Assembly (NCBI GenBank): GCA_963812155.1
Contig: CAWETW010000002.1
Location: forward strand, 192,001-256,000
Length of the DNA: 64,000 bases
Reading direction: 5' to 3'
Origin: Vulcanimicrobiota bacterium
GTDB taxonomy: Bacteria > Vulcanimicrobiota > Vulcanimicrobiia > Vulcanimicrobiales > Vulcanimicrobiaceae
The notes below the pieces were generated by a model, which saw only the letters and a program-made list of their open reading frames with translations, had not been told where the DNA came from and searched no databases. A program made the position numbers and the translations under genes. Numbering within the stretch: position 1 is the first letter of the stretch; the number at the start of each line of letters is the position of its first letter. This document shows, in pieces, positions 1 through 64,000 of the stretch.

Positions 1-128
1 TGCACCACAATCAAGTTCTTGCCGAAGCGCGCACGGTCTTCGTTGGAAATCACGTAGGGAACGTGCGCGCATGCGCTCGCGGCGACTGTCAGAACCAGTA
101 CGATTGCGGCGGCGCGTACGGATCGCAT
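1..128 (-). CDS. Lipoprotein, N-terminal part (runs off window)
   Basis: ATG at 128 preceded by AGGA; MRSVRAAAIVLVLTVAASAC lipobox-type signal; frame open to window edge; not in ORF track. Confidence 0.6.
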   Translation of the reverse strand, partial: MRSVRAAAIVLVLTVAASACAHVPYVISNEDRARFGKNLIVV

Positions 129-152
129 CGCGTTTCCTAGACACGAAATTCG

Positions 153-1487
153 TCACATCGGTGGACCAATGACGATCCAGGTCTTCCCTTGATAGCGCTG
201 CACGAGCACGACCGTCCCGGTGCTTCCCTGACCGACGAGGAAGGCGTCTTCGGATTTTTCCATGCCGGGCTGGACGACTTCTTGCGCGGCCGGAAGATGT
301 GCGCGATACCAGGATCGCACCGTCGTGAAGTCGTCGGCCGTCGCGTAGGTTTTCGCTTGCGCGGGCGGAGTCTTGAAACCAACGCCTGAAGGCCGCTCCG
401 ACGCGACGGCACCCGGATAGACGGGAGGAGCGGTTCCGGCGTTTCCATCGCTCGGGCTTGGCGATCCCACGCGCCCCGCCTCGGCGCACGCCGACGTCGT
501 GCCGCCAAACATCACTGCAAGGCCGCACGCGGATGCGAACATGCGGCGGTTATCGTGCGGAACGCCTTCGACGAAGGCGTAGTCTTGAGCGGTCCCGCGC
601 GGGTGGCGCCGACCGATGTAGGCGATGTAGAATTTCGCGCGCGTGAAGCGGTTCGGACCCTGTGCTTCGCCACCGCAGGAGCGGTCCAAATCGTCTTCGT
701 TCGGATTCGTGTCGGCGGTCCCCATGAGATAGCTAACGTGCCGGGTGGCGTACCGCGATTCGAGTTGCGCAGACGTCCCGGTAACGTAGCGCGGTGCGCC
801 CTTCAACCCGTATCGCCATTGGTCGAAGTCCGGACAGTTCGACTGCGGAACCGGGCGCCAATCGGTGAAGTAAAAATACGATGATGGATTCGAAACAACG
901 AGATGCACCGGGATTCGCGCGCCGGAGTCGAGCCCCGCAGATTTACCGACCGCCGCGTAACGCTGGACGATTTGGCCGCCCGCGGAGTGTCCGGCGATCA
1001 CGATCTCGCGAAGTTTCGGAAAGCGTTCGATATCCGACAAACGCGCAACGATCGCATCGAAAACCTCGTACGTGCTGATCGGCGCGGGTGCCACCGCATC
1101 CGAACCGCCGGGCCACGTTCCCTTCCAGTACAGCGTGCGCGGTGAAACGGAATGACCGGCCAGATCGTCCCGTTCGACGAACTGCGGAGCGATGACGAGC
1201 GTGTCGCGCAACGCATGCGCGGCATCGGCGGCAATCACGCCCGTATCGTAGTAGTAGTCCGCGTCGCGCAGTACGCCGTGCACGACGACAATCGCGCGCG
1301 TGACCGACGCATCTCCATCGAGGGACGACGTTCCGAAGTACCGCGCGTACCCGCTGCCGAGCGGCGTGGTCACCAGAAATTGGCGATCGGCGAGGCGCCC
1401 GGAGTTGTCGGGTTGCGGCGTCGTCGTTACGGGGACGACGACGCTCAAAAGCAGAGGAGCCAGTAGGGCGCTGACGAGTTGATGCAC
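153..1487 (-). CDS. Secreted alpha/beta hydrolase with extra C-terminal domain
   Basis: Signal peptide, HG oxyanion motif, GHSAGG nucleophile elbow, GTAD acid and VPHD His; about 100-aa extra domain starting PPVYPGA. Confidence 0.8.
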   Translation of the reverse strand: MHQLVSALLAPLLLSVVVPVTTTPQPDNSGRLADRQFLVTTPLGSGYARYFGTSSLDGDASVTRAIVVVHGVLRDADYYYDTGVIAADAAHALRDTLVIAPQFVERDDLAGHSVSPRTLYWKGTWPGGSDAVAPAPISTYEVFDAIVARLSDIERFPKLREIVIAGHSAGGQIVQRYAAVGKSAGLDSGARIPVHLVVSNPSSYFYFTDWRPVPQSNCPDFDQWRYGLKGAPRYVTGTSAQLESRYATRHVSYLMGTADTNPNEDDLDRSCGGEAQGPNRFTRAKFYIAYIGRRHPRGTAQDYAFVEGVPHDNRRMFASACGLAVMFGGTTSACAEAGRVGSPSPSDGNAGTAPPVYPGAVASERPSGVGFKTPPAQAKTYATADDFTTVRSWYRAHLPAAQEVVQPGMEKSEDAFLVGQGSTGTVVLVQRYQGKTWIVIGPPM

Positions 1488-1567
1488 GAGCGATTCTTTC
1501 GGGCCGTCGCGGCTGCATCATCCTGCCCGAAGCGGGGACGTCTCGATCGGCGGCAAAAGGCGACATC

Positions 1568-2719
1568 GTGCATCGGCGCGTCTTCGCAATCGTACTCTCG
1601 GCGATCTCCGCCCTTGGCGTGCCGGGTTGCAGCGCGCCGGTCATCCCGAACGCTTTCCGTGAGACATCCGGCGCTGCCGAGCGCGCGTGCCGTCCGATTT
1701 TTTATCCACCGAGAGGCGCGGTCAAGCCACGCCGGATTGTTTTACGCGGTCCGGGACTGGTGTTCGGCGGAGGCGGGCTCGACGTCGACGGCGAGTTCGT
1801 ATGGATTCACGATACGGTCGTTGGATCGCACGCGCGTCGGGACGGCGATCTCGTCATCTTACGGGCAAGCGGAGACAACGACTACGATCGTTACATCTAC
1901 CGTCTGGCGCCCTACAACTCGGTACGAACGCTCTTGCTGCCGGATTGCTCGTCTCCGAAGGTGCTGGCCGCGGCGGCAGCCATCGTCAGTGCTTCGTCGG
2001 CCGTGTTCTTCGCCGGGGGAGATCAGGCCGACTACGTTGTGTGGAAGGGAACGCCGATTCAAACAGCCGTGCAGGGCGTTTACGATGAGGGAGGCATCGT
2101 CGGAGGCACCAGCGCCGGCGAAGCGATCCTCTCCGAATACGTCTTCGACGCGCTCCACGATAACCGGTTCGACGCGACGTCGAAAAACGCGGTTCGCAAT
2201 CCCTACGAACGGTTGATCAGCTTTACGTACGATTTCCTGCGCTTCCCGGCTGCCGCCGGCGCCGTCGCCGACATGCATTTCGTTACGCGGAACCGCTTCG
2301 GGCGCACGGCAGTTTTTATGGCGCGGCAAATCGCGGACGGGAAGGTTGGCGGAACGCATCCCGAGGTGCGTGCGATCGCCGTCGACGAAGCGAGCGGACT
2401 CGTCGTCGACCGGCACGGAATGGCGACGCTGTTGCTGCAAGGCAAAGGCGGCTCGGCTTTTTTGATTCGAGGCGGTGCGGCGCGCGCGATCGAGCCCGGC
2501 AAGCCGTTCGTGTCGGGACGGATGACCGTCACGAAACTGAGCCGTCAGGGCGAGCGCTTCGATCTCGCCGCATGGTGCGGGAGCGAACCCACCTACGACG
2601 TAACGGTCGATGGAAGGCGCCCGTACGGCGAGATCTACTCACCTCTCGATCCGTACACACCTCCGCCCAATAGCCGAATACCGAAGTGTAAAGGAAGCTC
2701 TGATTTATCTCAAATCTAG
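1568..2719 (+). CDS. Cyanophycinase-like peptidase S51, lipoprotein
   Basis: FFAGGDQ, GGTSAG, DMHFVTRNRFGR and AVDE motifs; LGVPGC lipobox. Confidence 0.8.
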   Translation: MHRRVFAIVLSAISALGVPGCSAPVIPNAFRETSGAAERACRPIFYPPRGAVKPRRIVLRGPGLVFGGGGLDVDGEFVWIHDTVVGSHARRDGDLVILRASGDNDYDRYIYRLAPYNSVRTLLLPDCSSPKVLAAAAAIVSASSAVFFAGGDQADYVVWKGTPIQTAVQGVYDEGGIVGGTSAGEAILSEYVFDALHDNRFDATSKNAVRNPYERLISFTYDFLRFPAAAGAVADMHFVTRNRFGRTAVFMARQIADGKVGGTHPEVRAIAVDEASGLVVDRHGMATLLLQGKGGSAFLIRGGAARAIEPGKPFVSGRMTVTKLSRQGERFDLAAWCGSEPTYDVTVDGRRPYGEIYSPLDPYTPPPNSRIPKCKGSSDLSQI

Positions 2720-2726
2720 GAAACGA

Positions 2727-2757
2727 GGGCCGAAGTTTACTATGGTAAACGAGGCCC
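2727..2757. terminator. Hairpin between convergent genes
   Basis: gggcc..gtttac-tatg-gtaaac..ggccc imperfect stem between two stop codons. Confidence 0.35.
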
Positions 2758-2792
2758 GAGTTGACAACGAGTTGAGGTAAATCAGAGCTTCC

Positions 2793-4535
2793 TTAGATTG
2801 GGCCCATCGCTTTAGACAATAGCTGACAAGCGTCGGCGCCGACTTCTTTCGTAATGAGATCGTTGAGGAGCGCGTTCATCCGGAGAATCGTTTCTTGGTT
2901 CTTTCCGGGATCGAGCGCAAGATTCCGCACTTCGCCCGGATCGTTTTGCAAATCGAAGAGCTGAACGTCGTTGTTCTTCAGAATCTCGTCCAGCGTCGTC
3001 GGTATGTTACAGGCAGTCGGCGCATAGTAGCGACCGAATTTGTAGCGTCCGTCAAAAGCCAGTGCGAGCAAACCGCGTTTGGTCAAATTCGCTTGCGCTA
3101 ACGGCGGAGAAGGTTGGCCCCGGAACTGCGTGTCCATCGTTTTGTTTAGGAAATCGCCGTCGACGGTTGCCGGCCCAACGTAGTTAAAAAGAATCGCCGG
3201 ACGTATCTGCGTGAGACGCGCGCCCTCGGGGTCGTCGAGCAGCGGCGAAAAGTCGTGGCCGGGCAGCGCCGTCACGGCGGGCGGCCGTTTCGAATCCGGT
3301 AATCCGGTGAGTCCGACGAACGTGGGGAGAAGGTCGAGGTGACTGGTGAGCGCCGAGCACTTCGTGCCCGCCTTTGCAGTGGGGTGCGCAACGATGAGCG
3401 GCACGTGGACGTTTTCCTCGTAGACGAACGGGCCTTTGCCTTTGAGGCCGCCGTGGGCTCCTCCCATCTCGCCGTGGTCTGCCGTAAAGATTACAACGGT
3501 ATCCCGCCACAAATTCATCTCGTTCATGACGTCGACGATCTGCTGGATGCCGCGGTCGACGTCTTGAATGGCGTTAAGGTAGTAGTTGTAAAAGATCGTC
3601 CACATGTCTTTGCGATCGGTCGGAATGGTCCCAGACCAGCCGTCCCAGCCCTTTTTGTACTCTGACAGCGCATTCGGCATGCCCGGCGCGGCAAGCGATT
3701 CGTCGAGACTTGCCGGCAGCGTGAACGCCCATTTTTTATCGTAGATCGTGTTCGCCGGTGGGGGCGGCACGGCAGAGGGAATGACCGGAATCTGGACAGG
3801 CGGCTGCCCGGGAACGTTACCGTCACCGTACATGATGTCGTGCGGATTGACGAAGCTCGCCACCATAAAGAATGGCTGGCCGCTCTTTCGCGCTTCCGGA
3901 CCGGCTTCGCGCAAATAGCGCGCACTCTCGCCTGCGATGAAGAGGTCGTTGTCGTAGCCGCTGTCGGGCGTGCTGCCGATGTCACCGCCGGAGCCGAATT
4001 TATCGAAGCCATAGGCTTGGGCTGCGTCGCTGTAGTTTACGCTAGGTTTCGGATCCAGAATCTCCTGGTCCATTTCGAATTTTCCGAAATAGGCGGTTTT
4101 ATAGCCCATCCCTTTCAGCACCGATCCCATATTCGGCATCTTCGGATCCAAGCTGTGCACGAACGAGAATTGCATTTGGTCGATGACACCGGTGACTTGA
4201 GGCGGCTGGCCCGTGAGAAACGACGCTCTGGAGGGCGAGCACTGCGCGGTCGAGATGTAATGCTTCTGAAACGTGACTCCGCGTTCGGCCATCGCGTTCA
4301 TCGCGGGCAACGAATAGTCGGAATCTGCGAGCAGTTTTTCGACTCTTTGGTCGACGATGATGAAGACGATGTTATAGGGCGGCTTGCCGGCAGGTCCGGT
4401 CGCGATCGATCGGCTATGCGAGGTCTGCGCGGCCGCGTATTCGGGGATCCGCATCACCCCGAGGCCTGCCAAGACCTGCGCGCTTCGCGTAAGAAACTTA
4501 CCTCTCGTCTTGCTGGACGATTCCTCGCGCTTCAT
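2793..4535 (-). CDS. Sulfatase-family hydrolase with Tat-like signal
   Basis: NIVFIIVDQ, CSPSRASFLTG (CxPxR formylglycine motif), GKFE, FTADHGE; KTRGKFL leader. Confidence 0.88.
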   Translation of the reverse strand: MKREESSSKTRGKFLTRSAQVLAGLGVMRIPEYAAAQTSHSRSIATGPAGKPPYNIVFIIVDQRVEKLLADSDYSLPAMNAMAERGVTFQKHYISTAQCSPSRASFLTGQPPQVTGVIDQMQFSFVHSLDPKMPNMGSVLKGMGYKTAYFGKFEMDQEILDPKPSVNYSDAAQAYGFDKFGSGGDIGSTPDSGYDNDLFIAGESARYLREAGPEARKSGQPFFMVASFVNPHDIMYGDGNVPGQPPVQIPVIPSAVPPPPANTIYDKKWAFTLPASLDESLAAPGMPNALSEYKKGWDGWSGTIPTDRKDMWTIFYNYYLNAIQDVDRGIQQIVDVMNEMNLWRDTVVIFTADHGEMGGAHGGLKGKGPFVYEENVHVPLIVAHPTAKAGTKCSALTSHLDLLPTFVGLTGLPDSKRPPAVTALPGHDFSPLLDDPEGARLTQIRPAILFNYVGPATVDGDFLNKTMDTQFRGQPSPPLAQANLTKRGLLALAFDGRYKFGRYYAPTACNIPTTLDEILKNNDVQLFDLQNDPGEVRNLALDPGKNQETILRMNALLNDLITKEVGADACQLLSKAMGPI

Positions 4536-4713
4536 CTACGTCGCCCTCTCCCTTCGACAACACGCGCGGTTCTACGCTCGACCATCGGGCGCAAAACGTC
4601 GCTACGGCGCCCGAGGCTTTCGCGTCCGCGCATGGGCACCCCTGGGACGATGACAATGACGACGCTACGGGGAAACGAGCACGAGTGTTTTCGTCAACTG
4701 CCGTAATCGCGCG

Positions 4714-5571
4714 GTGATCGTCCACCTCGTCGACGGAACATACGAACTCTTCCGCCACTTCTACGGATTGCGCCGCTTCAACAACGGTGAGGATCGCCGG
4801 TTCGGAGCCGCCGTTGGCGTATGCAACACGATCCTCCAGATGATCGACGAGGGCGCGACGCATGTCGGAGTGGCGACCGATCACGTCATCGAGTCGTTCC
4901 GCAATGCCCTCTGGAGCGGTTACAAAACCGGAGCCGGCATCGAGCCGGCGTTACGCACGCAATTCGAACCGCTCGAAGATGCGTTAGATGCAATGGGGAT
5001 CCAGGTGTGGGCGATGGTCGAACTCGAGGCCGACGATGCGCTCGCCTCCGCCGCGGCCATAGCGTCGAGAAATTCACGCGCGGAAAAAATCTGCATTTGG
5101 ACGCCGGACAAGGATCTCGCGCAATGCGTGCGTGAGGACCGCATCGTGCAGGTGGACCGGCGTAGCAAGCTCGTGCGCGACGCCGCCGGCGTGCGGGCAA
5201 AGTTCGGTGTAGATCCCGAACTCATCCCGGATTACCTTGCGCTCGTTGGAGATTCCGCGGATGGTTATCCCGGCATCGCCGGCATCGGTGCCAAAGGCGC
5301 GGCGCTTCTCCTCGCACGCCATGGTCCGATCGAACGGTTTCCACCCGAGGTTCTCGGCGATCGCCGCCCTCTCGCGTTGAAGTTCAAAGAGCTGGCAACG
5401 CTTCGAACCGACGCGGCACTTTTTTCGAACGTCAATGAGTTGGCGTGGCAGGGGCCTACGTCGCGATTCTCGACCGTTTGCAAGCGGCTCGACGCCCCGA
5501 ACCTCCTTGCACGCGCGACGAAATTGCAAAAGGCGGACAACGCGTCGGTCCGCAGGAACTCTAAACGATAA
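4714..5571 (+). CDS. Stand-alone 5'-3' exonuclease / flap endonuclease (PolI N-terminal-like)
   Basis: LVDGT, EADD, DKDLAQ, LVGDSADGYPGIAGIGAKGA (H3TH). Confidence 0.9.
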   Translation: MIVHLVDGTYELFRHFYGLRRFNNGEDRRFGAAVGVCNTILQMIDEGATHVGVATDHVIESFRNALWSGYKTGAGIEPALRTQFEPLEDALDAMGIQVWAMVELEADDALASAAAIASRNSRAEKICIWTPDKDLAQCVREDRIVQVDRRSKLVRDAAGVRAKFGVDPELIPDYLALVGDSADGYPGIAGIGAKGAALLLARHGPIERFPPEVLGDRRPLALKFKELATLRTDAALFSNVNELAWQGPTSRFSTVCKRLDAPNLLARATKLQKADNASVRRNSKR

Positions 5572-6374
5572 TGAAAGTATCGATCGCGCTCGTTTTTGCT
5601 ACCGCGCTCGCTTGTTCGGCTACCGGCTGTTCGTCCACGGCGACGACCGTGCCGATGCCGACGTCCGCGCCGGCTATCTGCACGAGCTTCGTTCTCACCG
5701 GGCATCCGTCGTATCCGCCGGTGGCTTGGAAGAGCGCCGGCACGCTAACCGGCGGCGGCATCGACGTCGTCGCGCGCCTGGCAAACGCAAACGGGATAAA
5801 GATGCGCGTCCTTGCGCAGGATACTTGGGAAGACGCGCAGCTCGCGGTGCGCGGAGGTCACGCCGACGCGATCGTCGGAATTTATAAGACGAAAGAGCGC
5901 CAGGCGTACTTCCACTATCTATCGCCGCCGCTCGCCCCGGACCCGTCCGCCGTCGTCATTCGTAGCGGCGAAAGTTTCACGTATAAGGACTGGGACAGCC
6001 TCATCGGCAAACGCGGTGTTCTGGGAGCAGGTGAGTCGTACGGTTCAGCGTTCGACGAATTCCTGGCTGCAAAGCTCACGACGTATCGCGTAGCCACCCT
6101 CGCCGACGTCTTCTCGGAGGTGCTCGCGAGCAAAGCCGACTACGGACTCAGCGGCTACTACGCCGCAGTGACGTCATCTCCGCCGGGCATTGTGTTTGCG
6201 AGTAAGAACTTCGTCACCGAAGGCCTCTACCTCGCTTTTGGTAAGCAGTCGCGCTGCGGTTTCGCGCTCGCGAGTGCCTTCTCGGCCGGCATCGCGCAGA
6301 TGAGAGCCGATGGCACGATCGATCGTATTTTTGCGCGTGAGCTCAAACGCTACGAACGAACCCATCCGCGCTAA
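5571..6374 (+). CDS. Substrate-binding protein family 3 (polar amino acid type), lipoprotein, no adjacent permease
   Basis: YPP..G.L.G..ID; RGGHADAI..IYKTKERQ; MRADGTIDRI; Cys lipobox. Confidence 0.85.
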   Translation: MKVSIALVFATALACSATGCSSTATTVPMPTSAPAICTSFVLTGHPSYPPVAWKSAGTLTGGGIDVVARLANANGIKMRVLAQDTWEDAQLAVRGGHADAIVGIYKTKERQAYFHYLSPPLAPDPSAVVIRSGESFTYKDWDSLIGKRGVLGAGESYGSAFDEFLAAKLTTYRVATLADVFSEVLASKADYGLSGYYAAVTSSPPGIVFASKNFVTEGLYLAFGKQSRCGFALASAFSAGIAQMRADGTIDRIFARELKRYERTHPR

Positions 6375-6377
6375 CGG

Positions 6378-6497
6378 CTAGCTCGCTTTGCGAGAAGCGG
6401 CGTCCTCGGCGCGGCGACGCCGCGAAGAATCCAGCGGGGTCAGCATTGTTTGCAAGCCGCCGACGACGGTAATCGGAATTCCGTTGTGGAAAACCAT
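6378..6497 (-). CDS. Small protein, 39 aa (MVFHNGIPITVVGGLQTMLTPLDSSRRRRAEDAASRKAS)
   Basis: Strong SD GGGAGG before ATG at 6497; TAG at 6378-6380; AT-rich upstream tract; below ORF-track cutoff. Confidence 0.6.
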   Translation of the reverse strand: MVFHNGIPITVVGGLQTMLTPLDSSRRRRAEDAASRKAS

Positions 6498-6828
6498 CCT
6501 AAACCTCCCTTCCCATTGTTCGAATTTTCATCCACTCATATAGACCTATCCAAAGACGGAAAAGTTTCGCTGTCGTAACGCGCAAATTCGTGCTTGGCGG
6601 CCTTTAACGGGCGACTATTGTCGGGCGGCGCCGCCGGCTGAAAACCGCGGAATTCGGCGTCTGGAAAATCGACCGGATATGCTTCGGTTACAGCGTCAAT
6701 AGGGATGCCGCAAATCGCAATGGCGAGCGCCGCATTTGACGGCGGCGCCGAGGAGGAAGTCGTAGCGTCGTAGGCGGAGTCGACCGAATGCCAGCCGGAA
6801 ACCGTTACGGTCGTGCGGAGCGTTGGGT

Positions 6829-7530
6829 ATGAACGATGACGATTCGGCGAAGCGCGCCGCAGGCTACGCCGCGGTCGACCGCTACGTTACGGACGACGCG
6901 TGTATCGGCTTAGGCACCGGAACGACGGCGTATTGGGCGGTCGAACGCGTTGGCCGGCGCATCGCCAACGGCGAGCGTATCGCGGCGGTCGCGACGTCGA
7001 CGGCGACCGAAGCGCTGTGCCGCAAATGGAACATTCCCGTACTCACACTTCTCGAGCGGCCGATGACCGTCGCGATCGATGGCGCCGACGAAGTCGCTGC
7101 CGACTGGTCGCTCACGAAAGGCGGCGGCGGCGCGCTCTTTCGCGAGAAGGCAGTCGCGTTGTCGGCGCAGCAATTCGTCGTCATCGTAACGGGACGCAAG
7201 CTCGTCGAGAAGCTTGGCGCATTTCCCCTGCCGGTTGAAATCGTGCCCTACGCGGCGCCCTACGTGCAGCGCGAAATCTCGCGCGCCTTTTCCGATCTTA
7301 CGATCGTACGGCGCGGCACCGAAGACGTTCCCTACGTCACCGATAACGCCAACTGGATTTTCGATTGCCACTTCGGAAGCATCCAGGATCCGCGCGCCGT
7401 CGACGAAACGTTGCGGGGAATTCACGGCGTCGTCGCGACGGGAATCTTTTCCGGCATCGCCACCGACGTTATCGTCGGCGAAGCCTCCGGAACGGCCCGC
7501 TCGCTCTCGCACCGGGATGTTTCTTCATGA
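6829..7530 (+). CDS. rpiA: Ribose-5-phosphate isomerase A
   Basis: IGLGTGTT, AIDGADEV, KGGGGALFREK, PLPVEI, VTDN motifs; GGAG before ATG at 6829. Confidence 0.96.
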   Translation: MNDDDSAKRAAGYAAVDRYVTDDACIGLGTGTTAYWAVERVGRRIANGERIAAVATSTATEALCRKWNIPVLTLLERPMTVAIDGADEVAADWSLTKGGGGALFREKAVALSAQQFVVIVTGRKLVEKLGAFPLPVEIVPYAAPYVQREISRAFSDLTIVRRGTEDVPYVTDNANWIFDCHFGSIQDPRAVDETLRGIHGVVATGIFSGIATDVIVGEASGTARSLSHRDVSS

Positions 7531-8948
7531 GTGGGCCGACCCGCGCGCGGTTTCTGTCGACCGCCGCAGCCGCGGCGGTTCTTCCCTATGTCGAATGGAT
7601 ACGGCCGGTTGCGGCCCAGCCGCCGCCGGCGAAGCTCTCCGATATCGAGCACATCGTCATTCTCATGCAGGAGAACCGGTCATTCGACCATTACTTCGGC
7701 ACGCTGGCCGGCGTTCGCGGATTCGGCGACGCGCACGCTCCGCTGCTGCCCGGCGGGCGGACCGCGTTCTATCAACCGGATCCGCGTTCGTCCGAAGGCT
7801 ATTTACTCCCGTTTCACCTCGACACGCACACGACCAGCGCGCAGCGGCTGCACGACCTCAGCCATGCGTGGAACGTTCAGCATGCGGCGTGGAACGATGG
7901 GCGACTCGACCGTTTCGTCGAAGCGCACTACCGCAGCAACGGTCGCAGCGCGCCGCTTACGATGGGCTATTACAAACGTGAGGACATTCCGTTCTACTAC
8001 GCGCTCGCCGACGCGTTTACGGTCTGCGATGGATACCATTGCTCGGTGCTCGGACCAACTAACCCAAACCGCTACTATTGGATGACCGGCTCGATCGACC
8101 CGACGGGGAAGTATGGCGGTCCCGCAACCGAAAACAGCGGCGGACGCTATGCGTGGGAAACCTACGCGCAGCGCCTTCAAAACGCCGGCATCTCGTGGCG
8201 GATATATCGCCCCGAATCCTCCATCGAGTTTCCCGTCGGTCTCGATGTGATTCTGAACTTCGCTGCCTTTCAAGATCTTCCAACGACGTCACCGCTCTAC
8301 GAGCATGCCGTCAAAGTTCGTCCGGTCGAGACGATGCTCGAGGATATTCGCAGCGGAAATCTTCCGCAGGTCACCTGGATCGTTCCGCCTTACGGACTCT
8401 CCGAACACCCCGACATGCTCCCGGCCGCCGGCGAGAACTACGTTCGCCGAATCCTCGAAGCGTTCTGGTCGAATCGCAAGGTTTGGTCGCGTACCGCGTT
8501 CGTCATCGTCTACGACGAGAACGACGGCCTCTTCGACCACGTGGTGCCACCGACGCCGCCGCCGGGAACACCCGGCGAATACGTCAACGGCGTGCCCATC
8601 GGACTCGGTTTTCGCGTACCTTGTTTGGTCGTCTCGCCGTTTTCGCGCGGCGGTTTCGTCTGCGGCCAAACGTTCGATCACACGTCCACCCTGCGCCTGA
8701 TCGAAGCGCGTTTCGGCGTCGAAGTTCCCAATTTGACGGCGTGGCGGCGTGGAACGTGCGGCGATTTGACCGGCGCCTTCGGTTTCGGCGAAGCCGCCGA
8801 TACCAGCATTCCACAACTCCCTCAGACGGCCCAACCGCTCGCCGAGATCGAACGGCGGGTCGCCGAGCTTCCGCGTCCGGCCGCACCGCAGATTCAAACC
8901 ATGCCCAAGCCTGAAACAACGGGAATCGTCCGCCGCCGGCGCGCGTAG
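7527..8948 (+). CDS. Phospholipase C / phosphoesterase (PlcH-AcpA family), Tat-like signal
   Basis: MQENRSFDHYFG, GPTNPNR, SEHP, YDENDGLFDHV, GLGFRVP, DHTSTLR; ATGA overlap with rpiA stop. Confidence 0.92.
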   Translation: MSGPTRARFLSTAAAAAVLPYVEWIRPVAAQPPPAKLSDIEHIVILMQENRSFDHYFGTLAGVRGFGDAHAPLLPGGRTAFYQPDPRSSEGYLLPFHLDTHTTSAQRLHDLSHAWNVQHAAWNDGRLDRFVEAHYRSNGRSAPLTMGYYKREDIPFYYALADAFTVCDGYHCSVLGPTNPNRYYWMTGSIDPTGKYGGPATENSGGRYAWETYAQRLQNAGISWRIYRPESSIEFPVGLDVILNFAAFQDLPTTSPLYEHAVKVRPVETMLEDIRSGNLPQVTWIVPPYGLSEHPDMLPAAGENYVRRILEAFWSNRKVWSRTAFVIVYDENDGLFDHVVPPTPPPGTPGEYVNGVPIGLGFRVPCLVVSPFSRGGFVCGQTFDHTSTLRLIEARFGVEVPNLTAWRRGTCGDLTGAFGFGEAADTSIPQLPQTAQPLAEIERRVAELPRPAAPQIQTMPKPETTGIVRRRRA

Positions 8949-8966
8949 GTCAAACGCTCGAAGGCG

Positions 8967-9278
8967 TCAGCCTTTCGGATTCGCCGCCGAGTTCAGGGCC
9001 CGATTACGGACGGCAACGAGAAACTGCATCGGCGTCAGAAACCCGGGCCGCCCTTCAAGTGAATCGAGGACGTTCCAATCATCGCCCGCGCAATCAGTCT
9101 CCATAAGCGCGACGAATTCGGCGAGCACCTCCGTCGCCTTGCGCGCGACTTCCTCGCAGTGCGCAGGTATGGAGAATGCAGGCCCGCGCCAGCCGCACGA
9201 GCAGATGAGTTCGTCGATTTCATTTGACCCGTAGACCGGCCGGTGCTCTACACTGACTGCAATGGTCTTTGCTTCCAT
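8967..9278 (-). CDS. Hypothetical protein with CSCGW...HC possible zinc site
   Basis: ORF downstream of and co-oriented with gpx; ELICSCGWRGPAFSIPAHC. Confidence 0.6.
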   Translation of the reverse strand: MEAKTIAVSVEHRPVYGSNEIDELICSCGWRGPAFSIPAHCEEVARKATEVLAEFVALMETDCAGDDWNVLDSLEGRPGFLTPMQFLVAVRNRALNSAANPKG

Positions 9279-9309
9279 GCGGCTGCTTTTACCCGCAAAA
9301 ACCGTATTC

Positions 9310-9852
9310 TTAGCGCGTGAGCTCCATTTCGATAGCTTCGCGCAGACGAGGGTCCCCGGGGGCGACGTCGGGCGAAAACCGGGCAACGACGGAGCCGTCG
9401 CGCGCGATGAGGAACTTTTCGAAGTTCCAGAGCACCTCCGGCTCGGGATTAGGCGTCATGCCGTACCCACTGAGCTCCTCACGAAACCCATCGCTCGCCT
9501 GCGCCTTTGGAAAACGCGCGACCAGCTCGGCGTACAGCGGATGCTTGCTATCGCCGGCGACGACGATCTTCGAAAACATTGGAAAATCGACGGAGTATCG
9601 CTCGGTACAGAAAGCCGAGATCTCGGCGTCGTCACCCGGTTCCTGCGCTCCGAAATCGTTGGAGGGAAAGCCCATCACGACGAGTCCCTTGTCGCGGTAC
9701 TCCTTGCTCAGTGCTTCCAAGCCGCCGTATTGCGGCGTGAGTCCGCACTCCGACGCCGTGTTCACGAGAAGGAGCACGTTCCCGGCGTACTCGCCGAGCG
9801 TCGTCTCGCGTCCGTCAATGGTTGCAAGCGGGATCTGCAGTAAATCAGTCAT
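9310..9852 (-). CDS. Glutathione peroxidase (Cys type)
   Basis: VNTASECGLTPQY, GFPSNDFGAQEPG, WNFEKFLI. Confidence 0.95.
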   Translation of the reverse strand: MTDLLQIPLATIDGRETTLGEYAGNVLLLVNTASECGLTPQYGGLEALSKEYRDKGLVVMGFPSNDFGAQEPGDDAEISAFCTERYSVDFPMFSKIVVAGDSKHPLYAELVARFPKAQASDGFREELSGYGMTPNPEPEVLWNFEKFLIARDGSVVARFSPDVAPGDPRLREAIEMELTR

Positions 9853-9937
9853 GGGACGCCTGCCTTCGGCGGGGGCCGGCACCCTACCCTCGACGCCCCG
9901 TCCGAAACAAAGCATTCGGCATGCCGTACGTGCGCCA

Positions 9938-10660
9938 ATGGAGATTCTGACCGAAGCTCTGAGTAAGAACTATCGCGAGATCGCTGCAGTGCGAGATTGT
10001 ACGCTGCGGTTGGAGCCCGGAGTTCTGGGATTGCTCGGGCCAAACGGCGCGGGCAAATCGACGCTGATGCGTATGCTGGCGACGGTCACGAAGCCCACCA
10101 GCGGAACGATCCGCTTCGACGGAACCGACGTCGTCGCACAGCCGGGCAAGTTGCGCCGAGTGCTAGGGTATCTGCCGCAGGACTTCGGCATCTATCCGCA
10201 TCTCTGCGCGACCGAATTCCTCGAATATATCGGCGCCCTCAAAGGCATCCCACGCCGGCAGCTTCGCGCGCGCATCGGCACGTTACTCGAGCTTCTGAAC
10301 CTCACGCATGCCGCGTCGCGGCCCCTGGGCGGCTTCTCGGGCGGCATGCGCCAGCGTGTCGGGATCGCACAGGCACTGCTCAACGACCCGCAAGTCTTAA
10401 TCGTCGACGAGCCGACGGCGGGATTGGATCCGGAGGAACGCGTGCGGCTTCGCACGCTGTTGTACGAGATGGCGCGCGACCGCATCATCATCTTCTCGAC
10501 GCACATCTGCTCCGACGTCGAAAGCATCGCGACGCGCATTGCCATCGTCAATCACGGGAAGCTGTTAGCCCACGACGCTTTCTCGAGGCTTCTCTTGCCT
10601 TCGGAATCGTTGGAGGGGTGCTACTTGCGCGTCATCTCGGAAAGTCGCGCCGCGGCGTGA
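9938..10660 (+). CDS. ABC transporter ATP-binding protein
   Basis: GPNGAGKST, FSGGMRQR, IVDEPTAGLD, STH. Confidence 0.95.
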   Translation: MEILTEALSKNYREIAAVRDCTLRLEPGVLGLLGPNGAGKSTLMRMLATVTKPTSGTIRFDGTDVVAQPGKLRRVLGYLPQDFGIYPHLCATEFLEYIGALKGIPRRQLRARIGTLLELLNLTHAASRPLGGFSGGMRQRVGIAQALLNDPQVLIVDEPTAGLDPEERVRLRTLLYEMARDRIIIFSTHICSDVESIATRIAIVNHGKLLAHDAFSRLLLPSESLEGCYLRVISESRAAA

Positions 10661-12201
10661 GCGGCCTTTGGCCAATGTACGCACTGGTACGTGCCGATTT
10701 TTTCGAACGTACGCGGCGCTACGCGTACGTCGCGACGATCGCCGCTACACTCTTGATGGGCACCCTGCTGCTCCCGGCCCATAACGCGGGCTACCAGACG
10801 TTTCTGGTCGACAACTATTGGGGGATTTATAATTCCGCATGGGTCGGCGCCAGCTCCGCACTGCTGGCGGCAATGCTGCTTTCGCTCTTCGGTTTCTATT
10901 TAGTCAAGACCGCCGTGACGCGCGATCGCACGACGCGGGTCGGGGAAATCATCGCGACCACGCCGCTCAGCCGTTTCGAATACTCACTTGGAAAGGCGCT
11001 TAGCAATTTTTTGGTGCTCGCGACGATGGCGGCGATCCTCTTCGTTACGGCCATCGCAATGCAACTGCTGCGCGGCGACAGCACCTCGGTGAATATCACG
11101 CAAATCGGCGCGCCCTTTGCTTTGGTGGTCTTGCCCGTGATCGCGGTGGTTGCGGCAGTCGCCGTCTTCTTCGAGATGGTGCCGTGGCTGCGCGGCGGAT
11201 TCGGCAACGTAGCCTATTTCTTTTTGTGGACGGCTTATCTCGGCTGGAGTTTTCAGGCGAACCTGCGGGCGCCATGGTGGCGGGATCTGCTCGGCGGGAA
11301 TCTGATCGTCGGGAAAGTCTTTTCGGCGATATTACGCATCGATCCACGCGCGCGGCGCGACTCGATTGAACTTGGCGCGGTGTTCGGCGCGACGGCGCGC
11401 CGCAGTTTTGAATTCTCAGGATTTATTTGGACGGCCGGCGACGTCGCAGGCCGCTTGATGTGGCTCGTCGTCGCGATCTGCATCGTTGCCGTAGCCGCCC
11501 TGCTCTTCGACCGTTTTTCAAAGGTTGCACGCAGCTCGGAAGCGCGCCGGCGCGGCAGCGCTGCTGCGCGTTGGAGTACGGCGTTCGAGCGCTATACGGC
11601 GCCGGTGGTCGACGTGGTCTTTGCCAGTGACTTCGGCACAATCGTGCTTGCGGAGCTTCGCCTGCTCGTTCGGGGATTGAGTTTCTGGTGGTACGTCGTT
11701 GCCGCCGGGTTGTGGGTGTTCCAGCTGCTGGCCGGAGCCAAAGAGCAAAGCCTCGCCGTCGGTTTGGCTTGGATTTGGCCGATGCTGCTCTGGTCGCAAC
11801 TCGGCGCGCGCGAGCCTATCTACGGCACGGAGCAACTGATCTATCCTGTTCTCCATCCGATCCGGCAATTTATCGCGCAGTGGTTCGCCGGAGTCGTGCT
11901 CGCGCTGTTTGTTGCCGGAGGCGCGCTGATTCATTTCGCGGCAACCGGCAATCCGAGCGGCATCGAGGGTATCGTTGCCGGTGCCTTTTTCGTTCCGACG
12001 CTCGCTTTAACGTGCGGCGCACTCTCCGGTACGACGCGCCTCTTCGAAATCGTCTACCTCATCCTGTGGTATCTGGGACCGATGAATCGCACCGCGCTCG
12101 ACTTTTCGCAAGGTGCTAACGCACCTGGCTTCACGGCTGCATCGCTCGGTCTGCTTGCGCTGGCAATCGGCGCACGCAAGCTTCGCCTGCGATACGCTTA
12201 G
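10657..12201 (+). CDS. ABC-2 type exporter permease
   Basis: GTGA overlap with the ATPase stop; many hydrophobic segments; duplicated ABC-2-like halves. Confidence 0.85.
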   Translation: MSGLWPMYALVRADFFERTRRYAYVATIAATLLMGTLLLPAHNAGYQTFLVDNYWGIYNSAWVGASSALLAAMLLSLFGFYLVKTAVTRDRTTRVGEIIATTPLSRFEYSLGKALSNFLVLATMAAILFVTAIAMQLLRGDSTSVNITQIGAPFALVVLPVIAVVAAVAVFFEMVPWLRGGFGNVAYFFLWTAYLGWSFQANLRAPWWRDLLGGNLIVGKVFSAILRIDPRARRDSIELGAVFGATARRSFEFSGFIWTAGDVAGRLMWLVVAICIVAVAALLFDRFSKVARSSEARRRGSAAARWSTAFERYTAPVVDVVFASDFGTIVLAELRLLVRGLSFWWYVVAAGLWVFQLLAGAKEQSLAVGLAWIWPMLLWSQLGAREPIYGTEQLIYPVLHPIRQFIAQWFAGVVLALFVAGGALIHFAATGNPSGIEGIVAGAFFVPTLALTCGALSGTTRLFEIVYLILWYLGPMNRTALDFSQGANAPGFTAASLGLLALAIGARKLRLRYA

Positions 12202-12297
12202 CCGCTCCCGGCATAGGAATTTGCCCGCGAAGGCGCCCATGCGGTAGAGTTGACCGGTCGAATGGAGCCGAGCCGGCTAGTTCGAGAGGAGGGCGTT

Positions 12298-14346
12298 TTG
12301 AACGTTCAGTCGCCGCGGCTACGCCATATTCTGGCGTTCGTTGCCTTCGCGTTTACCGGTGCATCGCTATGGGCGGGTTGCGCTTCAATGGGGACCCCCG
12401 CGAGCGCGATCCCATCAACAGCGACGGCCCGTTCCATTGGCGGGCCGTCGCCGAACGAACGCACGTATCCCGATGTTACGATCCCAGTGACAACGTTGAA
12501 CGACTTCGGCCCTGGGTCACTGCGAGAGGCGATTCTTACCGTCAACCACCGGCAGGCGGCTCGAGCAACGATTACCTTCGCCGTGAGCGGCTCCATTCGG
12601 CTGGTCAGCGATTTTCCGGTCGTGAGCGCTCGCGTTACGATCGATGGAACGACCACTCCCCAGTATGCGGGGGAACCGCTCGTCGAAGTAAATGCAAACG
12701 CACATCGTGGGGTGGTTTTCGGGCCTGGGTCGACCGGGGCAAAACTCCTCGCCCTCTCGATAACGAATGCAATCGGAAACGGCGTGACGCTCAACGCCGG
12801 ATCGATTACGCTCAACCTCGACTATATCGGTCTGCGTCGGAACGGCACCGCGTCGCGCAATGGCGGCGACGGCATCTACGTTTCCGCAAAGTCGTCAAAA
12901 AACCGCATCGGGATCAACCTTTCTGGGGCGTCGGGCGCGCTCGGGAACGTCGTTTCGGGGAACGCGGGTAACGGCATAAGCCTCCACGGCTCCTCGGCAA
13001 ACGTCATCGCCGCCAATCGGATCGGAACCGACGTAAACGGCAAACACGCGATACCCAACGCCGGAAACGGCATTCTGCTAACGGCGGCTTCCACCGGCAA
13101 CGAAATCGGCGGAACGAGGTTTGTCGACAGCGCGACCGGGCAGGCGAACAACCCGACCGGAAATAAGGGAACGACGACGCCGGTTTTTGTGGTTCCTCCC
13201 GACGGTAACCTGGTTTCAGGGAATGCGAAAAACGGCATTCTCATCAACAAAGACTCGCAAGCGAATACCCTCAACGGCAACTTCGTCGGAACGAGCGCCG
13301 GCGGAGACTCCGCAATTGCCAACGCAGCAGACGGCGTGCGCATCGTCTACTCTCCGGGCAACGCACTAATCGGCTGTAAGTTCCGCAACAATCCGTTCGT
13401 TTACTACAACGTTCTCAGTGGAAACCTGGGAAACGGACTGCACGTCACCAACTCCGACGACGTCATCGTTCAAGGCAACTTTTTCGGCATCGGCGCGAAC
13501 AACACGAACATCGTCACCAATAAGCGTGATGGGATTCTCATCGACGGATCGTCGGCCAACACCCAAGTCGGCGGCGTCATTCCGCTGGGTAACGTTTCGG
13601 CCGGCAACGTGCGCAACGGCATCGAGGTGGCTGGAACGGCGGCCGGTTTCATAACCTTCAATACGTTTGGCGGGCTCCTGGCCTTTAAGGGCGCCGCCCC
13701 GAACGGAAACGACGGCGTGCTCATCACGGCAACGGGCGGGAAACAGACGGTTCGCACCAACGTCCTTTCCGGAAATGGAAATAACGGACTGGAAATCGGC
13801 GGAGACGCGTCGGGAGTGACGGTCGGACCAGACATCATCGGCCTTAGCACGCAAGGTAATGCGCTATTGCCGAACGGCGGCGATGGCGTGCTCATCGACG
13901 GCACGGCACACGACAACACGCTCGGCGACTACTATCAGTCGGTTATTCCGCAGAACACGTTCTCGGGCAATCTTGGATACGGCGTTGCAGTTACGGATAG
14001 CGCTCACGATAACACCATTATCAACACTTTTATCGGTATCGACGTCGCAGGAACTGGGCCGCTCTCGAATCAGCACGGCGGCATCTTCGTCGGAGGCTCT
14101 GCGATACGCAACGTTATCGGAGGCTCGTCATCCGATCCCAGCAAGCCACTGAAGAACATCGTCAGCGGCAACGTGGGTAACGGCGTAACCTTGGACAAGT
14201 CGAGCAGCTATACGTCGATCATCGACAACTGGATTGGCTTGAATCGGACGGGGAAAAAGGCGCTGCCGAACTCCGGGCATCCGATCGTCGTGAAACCCGG
14301 CAGCCTCCACAACAAAATCGCCGGCAACGTGACGTGTTGTAACTAA
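12298..14346 (+). CDS. Parallel beta-helix repeat lipoprotein
   Basis: GAGGAGG before TTG at 12298; LWAGC lipobox; D.GPGSLREAI cap followed by repeated N.(V/I)SGN..NGI and GN.(F/I)G turns. Confidence 0.82.
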   Translation: MNVQSPRLRHILAFVAFAFTGASLWAGCASMGTPASAIPSTATARSIGGPSPNERTYPDVTIPVTTLNDFGPGSLREAILTVNHRQAARATITFAVSGSIRLVSDFPVVSARVTIDGTTTPQYAGEPLVEVNANAHRGVVFGPGSTGAKLLALSITNAIGNGVTLNAGSITLNLDYIGLRRNGTASRNGGDGIYVSAKSSKNRIGINLSGASGALGNVVSGNAGNGISLHGSSANVIAANRIGTDVNGKHAIPNAGNGILLTAASTGNEIGGTRFVDSATGQANNPTGNKGTTTPVFVVPPDGNLVSGNAKNGILINKDSQANTLNGNFVGTSAGGDSAIANAADGVRIVYSPGNALIGCKFRNNPFVYYNVLSGNLGNGLHVTNSDDVIVQGNFFGIGANNTNIVTNKRDGILIDGSSANTQVGGVIPLGNVSAGNVRNGIEVAGTAAGFITFNTFGGLLAFKGAAPNGNDGVLITATGGKQTVRTNVLSGNGNNGLEIGGDASGVTVGPDIIGLSTQGNALLPNGGDGVLIDGTAHDNTLGDYYQSVIPQNTFSGNLGYGVAVTDSAHDNTIINTFIGIDVAGTGPLSNQHGGIFVGGSAIRNVIGGSSSDPSKPLKNIVSGNVGNGVTLDKSSSYTSIIDNWIGLNRTGKKALPNSGHPIVVKPGSLHNKIAGNVTCCN

Positions 14347-14362
14347 TATCGCGCTGAAGGTT

Positions 14363-14983
14363 GTGCTGCACTCTCGCCGGATCGCTACGGTTTTCGTTGC
14401 GACCGCCGCCGTTTGCACCTGCATGCCGATGGCTGTATCCGGTGCGCGTTTTCCGAACGCCGTCGAAAGGACGTTTGTCGTCACCGGGGACGCTGCGAAG
14501 TCGGTGGCGCTGCTGCTCGGCATGCGGGCGTCCGGATCGTCCTCCGCCTCACTTCCGCTCGATAAAGGTGTGGCATGGGCGGTGTATCTCCTCAAACAAG
14601 ATACGAAGACGCCCCTGTACAACGGCGACGGACCACCGCGCTCGAATCGCGTAACTTTCTCGGCTTCTCCGCTTCCCACTCTGACGCTGGCGCCTTACTG
14701 GCTCGATCTTGCGACCGCTCTTCCTAACTCGCAACCCGGATACTATTCGTTCAGCTCACCATTTATCGCCGAAGACCTGAAGGCGAGCGATTCGTGGACG
14801 CAGATGTTGAAGCGCCTCAAGCACGAATCTGGCTGGGATAGCAAGCGATTCCCGCAGTTTCAACGATGCTTTACGTCGCTCGACAAGACTGAACTCTGCG
14901 TCGCGGTCTACGGCAATAAACACTACGCCGACAACGTCGAACGAAACGGTTACATGGAGACGATCGCCATCCACTCCACGTGA
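14363..14983 (+). CDS. Secreted hypothetical protein
   Basis: Hydrophobic N-terminus; coding-like ORF filling the gap after the beta-helix gene. Confidence 0.65.
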   Translation: MLHSRRIATVFVATAAVCTCMPMAVSGARFPNAVERTFVVTGDAAKSVALLLGMRASGSSSASLPLDKGVAWAVYLLKQDTKTPLYNGDGPPRSNRVTFSASPLPTLTLAPYWLDLATALPNSQPGYYSFSSPFIAEDLKASDSWTQMLKRLKHESGWDSKRFPQFQRCFTSLDKTELCVAVYGNKHYADNVERNGYMETIAIHST

Positions 14984-14984
14984 A

Positions 14985-15584
14985 TCACTCTACGTAGTAG
15001 ACTTGACCGGTCTGAGCACCTTCGACGCTCTTGGCGAATGCCAGGGCGACGCGCTTGCCCGGGACGCCTTCGCTGCCTGGGAAGTAGGGGCCGTACGCTT
15101 CCATCGATTCGCGCAGTACCGTCGGACTAACGACGTTGATTCTCGTTCCGGCGGGAAATTCGAGTGCGGCCGAACGCACGAACGATTCGAGCGCACCGTT
15201 TACGAGCGCGGCGCTCGCGCCGTACCGGATGGGATCCTTGCTGAGCGTGCCCGCCACGAGCGTCACAGAACCTCCGGCGTTCAGGTGCTTCGCCGCCTCT
15301 AAAGCGAGATGGACCTGGCCCATCAGTTTATTGCCGATTCCGACCTGAAGCTGTTCGGGAGTCATCTCGAGCAAGGGACCGAAGTGCACGCTGCCCGCGG
15401 CGCTGACGACCGCGTCGACCTTGCCGATCTTTGCGAAAAGATTGCGAATGCTTTGGACGTCCGCGATGTCGACGTTGTGCTCGCCGTGCGACCTTCCCGC
15501 GGTAACGATTTCGTGCCGTTGATTGAGCTCGTCGACGATCGCGCTTCCGATCGTGCCCTCGGCACCGATAACGAGAATTTTCAT
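14985..15584 (-). CDS. Short-chain dehydrogenase
   Basis: MKILVIGAEGTIG, VDAVVSAAG, NKLMGQV, RINVVSP. Confidence 0.92.
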   Translation of the reverse strand: MKILVIGAEGTIGSAIVDELNQRHEIVTAGRSHGEHNVDIADVQSIRNLFAKIGKVDAVVSAAGSVHFGPLLEMTPEQLQVGIGNKLMGQVHLALEAAKHLNAGGSVTLVAGTLSKDPIRYGASAALVNGALESFVRSAALEFPAGTRINVVSPTVLRESMEAYGPYFPGSEGVPGKRVALAFAKSVEGAQTGQVYYVE

Positions 15585-15609
15585 ACTCGCCGTGACCGGT
15601 GCTGCCGGG

Positions 15610-16599
15610 CTAGGGTTGCAGCTCCATGATGAGATTGGCTTCACGCTCGGCGGTGATGCCGGCTTTGAGCGGAGCGCTCTGCTCGCGGCTGCGATCCCAG
15701 CGCCACGTGTCGAGAATCGTGTCGTGCAGCGGACGAAAACGCAAGCCGCTCTCGATTGCGCGTTTCGATGAAATCGAGTCCCAGCCGCCCGCTTCATCGT
15801 CTGGAATCCACAGCGGCATCTCCGTCCACGGCTCGACTCCGTGCGCGTGCAGAAACGCCTGCGGCGCCCAGAGAAACTCGGCATCGCTGTGTAAGGCCGT
15901 ACGGCAGGCGTCGAGCAGCACACCGAACGCAAGGCGATAGTCGGGTCCCGTCGCGTTGAACGTTCCCGTACGGCGTGCTTCGAGTGAGGCCACGATCCAG
16001 TCGCTGAGGTCGCGCACGTCAATGAACTGCACGGCACGATCCGGCGGCGCGGGCGCGAGCGTGCGCCCACCCGATCCGACTCGCCGCACCCAATACGTAA
16101 ACCGATCGCTGGCATCGCGGGGCCCGACGATCAGCCCCGGACGCACGATAAAAGCGTTGCTGCCGAAGCGTTCGACCGCAGCCGATTCGCACTGGGCCTT
16201 GAGCGCTCCATACGCTTCCAGCGTTAGTTCGGTAGCGTTTGGATCGCCGTCGTCGAGCAGCGGTGCCGACTCGTCGGCGCCCTCGGGAACGCCGTCGCGA
16301 TAGACGCTCGTACTCGAGATAAGCGTATAGATGGCGTTCGGGCTCGCCCGCAAGAGATGGCCGCACGACGCGCCGACGTCGCGCGGCAGGTACGCGCACG
16401 TATCGACGATCGCATCGTAGGACTCAGTAATCTTCTCGAGATCGTGCGCGCGATCGCCTGGGATGCTGACCGCGCCGAGCAGCCCGCTTGGCATCGTTTT
16501 CGCGCGGTGAAAGAGCGTGACGTCATGCGCTCGCGCGAGAGCGCGCTCGGCGACCGCCCGTCCCAAGAACCGCGTGCCGCCGATGATGAGTATGCGCAT
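15610..16599 (-). CDS. NAD-dependent epimerase/dehydratase family protein
   Basis: MRILIIGGTRFLG, ISSTSVY, YGALK, RPGLIVGP, IDVRDL. Confidence 0.92.
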   Translation of the reverse strand: MRILIIGGTRFLGRAVAERALARAHDVTLFHRAKTMPSGLLGAVSIPGDRAHDLEKITESYDAIVDTCAYLPRDVGASCGHLLRASPNAIYTLISSTSVYRDGVPEGADESAPLLDDGDPNATELTLEAYGALKAQCESAAVERFGSNAFIVRPGLIVGPRDASDRFTYWVRRVGSGGRTLAPAPPDRAVQFIDVRDLSDWIVASLEARRTGTFNATGPDYRLAFGVLLDACRTALHSDAEFLWAPQAFLHAHGVEPWTEMPLWIPDDEAGGWDSISSKRAIESGLRFRPLHDTILDTWRWDRSREQSAPLKAGITAEREANLIMELQP

Positions 16600-16704
16600 G
16601 CTGGAGCTGCCGTGAGATACGAGCTCAGACCGGGGGTGCCTGCTGGGCTTGGCAGGCAAGGCCACGGCTCCGAACGGAGAACGGAACGCTAAGGGGAGAT
16701 CCCG

Positions 16705-18075
16705 ATGCAGTATCGCATGATTCTCGTTCTCGCTTTGCTGGCGTCCGGTTTGGCCGGTTGTTCCCAACCGGCGAATCCGGCCGGCTTTGCACCCACGGCG
16801 GTGCGCGCAACGAAGACGTCGCAGTCTGCCGGCAAAATCCAGCATGTCGTCATCATCATTCAAGAAAATCGAAGTTTCGATAACATCTTCGCGGGCTTTC
16901 CCGGTGCCGACGCGCCCTTAACGGGTTTGCGTCACAACGGTAAGGTCGTGACGCTGCACCAAGCAACGTTGACCCAACGCCCCAACGTCGATATCAAGCA
17001 CGACTATAAGCACTCGCAGATAGAGTACGATGCCGGAAAGATGGACGGCTTCGACGAGGACGTCTGGAATGACGGGCAGCCGGCAAAGACGTATCCTTAC
17101 GCGTATCTGAGCCACAAGCAGGTCGCGCCGTACTGGGCGATGGCCAGTCAGTACACGCTGGCCGACCGCATGTTCCCCACGGTCTGGGGACCCAGCTTCA
17201 CCGCCCATCTCGATCTGATCGCCGGCACGACGGTCGTAAGCCGGGCGCCGCTTCGGATCGTAAGCGAAATCGATTATCCATACAATCAAGACAATCCGAA
17301 CTGGACGTGCGCCGCCCAGCCGCCGCCACCGTCGTACATCCTGGTGGACGCGAAGGGAACGATCTCCGAAACGGGAGGCGGCCCCGCGCCCTGCTTCACA
17401 CAATTTCACACCATGGCGGACACGCTGGATACCGCCCACGTGTCGTGGCGATACTACGCACCCGCGCTTTCGACCGGAAGCGGTCAGTTGTGGTCTTCCT
17501 TCGCGGCAATCAAAAACATCTACAACGGACCCGATTGGACCAACGTCATCGCGCCGGAAACGACCGTGCTCAAAGATATCAAGAACGGAAAGTTACCATC
17601 CGTCGCATGGGTTGTGCCCAACGTGAACAACTCCGATCACGGCGGCAGCGGATCGGATACCGGCCCGTCGTGGGTTGCCGCAATCGTCAACGGGATCGGA
17701 GAAAGCGCCTACTGGAACTCTTCGGCGATCGTCGTCTTATGGGACGATTGGGGCGGATGGTACGATGACGCCCCGCCGCCGCAGTTGGATTTCATGGGTC
17801 TGGGCTTTCGCGTCGGGTGCATCCTCATCTCTCCTTACGCAAAAGCCGGGACGGTCTCACACACGCAATACGAATACGGCTCGATTCTCAAGTTCGTCGA
17901 GCAGACGTTCGGCGCGGCTTCGCTGGGTTACACCGATGCGCGGGCAACCAGTCTCAGCGACAGCTTCAATTTCGCGCAACGCCCCATCGTCTTCAAAAAC
18001 ATTCCGGCAAAGTATCCGCCCTCGTACTTCCTTAAACAACGCTCCCCGGGCAAGGTTCCCGACGACGACAATTGA
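16705..18075 (+). CDS. Phosphoesterase (AcpA/PLC superfamily) lipoprotein
   Basis: LAGC lipobox; [31 protein letters not shown]. Confidence 0.9.
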   Translation: MQYRMILVLALLASGLAGCSQPANPAGFAPTAVRATKTSQSAGKIQHVVIIIQENRSFDNIFAGFPGADAPLTGLRHNGKVVTLHQATLTQRPNVDIKHDYKHSQIEYDAGKMDGFDEDVWNDGQPAKTYPYAYLSHKQVAPYWAMASQYTLADRMFPTVWGPSFTAHLDLIAGTTVVSRAPLRIVSEIDYPYNQDNPNWTCAAQPPPPSYILVDAKGTISETGGGPAPCFTQFHTMADTLDTAHVSWRYYAPALSTGSGQLWSSFAAIKNIYNGPDWTNVIAPETTVLKDIKNGKLPSVAWVVPNVNNSDHGGSGSDTGPSWVAAIVNGIGESAYWNSSAIVVLWDDWGGWYDDAPPPQLDFMGLGFRVGCILISPYAKAGTVSHTQYEYGSILKFVEQTFGAASLGYTDARATSLSDSFNFAQRPIVFKNIPAKYPPSYFLKQRSPGKVPDDDN

Positions 18076-18180
18076 CCGATGAGGCCGGCCGGCGTGCACG
18101 CTCGCAGGAGCACGCGCCGTACCCAAGAACGGAATCTCGCCGGGCCTTCCTGTCGTTAAGAAAGGACTGCGTTGCTACGT

Positions 18181-18507
18181 ATGTTTCGGAAAATACTGGT
18201 TGCGCTGCCGCTTGCGGCGCTGGTATTGTCGCTGACGTCGCTCTCCGCTTCGGCCGACGTGCACAAGTTCAAGGTCGACAACGTCGGCGGCCATCAGGTC
18301 GATCATCTGTATCTTTCGCCGATCAGCTCGAATAAGTGGGGACACGATCAACTGGGTCCCAATGAAGTGCTTGAACCCAACCACCACCTCACGTTTCACA
18401 TAGACACGCTGTGCGAGATGGACGTGCGCGTCGTCTATCACGACGGGACCGTTCACGTGGATAAAGATATCGATACCTGCAAGTACAATCTCAGCTTAAA
18501 ATACTGA
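18181..18507 (+). CDS. Small secreted His-rich protein
   Basis: Signal peptide ending ASA; LYLSP...WG.D.LG..VL...C..D.R...DG...D.C pattern; 9 His. Confidence 0.75.
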   Translation: MFRKILVALPLAALVLSLTSLSASADVHKFKVDNVGGHQVDHLYLSPISSNKWGHDQLGPNEVLEPNHHLTFHIDTLCEMDVRVVYHDGTVHVDKDIDTCKYNLSLKY

Positions 18508-18527
18508 GCGGAGGACATAGCGCTACG

Positions 18528-19226
18528 CTACTTTGGTGCCGGCGAACCGTCCGACCAGGATGGAGCCAGGATGACGATCGTCACGGGTTCGTACCGGCGA
18601 AACGTCGACGTTGCAGGTGAGAGGATGGGCGATCCCTTGAAGCCTGCGCCCCACGTGTTGAGCTGGTCCAAGGCGATGAACGGCATCACGTGGGGGCGCC
18701 ACGGGCCCGCTACTCCATCGTTGAGATAGCCCTCCCTTGAGAGCATCAGCGCGAATGACCCCGGAGCCGGGTCAGTGAACTGACGATCGGCGTAGCCGGC
18801 CTGCGATTTCTTTGCAATCTCCGCGCGTGTGTCACCGGCCAGCGCCCATTTCGTCCGGGCGAGGTAAAACGGCAGCACGCTTTTCACGGCCAGCGGGTTG
18901 AAACACGACGGTCCGCGCCCCTTCGGATTCCAAAACTCGGGATCGTCTAGACCCGCCAACCACATACGCTCGACGAAGCAGACCCAGCCGTTACTTCCCT
19001 TTTCGGCGGCCGCATAGCCGCTCTTGGTAAGCACGAGCACCTCGGCGCCGGCGGAAATCGATGCCGGTGCCGCGCTACGCGCCATCTGGATTTCAGCGGC
19101 GCGGGGCATGAGGTATTGCGAGACCGGCGCCATCGTCGGATACGGATCGTTCGCCGGCACCTGGGCGTACGCGGGGCCGCTACAGGCAAGTACGACGATG
19201 AGGGTCGTGCAGGCGGTGTTTCGCAT
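18528..19226 (-). CDS. Secreted hypothetical protein
   Basis: GGAGG SD; signal peptide; ARSAAP..IS..AEVLVL..GY...G.NG.VC.V.R and W.PH.M pattern. Confidence 0.8.
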   Translation of the reverse strand: MRNTACTTLIVVLACSGPAYAQVPANDPYPTMAPVSQYLMPRAAEIQMARSAAPASISAGAEVLVLTKSGYAAAEKGSNGWVCFVERMWLAGLDDPEFWNPKGRGPSCFNPLAVKSVLPFYLARTKWALAGDTRAEIAKKSQAGYADRQFTDPAPGSFALMLSREGYLNDGVAGPWRPHVMPFIALDQLNTWGAGFKGSPILSPATSTFRRYEPVTIVILAPSWSDGSPAPK

Positions 19227-19326
19227 GATTGACCTCCAAAAGCTCCGCTTGAATAGTCGTATCGCAGTCCCGCGACCAACTGTGACGCCTCAGCCCAAAA
19301 ACGAGGCTGGTCCGTCAGGTCCGCGC

Positions 19327-20322
19327 TTAGTGAATATCTACGAACGCAGTCAGCGAGTAGCTTTCCGGATTCACGTATATCGATCGAACCGGTTTCACGG
19401 GCCCTCGATCGGTGACGGGATACTTGCTCACCAAAGCGTACAGCGACCCGGACAGAGGATTTTCAGAAACGTACAGGTTCTTACGATACAAACGCATTTC
19501 GCCTCGGAACCAGTTTGCCGTCGGCTGAGGCTGAAACGTGCCCGCTGGAGCGACGTTCCCGCTTGCATCCGGAGAAAAAATGTCGACTTGATTGGCGTTG
19601 AAGTGGTTGTCCATGACGTAGATATCGCCGTGCGCTGAGATCTGAACGTCGGTTGGAATGTCGAACGTCGTGGCCGATCCGGTGATGACGCGAATCGGGG
19701 CAACGTCGCCATTGGCGTCGGAGGCAAACTCCAGCACCGACTTAGCCTTCGAATCGGCAACCCACAGATTACCCAGGGAATCAACGGTAATGCCGTACGG
19801 AGTTTTCAACTGCGTCGCGCTCCCAACGATCTTTCGAACCGGCTTTGAGGAGCTCGTAATGGGCTGGGCGTATACGACGATCGACGCCTTCGCATGACCC
19901 ACCGCGTAGATTTCATTGTGCGCTCCGATGGCGAGCCCGGCAGGCCTTACGGCGTTGGAGACCGTTATGGTCGGTTTAACGTTCCCGCTCGCGCCCGGGG
20001 CGAACACGTCGAGATTCGTCTGCGCAACGTAGATGCGCCCTTTTGAGTCGACTGCGATTCCGACCGGCTCGTTGAGGTCTGTGTTCGAGCCTTGAATCTG
20101 AGATACGAACGCACCGTTGAGGCTGAAGACCGCAACCCGGCTATCGCGTTCGTCGGCGATGTAGACCTTTGGAGAGGCAACCGCTGCTTTCACGTGCGCC
20201 TGCGATTGAACCGACGAGGGGATTGAGGTTTGCGTTCCGGCGCTGCAGCCGGCTAACGACGCCGCCAAGACAACCAGACGCAGACGACTGGGGTGATAGA
20301 GAAACAACCGCATCATAAACAT
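19327..20322 (-). CDS. NHL-repeat beta-propeller lipoprotein
   Basis: AGGAG SD; LAGC lipobox; repeats P.GI.VDS.G..YVA and G(N/D)VAP. Confidence 0.85.
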   Translation of the reverse strand: MFMMRLFLYHPSRLRLVVLAASLAGCSAGTQTSIPSSVQSQAHVKAAVASPKVYIADERDSRVAVFSLNGAFVSQIQGSNTDLNEPVGIAVDSKGRIYVAQTNLDVFAPGASGNVKPTITVSNAVRPAGLAIGAHNEIYAVGHAKASIVVYAQPITSSSKPVRKIVGSATQLKTPYGITVDSLGNLWVADSKAKSVLEFASDANGDVAPIRVITGSATTFDIPTDVQISAHGDIYVMDNHFNANQVDIFSPDASGNVAPAGTFQPQPTANWFRGEMRLYRKNLYVSENPLSGSLYALVSKYPVTDRGPVKPVRSIYVNPESYSLTAFVDIH

Positions 20323-20449
20323 TGCTCCTTATGCATAGCGCTCGGGCCGTGGTGGTTCGTGAAGCTCCGCAGCGATTCCACCCGTAAAGCTGGGCGCGGA
20401 CAGTCATCGGTAAGAGGACGAGACCGTCAGCGCCGCTGAACTCGAGCAC

Positions 20450-21649
20450 ATGAGAGCGTCGCGTAGTCCACGCCCGAGTCTCACGCAGCTGGTCGTCTAT
20501 TTTCTCAAACTCGGAGCTACGGGATTCGGTGGACCCGTCGCGCTCGCAAACTATATGCGCGCCGACCTGTTCGAGCGCCGTAAGTGGTTCACGGAAGACG
20601 AATACGAGCAGGGGCTTGCGATCGCGACCGCGCTTCCCGGGCCGATGGCGTACAAGCTCGCTATCTACTGCGGGTACATCGCGCACGGCGTCGTGGGCGG
20701 CGTAACGGTCGGTTTCGCCTTCGCGATCGCGCCGTTTGTCTTAGTGGTGCTTGCCGCGTTCGTGTATACGCGCTACGCCGCATCAGATATAGTTCGCGGC
20801 CTGTTTTACGGCGTCGGCCCCGTCGTCGTCGCCCTTATTCTTAACGCATCGTTGGATCTCGGAGTGAAAACGCTCAAGCGGGAGGTTCCGGCCTGGATCG
20901 TCGCATTAGTCGCTCTCGCAGCGACGATCGCTCTGCAGCGTGAACTGACGATTATCTTCGTCCTTGCCGGCGTGCTCGGCATTTTTCTTTTCGCTCCACA
21001 GCCAAAGCCGCCGCCTGCAACGCCGGCCGCCGTAGGCCCTTCCCAGAAGGTCTCTGCCAACGCCCTGCCACTCCTTGCCGCCGCCGTGCCCGCGGCGGTG
21101 AACGGCATGGCATGGCAGCTCTTCGCGTTCTTCTTCAAGACCGGTCTGCTCGTCTTCGGAAGCGGCCTTGTGATCGTGTCGTTCGTCAAGGCTTACGTAG
21201 TAGATCAATACCACTGGCTCGACAACCGAACGTTTCTCGACGCCGTGGCGATCGGTATGATCTCACCCGGGCCCGTCGTCATCACCGCAACGTTTGTCGG
21301 GTACATCGTGGGCGGCCTCTTAGGCGCTGTAGCGGCGACCGTCGGCATCTTCCTCCCGTCGATCGTGCTGACTATCGTAGGCACGCCGATCCTGATGCGC
21401 TATCGCAGTAATCGAAGCGTTATGGGCTTTGTTCGAGGCGTAACCGTTGCCGTCGTAGGAGTTCTCGCGGGCACTACGTATCTCGTCGGCCGTCCCGTGA
21501 TCGGCGATCTTCTTACCGTTGTGCTCCTGGTCGCAGCGATCGTCGCGACTCGACGCGCGAAGAAGATTCCCGACCAAGCGCTAATTGTCGGCGGCGCTAT
21601 CGTCGGGCTCATCGCGTATCCCCTACTTCGGCCGACCTGGATTCAATAG
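20450..21649 (+). CDS. chrA: Chromate efflux transporter (long-chain CHR family)
   Basis: KLGATGFGGP, LPGP, KTGLLVFGSG, SPGPV, GIFLPS; two homologous halves. Confidence 0.92.
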   Translation: MRASRSPRPSLTQLVVYFLKLGATGFGGPVALANYMRADLFERRKWFTEDEYEQGLAIATALPGPMAYKLAIYCGYIAHGVVGGVTVGFAFAIAPFVLVVLAAFVYTRYAASDIVRGLFYGVGPVVVALILNASLDLGVKTLKREVPAWIVALVALAATIALQRELTIIFVLAGVLGIFLFAPQPKPPPATPAAVGPSQKVSANALPLLAAAVPAAVNGMAWQLFAFFFKTGLLVFGSGLVIVSFVKAYVVDQYHWLDNRTFLDAVAIGMISPGPVVITATFVGYIVGGLLGAVAATVGIFLPSIVLTIVGTPILMRYRSNRSVMGFVRGVTVAVVGVLAGTTYLVGRPVIGDLLTVVLLVAAIVATRRAKKIPDQALIVGGAIVGLIAYPLLRPTWIQ

Positions 21650-21686
21650 GCGTCCGCCTTGTGAAGCTCATTGAATAGAGAGCTTG

Positions 21687-21706
21687 GGTAGCCCTAACGG
21701 GAGTCG
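21687..21706. repeat. att-like fragment of a tRNA-Glu 3' end (distal copy)
   Basis: ggtagccctaacgggagtcg matches 50610-50629 (ggtagcgccaacgggagtcg) at 18/20, same orientation, intergenic, preceded by hairpin aagctc..gagctt (21664-21685). Confidence 0.65.
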
Positions 21707-21719
21707 TAATCTGAATCCC

Positions 21720-22358
21720 TCACAAGGTTCGGCGTATCACGATCGTCCCGATGATTCTTCCAAGTGCTGCCCAGACGAAAATTGATGCAAACACCACTAC
21801 TGACGGCCAGCCCAGACGGTCCGCCAAGCCAAGAGTCACAAGCGATCCGAATCCGATGCTGCCAAGACGAGCCACAGACATGACGCCGATACGCTGCTCG
21901 TCGGTTCCGATCTCGTTCCATCGAATTCGCATGCAAATCAGATACAGCGCCATGAGCAACAGCCAAACCGCGGAGAATGTAACGATATAGCTAGCGGCGG
22001 CTACGGTCTCTTCAACGGTTCCTTGAAAATGAACGAATACTTGAAGTTGGTAGACGAGCCACACCACGAGAGCGAGGGTGACAAAGTTCAGGGCGATGGT
22101 GAGCGGCGTTGGCACAAAGAAGTACTCGAACAGACGATTGTGCGAGTACCAAAGGATGGATACGACGAGGAAGGTGAAAGCGAACGCGGCGAGAGCGAAC
22201 GGCTGAGTGTAAACATTTATCGCATGATGCGGTAAAGCTAAGTTAAGGCTCATCATGCCGAGACTCAAACCCAGCACGATATCGAAGAATGTTTCTAGGC
22301 GATGCGTAAATCGCTGAGCGTGTGCGTCCGAGAAACGCCCGACTTCCAAGGAATGCAA
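21720..22358 (-). CDS. TMEM175-family potassium channel-like protein
   Basis: RLETFFDIVLGLSLGMMSLNL resembles RLEAFSD..FAIA.TL; W..HNRLF; about six TM segments. Confidence 0.75.
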   Translation of the reverse strand: MHSLEVGRFSDAHAQRFTHRLETFFDIVLGLSLGMMSLNLALPHHAINVYTQPFALAAFAFTFLVVSILWYSHNRLFEYFFVPTPLTIALNFVTLALVVWLVYQLQVFVHFQGTVEETVAAASYIVTFSAVWLLLMALYLICMRIRWNEIGTDEQRIGVMSVARLGSIGFGSLVTLGLADRLGWPSVVVFASIFVWAALGRIIGTIVIRRTL

Positions 22359-22656
22359 GGTTACACCGTTCTTTTAGGCAGTTTCGATGCTACATTATAG
22401 CAGACTGCTACGCAGTGTTGATGCGTGGCTCGAGGAACATTGCGGCTTGCGATCTACCGCAGCGCCTTCACTGGCCGGATGAATCGGCCGTTTTGGATGT
22501 ATCGAACCCGAGAGCGGTAGCTACCCTCATTGAAACCGCCGCAGCGGCCGTTCCTACGACGTGAGGGCCAGATCGAATGTTCGCGATGCTGTGGGTCGCT
22601 ACAATCATGCCTGCGCGGGGCCTTATTGACGCCGCTGCACTCCGCTTGCCTTCCCG

Positions 22657-23223
22657 TTAGATATATCGGCGCACTCGCTTCCGGTAAGCCTGATATTCAT
22701 TGCCGTAGTGAGATGCGAGATAGACCTCTTCTCGCAGTACCTGCCGATGGAAGAGCGCAACGAACGCAAACAAGTACAACAGAAACAGCCAAGTCGGCAA
22801 GACGAGGAATTGGCCGGAAAGCACCATCGTAAAAGCGACGTACATGGGATTGCGGCTGTAGGCAAACAGACCGGTCGTGACCAGGCTATCCGGGCGTTCC
22901 ATATCGATGCCGATGCGAAAGCTTGAACCAAATGCGACAAGCGTCGCGGCCATGAGGCCGAGTCCGGCCGCGCAAAGCCCGACGCCGGCCCACGCAACGA
23001 CGGCCGATGTGAAAAGCAAGGGCAGAGCAAGGCTTGGCCAATGCAGCGCACTTGCAAAAATGAGATAGAAATAAAACAAGGCAAAGGGCGGAATGAGGAA
23101 GTCCGTCTTGTCGATTGCACCGAACTTCGTCGCAACGATTCCGCGCCTGCGCAGGATCGCGGTGCGCGTAAGGACTATGCCGACGAGGAGCACGATAGCT
23201 AGTGCCGCGAGCTTATGCGTCAT
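22657..23223 (-). CDS. Isoprenylcysteine carboxylmethyltransferase / PEMT-family membrane methyltransferase
   Basis: FRIGID...LVTTGLFAYSRNPMY, REE..L...YG.EY..Y...VRRYI. Confidence 0.88.
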   Translation of the reverse strand: MTHKLAALAIVLLVGIVLTRTAILRRRGIVATKFGAIDKTDFLIPPFALFYFYLIFASALHWPSLALPLLFTSAVVAWAGVGLCAAGLGLMAATLVAFGSSFRIGIDMERPDSLVTTGLFAYSRNPMYVAFTMVLSGQFLVLPTWLFLLYLFAFVALFHRQVLREEVYLASHYGNEYQAYRKRVRRYI

Positions 23224-23382
23224 ACTGGCGTACCGACCGATGAGTGCGGTCGTACTTCGTCGTAGTCCTTTTTCTTTCAACGATGACCGAAGAGCAAGTT
23301 GTCGAAGAACTTCGGAAAGGCGATGCCTAGAAGTGTTGTCCACATGGGAAGTAGCATTCGGTCGCATGGAACGGGTAAGCGC

Positions 23383-24900
23383 ATGAGCCGTGCCGTGTGG
23401 TTCGCGACAGCGCTCGTGGCCACGGCCGTGGCCATCGTGCACTTGATGAGTGCGGGTCGCTACGGCTTCTTTGCCAACGAGCTGTACTTTATCGTCTGCG
23501 GCCGCCACCCGGCGATCGGCTACGTCGACCAGCCGCCGCTGGTGCCGCTGCTCGCCGCCGCGACGCAGATCGGCGGCATCAACGTCTGGCTGCTGCGCCT
23601 GCCCGCGGTGCTCGCGGCCGTAGCACTCGTGCCGCTGGTCGTGGCGCTTGCACGGTTGCTCGGCGGAAGCACGCGCGCGGCCTGGCTCGCCGCTATCGCT
23701 GCTGCTGCGTCTCCGATGATAACGGCGATGAGCGCGGCGCTGTCGACATCGACCTTCGAGCCGCTGGCCTTTACCGCCGTGGCCTACTTCGTTTCGCGCG
23801 GCGTGCTGCTGGCGGAGTCCCGCGCCTTTTGGTGGGCGGGCTTAATCGCAGGCATCGCGCTGGAAGCGAAATACGGCATCGTATTTTGGTTGCTGGGAAT
23901 CGCGTTGGGGCTCGCGCTCTTCGGCGATCGTTCGGTCTGGCGGTCGCGAGATTTTTGGATTGGTGCGGCGATCGTGGCGCTGCTCGCGCTTCCGAACGCC
24001 GCCTGGCAGGTGGCACACGGGCTTCCATTCCTAGAACTGGTACGCAACGACAACGCCGGAAACTTAACGGGCAGTCCACTGCGCTTCTTGCTGGATCAGC
24101 TTTTCCTGATAAACGTCCTGCTCGCGCCGCTATGGATCGCAGGCATCGTCGCGCCCTTCGCTTCGAAGCGAATGGCGCCGTCGCGGTTTCTTTCGGTGGC
24201 ATTCGTGGTAACTGCCGTACTGGTAGTCGCCACCCACGGCAAGGACTATTATTTAGCCGGTGCCTATCCGACCATGTTCGCCGTCGGCGCCGTGGCGTGC
24301 ACGCGCCTTTGGCGCTGGTTCGTCGCGATCTGGGCGGTACTCACTGCAGCAAATGGAGCACTGGCGCTGCCCTTCGTTCTGCCGCTGGAGCCGCCCGCGC
24401 GGCTCGCCGAGTCACTCGACCGGATGAACTTTCGTCCGCCGCCAATGGAGAAAGCGTGTGTCGGAGCACCGCTTGGATGCATCTTCTCGCTGGAGTTCGG
24501 ATGGGAGGAGGTCGCGCAACGCACTGCCGACGTCTATGCGGCGTTGCCACCCGCCATTCGCGATAAGGCAGCCATTTTAGCGTCGAACTACGCTGAGGCC
24601 GCGGCAATCGACATCTACGGAAAAGGCTTGCCGCCGGCATTGAGCGGCAACAACCAGTATTATCTTTGGGGCCCGCGCGGCTACGACGGCTCCGTGGTGA
24701 TCGCCGTCGGCTTCGAACCATCTGCGTTAGCACCACTTTGCGGTTCGGTCGCCCTCGCGTCGCGATACGGAACCTCGCCGTATGAGATGCCATACGAACG
24801 CAATCGTTTCATCATCATCTGCCGCAACGTGCACCCGTCGCTCGCGGCACGCTGGAGCGAGTTCAAGCACTACGGTATCGAGTATTGGCCGCGGCGCTAA
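23383..24900 (+). CDS. Glycosyltransferase family 39-like (PMT/ArnT-type) membrane protein
   Basis: YGFFANELYF..CG.H.A.GYVDQPPL, KY, PN..WQ..HG.P, NY.EAAA, SG.NQYYLWGP. Confidence 0.88.
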   Translation: MSRAVWFATALVATAVAIVHLMSAGRYGFFANELYFIVCGRHPAIGYVDQPPLVPLLAAATQIGGINVWLLRLPAVLAAVALVPLVVALARLLGGSTRAAWLAAIAAAASPMITAMSAALSTSTFEPLAFTAVAYFVSRGVLLAESRAFWWAGLIAGIALEAKYGIVFWLLGIALGLALFGDRSVWRSRDFWIGAAIVALLALPNAAWQVAHGLPFLELVRNDNAGNLTGSPLRFLLDQLFLINVLLAPLWIAGIVAPFASKRMAPSRFLSVAFVVTAVLVVATHGKDYYLAGAYPTMFAVGAVACTRLWRWFVAIWAVLTAANGALALPFVLPLEPPARLAESLDRMNFRPPPMEKACVGAPLGCIFSLEFGWEEVAQRTADVYAALPPAIRDKAAILASNYAEAAAIDIYGKGLPPALSGNNQYYLWGPRGYDGSVVIAVGFEPSALAPLCGSVALASRYGTSPYEMPYERNRFIIICRNVHPSLAARWSEFKHYGIEYWPRR

Positions 24901-25126
24901 AGTCATGAAGTAAAGAGTCCTTCACGCGGCGAGTTCTCTGGAAACCGTTAGATCGCCGGAGAAGCGGGCGCTTTGTCGCCGCTGCAGGCCTATTTCCTCT
25001 TCTCGGGCAGGCGTCGGCGTAAGTCCCCAACACTAGGGAACAATGTCCGCGGAAGCGTGCGGCCGACTCCCGAGCCGGAGGGCCCGCTTTTGCACATTCT
25101 TGCGGCAGCGATTTGGAGGTGCAGTC

Positions 25127-26110
25127 ATGATCAAGCGCTTTGTCGCTCTTCTCGGAATCACGATTCTTGTAGGCTCTCTGCGTACCGGCGCATTGGCGCA
25201 GAACGCGATCAATGCGACCGGCAGTTGGAGCATGACGCCCAGCGGTGAGGCGTTGGCGAATGGTCAAGTCAAAGTGCGGCAGGATGGGTCGGCTGTCGTC
25301 GGCACGTACGGACAAAACGGACATTTCGAAGGGAAATTCCAGCCCGGCACCCTGCAGGTGGATGCGAATTGGAACGACTCGCGTGGCACCGGTTGGATGA
25401 CGATCGTCTTTGCAGCCAACGGAAGAAGTTTTTCCGGCCAGTGGGGACGTCCAGGCAGCAGCCCAAGCGGACATTTTGAAGCGGTTCGCTTCGCCTACCC
25501 GAATGTGTCCGGACTCTATTACGTGAACGTTACCGGCGGGACGGAAATGACGTCGCGCCGCGTCAGCCTTCATCAGTTAGGGTTAGATGTCGTCGGCAAT
25601 TTGGGTCCTGGAACTCAACTCGACGGCACCATCGACTCCGACACTTACACGCTGACCGGCAGTTGGAAGGAACCGAACGGAAGCGGCTGGATCAAACTCC
25701 AGTTTGCCGACAACGGCAAGAGTTTTCAGGGCACCTGGGGCCTGGCGCCAGGCGCGGAAGCTGCCGGGCAGATCAGCGGAAGCGTCGCCGACACCGCGCA
25801 GCTCCGCGTCAACGGTCTCTGGGAGATTGCGTCCAGCGGCGGCGCTTTTTCCGGCAACCATTTGAAGCTCGAGCAACAGGGACAGACGGTCACCGGCAAT
25901 TTTAAGGATGGGCACCTGCAAGGAACGCTTACCCGAGGCTCCTCATCGCTGAGTGGCACCTGGAGGGACGCGCACGGCACCGGATACGTCGCCATTAAAT
26001 TCACATTGGACGGCATGCATTTCCAAGGCACCTGGTCGCGGAAAGGCGGGAGCAGCGGAAGCCTCATAGGGAAGCGCGTGACATCCGCAATGCCGGCGTT
26101 GCGCAACTAA
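25127..26110 (+). CDS. Secreted protein with three tandem about 95-aa Gly/Trp-rich beta-barrel-like repeats
   Basis: GGAGGT SD; signal peptide; three copies of Q.G..V.G....G...G......L.G.W....G.G....F..(N/D)G..F.G.W. Confidence 0.8.
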   Translation: MIKRFVALLGITILVGSLRTGALAQNAINATGSWSMTPSGEALANGQVKVRQDGSAVVGTYGQNGHFEGKFQPGTLQVDANWNDSRGTGWMTIVFAANGRSFSGQWGRPGSSPSGHFEAVRFAYPNVSGLYYVNVTGGTEMTSRRVSLHQLGLDVVGNLGPGTQLDGTIDSDTYTLTGSWKEPNGSGWIKLQFADNGKSFQGTWGLAPGAEAAGQISGSVADTAQLRVNGLWEIASSGGAFSGNHLKLEQQGQTVTGNFKDGHLQGTLTRGSSSLSGTWRDAHGTGYVAIKFTLDGMHFQGTWSRKGGSSGSLIGKRVTSAMPALRN

Positions 26111-26167
26111 CTTCTTAACAAGGCGCTCCGGCGAATGACGACCGTCCCGGTGGATCTTCGGAGCGGT

Positions 26168-27064
26168 CTAGACGTTCGCGATTGCGCCCGTCGTGTCGCG
26201 CAGCGGTCGCCCAGATCGCCCGTTCAATACGCTCAGTATCTCTGCAAGAATCGAGCAGGCGATCTGTGCGTTGGTAACGGCACCGAGATCGAGTCCCACT
26301 GGGCCGCGAACACGGTCGAGGACGGCTTGGTCGTAACCGAACGCACTTAGCGCTTCGCGCCGCACTAACTGAGACCGCCGGCTTCCCAGCGCGCCGATGT
26401 AAGGGATCGTTGAAGCCAGTGCGCAGCGAATCGCGGGCACGTCGATCTTGACGTCGTGCGCGAGTGCGACGACCGCATCGGCGTGCTCGAGCAATGCGAG
26501 GAGTACGTCGTCAGGCCATCCGACGATCAAATCGTCGGCATCCGGATGCCGGCGTTGCGTTGCAAACGCCGGCCGTGGATCGACGACCGTAACGTGGAAG
26601 TCGACGGCGCGGGCGGCGCGCGTCAGATGCGATGCAAGATCGGTCGCCCCCACGATGACGAGCCGGCGCTTTCTTGGAATATGCAGGAGGTGCCCGCCGC
26701 AGAGGAACGTGACCGCATCGGAACCGCTCGAGACTCGATCGGCGATCGAAGCAAATTCCTTCGGCGGCCTCCAGACGACGACGGTTAGCGATGCACCGCA
26801 TGCCGATCCGTCGAGTAGCTCGTCGCTCATATCGAACTCGAGCGTACGATCCGTCGTATCGCGCAACGCAGTGCGCGCAGCGTCGACTATTTCGCTCTCG
26901 TGACAACCTGCACCGATGTTGCCGGTAATCGCGCCGTCGGAATCGACGACGAGTGACGTGCCGATCGGCGCCGGTGCGGAGTTGCGCGTCGCGACCAGCG
27001 TCGCGACGGCGAACGGATTTTCATCCCGCAAGCGGATTGCGATTGCGTCGTATATCTCACGCAT
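26168..27064 (-). CDS. xdhC: XdhC/CoxI molybdoenzyme maturation factor
   Basis: SAPAPIG, GNIGAGCHE, CG, VVDPRPAFA, HD.KID, YIGALGSRR, GPVGLDLGA. Confidence 0.92.
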   Translation of the reverse strand: MREIYDAIAIRLRDENPFAVATLVATRNSAPAPIGTSLVVDSDGAITGNIGAGCHESEIVDAARTALRDTTDRTLEFDMSDELLDGSACGASLTVVVWRPPKEFASIADRVSSGSDAVTFLCGGHLLHIPRKRRLVIVGATDLASHLTRAARAVDFHVTVVDPRPAFATQRRHPDADDLIVGWPDDVLLALLEHADAVVALAHDVKIDVPAIRCALASTIPYIGALGSRRSQLVRREALSAFGYDQAVLDRVRGPVGLDLGAVTNAQIACSILAEILSVLNGRSGRPLRDTTGAIANV

Positions 27065-27626
27065 TCGCAAACGCCTCCCACTGCGCGGGAGAGTCGAGGT
27101 CTAGAAATGCCGACGCGTCGGGACACGTCCATTGGGCTCGAACGAACGACGCATCCTCGCGAGCCACGCTTAGCGTGTCTCCGTCCGGCAATGCTTCGAG
27201 CTTGGCACGTGTGCTCGGCGCAAACAGAACGGGATGTCCAGGAGCTCCCTCGGCGCTTCTCGGAAACGCAACGTCGACAGCGCCGGACAACAACGACTCG
27301 GTTCGCGCGATCGTCGCGTCCGTCATTGCAGGCATATCGCCGAGAAGAACGCCGACTGCTTCGTTGCGACCAATGAACCGTAGCGCGATGCGCAGCGAAT
27401 GGGCCATCCCACGCCACGGCTCTTCATTCGCAAGTACCAGCGATCGCGGTATCATCCGGCCCGCTGCCTCGCGCAGCCTAGGCGCTACCACGAGGATGCT
27501 GTTGCGAATACCGAGCGCAAGGCCGACACGCTCCAACGGCGCCGCGTGGCCGCATCGGAGAATGGTCTTGTCGAACCCCATCCGCCGAGCGTTCCCAGCT
27601 GCCAAAACGACGTAGCGAACCTTCAG
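27057..27626 (-). CDS. Molybdenum cofactor cytidylyltransferase-like nucleotidyltransferase (MocA family), probable CTG start
   Basis: VVLAAGNARRMGFDK, GMAHSL, LGDMP, GHPVLF, DLDSP; GGAGGT 6 nt before CTG at 27626. Confidence 0.85.
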   Translation of the reverse strand: MKVRYVVLAAGNARRMGFDKTILRCGHAAPLERVGLALGIRNSILVVAPRLREAAGRMIPRSLVLANEEPWRGMAHSLRIALRFIGRNEAVGVLLGDMPAMTDATIARTESLLSGAVDVAFPRSAEGAPGHPVLFAPSTRAKLEALPDGDTLSVAREDASFVRAQWTCPDASAFLDLDSPAQWEAFANA

Positions 27627-30343
27627 ACGGCCACCTCCTGGAGGCGCGCGAAAATACGGTCCTCGGTAAAGGGTAAGCTCGTAAAGCGGAGGCCCGTGGC
27701 GGCGCGCAACGCATTTCCGATGGCCGGCGGAACGGGATTGTTCGTGTTCTCCGAGATCGATTTTGAACCGAGCGGCCCGATTGGGTCGTGCGTGTCGGCG
27801 AAGAATACTTCGGTTTCGGGCGCGTCGGCGAAAGCGGGAATGCGATAGTTTCTCAACGTTGGATTTACGACCGCCCCCTGCGCGTCGTAGACCATTTTCT
27901 CTTGCAGCGCGTACCCGACGCCCATGACGACGCCTCCCACGGCCTGCCCGCGCAGCTGGTGCGGATTCATCACCGTACCGGCGTCGACTGCCTCAATGCT
28001 GTAGAGAATGACGATCTCGCCGGTGACGCGGTGCACGGCCAATCGCACGCCGTAAGCGATGAACGCGACCGTACGCGGCGAGCCGTACGCTTTGCGGAAC
28101 GCGGTGAAATCGACGCCTTCCTTCACTCCTTGCGCGTACAGGTCGGGCAGGGATACTTTCTTCTCCCCGCAGAGCACTTCGCCATCGACGAGCGAGCACC
28201 GGTCGAGTCTTTCGCCGGTTGCTCGGCTCGCGTAACCCAAGATCTTCTCTCGCAACGCAACCGCGGCATTCTCGACCGCCTTGGCCGGGACCATCATGCC
28301 GGCACTAGCAAACGTCCCGGTGTCGTAAGGCGTCTTGTCGGTATCGGCGTTCAGCATTGAAACGCGCGATGTGGAGCAGCCCATGACCTGCGCAACGATT
28401 TGCTGCTGCGCGGTGACGAGACCGTTGCCGATCTCGGTGGAACCCACCGTAAAATGATATCGGCCGTCCTCGAGCAGCTCGATAACCGAACCGGATCGCT
28501 GTTCCGTCGGCGGAACGCAATCGAGCATCGTGATGGCCATCCCGCTCCCTTCGAGCCAATGCTCGCCTTCCGGTTTGGCGCGACCTCGTTTGGCTTTCAT
28601 GCCCTTCTCGACGGCGTCAATGCACTGATCGAGACCATAACTGCTGATCGAGAGGTCCGAGACGTCTTTCCCGGCCGCTTCGAGGTTGTCGTTGGGACCG
28701 ACGACGTTCTTCCGACGGAATTCGATCGGATCCATGTCGATCATGTGTGCCAGCTCGTCGATTGCCGATTCCAGCGCAAAGGTCGTTTGCGACGTTCCGT
28801 ATCCGCGGAATCCGCCGCCGCAGTGCGTGTTGGTATACACGGCGTACCCGTCGCCTTTTTTGTTGGCGCTCTTGTAGAGGCTCCACGGACCAGACATGCC
28901 GTTCGCGAGCGTTTCGCCGCCATGGTTGCCGTACGCGCCGGTGTTCGAAACCACGCGATATTGGATCGCAGTGATTTCTCCCGCTTTGGTAGCGCCGAGT
29001 TTGAGCCGAACCTTCATCGGATGCTTCGTCGTTGCGCCGATGAACTGTTCTTCGCGAGTAAATTCCCATTTCACCGGCCGGCCCGTCTTGAGCGTCGCTA
29101 GGAGCGGGAGATCTTCGCTCATCATGTCCTGCTTGCCGCCGAAACCGCCGCCCACACGTTCGCAGAAAACGTGGACGTCCGAAAGATTCAGCCCAAAAAT
29201 AAAGCACAGCTTAGCCTGGACGATGAACGGCCCTTGGACGCTCGTCCGGATGTGATATCTGCCGTCCTCGCCCTTCCAACTGATGGATTGCATCGTTTCG
29301 AGATGGACGTGCTGCTGGCGCGGCGCGAAATACGTATCTTCATAGATCGCGTCGGCAAGCGCAAAGCCGGCCTCGACATCTCCCGTTTCGCCGTGCATCT
29401 CCAAGAAAATATTCTGTTCGGGATGCATCGCGCGGGAAAACTCGCCCTTGTCGTGGATGCGCGGTGCACCAGGCAGCATCGCCTCTTCGGGATCGTAGAC
29501 CGCCGGCAGAATCTCGTACTGCACTTCGAGCTTACGCACGCCCTCTTCGGCCGCGGCTTCGGTATCGGCGACGACCGCGGCGATGCGCTGACCGACGAAG
29601 CGCGCGACGTTGTCGAGCATGTACGTATCGTCGGGGTCGACGCGATTGTCCTCGTGGATCGCCGTCGTGTAGAGTTTGCGAGGCACGTCTTCCCAGGTGA
29701 ATACATCGACCACGCCGGGAACTGCGAGCGCTTTCGATTTGTCGATCGACGCGATACGAGCGTGGGCGTGCGGCGAGCGCAGGACCTTGAGATGCAGCAA
29801 ACCTTTCGGCTCAGAAATATCGGTGGTGTAGCGGGCGTGTCCGGTGACGATGTCGCGAGCAAAGGGATTGGGCACGCTTTCACCTTGCGACGTTCCGGCG
29901 GTATCTCGCTCGACGTTCTTAACGCCCGCGAACGCATCGCGAATCGAGCCATACCCCGTGCAGCGGCACAAGTTTCCTTTCAGCGCCTGCGGGAGATCGT
30001 GTTTCTGCTCTTCCGTCAGCGAGGCTCCCGTCATGATCATACCGGCCGTGCAGTATCCACATTGAAAAGCTTGAGCGTCGAGGAAAGCCTGTTGCATTGG
30101 ATGGAGCGCCCCGTCGTTCGCCAATCCCTCGATCGTCGTGACGTGCTTGCCTTCGGCTCGAAACGCCGGGTAGAGGCAACTGTGCACCGGCTTTTGGTCG
30201 ACCCACACCGTGCAGGCGCCGCAGTCGCCCCCGTCGCAGCCCTTCTTCGTTCCATACCATCCGAGATCGCGCACGAAAGTGCGCAGGCACTGGCCCGGTG
30301 CCGGCGCTGCCGAGTATTCCTTTCCGTTCAGATAAAAGTTCAC
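27623..30343 (-). CDS. Xanthine dehydrogenase-family protein, fused 2Fe-2S and molybdopterin-binding subunit
   Basis: GCDGGDCGAC, QCGYCTAG, GNLCRCTGY, RSPHAHA, VGGGFGGKQ, FRGYG; GAGGAG SD and GTGA overlap at 30343. Confidence 0.95.
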   Translation of the reverse strand: MNFYLNGKEYSAAPAPGQCLRTFVRDLGWYGTKKGCDGGDCGACTVWVDQKPVHSCLYPAFRAEGKHVTTIEGLANDGALHPMQQAFLDAQAFQCGYCTAGMIMTGASLTEEQKHDLPQALKGNLCRCTGYGSIRDAFAGVKNVERDTAGTSQGESVPNPFARDIVTGHARYTTDISEPKGLLHLKVLRSPHAHARIASIDKSKALAVPGVVDVFTWEDVPRKLYTTAIHEDNRVDPDDTYMLDNVARFVGQRIAAVVADTEAAAEEGVRKLEVQYEILPAVYDPEEAMLPGAPRIHDKGEFSRAMHPEQNIFLEMHGETGDVEAGFALADAIYEDTYFAPRQQHVHLETMQSISWKGEDGRYHIRTSVQGPFIVQAKLCFIFGLNLSDVHVFCERVGGGFGGKQDMMSEDLPLLATLKTGRPVKWEFTREEQFIGATTKHPMKVRLKLGATKAGEITAIQYRVVSNTGAYGNHGGETLANGMSGPWSLYKSANKKGDGYAVYTNTHCGGGFRGYGTSQTTFALESAIDELAHMIDMDPIEFRRKNVVGPNDNLEAAGKDVSDLSISSYGLDQCIDAVEKGMKAKRGRAKPEGEHWLEGSGMAITMLDCVPPTEQRSGSVIELLEDGRYHFTVGSTEIGNGLVTAQQQIVAQVMGCSTSRVSMLNADTDKTPYDTGTFASAGMMVPAKAVENAAVALREKILGYASRATGERLDRCSLVDGEVLCGEKKVSLPDLYAQGVKEGVDFTAFRKAYGSPRTVAFIAYGVRLAVHRVTGEIVILYSIEAVDAGTVMNPHQLRGQAVGGVVMGVGYALQEKMVYDAQGAVVNPTLRNYRIPAFADAPETEVFFADTHDPIGPLGSKSISENTNNPVPPAIGNALRAATGLRFTSLPFTEDRIFARLQEVAV

Positions 30344-31155
30344 GATGCGAACAACTCCTCGCAAATCTCATGGGCGAAATGGTTCGTGAGGTAACGGCGA
30401 TGGGCCGGGGAGCCGTGAACGTCGTCGAGGTAGAGCTCGGGCGGAATCGTCGCATCGATGACCCCGCGAAGGTCGTGCGCGAGAAGCATTCGATCGAAAC
30501 GCAACTGCACGGGATGAACCGTGGCGGCCGTGACGGTGACGACGACCTCGTCGTGTGCGCGGGTGCCGATCAACAGGACTGACGACCGTCCGAGGTGCGT
30601 CTGCGACGCGCGGCGGAACGCGTGGCGCCGCTCCAACACCGACGCGGACACGTGAATCGCGCGCAGCAGCTCGCCCGGCGCCAGCACGTTGGCGTGCACG
30701 CCCGTAACGAACTCCGCTGCCGGAATGCGGCGTGCAGAACCCTCACGAGGCCACAGCTCGTACGTCGCTTCCAACGCGACGGTCAGCGAAATCATGGGGC
30801 CGGCGGGAAGCGACATCACAATGTTGCCGCCGATCGTCGCTTCGTTCCAAATCTTGAAAGACGACAGGAACGATCGGCAGCACTCCGCGATCAGCCCTCC
30901 CGCGATCCACTGCTTCGGCGGGGCGAAAGCATACAGCTCGGCAATCTTGCACGTAGCCGCGATGTCGAGCCCGTCACCGGTCGACGTCAGCGCCGGCCAA
31001 CCCAGCGTTTCGAGATCGATGAGCGTGTCGGTCTGAATCTGCGGCTCGGAAAACAGCCACGTACCGCCGCCGAGCCACGCGTTTCCGGGACGCCACCCTT
31101 GGATTTCTTCGAGCGTACGAGGACGTTTGACGTCCGTAATCGTGTTTAAATTCAC
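30340..31155 (-). CDS. Xanthine dehydrogenase-family FAD-binding subunit
   Basis: WLGGGTWLFSEPQ, KIWNEATIGGNI, N.LAPGELLR; TAGTG overlap with the upstream stop. Confidence 0.93.
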   Translation of the reverse strand: MNLNTITDVKRPRTLEEIQGWRPGNAWLGGGTWLFSEPQIQTDTLIDLETLGWPALTSTGDGLDIAATCKIAELYAFAPPKQWIAGGLIAECCRSFLSSFKIWNEATIGGNIVMSLPAGPMISLTVALEATYELWPREGSARRIPAAEFVTGVHANVLAPGELLRAIHVSASVLERRHAFRRASQTHLGRSSVLLIGTRAHDEVVVTVTAATVHPVQLRFDRMLLAHDLRGVIDATIPPELYLDDVHGSPAHRRYLTNHFAHEICEELFAS

Positions 31156-32108
31156 TACCCCAACAGCCTCCAGAAAACAGCCAGCTCGATCGCGTAGCAG
31201 AAAAGCAAGATAAACGGCATCGCCGTCACGAGCGCTCGTTGTTGACCTTCGGGGTAGAGCCATGGATGAAACCCACGAAGGGCCAGCGGCAGCAGCGGCC
31301 ACGTTGTCAAGGCGACGCTAATGGCGTTTCCGGTAAAGGTTCCGAGCGCCGGCGAAAAACCGGCCATTTTCAACACGGGATTGAGAAACTTCAATTCCAG
31401 CATGATGACCGGAAAGAGCACGAGTAAAATTAGCGAGGCCGTCTTCCACCTATTGGGCGGCCGCCCGGTCGCGGGATCGGCTGGGACCCATCCCGGAAAC
31501 GACGTGTCGACGCGCTGCGCGTCGAAGCCCTCGATGAGCTCGTCGGCTTCCTTCAGCAGGACAGCGCGTTCCGGCGACTCGAGCCAGCGCTCGAGATCGC
31601 GAACCGCGTTGAAGCGCAACACCGTCGTCCACCCGGTTTCGTTCTGATGCGGCGGCTGTACGAACGATCCGATATATCCGGGAAACGTTTGCTGCACCCG
31701 CTGAATCTTGTCCGCGAAGGCGCGGTACGCTTCGTCCTTCCCAACCTTTATGTGGGTGATGATGACTTCCGTCGCGCTTTGCTGAAGATAATATTCGACG
31801 GCCGCTTTGCCAGTAAGCTGCATCACAACGCCGCCTTCGACGAGCGCCCTCGCGCTTTCGATCAGGGCGCGATTCGCTTCGCTATGGCGCCACACTCGCA
31901 AAGCGTCGAGCGTAGCAAATCGGGCAATGCTGACTGTCTCGTCTTGGTCGGGGGTTTGCGGAACTTGTTCGCAGCTCTGCGCGCCGGGCGAGCGCAGCGC
32001 TTCGGCCTGCCAACGAGCTTGCCACGCGCGAAATTCCGGCTCTTTCCCTTCGCGCACGCACGCGCAGAGAATAAGCGTCGCTCCCAATCCCGGTGGCGTC
32101 GCGCCCAT
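31155..32108 (-). CDS. Tandem ABM-like (antibiotic biosynthesis monooxygenase fold) protein with C-terminal TM helices
   Basis: Two domains V..GKE..F..W...(F)PG...RF.....L..W..S..R; PP.RWK followed by hydrophobic helices; GGAGG before ATG at 32108. Confidence 0.8.
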   Translation of the reverse strand: MGATPPGLGATLILCACVREGKEPEFRAWQARWQAEALRSPGAQSCEQVPQTPDQDETVSIARFATLDALRVWRHSEANRALIESARALVEGGVVMQLTGKAAVEYYLQQSATEVIITHIKVGKDEAYRAFADKIQRVQQTFPGYIGSFVQPPHQNETGWTTVLRFNAVRDLERWLESPERAVLLKEADELIEGFDAQRVDTSFPGWVPADPATGRPPNRWKTASLILLVLFPVIMLELKFLNPVLKMAGFSPALGTFTGNAISVALTTWPLLPLALRGFHPWLYPEGQQRALVTAMPFILLFCYAIELAVFWRLLG

Positions 32109-32195
32109 ATCGTAAAGCCTCCGCCAGACATTTTCCGCGAGCAGAGTCTGCGCCCTTGTGGAAGAACGCATTTTCGTGCCGGGCGTGCCGGACGG

Positions 32196-32630
32196 CTATT
32201 TCGGAGCGCTCGTCTCCTGCGCCGCGATGGCCATCCAAACGCCGTGTTCCTTAACGAAGACGTCCGTAAAGCGCTCGCGCACGGTTTTTCCGGATACCGT
32301 CATCGTATTCAAACCGTGCACGATTGCGGCCGAGCTGCCGGCGAAGTCGGTCGTCTGATCCGTCCATTTCATGGGCGGAGCCGGCTCGCTCGCGGTGGCA
32401 AGTTCCTGTGCACGGTCGAGCAGCTTTCCGTCGCTCGTCACGTGCTTATACTGTGGCGCGAGGATGGATGCGATCGTGGTGCGGTCGCCGGCCATCAACG
32501 CTTTCACCCATCGCGCTTCCAATTGCGCGATTGCGGCTTCGTCTGTCTGGGTTGTCGCAATCGCAGGCCGAACAGCGACTAACAACATGATGGTAGCGCA
32601 TGCGAGCGCGCATCGTCCGATTTGAGTCAT
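32196..32630 (-). CDS. Secreted NTF2-like / DUF4440 protein
   Basis: Signal peptide; LEARW..A...GD....ILA..Y......G; RFTDVFVK..G.W..IAAQ. Confidence 0.88.
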   Translation of the reverse strand: MTQIGRCALACATIMLLVAVRPAIATTQTDEAAIAQLEARWVKALMAGDRTTIASILAPQYKHVTSDGKLLDRAQELATASEPAPPMKWTDQTTDFAGSSAAIVHGLNTMTVSGKTVRERFTDVFVKEHGVWMAIAAQETSAPK

Positions 32631-32827
32631 GCGACTCTACGTTCGCCGCCGTAGCTCCGGCGCCCTCAGATCGGAATTACCGACGGTATGTATGGCGGAT
32701 CAACAACCACCATAAACATTGTTCTTAGCAATCAAGGCTACGGTGCCGAACGTCTGTTCAGCGTCCGCAAAGGAACTCACCAGATTGGGTATCCGTAGTA
32801 CTAGAGAAATGGGGGGCAGAATCAGGC

Positions 32828-33773
32828 ATGCGAGTAATTGTTATCGGAGCAACCGGCGCGATCGGAAAACCGTTGGTCAGCCAGCTTCACGAGCGCGGGC
32901 ACGAAGTCATCGGTACGTCGCGATCGGCGAGGAATTCGGAGCGACTCCGTGAGCTTGGTGCACAGCCCGTGGTTCTCAACGCGCTCGATCTGGAAGCGAT
33001 GCGTAAGGCTTTTCGCGGAAACGCGCCCTGACGCCGTAATTTATCAGGCGACCGCTCTTTCAAATCTTTCGGATTTCAAGCACTTCGATCGGAGCTTCGC
33101 CGAGACCAATCGGCTGCGCACGGAGGGAACGGCCAACCTCGTCGCCGCCGCTCGCGAAACGGGGGTACGCCGGATCGTCGCCCAAAGTTTTTGCGGCAAC
33201 ATGCGCTACGAGCGCAGTGGCGGCCCGGTCAAGACCGAAGACGATCCCATCGACCCCAACCCGCCAAAAGGCACGCACGAGTCGTTCGCAGCGATGGCGT
33301 ATCTCGAAAAGGCCGTTACCGATGCCGGGGGAATCGCGTTGCGGTACGGCGGCTTTTACGGTAAGCCCAACGACGCATTTGTAACTGCAGTGCGTGCGGG
33401 CAAGTTTCCAATCGTCGGCGATGGCGCCGGCGTGTGGTCATTGATTCACGTGGAGGACGCTGCTGCAGCAGCAATCGCCGCGCTCGACCATGACGGCGCC
33501 GCTATTTACAACATCGTCGATGACGAACCGGCGCCTTGTCGAGTTTGGTTACCGGAAGTCGCCAAGATCCTCGGCGCGAAGCCGCCGCCTCACCTCCCTG
33601 TATTTCTCGCGCGACTTCTGGCGGGCGAACCCATCGTTATTATGGAGACCGAATCGCGCGGCGCCTCGAACGCGAAGGCAAAGCGAGAACTTGGCTGGAC
33701 GCTGAAATATCCGAGCTGGCGTCAGGGATTTGCAGCAGCGTACGGTCAGCAAGAGGCCGTGGCAATGCAATGA
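32828..33773 (+). CDS. NAD-dependent epimerase/dehydratase; +1 frameshift at T-run 33010-33013
   Basis: MRVIVIGATGAIG in one frame; RPDAVI.Q.TAL, TNRLRTEGT, LRYGGFYG, IHVEDAA in the next; deleting one T gives gct ttc gcg gaa and joins them. Confidence 0.88.
33556..33577 (+). repeat. 22-bp direct repeat, copy 1 (inside the epimerase gene)
   Basis: aagtcgccaagatcctcggcgc, identical to 40877-40898. Confidence 0.85.
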
Positions 33774-33792
33774 TTCGCTCACAAGCCTTCGG

Positions 33793-36700
33793 CTAGTCAC
33801 CGCCGATGACCGCCGGCGCCGTTCCGGTTCCCGACCAAACGGCGTGCACCGGTGCTGCGGTGAGCTGGCGCTCGTTGTGGTTCGACCACTGCAGACGGTA
33901 CTTCTCGATCTTCAGCCTATCACCGGAACCGCCGCTCGCGAGCAGATCGGCACCAATCGTCGTCGAGGTCGTCGCCACGCGCACTGCCGATGCGCCGGAG
34001 AACGGTTTAAATGAAGCTATTTCGCTGAAGTTCGAAGCGAGTTCGTGCATCATCGCGCTGCGCAGGTACATCTTCGGAGCACCTTGGAGTGCGGTCGTCG
34101 TTGAAAACAGCTTTACCGTACCGGCTGCGGAGAGTTGACCGACGGCAATCGCTTCAGCGCCGCCGTACTGACCGGCGAGCCAACCCGTCGCGACCGAAAT
34201 CGGCCCGCGATAGCCGTCGCCGAAGGGCATGAACGCGGCATCGAGATGCGGAGTGCCCGGATTGTTCGGCCACGCCGGCGGCGCACCGATCGGCGTCATG
34301 AGTGAGTACGAGAACACCTTGACCTGACCGCCGCTGCCGGAAGCGGTCACGATACTGTTGCGTCCGGTGAGGAAATCGACAAATCCAGCGGCCAGGTTTA
34401 CGCCGGAAGCGTCGTCGCCGTAGGGCTCAAACGTTGCGAACGTCGCCGGCGCCGTGCCGACGCGGGGAAGCTCGCTGCCAAAAATACGGACCTGATCTTT
34501 CGAGCCGGCGCCGGAACCAACGATGATGTTGTCCGGCGCTCGTCCATCGATTTGCGTGGAAGCGACGCTCACGCCTCCGGTCTGCGCGGCGTCGAACGCT
34601 TGGAACCGTGCCAGTTCGGCCGTAAACGGCTTACCTCCACTCCCGGCTGCGCCGGAATACGCCACCACTTCGGGCGAGTGTCCCTTGCCGGCGCCGACGA
34701 TAAGGTCGTACACGCCGTCGCCGTCTACGTCGCCCATCGCGACGCTCGGCGTGCCGAAGAAGTCTGGGAATGGTGTCACGCTTCCGATCAAACGATCGCC
34801 GTTACCGTCGAAGACCTTGACGGTCGCCGGACGGCCGGGCGAACCCGAAACTGCCACCGCGTAGGCGGAGACGGCGGGAATGACGTTCACGAGCATCATC
34901 AACCCGTTGTCTTCGTGGTTGAGCCGATGACAATGCAGCACGTACAAGCCCAAGTAGTCGATGAAGTGCGTCCGCATCGACAGGGTACCGGGCTGGATCA
35001 CTGACTCTTCGGGCCCAAGCAGCGGTGCAGGAACGTTGGCGTTGTCCTCACCGTGCATTTGCGGTCCGAGCTTGAGCCCGGTCGTCGGATCGTGATACGC
35101 GGTGACCTGGAAGTCGTTAACGTGCACGTGAATCGGGTGCGCGTCGTTATTGTGGTTAACGAAGTCCCATTCTTCCACCGAACCGAGCCGCGCTTGAATC
35201 AAGGGCACGTTGGGAAACGCGTTTCCAAAAAACGCGTAGACGAACGCCTTAGGATCCTGCTTGCTGGCGTGGTTGTTCAGGAATCCGCCGTTGATGAGCA
35301 AGGTGCGCTTGACGTCGGGTGTGACCTTGGAGAGATCGTGGAACGGCGTCGGAGCGTCGAGCTGCTGTCCCGGCGCAAACGCGGTCATCACGCCTTGACC
35401 TTCCTCGGGAACCGCGTTGAGCAGCGCCTGCGACGGGAACATGAAAAATCCGTCGGCGTAGCTGATCGACTCGGGCAGGATGCTCAACGAGCCCAAATGT
35501 GCCGGCGGATTCTTCGTGCCATCGTTGGTGTAGAGGATGCCGGGCGCCGAGAGCGCACGGGCGCCCGAACCCAGACCCGGCAACTCCATACGCAGGCCAC
35601 CTTTGGCCGGCATCGTCACGGCAATCGCATAGCGCGATGCGGGTGGAATCAGCAACTCCGTTCCGTCCATCTCGTGCGGATACTCTACTCGACCGTATGC
35701 GATGCCGTCTTGTCCGACGATCGCGATCTTCGGATGATAACCGGTCGCGGTCTCGGTCAGCCGCACGTTCATGTACGCGATGTCGCTGACATTCGCGAGT
35801 ACCCAAATTTCGGTTTGCCCTGGTTTGACTTTCAGCACCGGCTCGAGCTGGCCGTTCACGGTGAATTGTGTGTCGCGCTCGTAGTCGGGGAGCTTGAGGT
35901 TGGCTTTCATCACGGGCCCGTCTTTGGCGAACGGCGTAAAGCGCTGCAAGTTCAGGGGCACGAACTGGAAGCGGCCGCGCTTGTTATCAATCGAAAGCGG
36001 TCCCGTGTACCATACCGTGGCCCACTGCGTGCCCTTCTTCGACTGCAGGAAGTTCACCGGCGCGAGGAGTGGACGATAGGTGCCGTTGGCGAGTTGGTCG
36101 CCCTCGGGTTTGATCAACGTGCTGACCCACTGCGGCCAGTTCGGGTTGGTCATCTGGGCCATTCCGTCTTTGCGATCGAAGACGGTGTTGTACTGCAGCA
36201 GCATCGTCCGAATCGGAACGTGGTTTTGCGTGACCAGCGGGATGTCGCTGTCGGCGCGTCCCACCAGCAGCATGCCGGCCAAACCGAAGTACGTTTGCAT
36301 CGCCGTGAGCGTGTGCAGGTGGCTGTGATACCAGAACGTGCCCGGCGTCATGTTCTTGGGAATGTCGTAAACGTAGGTGTTTGACATTCCGGCATCGATG
36401 TGCAGCAGCACGTTGTCGGCGTTTCCGCGCGGGCTGACGTGGGCGCCATGCACGTGCAGGTTGATCGGCGACGACGTCAGCATCGTCGGATACTTAGGCA
36501 CCGTCTGCCCAACCGGCGTGTATTTTGGATCGTAGTAGTCCGGGATGGAAAGATTGCGCAGCTCGTTGTTAATGTGAACGATGAGCCGTTCGCCGGGCTC
36601 GACGTGGAGCGTCGGCGCGGGATACATGTGGCCGCCCGACATTTGGCCGTCAGAAGACGTACCGCGCTGCACGGAGTAATCGAAGAGCAGCATATTCTTA

Positions 36701-36891
36701 ACAGGCTGCGCGACCGTATCGAGCGTTCCGGTGGTCTGGCGTGGCGTCAGCGTCACCTCGAGTACGCCGTCTTTGCTCGAAAGGACCACCGGTTCTGCGA
36801 ACGGGCGTCCGCCCATGGGTGGATCGGCGGCAGCTCCGCTCGCGAACGCCAACGCAACAAGCAATACGGAAAAAGCAAAAATCCGCGACAT
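33793..36891 (-). CDS. Secreted multicopper oxidase with C-terminal FG-GAP-like domain
   Basis: HVHG, WYHSH, HPIHVH, HCHRLNH copper motifs; VAMGDVDGDGVYDLIVGAG. Confidence 0.92.
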   Translation of the reverse strand: MSRIFAFSVLLVALAFASGAAADPPMGGRPFAEPVVLSSKDGVLEVTLTPRQTTGTLDTVAQPVKNMLLFDYSVQRGTSSDGQMSGGHMYPAPTLHVEPGERLIVHINNELRNLSIPDYYDPKYTPVGQTVPKYPTMLTSSPINLHVHGAHVSPRGNADNVLLHIDAGMSNTYVYDIPKNMTPGTFWYHSHLHTLTAMQTYFGLAGMLLVGRADSDIPLVTQNHVPIRTMLLQYNTVFDRKDGMAQMTNPNWPQWVSTLIKPEGDQLANGTYRPLLAPVNFLQSKKGTQWATVWYTGPLSIDNKRGRFQFVPLNLQRFTPFAKDGPVMKANLKLPDYERDTQFTVNGQLEPVLKVKPGQTEIWVLANVSDIAYMNVRLTETATGYHPKIAIVGQDGIAYGRVEYPHEMDGTELLIPPASRYAIAVTMPAKGGLRMELPGLGSGARALSAPGILYTNDGTKNPPAHLGSLSILPESISYADGFFMFPSQALLNAVPEEGQGVMTAFAPGQQLDAPTPFHDLSKVTPDVKRTLLINGGFLNNHASKQDPKAFVYAFFGNAFPNVPLIQARLGSVEEWDFVNHNNDAHPIHVHVNDFQVTAYHDPTTGLKLGPQMHGEDNANVPAPLLGPEESVIQPGTLSMRTHFIDYLGLYVLHCHRLNHEDNGLMMLVNVIPAVSAYAVAVSGSPGRPATVKVFDGNGDRLIGSVTPFPDFFGTPSVAMGDVDGDGVYDLIVGAGKGHSPEVVAYSGAAGSGGKPFTAELARFQAFDAAQTGGVSVASTQIDGRAPDNIIVGSGAGSKDQVRIFGSELPRVGTAPATFATFEPYGDDASGVNLAAGFVDFLTGRNSIVTASGSGGQVKVFSYSLMTPIGAPPAWPNNPGTPHLDAAFMPFGDGYRGPISVATGWLAGQYGGAEAIAVGQLSAAGTVKLFSTTTALQGAPKMYLRSAMMHELASNFSEIASFKPFSGASAVRVATTSTTIGADLLASGGSGDRLKIEKYRLQWSNHNERQLTAAPVHAVWSGTGTAPAVIGGD

Positions 36892-37007
36892 TGCAACGAG
36901 CCCCCTGTTAAGGCGCAACGCGACTATGCTCTGAAAAGTTGTATGGAATGCGGGCCCGGTCCTTTGGCGGGGGAACGATTTACCTTGGCGAACGCTATGG
37001 AATTACT

Positions 37008-38846
37008 ATGCGCTTGCCTGGCCTCATCGTTTTGAGCGGCTGCGTTTTCGCTCTTGCCGCCTCTTCCTCAGCTAGTACGATCAAGCCGTTTCCGGTAAAG
37101 GCGGCGCATCCGCACGGGATCGTCTACAATCCGGCCGGCCCGCTTCGAGGTCTCTGGTTCGATAACCGAACGACGGACGACACGTCGAGCGTCGTCGAGT
37201 TCGACACGAGCAATGGGTCCGAAAAGACATATCTGACGCCGACGCCTGGTTCGCAACCTGGTTCGATTAACATTGCTGCCGATCACTCGATCTGGTTCAC
37301 CGAAAGCGCCGCGAACAAGATCGCGACGGTAACTCTCGCGCGTACGATCAAGGAATATCCCGTGCCCACGCCGCGTGCGTTTCCGCTCGACATCACGCGC
37401 GGCCCCGACGGCGCCATGTGGTTCGTCGAGGAGGCAGTCGGCAAGATCGGCCGCATCGCGCCCAACGGAACGGTCAAAGAGTTCGTCGTGGGCGACCGCA
37501 ACAGCCATCCTACTGCATTGATCACGGGGCCCGACAAAGCGATATGGTTTACCGAGGTCGGGGTCGGCAAGATCGGACGCTTGACGACGACCGGCAAGGT
37601 AAGTCATTTCAGCGCCGGAGCGGGAACGATGACCGGCGATATCACGACCGCGATTGACGATTCGTTCTGGTTCGGCAAACACGCTGCGGTGACGCGCATG
37701 ACGACAACCGGAGCGCTCACCGAGTACAAGCTGCCGAACGCTATCAATACGGGATCGATTTTTGGCAGCCGGAACGGCGGCGTGTTTATCGGCGTGATGC
37801 ATAAGGATGGCATCGGCTCGGTCACGACGGTTTCGGCGGACGGCAAACTCCGGCAGTTCGACCTTCCGCAAAAGAACCTGATGCCGGCCGAATTCGCACA
37901 GACTGCCGACGGCGCGTTCTGGATGGCGGTCGACAGCTTCGACCCGCACGCTTCGCCGGCACAACTCTTCACCTTGCCGTTGCCGGCCGTAACCGATCTG
38001 CCGCGAACCACGATCGTCACGGGAGGCGGTCCGGACTGGATGGCGACCGGCGCGGGCGCGATGTGGATCGCGAATATTAGCCTAAAGGAAGTCGAGCGCA
38101 TCGACGCGGCGACGAACGCGATCACCGCGCGCATCAAGGTCGACGGCGTCCCGTGCTCGGGCGCAGCATTCGGCTTTTCGAGCGTGTGGATTCCGCTGTG
38201 CGAAAACGGTAAAGGGACGTCGCTGGTGCGGATCGATGCGCCAACCAAGCGCGTCGCGGCGACGCTGCAGATTGCGCCCGCGAACTCCGAAGGCGGGATT
38301 ACGGTCAGCGGCGACAGCGTTTGGATGGCGACCGGCGATACGACCCTGTCGCGTATCGATCCGTCGAGCGGCAAAGTCCGCCAGCGCGTTGCCGTGCCGG
38401 CCGGTTCGCAGAATCCCGTTTACGACGACGGTCTCGTATGGATTACGAGCAAAGCATCAAACGTCCTAACGGCGGTCGACGCAGCGAACGGGCGCGTTGT
38501 AGCAAAAGTTCCGGTTCCGGGCGGTCCGCATTTCATTGCGGCCGGCGGCGGCGGAATATGGACCATTGGCCAGAACGACGGTGTGGTGACCCGTGTCGAT
38601 CCGCGCGCGAAGCGGGTCGCCGCACGGATCAATGCCAACATCGCCGGCTTCGGCGGCGACGTGACGTATGGGGCCGGATACGTATGGACGACCCTCGTCG
38701 ACGTCCCGCTAACGAAGATCGACGCGACTACGAACCGCATCGTTGCGCAGTACTACGGCCGCGGCGGCGATGCGATCCATTTCAACTACGGCACGGTGTG
38801 GCTGGCAGATTATAACAACCATTTGGTGTGGCGGATTAAGCCCTGA
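37008..38846 (+). CDS. Secreted Vgb-like (virginiamycin B lyase fold) double beta-propeller protein
   Basis: Signal peptide; IT.GPDGA.WF.E...KIGRI repeats, then a second propeller with G.G..W......RID..T..V.A.I repeats. Confidence 0.85.
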   Translation: MRLPGLIVLSGCVFALAASSSASTIKPFPVKAAHPHGIVYNPAGPLRGLWFDNRTTDDTSSVVEFDTSNGSEKTYLTPTPGSQPGSINIAADHSIWFTESAANKIATVTLARTIKEYPVPTPRAFPLDITRGPDGAMWFVEEAVGKIGRIAPNGTVKEFVVGDRNSHPTALITGPDKAIWFTEVGVGKIGRLTTTGKVSHFSAGAGTMTGDITTAIDDSFWFGKHAAVTRMTTTGALTEYKLPNAINTGSIFGSRNGGVFIGVMHKDGIGSVTTVSADGKLRQFDLPQKNLMPAEFAQTADGAFWMAVDSFDPHASPAQLFTLPLPAVTDLPRTTIVTGGGPDWMATGAGAMWIANISLKEVERIDAATNAITARIKVDGVPCSGAAFGFSSVWIPLCENGKGTSLVRIDAPTKRVAATLQIAPANSEGGITVSGDSVWMATGDTTLSRIDPSSGKVRQRVAVPAGSQNPVYDDGLVWITSKASNVLTAVDAANGRVVAKVPVPGGPHFIAAGGGGIWTIGQNDGVVTRVDPRAKRVAARINANIAGFGGDVTYGAGYVWTTLVDVPLTKIDATTNRIVAQYYGRGGDAIHFNYGTVWLADYNNHLVWRIKP

Positions 38847-38872
38847 CTATTTCCCGCAGCACCAACGGAGCG

Positions 38873-40201
38873 TTGACTTTGCTTTTTGCAGTCTTGCTTC
38901 TGGGAAGCACTGCGCCGATATTGTCTCCACCGGTCGATTACCGACCGCCCGTGCCACGCGCGACTCCATCGGCCGAGCCGTCCGGCGGCGGGTCGAGCCT
39001 TACGATCTTCGGCCAACTTAGCGGTCAATACGCAGCGAATACGACCGGCGGGCAACAGTTGGCCGACGCTTTCGCCACGTCGTTTTTATTTGGTGCCAAC
39101 TACTCGCTCGCGCACAAACGGGCCGATGAGGCGGGAACGCTCCACTTCATTTTTACCGACGCCTTTGGGAGCAGCCTCTCGCAAAACGCACTCGGAAGCA
39201 TCACGATCGTTCAGGGTGCCTACTGTTGCGGCGAAACGCCCCGGCTCACGCTCCTCAGCTACGAGCAGAACGCCGGCAAGTTCGACATACAGGCCGGGCG
39301 CCTCCCCATGCAAGGCGACCTCTTTTCGTCGTACGATTATTGGCAGTGCAATGTTTTATGCTTTTACCAAAACGGTACGATCTCCAACGCAACGCCGGCC
39401 AACGACGGATATTCGTTCTTCCCAATGTCGGTGTGGGGTGCAAATGCACGGTTCGCTCCCTCGCAACACTTCTACGTCAGAACGGGGGTCTATCAAGCCA
39501 CGCCGCTTTCGGAAATGAACCGCGGGCAGGGATTCAACCTAGGTTTTAACGGGTCGACCGGCGTCGACTTTCCGCTCGAGTTCGGCTTTTTGAACCACGA
39601 TCCTAAAGGAAACTACACCGGAGGCGTCCGTTTGGGTGCGTACTACGACACGTCGAACGCCTTGGGTGCGGAGAGCTCTCTCGGCGCCTTCGTCGCGCCG
39701 GACAATCCAGCGCTAAGCCAAATTCCTACGACGTTATATCGCGGGCAAAAAGGCGCGTGGGTTTACCTCGACCGTCTCGTCAGCGGTTCGTCCGCTCCAA
39801 ACGAGCCCGGCGTGATGCTCTGGGGTACCTATTCGTATGGCGACCCGCAAACGGCACAGTTCGTCAACATGGCGCAGGCCGGTTTCATCCAGCATGGTAC
39901 GTTTCGTAATCGTCCCAACGATACGATTGCCTTCAGCTGGTCGTACCTCGACGTCAATCCGCGTTTGCGAACGTTCGAGTATCAACTGCAGCGACAGGGA
40001 TATGCTGTTCCGATAAATGGCGTCGAACAAGGCCTCGAACTCAACTACGGTATCGACGTCGGCGAATGGGGTTTTTTCCGGCCCGCGATTCAATACATCA
40101 TCAACCCCGCGGGTCAGACGGGCGGGTACGTCTATCCGGGCGGCGTCGTCGGATTACATAACGAGCTCGTCTTCGGTTTCAACGCGACGTGGCTCTACTG
40201 A
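38873..40201 (+). CDS. Carbohydrate-selective porin (OprB family)
   Basis: RL..LSYEQ, G.S.FP.S.WG, FRNRPND, ELNYG......RP.IQYIINP; aromatic C-terminus. Confidence 0.85.
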   Translation: MTLLFAVLLLGSTAPILSPPVDYRPPVPRATPSAEPSGGGSSLTIFGQLSGQYAANTTGGQQLADAFATSFLFGANYSLAHKRADEAGTLHFIFTDAFGSSLSQNALGSITIVQGAYCCGETPRLTLLSYEQNAGKFDIQAGRLPMQGDLFSSYDYWQCNVLCFYQNGTISNATPANDGYSFFPMSVWGANARFAPSQHFYVRTGVYQATPLSEMNRGQGFNLGFNGSTGVDFPLEFGFLNHDPKGNYTGGVRLGAYYDTSNALGAESSLGAFVAPDNPALSQIPTTLYRGQKGAWVYLDRLVSGSSAPNEPGVMLWGTYSYGDPQTAQFVNMAQAGFIQHGTFRNRPNDTIAFSWSYLDVNPRLRTFEYQLQRQGYAVPINGVEQGLELNYGIDVGEWGFFRPAIQYIINPAGQTGGYVYPGGVVGLHNELVFGFNATWLY

Positions 40202-40233
40202 GCTGCTGAGTGACTTTTGGGGGGCTTTCCAAA

Positions 40234-40875
40234 ATGCTACACACAAAGGCTTTGATAAGTCTAGCGTGCGTCGCCGCGGCGATAGCGGCCATTGCTTGTA
40301 TCGGAACGACGACCACCGTGCACGCCAATGAAAAGAGAAACCTCGGCCTTGTCGGGGTGAAGAATGAGAAAGGTACGTGGCTGCAAGCTTGGAGTAACGG
40401 TCAGGTCCACGTGAATCAGACGCGCAACAGTGAAGAGACATGGTTTTTGATAGCCGTCAATCGTGCCGCTCACATATACGCATTCGCAAATTATCGTACG
40501 GGTAACTTTTTAACCAAACAGGTCGGCTCCATTGGATGTGTCAGCGCGACCTCTCCCGACTTATCAACTGCAGCCGAGTGGAAGGTAATACCCGGTAAGC
40601 CGAGTGTCGACGCGGTAGCATTGCGTAATGTTGCTGACGGGACGCTGCTCAGTGATAACGGGGGCCTAGGCAACAATTTCCATCCCGACGTGTGTCCCGG
40701 CGGCGAGGGGTCGGCAACGACAACTACGATTCCAACCGGACCCAGCCGGGATTGGGGCGGCTGGTGGGATCTCCGGTCGGTCACTAAGCCGGATCAAAAC
40801 CCGGGCAAGGAGAGCATTATGGGGGAAGCCGTTAATGTAACTCCCGTTTCCATCCCAGTGATCACCTCGCTGTAA
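40234..40875 (+). CDS. Secreted protein with fascin/ricin-like beta-trefoil features
   Basis: Signal peptide; G.WLQA..NG.V...R..EETW.L / AF.NY.TG.FL / E.W.V..VALR...G.LLS; visibly more AT-rich codons. Confidence 0.65.
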   Translation: MLHTKALISLACVAAAIAAIACIGTTTTVHANEKRNLGLVGVKNEKGTWLQAWSNGQVHVNQTRNSEETWFLIAVNRAAHIYAFANYRTGNFLTKQVGSIGCVSATSPDLSTAAEWKVIPGKPSVDAVALRNVADGTLLSDNGGLGNNFHPDVCPGGEGSATTTTIPTGPSRDWGGWWDLRSVTKPDQNPGKESIMGEAVNVTPVSIPVITSL

Positions 40876-40876
40876 C

Positions 40877-40898
40877 AAGTCGCCAAGATCCTCGGCGC
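40877..40898 (+). repeat. 22-bp direct repeat, copy 2 (intergenic, 1 nt after a stop codon)
   Basis: Identical to 33556-33577. Confidence 0.85.
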
Positions 40899-41052
40899 TT
40901 ACGCACGATCTCCGGCGGGCGCCCTAACCGATTCCCTTTTCTGAAACTCCATTATCGTTACGAAGCTCTGTCCGCGGCCGCGTCGCCGATCGTGGGTTGA
41001 ACTTCAAGCGCGAAGGCCTGCGGGCTGGGCGCGCGCAAATGTACGGCTCGCC

Positions 41053-42880
41053 GTGGAATTGTTGCGTTTTTCCGATCTCGAATGTCACTATGGGGCACGC
41101 GAAGTATTCTCGAGTCTTAGCGGAGTCTTCAACCACGGCGAACGCATCGGTCTCGTGGGCCCCAACGGCGCGGGGAAGTCGTCGCTCCTGCGTCTTCTCG
41201 CCGGCATCGACAGGCCATTCGGCGGTAGCGTCATACGGGCGAAAGGCTTGACGCTCGGGTATCTCGCACAAGGCGTTGCCGACGAAACCGAGTCGACGCT
41301 GCAAGACCTCGTTGACGCCGCGCTGTCTAGGGCGACGCACGAAGAGTCGGGCGTGCGTAACAAAGCGCTGCGCACCATGCTCTCAGCGTTCGGCTTCGCG
41401 CCAACTGAATACGACCGTCCGCTACGCTCGTTTTCAGGCGGCCAACGGGCGAAAGTCGCGTTAACGCACGTGCTGATCGACGAACCGGACTACCTGATTC
41501 TCGACGAACCGACGAACCATCTCGATGTCGCGACGATCCGCTGGCTCGAATCGTTCGTGTCCAACGATCCGCGCGGTTATATCGTCGTTTCGCACGACCG
41601 CTACTTTCTCGACCGGATATCTACACGCATCTGGGAGATCGAGCGAGGGCGCTTCCACGCCTACTCGCCCGCGCGGCCCGCATACACCGCGTACGTCGCA
41701 GCGAAAGCCGTGCGCCTAGAAGCGGAGCGGCGCGAGTACGAAACGTTCGTTGTCGAACGCGATAAGCGGCGCAGAACGATCGCCGGCCTGCGAGCGACGC
41801 ACACCTCCTCAGATTACAGCCAAGTGCGCAGTCGCGAGAAGCAGCTGGCGCGCGTCGAAGCGATAACCCGAGCCCCGTCTCCGGCGGCTCCCGAACGCCC
41901 GATCTCTGTCCGCCTGCGTCCATCGCGGCGCGCCGGCAGCGGATTCGCCTTCGAAGCCCGGGGCTTGAGCAAAGCGTACGATCAACAACTCTTCAGCCGG
42001 CTAGCAATCGACGTCGAGCGCGGAGAGCGCCTCGGCATCGTCGGTCCAAACGGCTCCGGAAAGTCGACGCTTCTGAAGATACTCACCGCCGCAGTGCAAC
42101 CGGATTCCGGATCGGTCGTCTTCAACCCCGCGGCGCAAGTCGCGTACTTTGCCCAGAATTTCACACGATCAACTCGACGTCCAGGAGAGCGCGCTCGCAG
42201 CCGTATTGGACGGCGCTGCACTGACCCCGCAGGATGCGCGCGGACTGCTCGGCCGCATGCGTATTAGCGGCGATGCCGCCGACAAAGCCGTGCGCGATTT
42301 TTCCGGTGGAGAGCGGCGCCGTATCATGCTGGCACGACTGATGGCGCGCGCGGCCGACATCTTGCTGCTCGACGAGCCGACCAACGATCTCGATATCGAC
42401 AGCCGCGAAGCACTCGAAAGCGTCTTATCCGACTACGAGGGAACGATCGTCGTCGTCTCGCACGATCGCTATCTTCTGTCGCTTCTGTGCGATCGGGTAT
42501 TGTGGCTTGAACGGGGGGCGTGGGGAGTCGTCGACGGCGGTTACGACGTGTACGAGGCGGCCCAGCGAGAGCGCGACAAAGCGGCGATTGAGCGCGCGGT
42601 CGAAGAGTCGACCGAGCGTGCCAAGGCGTCGCGTCAAACGCCATTGCGCGTACGCTCGCAGCTAACGGGGCAGATCAAGCGAGTCGAGCGAGAAATCGAA
42701 GGCCTCGATGCGCGCGTCAGCGAGATCGAGCTTCTTTTCGAGTCACCGGAGATCTACACCGACGCGGCCGGATCTAAGGCATTGAGCCAAGAACTCGCTG
42801 AACTAAAAATGCGCAGTCGGGAGCGCGTGATCCAGTGGGAAGCGTTGCTGCATCAACTCGAAGAATTGACGGCCACGTAA
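41053..42880 (+). CDS. ABC-F family ATPase (Uup/YdiF-like); +1 frameshift at T-run 42159-42161
   Basis: Two ABC domains (GPNGAGKS/FSGGQ/LDEPTNHLD; GPNGSGKS/FSGGE/LDEPTNDLD), no TM, C-terminal coiled coil; deleting one T gives FAQNSHDQLD. Confidence 0.92.
42644..42846 (+). repeat. 203-bp direct repeat, copy 1 (3' end of ABC-F gene)
   Basis: Ungapped match to 46109-46311 with 10 mismatches by manual alignment. Confidence 0.95.
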
Positions 42881-44233
42881 CGACCGAATTAGAGGCGCTC
42901 GTTGAGGCACGCTCGCAATCGCGTCGATCGATTTGCCTGTGAGGCTTTCCAGAGCCGGCCGGGCGAGCGACGATCGGCTCTCCCCGCGTTCGGTAAGCGC
43001 TCGCGGCAATAACTGAAACGGATTCACACCGCCTTCCGACATAATATACCAGGCCGTTGCGCCGACGTGGAGCGATGAAAAATATTTGTCGCCGTCGCAG
43101 TCACTGATGGTTCTTGAGGCGGCGATGATGCCGAGGCCGTCTCCATTCGGTCCATTCGATTGCGCGTACTGGATATCGTTAAGGTATTGCTTCGCTTGGC
43201 TCCGGTCGCCGGATGCGTTCCTTAGCTCGAGCGCATCGGCGAGGTGCGCCGTGCCTTCGAACCATACGCCGGAGCGGTCGCGGCTGCAGAAGCTCACGCC
43301 GCTGAAGCCGCCCTCACTGACCGATAGATTCGCTACGTCCCAGCTCGGCGCAGCGGCCCACGCCGGGTTCGCAAAGGCAAGATAACTCCACGAGTTTACG
43401 TCTTCAGGTTTGAACGTCTTGTTCGGCGTTACACCGTCGTCGCCGGTACCGGCGTAGAAGCGGCTACCACGCTCGTCCCACATCGAGCCTACGAACTGTT
43501 TGGCCCAGGCCGCGTTGGTTGCCCACTCGTTCTGACCTGACTCCGCGGCCAGCATGGCGAAAAACACGTACACGTCGAGGTTATGCTCGGTCGACTTCCA
43601 TTCGATCTTCTTGCCGCGTGCCGTGTAGCCGCCGGTGTATCCGCCGGCGCCGCGTGTATCGTACGTGTTCTTTTGCAGCCAGTGCGCAATCGCAAGCGCC
43701 CCATTGAGGTACTGCTGATCCGAAGTTGCTGCGTAGGCTTGAACGAGCGCCTGTCCGACCCAGGCCATGTTTCCAACGTCGCTCGTATTGTCGCTCACGA
43801 TCACATCGTTCGGGCCTCTCAAGGGGTTAGGCGCGTAGGCCGCACGGAGGCGCCCATCGCCAACCTTGTCGTGGGCCTGAACGTACAGGAATGCTTTGCC
43901 AACCACTTCCGCTCTCGCGGTATCATCGGAAGAACCGCCTGCCAGCATCGCATCGACGAACAGCGCATCGTCATAGGTCACGGCGTCCTTGAAATTTTTC
44001 AGCGGGCCGCCGTCGAAGCTCTGCACGAGCCGCGGCGTCGAGCCCTTTGCGTATTTGTCCATCATCGCCTCCAGAAACGTGTACGCATTGGAAATGCTCG
44101 TCGAAGATTGGTCCGTTGAAAGCGCCATGGCATTTGGTGTTGATGGAACTGCTTTAGGTGCACCCGCTGCGCAGCCTCCGCTCGCAATGAGTCCGACAAC
44201 GGATGCCAGCGCAAAAGAAGCTTTTAACTTCAT
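42803..44233 (-). CDS. Lipoprotein, probable (alpha/alpha)-barrel glycosidase-like fold
   Basis: ASGGC lipobox; YDDAL, GNMAWVG, WKSTEHNLD, VWFEGTAH, HVGATAWY, GVNPF; fold is inferred. Confidence 0.75.
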   Translation of the reverse strand: MKLKASFALASVVGLIASGGCAAGAPKAVPSTPNAMALSTDQSSTSISNAYTFLEAMMDKYAKGSTPRLVQSFDGGPLKNFKDAVTYDDALFVDAMLAGGSSDDTARAEVVGKAFLYVQAHDKVGDGRLRAAYAPNPLRGPNDVIVSDNTSDVGNMAWVGQALVQAYAATSDQQYLNGALAIAHWLQKNTYDTRGAGGYTGGYTARGKKIEWKSTEHNLDVYVFFAMLAAESGQNEWATNAAWAKQFVGSMWDERGSRFYAGTGDDGVTPNKTFKPEDVNSWSYLAFANPAWAAAPSWDVANLSVSEGGFSGVSFCSRDRSGVWFEGTAHLADALELRNASGDRSQAKQYLNDIQYAQSNGPNGDGLGIIAASRTISDCDGDKYFSSLHVGATAWYIMSEGGVNPFQLLPRALTERGESRSSLARPALESLTGKSIDAIASVPQRAPLIRSLRGRQFFELMQQRFPLDHALPTAHF

Positions 44234-44394
44234 CGACCATTCTTACGCGCCTCGCCGCGTTCTCCTAGGATGTCATCATTCGCTCCGCTAGCGCGAGCGG
44301 AAAAAGAAAAATCGGCGAGCCACGACGGACCCGGATCGAGATTCTTTTAACGGCTGCCCGAGAAGCACGCCCTAGCGAGGTAGCCGCATTTTAC

Positions 44395-45393
44395 TCATAG
44401 CAGCCCTGCGATTTCGGAAGACTGGTTCGGCGCGAACTGGTTTGTGGACGCGGGCGGTTGCGCACTTGCCATCACTGCAATGGTCTCCGCGATCGTCTCT
44501 TTGGCAGTGTAATGCACCATGTGCCCGACACCATGGATGATCAGCAGTTTCGATGCAGGAATTTCTTCTGCGAGACGCTTGGATTGGGCCGGACTTACTA
44601 CCTTGTCGTCGGCGCCCGCAACGATAGCGACAGGGACCGCCAACTCTTTGTAGCGATGCTCCATCGACGCAGCCGAAGGAACCATCAGCGCCGTATCTTC
44701 AGCATTGGCCCGAATCTGCCATGGACGGATCGCCATTGCTAGCTCTGGCTTGATGGCCGGGTCGACGTCTGCGGGCGCGAACAGTTGCGCCGAAACTACG
44801 GGCGCCAACGCAGCTCCGAGTGGCGGCAAGACCGTGTAGCGCAGAACGTCACCGATAATCGGCAAAGCCGGAGTCCCGAAGAGCGCCGCATCAACTCGAA
44901 ACGTCGGGAAAAAATATCCTGAAATCAGGAGCAAGCCTTTGTAATGAACCGGATATTCTAGGGCGAGCGCCAGTGCCACGAGCGTTCCCCAAGAATGCCC
45001 GACGATCACCGTTGCGCCAATGTTGAGCCTTTGCAGCGCCTCGTGCAGTAAGGTTGCCTGCGCCGCGGCCGTCCAGACTTGGCCTCGCGGACGAGTGCTG
45101 TAGCCGAAACCGGGGCGATCGAAGGCGATGACGCGATGCGTCCCGACTAGCGCGTGGATCAGGCCGCTGGATTTCCAATCCTGAGCCGTTACGCCGTTGC
45201 CGTGCAGGAGCACGACCGAAGGCCCATCGCCTTCGTCGGTGTAGTGCAAGCGCGCGTCCCCGACGTCCATGAAGCGCCCGCTCGGGGGGTGGCGTCGTTC
45301 AGTTCGGCGAGCGGAGGCGATATTGAGCGCTGCGCCGGCAGCGAGGGCGGCGGCCGTAATTACAGCCGTCCGGATAGTCGTAGAGCGTTTCAA
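44395..45393 (-). CDS. Alpha/beta fold hydrolase
   Basis: LLHGNG, FDRPGFGYS, GHSWG, GADD, GHMVH. Confidence 0.92.
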   Translation of the reverse strand: MKRSTTIRTAVITAAALAAGAALNIASARRTERRHPPSGRFMDVGDARLHYTDEGDGPSVVLLHGNGVTAQDWKSSGLIHALVGTHRVIAFDRPGFGYSTRPRGQVWTAAAQATLLHEALQRLNIGATVIVGHSWGTLVALALALEYPVHYKGLLLISGYFFPTFRVDAALFGTPALPIIGDVLRYTVLPPLGAALAPVVSAQLFAPADVDPAIKPELAMAIRPWQIRANAEDTALMVPSAASMEHRYKELAVPVAIVAGADDKVVSPAQSKRLAEEIPASKLLIIHGVGHMVHYTAKETIAETIAVMASAQPPASTNQFAPNQSSEIAGLL

Positions 45394-45666
45394 TGAGTTC
45401 CGTTCACGGCGCGGGTGTAGCGCCTAGCCCGCAAGCCTTACCCATTTACACCGAACTCTACTAACTCCATCGACATTCCGTTTAGGCACCACACGCTCGA
45501 AACGACGAGCGGCGAGCAAGCGTTGCGACAGTTATGACGGCTGGCAGAGACTATATACGATGCCGCGCTTAATGGAAGATCCGTCGGCATCCAGGGCGAG
45601 CGCGCAACCGTTCCTCCGCGCGGATTCGCGCATGTGCGCTGGATTCGCGATCGGCATGCGTTTGCA

Positions 45667-45867
45667 CTACGATACCTTTTCATCTCCGACTGTCGCTTCT
45701 CGGGCGGCCCGTTTAGCGTCGTCAGTGGTATGCGCGCAGCTGGAGTGACCGCAGCTGCAATGGCCGTAATCATTTGAGGCGCGGCATTTCTTGTCGCAAT
45801 ATTCGTCTTCGGTGCTTACCTGGCACTTGCAGCCGTCACCGCGGCAATTGTATTTTGAACCTTCCAT
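45667..45867 (-). CDS. Bacterial metallothionein-like protein (SmtA/BmtA-type spacing)
   Basis: C-x4-C-x-C-x-V...YC-x3-C...HCxCGHxxC; 8 Cys and 3 His within about 40 aa. Confidence 0.75.
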   Translation of the reverse strand: MEGSKYNCRGDGCKCQVSTEDEYCDKKCRASNDYGHCSCGHSSCAHTTDDAKRAAREATVGDEKVS

Positions 45868-46098
45868 GAGCGGCCTGTACCCACTTTAGCATAGCCAAAA
45901 CCGGGCTGTTAATTGAAGTATGAAGGGCCGCAAACGCGGGAACTGCTAGCACCGTGCCGAGAATCCCGAGCGTCGCGCCACGGATGACTATTGCAATGAA
46001 GATCACCGATGCATAGACGCCCACGCTTTTGGCCACGATGATCGGTGCGAAAACCCGGCCCTGACCTTCAAACACGAGCGTGAAAGAGACCGAGCGCG
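45836..46098 (-). pseudogene. AI-2E family transporter C-terminal remnant
   Basis: FEGQGRVFAPIIVAKSVGV...IAIVI.G..LGILG.VLAVP matches the AI-2E C-terminal pattern; no 5' part, cut at the repeat junction. Confidence 0.7.
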
Positions 46099-46108
46099 TA
46101 AAACGACG

Positions 46109-46333
46109 TTGCGCGTACGCTCGCAGCTAACGGGGCAGATCAAGCGAGTCGAGCGAGAAATCGAAGGCCTCGATGCGCGCGTCGGCGAGATCGAGCTTCT
46201 CTTCGAGTCGCCCGAGATCTATACCGACGCGGCCGGATCTAAGGCACTGAGCCAAGAACTCGCTGAACTGAAAAAGCGCAGTCGGGAGCGCGTCATCCAG
46301 TGGAAAGCGTTTCGGGCGCATTTGCTTGCGTAG
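46109..46333 (+). pseudogene. Orphan duplicate of ABC-F 3' end (203-bp repeat copy 2 = 46109-46311)
   Basis: LRVRSQLTGQIKRVEREIEGLDARV...ERVIQW nearly identical to the ABC-F C-terminus. Confidence 0.92.
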
Positions 46334-46462
46334 CCGGTAGATGCATCGCTTTTCTAGCGTTTGACAAAACCAACAAGAAGGCGCAGCATGGATAAGGATT
46401 GCTAAAGGCGGGCCATTATTGGCCGGCCTGTTGGGCTTTCCAGCCGTTGAAAGGGAGTTATC

Positions 46463-47668
46463 TTGCGCCGTTTACCGTTTGTAGTCGGCTCCGCTTTGGT
46501 CTTCTGCGTTGGCTTGCCGGGATGCTCGCGCGCGACCGGGCCGGCATTACCTAACGTCGCAAGTGCCGGGTTCTCGCAGAAAAGCGATGCTGGGGGCTTT
46601 AGCGTGGTGCACAGCTTCGGCGGAGCCAAGGACGGAAATACGCCGTTTGGGAGTCTCATCTATGTCGATGGAGGTTTCCTAGGCACGACCTCACTGGGCG
46701 GCGCCGCCGCAATGGGAACCGTCTTCAAGACGAGCTCGAAGGGGCAGGAACGCGTTCTGCACAGCTTCGGCGGCGGCAGCACCGACGGCGCGGCCTCCGA
46801 AGCGAGCTTGATCGAAAAAAATGGCGCCCTTTATGGCACAACGTACTCCGGCGGCCCGAACGACGCTGGAGTCGTTTTTCGCATTAGCTCGGCGGGTACG
46901 GAAAAAGTGTTGCACGCCTTCGGAGACGGTCAGGATGGGCGCTATCCAAGAGCAGGCCTTATTTATGTGAATAATATGCTTTACGGCACGACATACGCAG
47001 GCGGCACTTGCGCCACATATGGCGGATGCGGAACGATTTTTGCGATCAATCCCAAGACCGGCGCCGAGCACGTCCTGCACAGTTTCGGGAACGGCACAGA
47101 CGGCGCTTATCCGTATTATTCCGGCTTGGCGTTGGTCAAAAGTACGCTCTATGGCACGACGACTCTTGGCGGCAAGTACGGCTACGGCGCCGTCTTTAGT
47201 GAGACTCTTGGGGGCTCGGAGCGAGTACGTTACAGCTTTAAAGGCGAACCGGACGCGGCAAATCCCTACGCAGGCTTGATAACCGTGAAGGGCACGCTCT
47301 ACGGCACGACGGAATTCGGCGGCAAGATCGGCCACGGTGCCGTCTTTAGCTTGAGCACCGCGGGCGCAGAGCACGTGCTGTACAGCTTTTCAACTAACAA
47401 CCTGCAGTATGACGCGGCTCAGCCCAGCACCAGCTTAATCTATGTGAACGGCACGTTCTACGGAACGGCGGGCTACGGCGGCACGGCCGGCGACGGAGCC
47501 ATTTACAGTGTGAGTTTGCAAGGCAAGGAGCAAGTACTGCACAGCTTCAGCGGTGCCTATCAGGCGTTCCCGTCGAGCTTGCTCGACGCGAACGGCGCGT
47601 TGTTTGGCACAACTCAGTTCGACGGCACCAACAACGACGGGAACGTCTTCCGGCTAGCTATCCCGTAA
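46463..47668 (+). CDS. Tandem-repeat lipoprotein (choice-of-anchor GloVer-like, 7 repeats)
   Basis: GGGAG SD; LPGC lipobox; seven E.VL(H/Y)SF.G..DG..P...LI...G.LYGTT..GG...G.VF units. Confidence 0.88.
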   Translation: MRRLPFVVGSALVFCVGLPGCSRATGPALPNVASAGFSQKSDAGGFSVVHSFGGAKDGNTPFGSLIYVDGGFLGTTSLGGAAAMGTVFKTSSKGQERVLHSFGGGSTDGAASEASLIEKNGALYGTTYSGGPNDAGVVFRISSAGTEKVLHAFGDGQDGRYPRAGLIYVNNMLYGTTYAGGTCATYGGCGTIFAINPKTGAEHVLHSFGNGTDGAYPYYSGLALVKSTLYGTTTLGGKYGYGAVFSETLGGSERVRYSFKGEPDAANPYAGLITVKGTLYGTTEFGGKIGHGAVFSLSTAGAEHVLYSFSTNNLQYDAAQPSTSLIYVNGTFYGTAGYGGTAGDGAIYSVSLQGKEQVLHSFSGAYQAFPSSLLDANGALFGTTQFDGTNNDGNVFRLAIP

Positions 47669-47865
47669 CCACGCCCAGCGGGCCGGGAGACCCGCGCTCA
47701 CTTGACCAAGCGACCGCAAGCCGTTCGCCGGAAATGCTTTGGGGTAGCGCTCAAATCATCAATAAACTAGGCCATTGGTATGGGAAATGGGGCCTGATGG
47801 CCTCAACCGGCTGACCCGCGACGAGCGATATAATCGGAAAAAGCTACGTTGAGGGAGCCCGTTCT

Positions 47866-48906
47866 ATGAAGCATCTGAGAGTTTTATTCCTTGCGTCTGC
47901 GCTGGGCGCATGCAGCACCAATCCGTCAACGTCGGTCATGCCGGGAGGAGCGGCGGCACCGACCGTGCCGGATGCGGCCACCGCGCAGCACGCGCTCGAC
48001 CTTCGTCCCACTTCGTCGGGTCCGTTTCTCGGCTGCCCGTATCCATCGGGAGACGTGTGGCAAACCGACATTTCGTCGTCGGGCCTTGCGACGGACAGTG
48101 CGGCGAACATCAAAGCCACGATCGACGGCCACGGAAACGGACGGTTCAGTGCCGGTGTGGTCGTTGGCGACCAGAAGAATATTACGAACGAGTACGTCAA
48201 TATGGCGAACAACTCCACCCAGCTGGTCGTCGTCCATCCGAAAAAGTCGTATCACACGCCGAAGAGCCCGGAGCCGTGGGTGTTCAGCCCTCCCTATTAC
48301 ATCGAGCCGACGTCGAACGCGCACGCGATGGTGTTGCAGAAAGATGTCTGCCAATATTACGAAACATACAGCACGACGGCAAAGCCCGCCACTCACCAGC
48401 TGTCGGCCTACAGCGGCACGTTTGTGGATTTGACTCAGCCGTTCACGCGACCGGCAACCGGCGGGTGCTCGACGTCATCGTGCATTCCGATCGGCCTCCT
48501 CGCCGTTCGACCTGAGGAGTTAGCCGCCGGTGTAATCAGCCACGCTCTCGGATGGGACGCGATTGCGGGATCCGTCTCGAAGTACACCTGTGTCAGCCCT
48601 GCTGCCGTCACCGGCTGCACGGATAACCGCGGCTACAGGGGACCGCATCGCGAGGCCCCTAAGGCGATGCCCGCCGGCGCGCACATCCGTCTCAAGGCTT
48701 CCTTCGATATTTCGCACTTTCATCCCGAAGCAAAGATCGTAGCCACGGCATTACGGCAGTACGGCGCGTATCTTTTCGCCACAGGGACGAACAATCTGAT
48801 CCCTTTCGTCAACGACGTCAATGGTGCTCCCGCATGGAACGCCGACGACCAGACGGATCTAGGATCGATCTCAATCGGTGACTTCGACGTCGTAACTGCA
48901 CCGTAG
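47866..48906 (+). CDS. Hypothetical lipoprotein
   Basis: GAGGGAG SD; LGAC lipobox; [16 protein letters not shown] and [11 protein letters not shown]...ALRQYG. Confidence 0.8.
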
Positions 48907-48919
48907 GGCGCGATTCTCG

Positions 48920-50266
48920 GTGTCACGTTATAAGCTTTGGTTTCTCTGCTGCTTGTGCGCCGCACTCTGCGCCTGCAGCGGCAGCAGCGACTCCTTACCG
49001 CGTTCTTCGGGCCTGGTAGACGCGCGCACGCTACGCCCGCACACGTCGGATGGCGATTACATCAAGCACATTGTTATCGTGGTCCAAGAGAATCGCAGCT
49101 TCGACAATTTATTCGCGACGTATCCGAATGCCGATGGCCAGACGCGCGGTAAAAATAGCACCGGCCAATGGATCCAACTCAGGTCTGAAAAGCTGTATAG
49201 CCGGCTTGAATTGGAGAATAGCCACGCTGCGTTCAAAGTCGACTACGATCAAGGGAAAATGGATGGTTGGAACTTGGTTTACGTAAACTCGGTTCCCTGT
49301 CCCACCTGTGCGTATGCCTACGTGAATCCCGCGCAGATCACACCGTATTGGACGATGGCGCAGCAGTACGTCCTTGCCGACCATATGTTTCCGTCGGAGA
49401 GCAGCGGCAGCTTTTCCGCCCACCAGGATCTGATTCGGGGCGATAGCGTCCTCGACGCCAACGATACCCTCATCGATTTCCCGTCTCACGGCCCATGGGG
49501 CTGCGACGCCCAAGCCGGCACCACGACGCCGCTCTTGAGTGCGCAGGGCCATTACAAGCTCAACGGGCCGTTTCCATGCTTCGACTACGACACGCTGCGG
49601 GATACGCTCGATGCAAAGTCCGTTTCGTGGAAATACTACACGCCGTCGCTCTTTAGCGGTGGCCTCGCAGGCGCGTACTGGGATGCGTTCGATGCAATTC
49701 GCGCCGTACGGGACGGATCGGAATGGACATCGAATATTTCATCTCCAGAGAAGAATATTTTTAACGATATTTCAAAGGGCAAGCTCGCATCCGTTTCGTG
49801 GGTGATCCCCGACGGGCAAAACTCCGATCACCCGAGTTTTGCGAAATCGGATACCGGCCCGTCGTGGGTGGCCCAAGTCGTTAATGCCGTCGGTCAAAGC
49901 CAGTATTGGGATTCTACGGCCGTCGTCATTACATGGGACGATTGGGGCGGATGGTACGATCACGTACGACCGCCGCACCTTGACTACGCCGGCCTCGGAT
50001 TTCGCGTGCCCATGCTCGTCGTCTCGCCCTACGCAAGAACCGGCTATGTCGCGCACACGCAATATGAGTTCGGCAGCATCGTGAAGTTCGTCGAGGATGT
50101 TTATGGCCTAAGCCGCTTGGGAACTAGCGACGAGCGCGCGGCGAGCATGGACGGCGTCTTCGATTTCACGCAAAAACCGCGCTCGTTCGCGCCCATTCCT
50201 GCCAAATACTCGAAGTCGTACTTCGAACGCCAAGCGCCGTCAAACGAACCGGTCGATACGAACTGA
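48920..50266 (+). CDS. Phosphoesterase (AcpA/PLC superfamily) lipoprotein, paralog of 16705-18075
   Basis: LCAC lipobox; [34 protein letters not shown]. Confidence 0.9.
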
Positions 50267-50278
50267 AGGCGCCTTCAG
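50263..50278. terminator. Perfect 16-bp palindrome spanning convergent stop codons
   Basis: ctgaaggcgccttcag is its own reverse complement. Confidence 0.4.
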
Positions 50279-50418
50279 CCGATGAGATGTGGGAGTGGAT
50301 TCCCGCTATCCCAGTTCTTGAATATCACTCGGCACGTCGTCGACGTTGCCGGCGCGGAGTTGGCGGAGATCGTGACCGGCCTCGTGGGTCCCGGCGAACC
50401 TACGACACGGTGGCGCGG

Positions 50419-50608
50419 TCGTGGATCACGGCGGACCTTTATACGCACGTCCTCGGCGACTTGAAAGCCGAAGCTGCCGACCGGCTCGACATCATCTTCC
50501 GCGATGCCGAGGCGCGGCGTGCTGAGGTCGCCGAACGCGAAGTGTGGGCCAAATGTGGGCCACCCGAAAAGCTGACTGCGAAAAAAGTCAGTAAAATAAC
50601 GCGTTTCG
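50419..50608 (+). pseudogene. Tyrosine integrase C-terminal stub
   Basis: SWITADLYTHVLGDLKAEAADRLD aligns with TITLSTYAHLMPEAQREAVDRL of the neighbouring integrase; followed by TGTGGGCCA x2 and the att core. Confidence 0.8.
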
Positions 50609-50631
50609 TGGTAGCGCCAACGGGAGTCGAA
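50609..50631. repeat. att core: duplicate of tRNA-Glu 3' end
   Basis: tggtagcgccaacgggagtcgaa vs tggtagcgccaacgggaatcgaa at 53257-53279 (22/23). Confidence 0.93.
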
Positions 50632-50643
50632 TCGGTTCGAGCG

Positions 50644-50760
50644 TGGTCAACGCTGGTCACGAATGGCCAAAACCCCGCATGAAATAAGGGGTTACGCCGG
50701 GCTGGATGGTCACGCGTGGGCACTCGTGGTTGCCATTGACGGCAACCGTTTGGCAACCGC
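50644..50760. promoter_or_regulatory. att arm region: phased TGG(T/C)CA repeats and integrase arm-type sites
   Basis: tggtca/tggtca/tggcca at 10-bp spacing; aacccc..ggggtt inverted repeat; inverted ggttgcca at 50728; GGCAACCG at 50741 and 50752. Confidence 0.7.
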
Positions 50761-51112
50761 GAGAACGTGCACCCAATCCTGGGCCGAGTGAGGGTTTGCG
50801 TATCGCGTGACGATGCTTTGCGTATCTGCCGGCGATCGCGCGCCTTCTCGGCCACGCAATGCCCGCGCACGCTTACTGTGAGATGCCGGTCGGCCCCACG
50901 CGACCCCAAGAAGTAGAACCGCACGCGCTTGGGCACAACGGAATTTTTTTTCAGTATTTTCCTTCCGAGCTGTTCGTCATCTGCTTGATAATGAGAAGTG
51001 CGAGCACCGCGCGGCGTCCCATGACTTGCACCTAGGGGGAATCGTTCAGCGGCGACGAAGGCTCGGGCATTGCCCGGGCTACTCGTTGTCACCGCCAACG
51101 TGGAGGTCCTCG

Positions 51113-52141
51113 ATGATTCGTCGCATTTGCCGTGCGACCATTGCCGTCGCCATCGTTTCGACGGCGCTTGCCCTGGCCGCGTGCGGTGCTGGTCCATCGA
51201 ACTGGCTCTCGCCGCGCGTCGCACCGCAGTTGACCCTGGAAAATCAGGCGGGGGAGCCTGCAGGAAGCTGTCGGACCGCCTCGTGCATGTATGTCACCGA
51301 CCGCAATACCAACGCGGTTACGGTGTACGCAGAGGGCGCGGCCGGTAACGTCGCACCGCTCGAGACTATCAGCGGCTCGAATACGCTGCTGCTTAGCCCC
51401 GTTGGGATCTTCGTGGATTCCGGCCGGGCGATCCACGTCGCGAATTATGGCGGAAATACCGTGACGGTTTATGCCGCCGGTAAGACTGGCAACGTCGCGC
51501 CGACGTCCACGATCGCGGGTCCGCATACCCTCTTAAACGGTCCAGATTCAGTCGCCGTGGACGCCGGCGGTGTATCCTATGTTGCGGATTGGAGCAACAA
51601 CAGCCTAACGGTCTACAAAAAGGGTGCCCACGGTGACGTGAAGCCGATCCGCACCATTAGCGGCGGGAGCACGACGTTATCCGGTCCCGTGGGGATCGCT
51701 TTGGACGCCGCTCCCAAGTTGTACGTCGCGAACCTGGAGGCCAACTCAGTGGCCGTTTTCGCGGCGGGCGCGAAGGGCAATGTGGCGCCGGTTCAGGCCA
51801 TCAGCGGCTCGAACACGTTGCTGAACGGTCCGGGAGGCGTCGCCGTGGATACCGCTCGGAAGATCTACGTCGCCAACTCCTACGGCAACAGCGTCACCGT
51901 TTATGCCGCGGGCGCGACCGGAAATGTCGCACCGATCCGAACCATCAGTGGCGCGAACACTGGGTTGACCTATCCGACGCAGGTCGCCCTCGATGCCCAC
52001 CACTACATCTACGTTACGAACCGTGACGCTAACAGTGTGACCGTCTACGCACCGAGCGCAAAAGGCAACGTAGCGCCGGTCCGCATCCTGAGCGGTTCCA
52101 AAACGACGTTGACTTCTCCGGCTGGGATCTCGCTGCAATAA
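51113..52141 (+). CDS. NHL-repeat lipoprotein (six about 48-aa repeats)
   Basis: GGAGG SD; LAAC lipobox; six G(N/D)V(A/K)P..TISG..T.L..P.G.A.D....YV.N...N.VTVYA units. Confidence 0.9.
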   Translation: MIRRICRATIAVAIVSTALALAACGAGPSNWLSPRVAPQLTLENQAGEPAGSCRTASCMYVTDRNTNAVTVYAEGAAGNVAPLETISGSNTLLLSPVGIFVDSGRAIHVANYGGNTVTVYAAGKTGNVAPTSTIAGPHTLLNGPDSVAVDAGGVSYVADWSNNSLTVYKKGAHGDVKPIRTISGGSTTLSGPVGIALDAAPKLYVANLEANSVAVFAAGAKGNVAPVQAISGSNTLLNGPGGVAVDTARKIYVANSYGNSVTVYAAGATGNVAPIRTISGANTGLTYPTQVALDAHHYIYVTNRDANSVTVYAPSAKGNVAPVRILSGSKTTLTSPAGISLQ

Positions 52142-52195
52142 ACGCCTAGAACGCGTGGTCCGTCGGCGCAAGTAACGCAACCCGAGCAATCCCAC

Positions 52196-53320
52196 TTGAT
52201 AACGATGGGCGTCGGGTGTCTCGTCAACGCCCTGCGACGCCGGCGCGTTGACCTTCCTGCAACCGACGGCACCGAAATTGCACCGCGCCTCATACGTCCG
52301 CATCTTGGAGGCGTCGCACTCGTCAAACTTCGGCCCGCACGCATCGCAGAATGGGTCGCGGCGCTTCTCAAACGTAGTGGTAAAGCCACGAAGACAGCCG
52401 ACGGCACCTTTCGTGAGCGTCCGCTATCGGCAAAAAGTGTTTACCATGCCTTCACGCTCTTGAACGGCGCGATGCGTTTTGCGCTCCGCATGGAGCTTAT
52501 CGGCCGCAATCCGTGCGAGGCTGTGACACGGCCGAGCGTGAAGCGTTCCAACGCCAAAGCTTTTTCAGCCGATGAGGTGACTCGCCTGCTCGATGTAGCA
52601 CGTGGTACTCGTTGGGAGCCTTTTGTAACGCTCGCACTTTCGACCGGAGCGCGACGGGGCGAGCTGTGTGGCGCATCCTGGCTGGATTACGACGCTGAGA
52701 GCGGCACGCTGACGATTCGGCACTCGCTCTCGCAAACGCGCCGAGGCATTACCCTCAAAGCGACGAAAACGGGCCGCACGCGCACACTGCCACTCTCGCG
52801 CATAGCAAAAGATGCGCTGCGTTCACAAGGCGCGCTGCAGGCCCGCGAGCGCCTCGCAAACGGCGTCTCTTACCAAAACGCTGACGATGCGATCTTTGCG
52901 GATGAGATTGGCCGGCGCGTCACGCCGATGGCAGCGTCGTGCGCCTTCGAGCGGATCGCCCGCAAGGCGGGGATATCGTCGACGCGTTTGCACGACCTGC
53001 GGCATACTGCGGCAACGACGTTGCTGCTCGCGGGTGTGGATGTTCGGACCGCCGCAGGCGTTCTCGGTCACGCCTCGCCGACTATCACACTTTCGACCTA
53101 TGCGCACCTCATGCCGGAAGCGCAGCGCGAGGCCGTCGATCGCCTCGGCGAGCGCCTCGAACGGCTCGCCGCCGTCAGTTTTGACACGGCACGGCAACCG
53201 AATGGCAACCGCCTCGCCGCGAGCATTGAAAAAAGCCTGCAAATACAGGCCATTTCTGGTAGCGCCAACGGGAATCGAACCCGTCTTTCCGCCTTGAAAG
53301 GGCGATGTCCTAACCGATAG
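52196..53320 (+). pseudogene. Tyrosine integrase lacking the N-terminal arm-binding region
   Basis: TGARRGE, KT, HDLRH, LGH, TYAH catalytic residues intact; recognisable homology starts only at about 52286 (RLIRPHLG); no SD for the upstream TTG/ATG. Confidence 0.85.
53229..53250 (-). terminator. Intrinsic terminator after tRNA-Glu
   Basis: Minus strand gcctg-tatttg-caggc followed by six T. Confidence 0.65.
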
Positions 53321-53331
53321 ACGATGGCGCC
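53257..53331 (-). tRNA. tRNA-Glu (anticodon UUC)
   Basis: GGCGCCATCGTCTATCGGTTAGGACATCGCCCTTTCAAGGCGGAAAGACGGGTTCGATTCCCGTTGGCGCTACCA: 7-bp acceptor stem, CT-TTC-AA loop, GGTTCGATTCC T-arm, encoded CCA. Confidence 0.97.
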
Positions 53332-53447
53332 GCGAGTGACCTCAAAACCCTAACGGCTCGCGAGTGGGATGTCAACGTCGGCGGTCGGCAGGCATCGGAC
53401 CGGCGGACGCGGCGAGGAGCGCCCCGAATCCGGGCGAAGGCGCCAGC

Positions 53448-53900
53448 GTGACCACCGACGAGCGCCGTTTCGAGGGATTCCTAGCCGAATTCGAACCGAG
53501 CGTCGCGGCCCTAGGGCGCGCCGCGGTCGCGCAGCTCCGAAAGCGGCTGCCCTCCGCCGACGTGATCGTTTACGACAACTACAATTTCTTCGTGACCGGC
53601 TTTTCACCGACCGAGCGGCCCTCCGATGCCGTGTTTTCGATCGTGATGAGTGCTAAGGGTGTCGCCCTATGTTTCCTGCAAGGCGCCGCACTCCCCGATC
53701 CGCACGGGATCCTACGCGGCTCCGGTAAAATCGTGCGCAACGTTCGCGTTCAGGCAGTCGAGGATTTCGATCGCCCCGAGCTCGCGATGCTTCTGAGCCT
53801 CGCGCTCGACAACGCACGCGTGCCGTTCGACCCGAAGCGTGACGGCCGATTCTACATCCGCTCCGTTTCGGCAAGGAAGCGACCGCGGCGCAAAACATGA
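53448..53900 (+). CDS. DUF1801 / YdhG-like protein
   Basis: VYDNYNFFVTGFSPTERPSDA.FS, LCFLQGA.LPDP.G.L.GSGK.VR. Confidence 0.8.
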   Translation: MTTDERRFEGFLAEFEPSVAALGRAAVAQLRKRLPSADVIVYDNYNFFVTGFSPTERPSDAVFSIVMSAKGVALCFLQGAALPDPHGILRGSGKIVRNVRVQAVEDFDRPELAMLLSLALDNARVPFDPKRDGRFYIRSVSARKRPRRKT

Positions 53901-54280
53901 CTGACGGCCTTCTTACACGCGAAGAGTTCGAGCGGGTCGTCGAAGAGGCGCTCGATTCCCTTCCCAAGCGGTTCGCGGAAATGGTGCACAATGTGGCAAT
54001 CACCGTCGAGGAAGAACCTACAGACGAGGATCTCGAGAGCATCGACGACGACTCCGACGAATATGACGAAGATTCGGAGTTGCTCGGAATCTATCGCGGC
54101 GTGGCGCTCACCGAACGCACGCATGACGACCCTTTGATACCCGATGAGATCGCGATCTTCCGCGGTCCGATCAATCGCGTCGCGCAAACGCGGCGTGAAG
54201 CCGTCGAAGAAGTACGCGAGACGGTAATTCACGAGTTGGGACACTACTTCGGACTTCACGATCACGACATGCCTCACTAG
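53897..54280 (+). CDS. Minimal zincin-like metallopeptidase (DUF1025 family)
   Basis: F...V.EALD.LP, LLGIYRGV.LTER, PDEI.IFR.PI, ETVIHELGHYFG. Confidence 0.9.
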   Translation: MTDGLLTREEFERVVEEALDSLPKRFAEMVHNVAITVEEEPTDEDLESIDDDSDEYDEDSELLGIYRGVALTERTHDDPLIPDEIAIFRGPINRVAQTRREAVEEVRETVIHELGHYFGLHDHDMPH

Positions 54281-54335
54281 GCGAATCCGGTCCGGCACGA
54301 TCACTCACGACGTTACAGAGAGGCTCTACCCAAAC

Positions 54336-54578
54336 ATGGACGACGCAAAGAGACTCGCAACCGCCTTGAATGCCTTAGTAAAGTCGCCGCAGTTTTCCAA
54401 CACAAAGGCACGCGCTGCGGCGCGTCAAGAACCCGCAGTGAATTGGCCGGCGACCAAGGCGCACAACGCGGATTTCAATGCTGACGTGGACGGTTGTGAG
54501 TCGTTCGTCATGACCGACGGAAGCGTGTGCGCGTGGATGTCCGGTCAGGTTCGCTACGTCGCGCAACCGCGAGGGTAG
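54336..54578 (+). CDS. Hypothetical protein, 80 aa
   Basis: GAGG upstream of ATG; fills the gap and stops exactly at the convergent GNAT stop. Confidence 0.6.
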   Translation: MDDAKRLATALNALVKSPQFSNTKARAAARQEPAVNWPATKAHNADFNADVDGCESFVMTDGSVCAWMSGQVRYVAQPRG

Positions 54579-56877
<2,299 letters not shown>

Positions 56878-56945
56878 ACGTTCGTCGAAATACGGCTTGG
56901 CGCAGGGGTAAGCCTGCGGCGGGCGGCAAACCTGTCACCGCTTCA

Positions 56946-57728
56946 ATGCAGAGCCGGGCGCATCCGTACGGACGTCTCGCCGACGAACTCGGCGGCTCGC
57001 CGTTTTCGGCGATTCGGTACGTCGTAGAGACCGAAAGTACGAACGCGGACGCGGCGAAACTCCTCGGCGACGACCGCTATCTCGGTCTCAGCATCGTCGC
57101 CGAACATCAAACCTTGGGCAGCGGTCGCAGGGGCCGGTCGTGGACGGCGTTTCCCGGCACCTCACTCCTGGTGACGACGCTCCTGCCGCGCGTGATCGCC
57201 GCTTCGGCGCTGTGGGCCGTGCCGTTTTGGGCGGCTCGCGCCGTACGCGCCGGGCTTGCAAGCCAAGGCGTCGCAACGACCATGCATTGGCCGAACGATC
57301 TGCTCGTCGCCGAGCGTGGAAAGGTTGCAGGGATCTTGTGCGTCTCGCGCGTCATCGGGAAGCGCGCGTGGGCGGCGTGCGGCGTCGGCATCAACGTCCT
57401 TCGCCGTCCCGAGGCCGACGCCGCCATCGAACCGGCGCCGGCGTATTGCGACGACCTGACGCGCGTCGACCGCGCGCGGCTGCTGTTGGGAATACTTCGC
57501 GCGTACGAAGCATCGCTCGACCTCCTTGCAGATCCACGCACCACGGCCGATCGCTGGGAAGCCGATGCCGGCCTACCCGGCGCGCACTATCGCATCCTCA
57601 AGGATGGAGAAACGACGCCGTTCGAGGCGACTGCGCTGCGAATCGCCGACGGCGGCGGCCTCGTCGTCGAACGGGACGACGGTACGGTGGAGACCATCGA
57701 TCTGGCTCACGCGCGCGCCCTGCGCTAA
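56946..57728 (+). CDS. birA: Biotin protein ligase (no N-terminal HTH)
   Basis: STN, AEHQT.GSGRRGRSW, WPNDL, KVAGIL, GVGINV. Confidence 0.9.
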   Translation: MQSRAHPYGRLADELGGSPFSAIRYVVETESTNADAAKLLGDDRYLGLSIVAEHQTLGSGRRGRSWTAFPGTSLLVTTLLPRVIAASALWAVPFWAARAVRAGLASQGVATTMHWPNDLLVAERGKVAGILCVSRVIGKRAWAACGVGINVLRRPEADAAIEPAPAYCDDLTRVDRARLLLGILRAYEASLDLLADPRTTADRWEADAGLPGAHYRILKDGETTPFEATALRIADGGGLVVERDDGTVETIDLAHARALR

Positions 57729-57733
57729 GGAGC

Positions 57734-58276
57734 CTAACTTTCTTTGCGCGCGCGCCCTAGGCGCCGCTCGCACACTTCACAGTAGTGCGGCATCTTATTG
57801 TCGGTCTCGAACACCGAATTCGAATAATACATCGCGCACCGTGCGTTGAAGCAGTGTTTGAGTCCCAGCGCGTGCCCTAATTGGTGCACCGCCTCCTTCA
57901 ACGTACGCTGAAAGAGCTGGTTCGCATCGGGTTCCTCGCCGTAAAACTGCGAACGCAAGCGGTGTAGGGAGACGACCGCGACCGCACTGCCTTCGTCCCC
58001 GTCGCCGAAGATGAAGCGATGCGACGTCTTGTAGAGATCGAGATCGGTAATCGCCAGCCGGATACCGTCCTGCTCGGGAAGCGTCCGCAATAATTTCGAC
58101 GTCAGCGTCGACAGAAACAGCTGCTTGCGCGCCGGATTGAGCGCGCTGCGCGTCACGGCGAGCGATCGTTCGACGCGAACGCTCGTCAAAAACCGCTCTT
58201 CGACGCAAAGCGCCAGGCGGTCGAGGAATTCCGAATCGATGGCATTGACGGGAACGATGCGAATCGGGCCGCTCAT
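57734..58276 (-). CDS. Archaemetzincin-like zinc protein (catalytic Glu replaced by Gln)
   Basis: NPARKQ, DLY....FIFG, AVVS..RL, KEAVHQLGHALGLKHC...CAMYYS...D.K...C..C. Confidence 0.88.
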   Translation of the reverse strand: MSGPIRIVPVNAIDSEFLDRLALCVEERFLTSVRVERSLAVTRSALNPARKQLFLSTLTSKLLRTLPEQDGIRLAITDLDLYKTSHRFIFGDGDEGSAVAVVSLHRLRSQFYGEEPDANQLFQRTLKEAVHQLGHALGLKHCFNARCAMYYSNSVFETDNKMPHYCEVCERRLGRARKES

Positions 58277-58368
58277 CTCGCCGGCCGTGCTTCGCCGCCG
58301 TCGTCCGGAAAACTTGCGGGTTCTCCCGCGCGGGACAAACTGCGGCACGTTAAGAACTCGTTATCGCA

Positions 58369-58731
58369 ATGATCGTCGGAGTCGGGTTCGACCTCGCGGA
58401 GGTCGATCGTTACCGTTTCGCACCGCGCGCGTTGCAATGGTTTTCGCGTAAGATCTATACGGAAACCGAGATGGCCTACGCAATGCGCAAGCGCAACTGG
58501 GCCGAACGCCTCGCCGGCTTTTTTGCCGCCAAGGAAGCGACGCGAAAAGCCTTCGGCCATGCCATTCCCTGGCGCCAAGTCGGCGTCGGCCACGAGCGCA
58601 GCGGCAAGCCGACGATCGAACTGCTGGGCGAGGCACATCGCCTGCTCGCCGCGCGCGGGGTGCGCTCGATTCATCTCTCGATCACGCACACGGCCGCAAC
58701 CGCGGCGGCCGTCGTGATTCTCGAAGCGTGA
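58369..58731 (+). CDS. acpS: Holo-[acyl-carrier-protein] synthase
   Basis: MIVGVGFDL.EV.R, FAAKEA..KAFG, GKP, HLSITH..AAAVVILE. Confidence 0.93.
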   Translation: MIVGVGFDLAEVDRYRFAPRALQWFSRKIYTETEMAYAMRKRNWAERLAGFFAAKEATRKAFGHAIPWRQVGVGHERSGKPTIELLGEAHRLLAARGVRSIHLSITHTAATAAAVVILEA

Positions 58732-60254
58732 TCTACGTTCTCACCCCCGAGCAGATGCGCGCCGCCGACGCGGCGGCAATTGCAGCACGGGGCGAGGACG
58801 CGCTCATGCGCGACGCCGGCCGACAAGTCGCCCGGACGCTGCGCGAACTCGAAACCGGCGCCCAGCGCATCGTCGCGTTTGCCGGACCGGGCAACAACGG
58901 TGGCGATGCATTTGCCGCACTGGCGGAACTCGCGACGGATTTCGAATGCGTCGTCCACGCCGACGACGGCGTGACGCGTTCCGCGGCCCGAGCGGCTGCG
59001 GAGCAACGGGCACGGAGCGCCGGCGTGCAAGTTCGTCCATTGCCTAGCGGTGAGGACGCCGCGCGCGCCGCGCTCGAGGGCGCGATCGCCGTGGATGCGC
59101 TGTTCGGCACGGGCGCGCGGCTGCCGCTCGCGGAGCCGTACCGTGACCTCGCGCGCGCACTCGACGCGCGCGAACGCCCCGTCATCGCGATCGACATTCC
59201 GAGCGGCATCGACGCGCTGACCGGTGCCGTAAGTAGCGACGCCGTGCGCGCGAGCGTCACCGTGACGATCGGCGCCGCCAAACCAGGACTCTTTCTCGAT
59301 CCGGCGCGCGACTGCGTCGGCGAACTGTGGTATGCGCCGATCGGCATCGACGAGGCCATTCTGGCGGCGCAGCCGCGAACGTTTGCAGCGCTCGACGACG
59401 ATGCGTTCGTGCGTTTGCTTCCTGGGCGAAAGGCGGAGTCCGATAAACGCGCTTCGGGGGCGCCGCTCGTCATCGCCGGTTCGGCGCAGTTCCCAGGCGC
59501 CGCCGTCCTCTGCGCGCGCGCCGCAGCGCGCGCCGGCGCCGGCTACGTGACGGTCGCCGCTCCCCGCGGCGTTGCCAACGTGTTGCGCGCGCATCTCGTC
59601 GAACAGGTCGTCGTCGAGCTGTCCGACGATGCGCCGGCCGGCGACGTCGTCGACGATTTGCTCGACATCGCAAAGCGGAATGGGTCGGTCGCAATCGGTC
59701 CGGGTCTCGGGCTCGACGAGCGCACGGGCGCGATCGTGACCGGGTTCCTGGCACGCAATACGCTGCCGGCGGTGATCGACGCCAGCGCACTCTTTCATCT
59801 CGCAAAGCACCTCGAGATTCTACGCGGCAAACCTGCGGTCGTGACGCCGCACGCCGGCGAGTTCGCACGGCTCTCCGGAAAAGGCACGATACGCGAGAGC
59901 GAACGCGTCGCTCGAATTCGCGATTTCGTCGATCGAACGGGCATCGTGACGTTGCTGAAGGGCCGCGATACGTTGATCTATGACGGCACCACGATGCACC
60001 TCAATGCCACCGGAACCAACGTGTTGGCGACGGCCGGAACCGGCGACGTACTGACGGGCGTCATCGCAACGCTGGCGTCGCAAGGGCTCGCGATTGTCGA
60101 CGCCGCCTGCGCCGGAGCCTATTGGCACGGTCTCGCCGGCAAATGCGCGGGCGAATATCGCTGCGTGGGCGTCGTCGCGGGCGACGTCATCGACGCGCTC
60201 GCCGACGCGCTTCCCAACGGCGAACCCAACGACGATTTGCGCCGCGTGTTTTAA
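58728..60254 (+). CDS. nnr: Bifunctional NAD(P)H-hydrate epimerase/dehydratase
   Basis: GPGNNGGD, DALFGTG, DIPSG, IGPGLG, VIDASAL, TPHAGEFARL, LATAGTGDVLTG. Confidence 0.95.
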   Translation: MIYVLTPEQMRAADAAAIAARGEDALMRDAGRQVARTLRELETGAQRIVAFAGPGNNGGDAFAALAELATDFECVVHADDGVTRSAARAAAEQRARSAGVQVRPLPSGEDAARAALEGAIAVDALFGTGARLPLAEPYRDLARALDARERPVIAIDIPSGIDALTGAVSSDAVRASVTVTIGAAKPGLFLDPARDCVGELWYAPIGIDEAILAAQPRTFAALDDDAFVRLLPGRKAESDKRASGAPLVIAGSAQFPGAAVLCARAAARAGAGYVTVAAPRGVANVLRAHLVEQVVVELSDDAPAGDVVDDLLDIAKRNGSVAIGPGLGLDERTGAIVTGFLARNTLPAVIDASALFHLAKHLEILRGKPAVVTPHAGEFARLSGKGTIRESERVARIRDFVDRTGIVTLLKGRDTLIYDGTTMHLNATGTNVLATAGTGDVLTGVIATLASQGLAIVDAACAGAYWHGLAGKCAGEYRCVGVVAGDVIDALADALPNGEPNDDLRRVF

Positions 60255-60329
60255 GGTCGCTAAAGGGTTTCCGCTTGGGGGCAGGAAGGGCGCCCGCACC
60301 TACTCGACGTCATTTTTATCGGGGGAACC

Positions 60330-64000
<3,671 letters not shown>

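What the first reader, a model, noticed from the sequence alone, without database searches (positions are those of the whole stretch)
50609..53331. Stripped-down one-gene integrative cassette at tRNA-Glu with intact recombination ends
Seen: the tRNA-Glu 3' end is duplicated 2648 bp away (22/23). Both ends carry the same 11-bp-phased pair acGGCAACCGnnTGGCAACCGc (20/22). The left end adds an inverted copy and TGG(T/C)CA repeats at 10-bp spacing. Inside are only an NHL-repeat lipoprotein and an integrase with all catalytic residues but no N-terminal part. Established: lambda-type tyrosine integrases use core plus arm-type sites, with phased directionality-factor sites. Inference: a non-autonomous mini-island mobilised in trans that moves one surface beta-propeller gene, a possible route for the expansion of such lipoproteins in this lineage.
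Basis: partly seen in the sequence, partly recalled or inferred. Interest (0 to 1): 0.78.

Follow-up and report, generated by a model that had tools for sequence, protein, structure and literature searches.

The report
Broken, chimeric mini-island at tRNA-Glu
A 2.6-kb stretch beside a tRNA gene keeps both recombination ends and one predicted surface propeller lipoprotein gene but only a truncated integrase, and it is most likely the stranded, spliced-together remnant of small satellite-like islands that are common in this soil bacterial family, not a shown, working one-gene cassette.

Summary
In detail: tRNA-Glu 3' copy 22/23 at 2648 bp, arm pair 20/22, phased repeats, NHL lipoprotein, integrase lacking residues 1-90 of 391. 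(1) The unit is one layer of a tandem array; an older integrase tail with other arms lies just outside. (2) The arm pair marks a family-wide group of small tRNA-targeting elements (72 of 251 genomes; control 0). Intact ones (4.5-16 kb) usually carry integrase, HTH regulator, excisionase and primase/helicase, like PICMI satellites or tycheposons. All 7 both-ended copies under 4 kb have lost these genes and share no interior. (3) The NHL/integrase junction is a relic arm site of a second integrase subfamily, and one contig from another study continues there into that subfamily's att end. So the cassette is a chimera. No cognate integrase was found in this genome (84% complete), and no excision joint in contigs. 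A close relative holds the same NHL module without core or integrase, and neighbouring genes outside the ends moved just as recently. Verdict: a CIME-like remnant of an apparently undescribed family of a known kind. Mobilisation in trans is possible but unshown.

The parts
50425..50520 (+).
   Evidence: tblastn hit 50425-50499, 56%; similar tail before tRNA-Glu(CTC) on C3
50543..50562 (+). 11-bp-period arm pair TGTGGGCCA of the older element
   Evidence: same pair after the integrase remnant at C3:1094187
50572..50591 (-). hairpin after the displaced tRNA end (terminator-like; inferred)
   Evidence: sequence; same position as the hairpin at the tRNA end (family D2)
50609..50631 (-). displaced copy of the tRNA-Glu 3' end (att core, junction between two array layers)
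   Evidence: 22/23 with 53257-53279
50644..50732 (+). two triplets of 10-bp-phased hexamers, likely excisionase sites (inferred)
   Evidence: positions; phased GGT(C/T) columns conserved in 14 far ends; 8 of 14 elements with a full-length integrase gave an excisionase hit (Pfam HTH_17)
50728..50759 (+). far-end arm sites: inverted GGTTGCC plus GGCAACCG-TT-TGGCAACCG pair
50833..51005 (+). non-coding segment shared with far ends of some relatives; function unknown
   Evidence: blastn hits in L036, L047, L170, L173, L174; not seen in most other far ends
51113..52141 (+). NHL six-bladed beta-propeller, predicted lipoprotein (342 aa, Cys24)
   Evidence: Pfam NHL; model pLDDT 90.6; best folds Pizza6 and NHL domains
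52236..52287 (+). relic integrase-side arm array (GCACCG pair at 52269-52285) of a second integrase subfamily that targets tRNA-Ser(TGA) and others; marks the chimera junction
   Evidence: motif in 65 of 251 genomes vs 3 controls; follows near-full-length integrase hits at tRNA-Ser; alignment; contig of run X5 continues into that att spacer
52280..53167 (+). 3' three quarters of a tyrosine integrase gene (residues 91-386 of 391); arm-binding domain and first half of the SAM-like domain missing; no native start
53193..53211 (+). tRNA-side arm pair GGCAACCG-AA-TGGCAACCG
53234..53251 (-). terminator-like hairpin after the tRNA
53257..53331 (-). tRNA-Glu(TTC), intact integration target

Best explanation
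This is most likely a stranded, chimeric remnant of a small satellite-like integrative element: it shows two att ends, one intact propeller gene and an integrase missing its first 90 residues, and it is predicted to be unable to excise on its own. Shown: relatives carry larger elements with the same arms in the order tRNA, integrase, HTH regulator, excisionase, primase/helicase, cargo, far end. Shown: the window lacks everything between the cargo and integrase codon 91, and the join sits on a relic arm site of a second integrase subfamily. Inferred: a Glu-type element integrated into tRNA-Glu in front of an older remnant. An NHL module that had sat at the end of a Ser/Arg-type element then replaced its regulator, excisionase, replication genes and integrase 5' end, by homology in the shared far-end arm on one side and a short-homology join at the relic arm on the other. 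Inferred: the ends persist because the tRNA end and its terminator are needed and the event is recent. Movement now would need a visiting element that supplies integrase and excisionase, or transfer of the whole island block.
For: 14 of 22 distinct both-ended elements have a full-length integrase match (4.5-16 kb; some with a stop or frameshift), 3 a partial one and 5 none; all 7 under 4 kb lack full integrase, excisionase and primase and share no interior. Of 67 tRNA-side ends with enough upstream DNA, 23 are full, 15 partial and 29 have none (one 'partial', L089, is full). Partial integrases start at scattered residues: 91, 127, 140, 150, 151, 174, 180, 205, 261, 301, 302, 355, and one lacks its middle. 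Gene set of the larger elements. Relic arm. No helper found in G000 or in 5 relatives. No joints and flat depth near 8x. G001 (core about 88-92% identical) has 50708-52274 at 97% without core or integrase, 15 kb from the tRNA. Synonymous divergence is 0.015 for NHL and 0.020 for the phosphoesterase outside the ends, vs 0.22 for two core genes, so a larger block moved. Same decay path in print for CIMEs (PMC5704250 passages), tycheposon islands (10.1101/2020.12.28.424599 passages) and defective P4 with intact cargo (PMC13586616 passages).
Against: Both ends are complete and 296 integrase codons are unbroken, so the unit is a plausible substrate for a visiting integrase. G000 is only 83.85% complete, so a helper may be unassembled. 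Contigs drop rare circles. The NHL module lies on opposite sides of the shared block 40994-50340 in G000 and G001, which fits separate integration events. The Ser/Arg-type origin rests on one 387-nt contig at depth 3.5 plus motif homology that is only modest upstream of the arm pair (15-38 of 1000 shuffles for three ends, not significant for three others). The census was selected on intact arms and cannot measure arm decay.
Confidence: 0.64

Rival explanations
1. Working non-autonomous cassette: short both-ended units are excised and re-integrated in trans by full-length elements that share the arm sequence, and they spread as units.
For: Both ends intact; 8 of 22 both-ended elements and 29 of 67 tRNA-side ends have no full integrase yet keep arms; one arm sequence and a conserved arm domain serve integrases at ten or more tRNAs; different array order in G000 and G001; PICMI int deletions are complemented in trans (PMC10803314 passages).
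Against: No short unit found twice; no resident helper found in G000 or in the 5 relatives searched; no joints in contigs of 8 runs; no replication gene, so copy gain and packaging would be poor; neighbours outside the ends moved as recently.
Confidence: 0.17
2. Simple internal deletion: one larger Glu-type element already held the NHL gene and the relic arm as passengers, and a single deletion from the relic arm to integrase codon 91 removed the middle, with no swap between tRNA sites.
For: Gene order of the larger elements predicts exactly this product; the GCACCG direct repeat offers short homology, and G001 also breaks in it; ends of both arm types meet in single arrays (L185, L261).
Against: Run X5 shows the NHL flank running on into a Ser/Arg-type att spacer (24 of 30 letters, ungapped, in register with L255; read by eye), so the module was at such an end in at least one lineage.
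Confidence: 0.13
3. The truncated integrase is expressed from the fused ORF 52196/52205 and works as a simple Cre/Xer-like recombinase that needs no arms.
For: Open 374-aa frame; all catalytic motifs present; low dN/dS against homologs (0.07, 0.11).
Against: The first 25 or so codons are non-integrase DNA shared with G001; no ribosome site before the ATG and no sigma-70-like promoter found; the cut falls inside the SAM-like domain (residues 62-120 in full proteins); the low dN/dS reflects history before the cut.
Confidence: 0.04
4. Assembly artefact joining two loci.
For: The genome is an incomplete 5-contig assembly with several similar remnants.
Against: Contigs span 50870-53958 (X1), the junction 52184-52438 (X3) and the far core 50508-50762 (X4); these runs are one study and may include the source sample.
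Confidence: 0.02

Closest known systems
CIME (cis-mobilizable element), as defined in PMC5704250 (passages read)
   Same: Lost integration and transfer genes, keeps attL and attR, sits in a tandem array built by accretion at a tRNA 3' end.
   Different: Parent is not an ICE or IME: no relaxase or conjugation family among 116 of 193 ORFs scanned from relatives. Part of the integrase remains. Cis-mobilisation is not shown.
PICMI phage satellites (PMC10803314, passages read)
   Same: Larger relatives are 4.5-16 kb with integrase, a gene abutting it, an HTH_17 (PF12728) excisionase, a primase/helicase and variable cargo, and no capsid or terminase family among the ORFs scanned.
   Different: They integrate in tRNAs, not at fis; the replication protein is mostly AAA_25 (DUF3987 and DUF3631 once each); arrays are common; no helper phage is known; the window copy has lost these genes.
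Tycheposons and tycheposon-built islands (10.1101/2020.12.28.424599, passages read)
   Same: Cargo-carrying integrase elements with a small replication module, tRNA targets, tandem elements split by partial tRNAs, fragmented integrases left in the island.
   Different: Integrase here points outward to the tRNA, not inward; lineage and hallmark profiles not tested; soil Eremiobacterota rather than marine bacteria.
Lambda-type heterobivalent att system (PMC4880445, passages read)
   Same: Core in the target plus distant arm-type repeats for an N-terminal domain, with phased accessory sites between them on one arm.
   Different: Binding is inferred from co-conservation only; the window protein lacks the N-terminal domain.
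Defective P4-like satellites and cryptic islands with intact cargo (PMC13586616, passages read); integrase-only islands moved by jumbo phage (PMC12595487, abstract read)
   Same: Mobility genes decay while cargo stays near-identical; cargo is swapped quickly between elements.
   Different: Cargo here is a predicted surface propeller, not a defence system; no P4 genes seen.

Membership tests
CIME | integration and transfer genes lost | tested here: met
   integrase lacks residues 1-90; no excisionase or primase
CIME | attL and attR retained | tested here: met
   core 22/23 and full arm set matching larger relatives; by sequence only
CIME | derived from an ICE or IME | tested here: not met
   no relaxase or conjugation family in 116 of 193 ORFs scanned from relatives; works like a CIME, parent is satellite-like
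CIME | mobilised in cis by an element integrated next to it | not testable with these tools
   needs excision and transfer assays
PICMI | integrase + AlpA/HTH_17 + primase | tested here: not met
   absent from the window unit; present as a set in several larger relatives
PICMI | integration at fis | tested here: not met
   targets are tRNAs
PICMI | phage-induced excision and concatemer packaging | not testable with these tools
   no close match in viral contigs, which is not evidence against
Tycheposon | [quoted passage not shown] | tested here: not met
   integrase reads towards the tRNA end in the window and in relatives
Tycheposon | tycheposon-specific integrase lineage and hallmark profiles | not tested
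   profiles not on hand
Tycheposon | tRNA target, optional small replication module, cargo | tested here: met
   met by larger relatives; the window keeps target and cargo only
Heterobivalent tyrosine integrase | catalytic R-K-H-R-H-Y set | tested here: met
   motifs located; Pfam PF00589
Heterobivalent tyrosine integrase | N-terminal arm-binding domain | tested here: not met
   missing in the window; present and most conserved in 20 full relatives
NHL beta-propeller lipoprotein | NHL repeats forming a six-bladed propeller | tested here: met
   (prediction)
NHL beta-propeller lipoprotein | lipidation and surface location | not testable with these tools
   lipobox LAAC at residues 21-24 in the translation; not assayed

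The most novel reading that the evidence does not exclude
Arm-type sites act as swap points in a lineage-wide network: integrases that share one arm-binding domain but target ten or more tRNAs excise, re-integrate and splice integrase-free, arm-bounded cargo modules between tRNA hotspots, shuffling surface propeller genes in an integron-like way. The window would be a caught intermediate, since three strains differ at or inside the same 17-nt relic arm.
Probability: 0.12. Interest if true: 0.75.

Novelty: new member of a known kind. Interest (0 to 1): 0.36.

Why it matters
As it stands, the locus is a clear example of how tRNA islands grow and decay, and it exposes a family of small satellite-like elements across Vulcanimicrobiaceae/Eremiobacterota that my three lineage searches (open-licence PMC and bioRxiv only, top listings) did not show in print. 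The exact arm motifs give a cheap tag for finding these elements and their remnants, and a natural set of integrases with one arm domain and many tRNA targets. If arm-site swapping were real, it would be a new way to move cargo between islands without a resident integrase and would help explain the many surface propeller paralogs of these bacteria.

Tried and rejected
Searches with no result: earlier notes on look-alike stretches and by words; the four notes are unrelated. Viral contigs: 0 pattern matches and 1 distant 26% hit. No RNA holder listed. No attP or empty-site joint in contigs of 8 runs; contigs drop rare forms, so this is weak. Idea that 52141-52277 is eroded 5' integrase of the Glu type: not significant (27-463 of 500 shuffles reach the score). 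Idea that the non-coding segment 50833-51005 is a universal packaging or transfer site: seen only in a few far ends, left as a lead. Idea that truncation junctions usually fall on arm sites: 2 of 14 junction regions hold an 11-bp-period pair, and only the window's is a known arm at the join (background 2.3%). The lipobox count missed the window's own gene and was not used. The Ser-type spacer was not found in G000 or G001, and ARAGORN lists no tRNA-Ser(TGA) in G000. The tree is the quick version, used only to show that the window integrase groups with Glu-TTC and Thr-GGT elements; no order of events is drawn from it. Clustering of NHL paralogs near tRNAs (15 of 31 within 20 kb vs 28% of the genome; 8 of 31 within 10 kb vs 16%) is modest and inflated by tandem clusters; five doubtful tRNA calls were left out. 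Many 1-mismatch hits of the second arm motif are chance: about 6 of the 20 fetched lie in ordinary genes.
Full report
Observation. Every stated feature is in the sequence. The tRNA-Glu(TTC) gene lies at 53331-53257; its last 23 bases recur at 50609-50631 with one mismatch, 2648 bp away; the arm pair agrees at 20 of 22; an inverted copy and two triplets of 10-bp-phased hexamers lie at the far end. The NHL gene (51113-52141) encodes a lipobox protein with six 48-residue repeats that folds with high confidence as a six-bladed propeller. The integrase matches a 391-residue homolog at 85% over residues 91-386 with all catalytic motifs and no internal break. Contigs of public runs span the junction and both ends, though those runs are one study and may include the source sample.

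Host. The window is G000:C2:192001-256000, a 2.96-Mb, 83.85% complete genome. Named homologs of both proteins come from Eremiobacterota/Vulcanimicrobiaceae, so the host is most likely of that lineage.

The unit is one layer of an array. Just outside the far core lie the tail of a different integrase (50425-50499), a different 11-bp arm pair (50543-50562) and a hairpin. G000 has more such remnants at tRNA-Glu(CTC), tRNA-Arg(CCT) and tRNA-Ala(CGC), and two tRNA-Glu cores on C1 with no tRNA-Glu beside them. Relatives show arrays of two to four layers at tRNA-Glu.

The arms define a family. The pattern GGCAACCG-NN-TGGC-N-ACC is in 72 of 251 family genomes and the reversed control in 0 (the tally includes two unpublished genomes, G051 and G137). 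Matches sit at the ends of elements in tRNA-Glu (both), Ala, Thr, Gly, Ser, Arg, Leu, Asp, Asn and Tyr. In 20 full integrases next to the pair, residues 1-58 are 69% identical on average, against 42% and 50% for the core-binding and catalytic parts. That fits arm binding by the N-terminal domain as in lambda (PMC4880445, passages); binding itself is inferred. The larger elements typically read tRNA, integrase, HTH regulator, HTH_17 excisionase, small gene, AAA_25/DUF3987/DUF3631 primase-helicase, cargo, far end. No capsid, terminase, relaxase or conjugation family appeared in the 116 of 193 ORFs that I picked for the Pfam scan. Four GloVer propeller genes are cargo in two such elements, L128 and L097, whose integrases carry a frameshift or stop.

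Short copies look like independent decay. Among 22 distinct both-ended elements (24 rows less two duplicates), 14 have a full-length integrase match, 3 a partial one and 5 none; all 7 under 4 kb lack full integrase, excisionase and primase, and no two share an interior. Among 74 tRNA-side ends, 67 had enough upstream DNA: 23 full, 15 partial, 29 none (L089 is really full; 27 arm hits were left unclassified). Truncations begin at scattered residues. This census was selected on intact arms, and I skipped hits at contig edges and in unpublished genomes. G000 has no other integrase above 36% identity, one of them with an internal stop. G001, G011, G014, G019 and G092 have none above 35%. In the family, 41 of 251 genomes have a match at E below 1e-60, so helpers exist but are patchy.

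The closest relative. G001 is about 88-92% identical in syntenic core DNA but has window 50708-52274 at 97%, 15 kb from tRNA-Glu, with half of the far arm, no core and no integrase, on the other side of the shared block 40994-50340. Synonymous divergence is 0.015 for NHL and 0.020 for the phosphoesterase outside the ends, against 0.22 for enolase and the biotin ligase-like gene; a third island gene gives 0.105. The module crossed between the two species recently, but so did DNA outside the att ends. More distant orthologs lie 550 bp from a tRNA-Glu core copy without this arm pair (L191, 72%), 7.3 kb from tRNA-Gly (L192, 66%), or on a 5.5-kb contig with no att sign (L190, 74%). The gene belongs to the tRNA-island pool, not to this one cassette.

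The junction is a second element's arm. The repeat GCACCG-AAATT-GCACCG at 52269-52285 has an 11-bp period. With one mismatch allowed it is in 65 of 251 genomes against 3 controls (includes four unpublished genomes; many one-mismatch hits are chance). Exact copies follow near-full-length integrase hits at tRNA-Ser(TGA) in L252, L253 and L257, and the window aligns with those ends over about 50 bases (modest significance upstream of the pair). One contig of run X5, from another study, matches 51986-52287 with 4 differences and then runs into sequence that agrees at 24 of 30 letters, ungapped and in register, with the att spacer of L255 (compared by eye; depth 3.5). So in that lineage the NHL flank ends a Ser/Arg-type element; in G000 it is spliced to a Glu-type integrase at the last bases of the arm; in G001 it breaks inside the arm. 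Such joins are not the rule: only the window, of 14 truncated integrases, has a known arm at the join.

How it most likely works. A complete Glu-type element integrated into the T-loop of tRNA-Glu in front of an older remnant (inferred from core and arms). The NHL module then replaced, or a deletion removed, its regulator, excisionase, replication gene and integrase 5' end (shown as absence; route inferred). What is left is a likely substrate without enzymes: the fragment lacks the arm domain and half of the SAM-like domain and has no native start. It could move only if a cognate element visits or if the island block is transferred whole. No circle or empty site was seen in contigs of 8 runs and depth is flat, which is weak evidence. 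I put 0.64 on this reading, 0.17 on an actively spreading non-autonomous cassette, 0.13 on a plain deletion without a swap.

Lipoprotein expansion. G000 has 31 NHL-like paralogs; 15 lie within 20 kb of a tRNA (28% of the genome), partly as tandem clusters, and only this one lies between such arms. tRNA islands contribute to the expansion; this cassette type alone does not explain it.

Comparison and novelty. It works like a CIME (PMC5704250, passages) derived from a PICMI- or tycheposon-like parent (PMC10803314, passages; 10.1101/2020.12.28.424599, passages), and fails strict membership of each on parent type, target or integrase direction. Decayed satellites with intact, quickly swapped cargo are in print for P4 (PMC13586616, passages), and gene loss as a road to hitchhiking elements is reviewed in PMC11389934 (passages). 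Searches for this lineage's elements and for arm-site cargo exchange listed nothing on point, within an open-licence library and top listings only; supplements were not read. The locus is a new member of a known kind; the family and the arm-site junction are the parts worth following.

Noticed in passing
window 41053-42880 and 46095-46311; G001:C1:1535990 and 1563936: An ABC-F ATPase gene is split in the window and its last 217 bp are repeated 3.5 kb on (94%); G001 has two copies, and identity to G000 rises from 92% to 98% across the block after it, as if it anchored a homologous exchange.
   Followed up: partly
G000:C1:573019 and 582173: Two tRNA-Glu(TTC) core copies, one with the same far arm, lie on another contig with no tRNA-Glu nearby, around about 9 kb of cargo with a 1307-aa ORF; not found in G001.
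   Followed up: partly
window 50543-50562; G000:C3:494293; L034, L036, L039, L041: At least five other 11-bp-period arm families (TGTGGGCCA, TGGTGGTCA, CGTTAG, TGTGAGGAA, GGTGCAAC/GGTGCCAC) mark other integrase lineages at the same tRNA hotspots.
   Followed up: no
L092, L094, L096, L146, L150, L252, L253: Some family members integrate at the 5' side of tRNA-Ser, tRNA-Arg(CCT) and tRNA-Tyr, with the tRNA reading away from the element.
   Followed up: no
window 53168-53320; P0002-P0005: The integrase frame has no stop before the arm and reads on antisense through the tRNA; some full-length relatives do the same.
   Followed up: no
window 50833-51005: Non-coding segment shared with several far ends, with a GGCCCCAC and an A/T run; could be a packaging or replication site; its first part also resembles an integrase C-terminal motif.
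   Followed up: partly
window 2680-2796: A palindromic element of about 105 bp with at least seven other copies in the genome.
   Followed up: no
window 48920-50266 and 16705-18075: Phosphoesterase-family lipoproteins with dozens of paralogous stretches across the genome, alongside GloVer and NHL propellers.
   Followed up: no
L033:8558-11762 (G001): Tandem near-identical lipoprotein genes next to an IS110 transposase remnant in the tRNA-Glu island.
   Followed up: no
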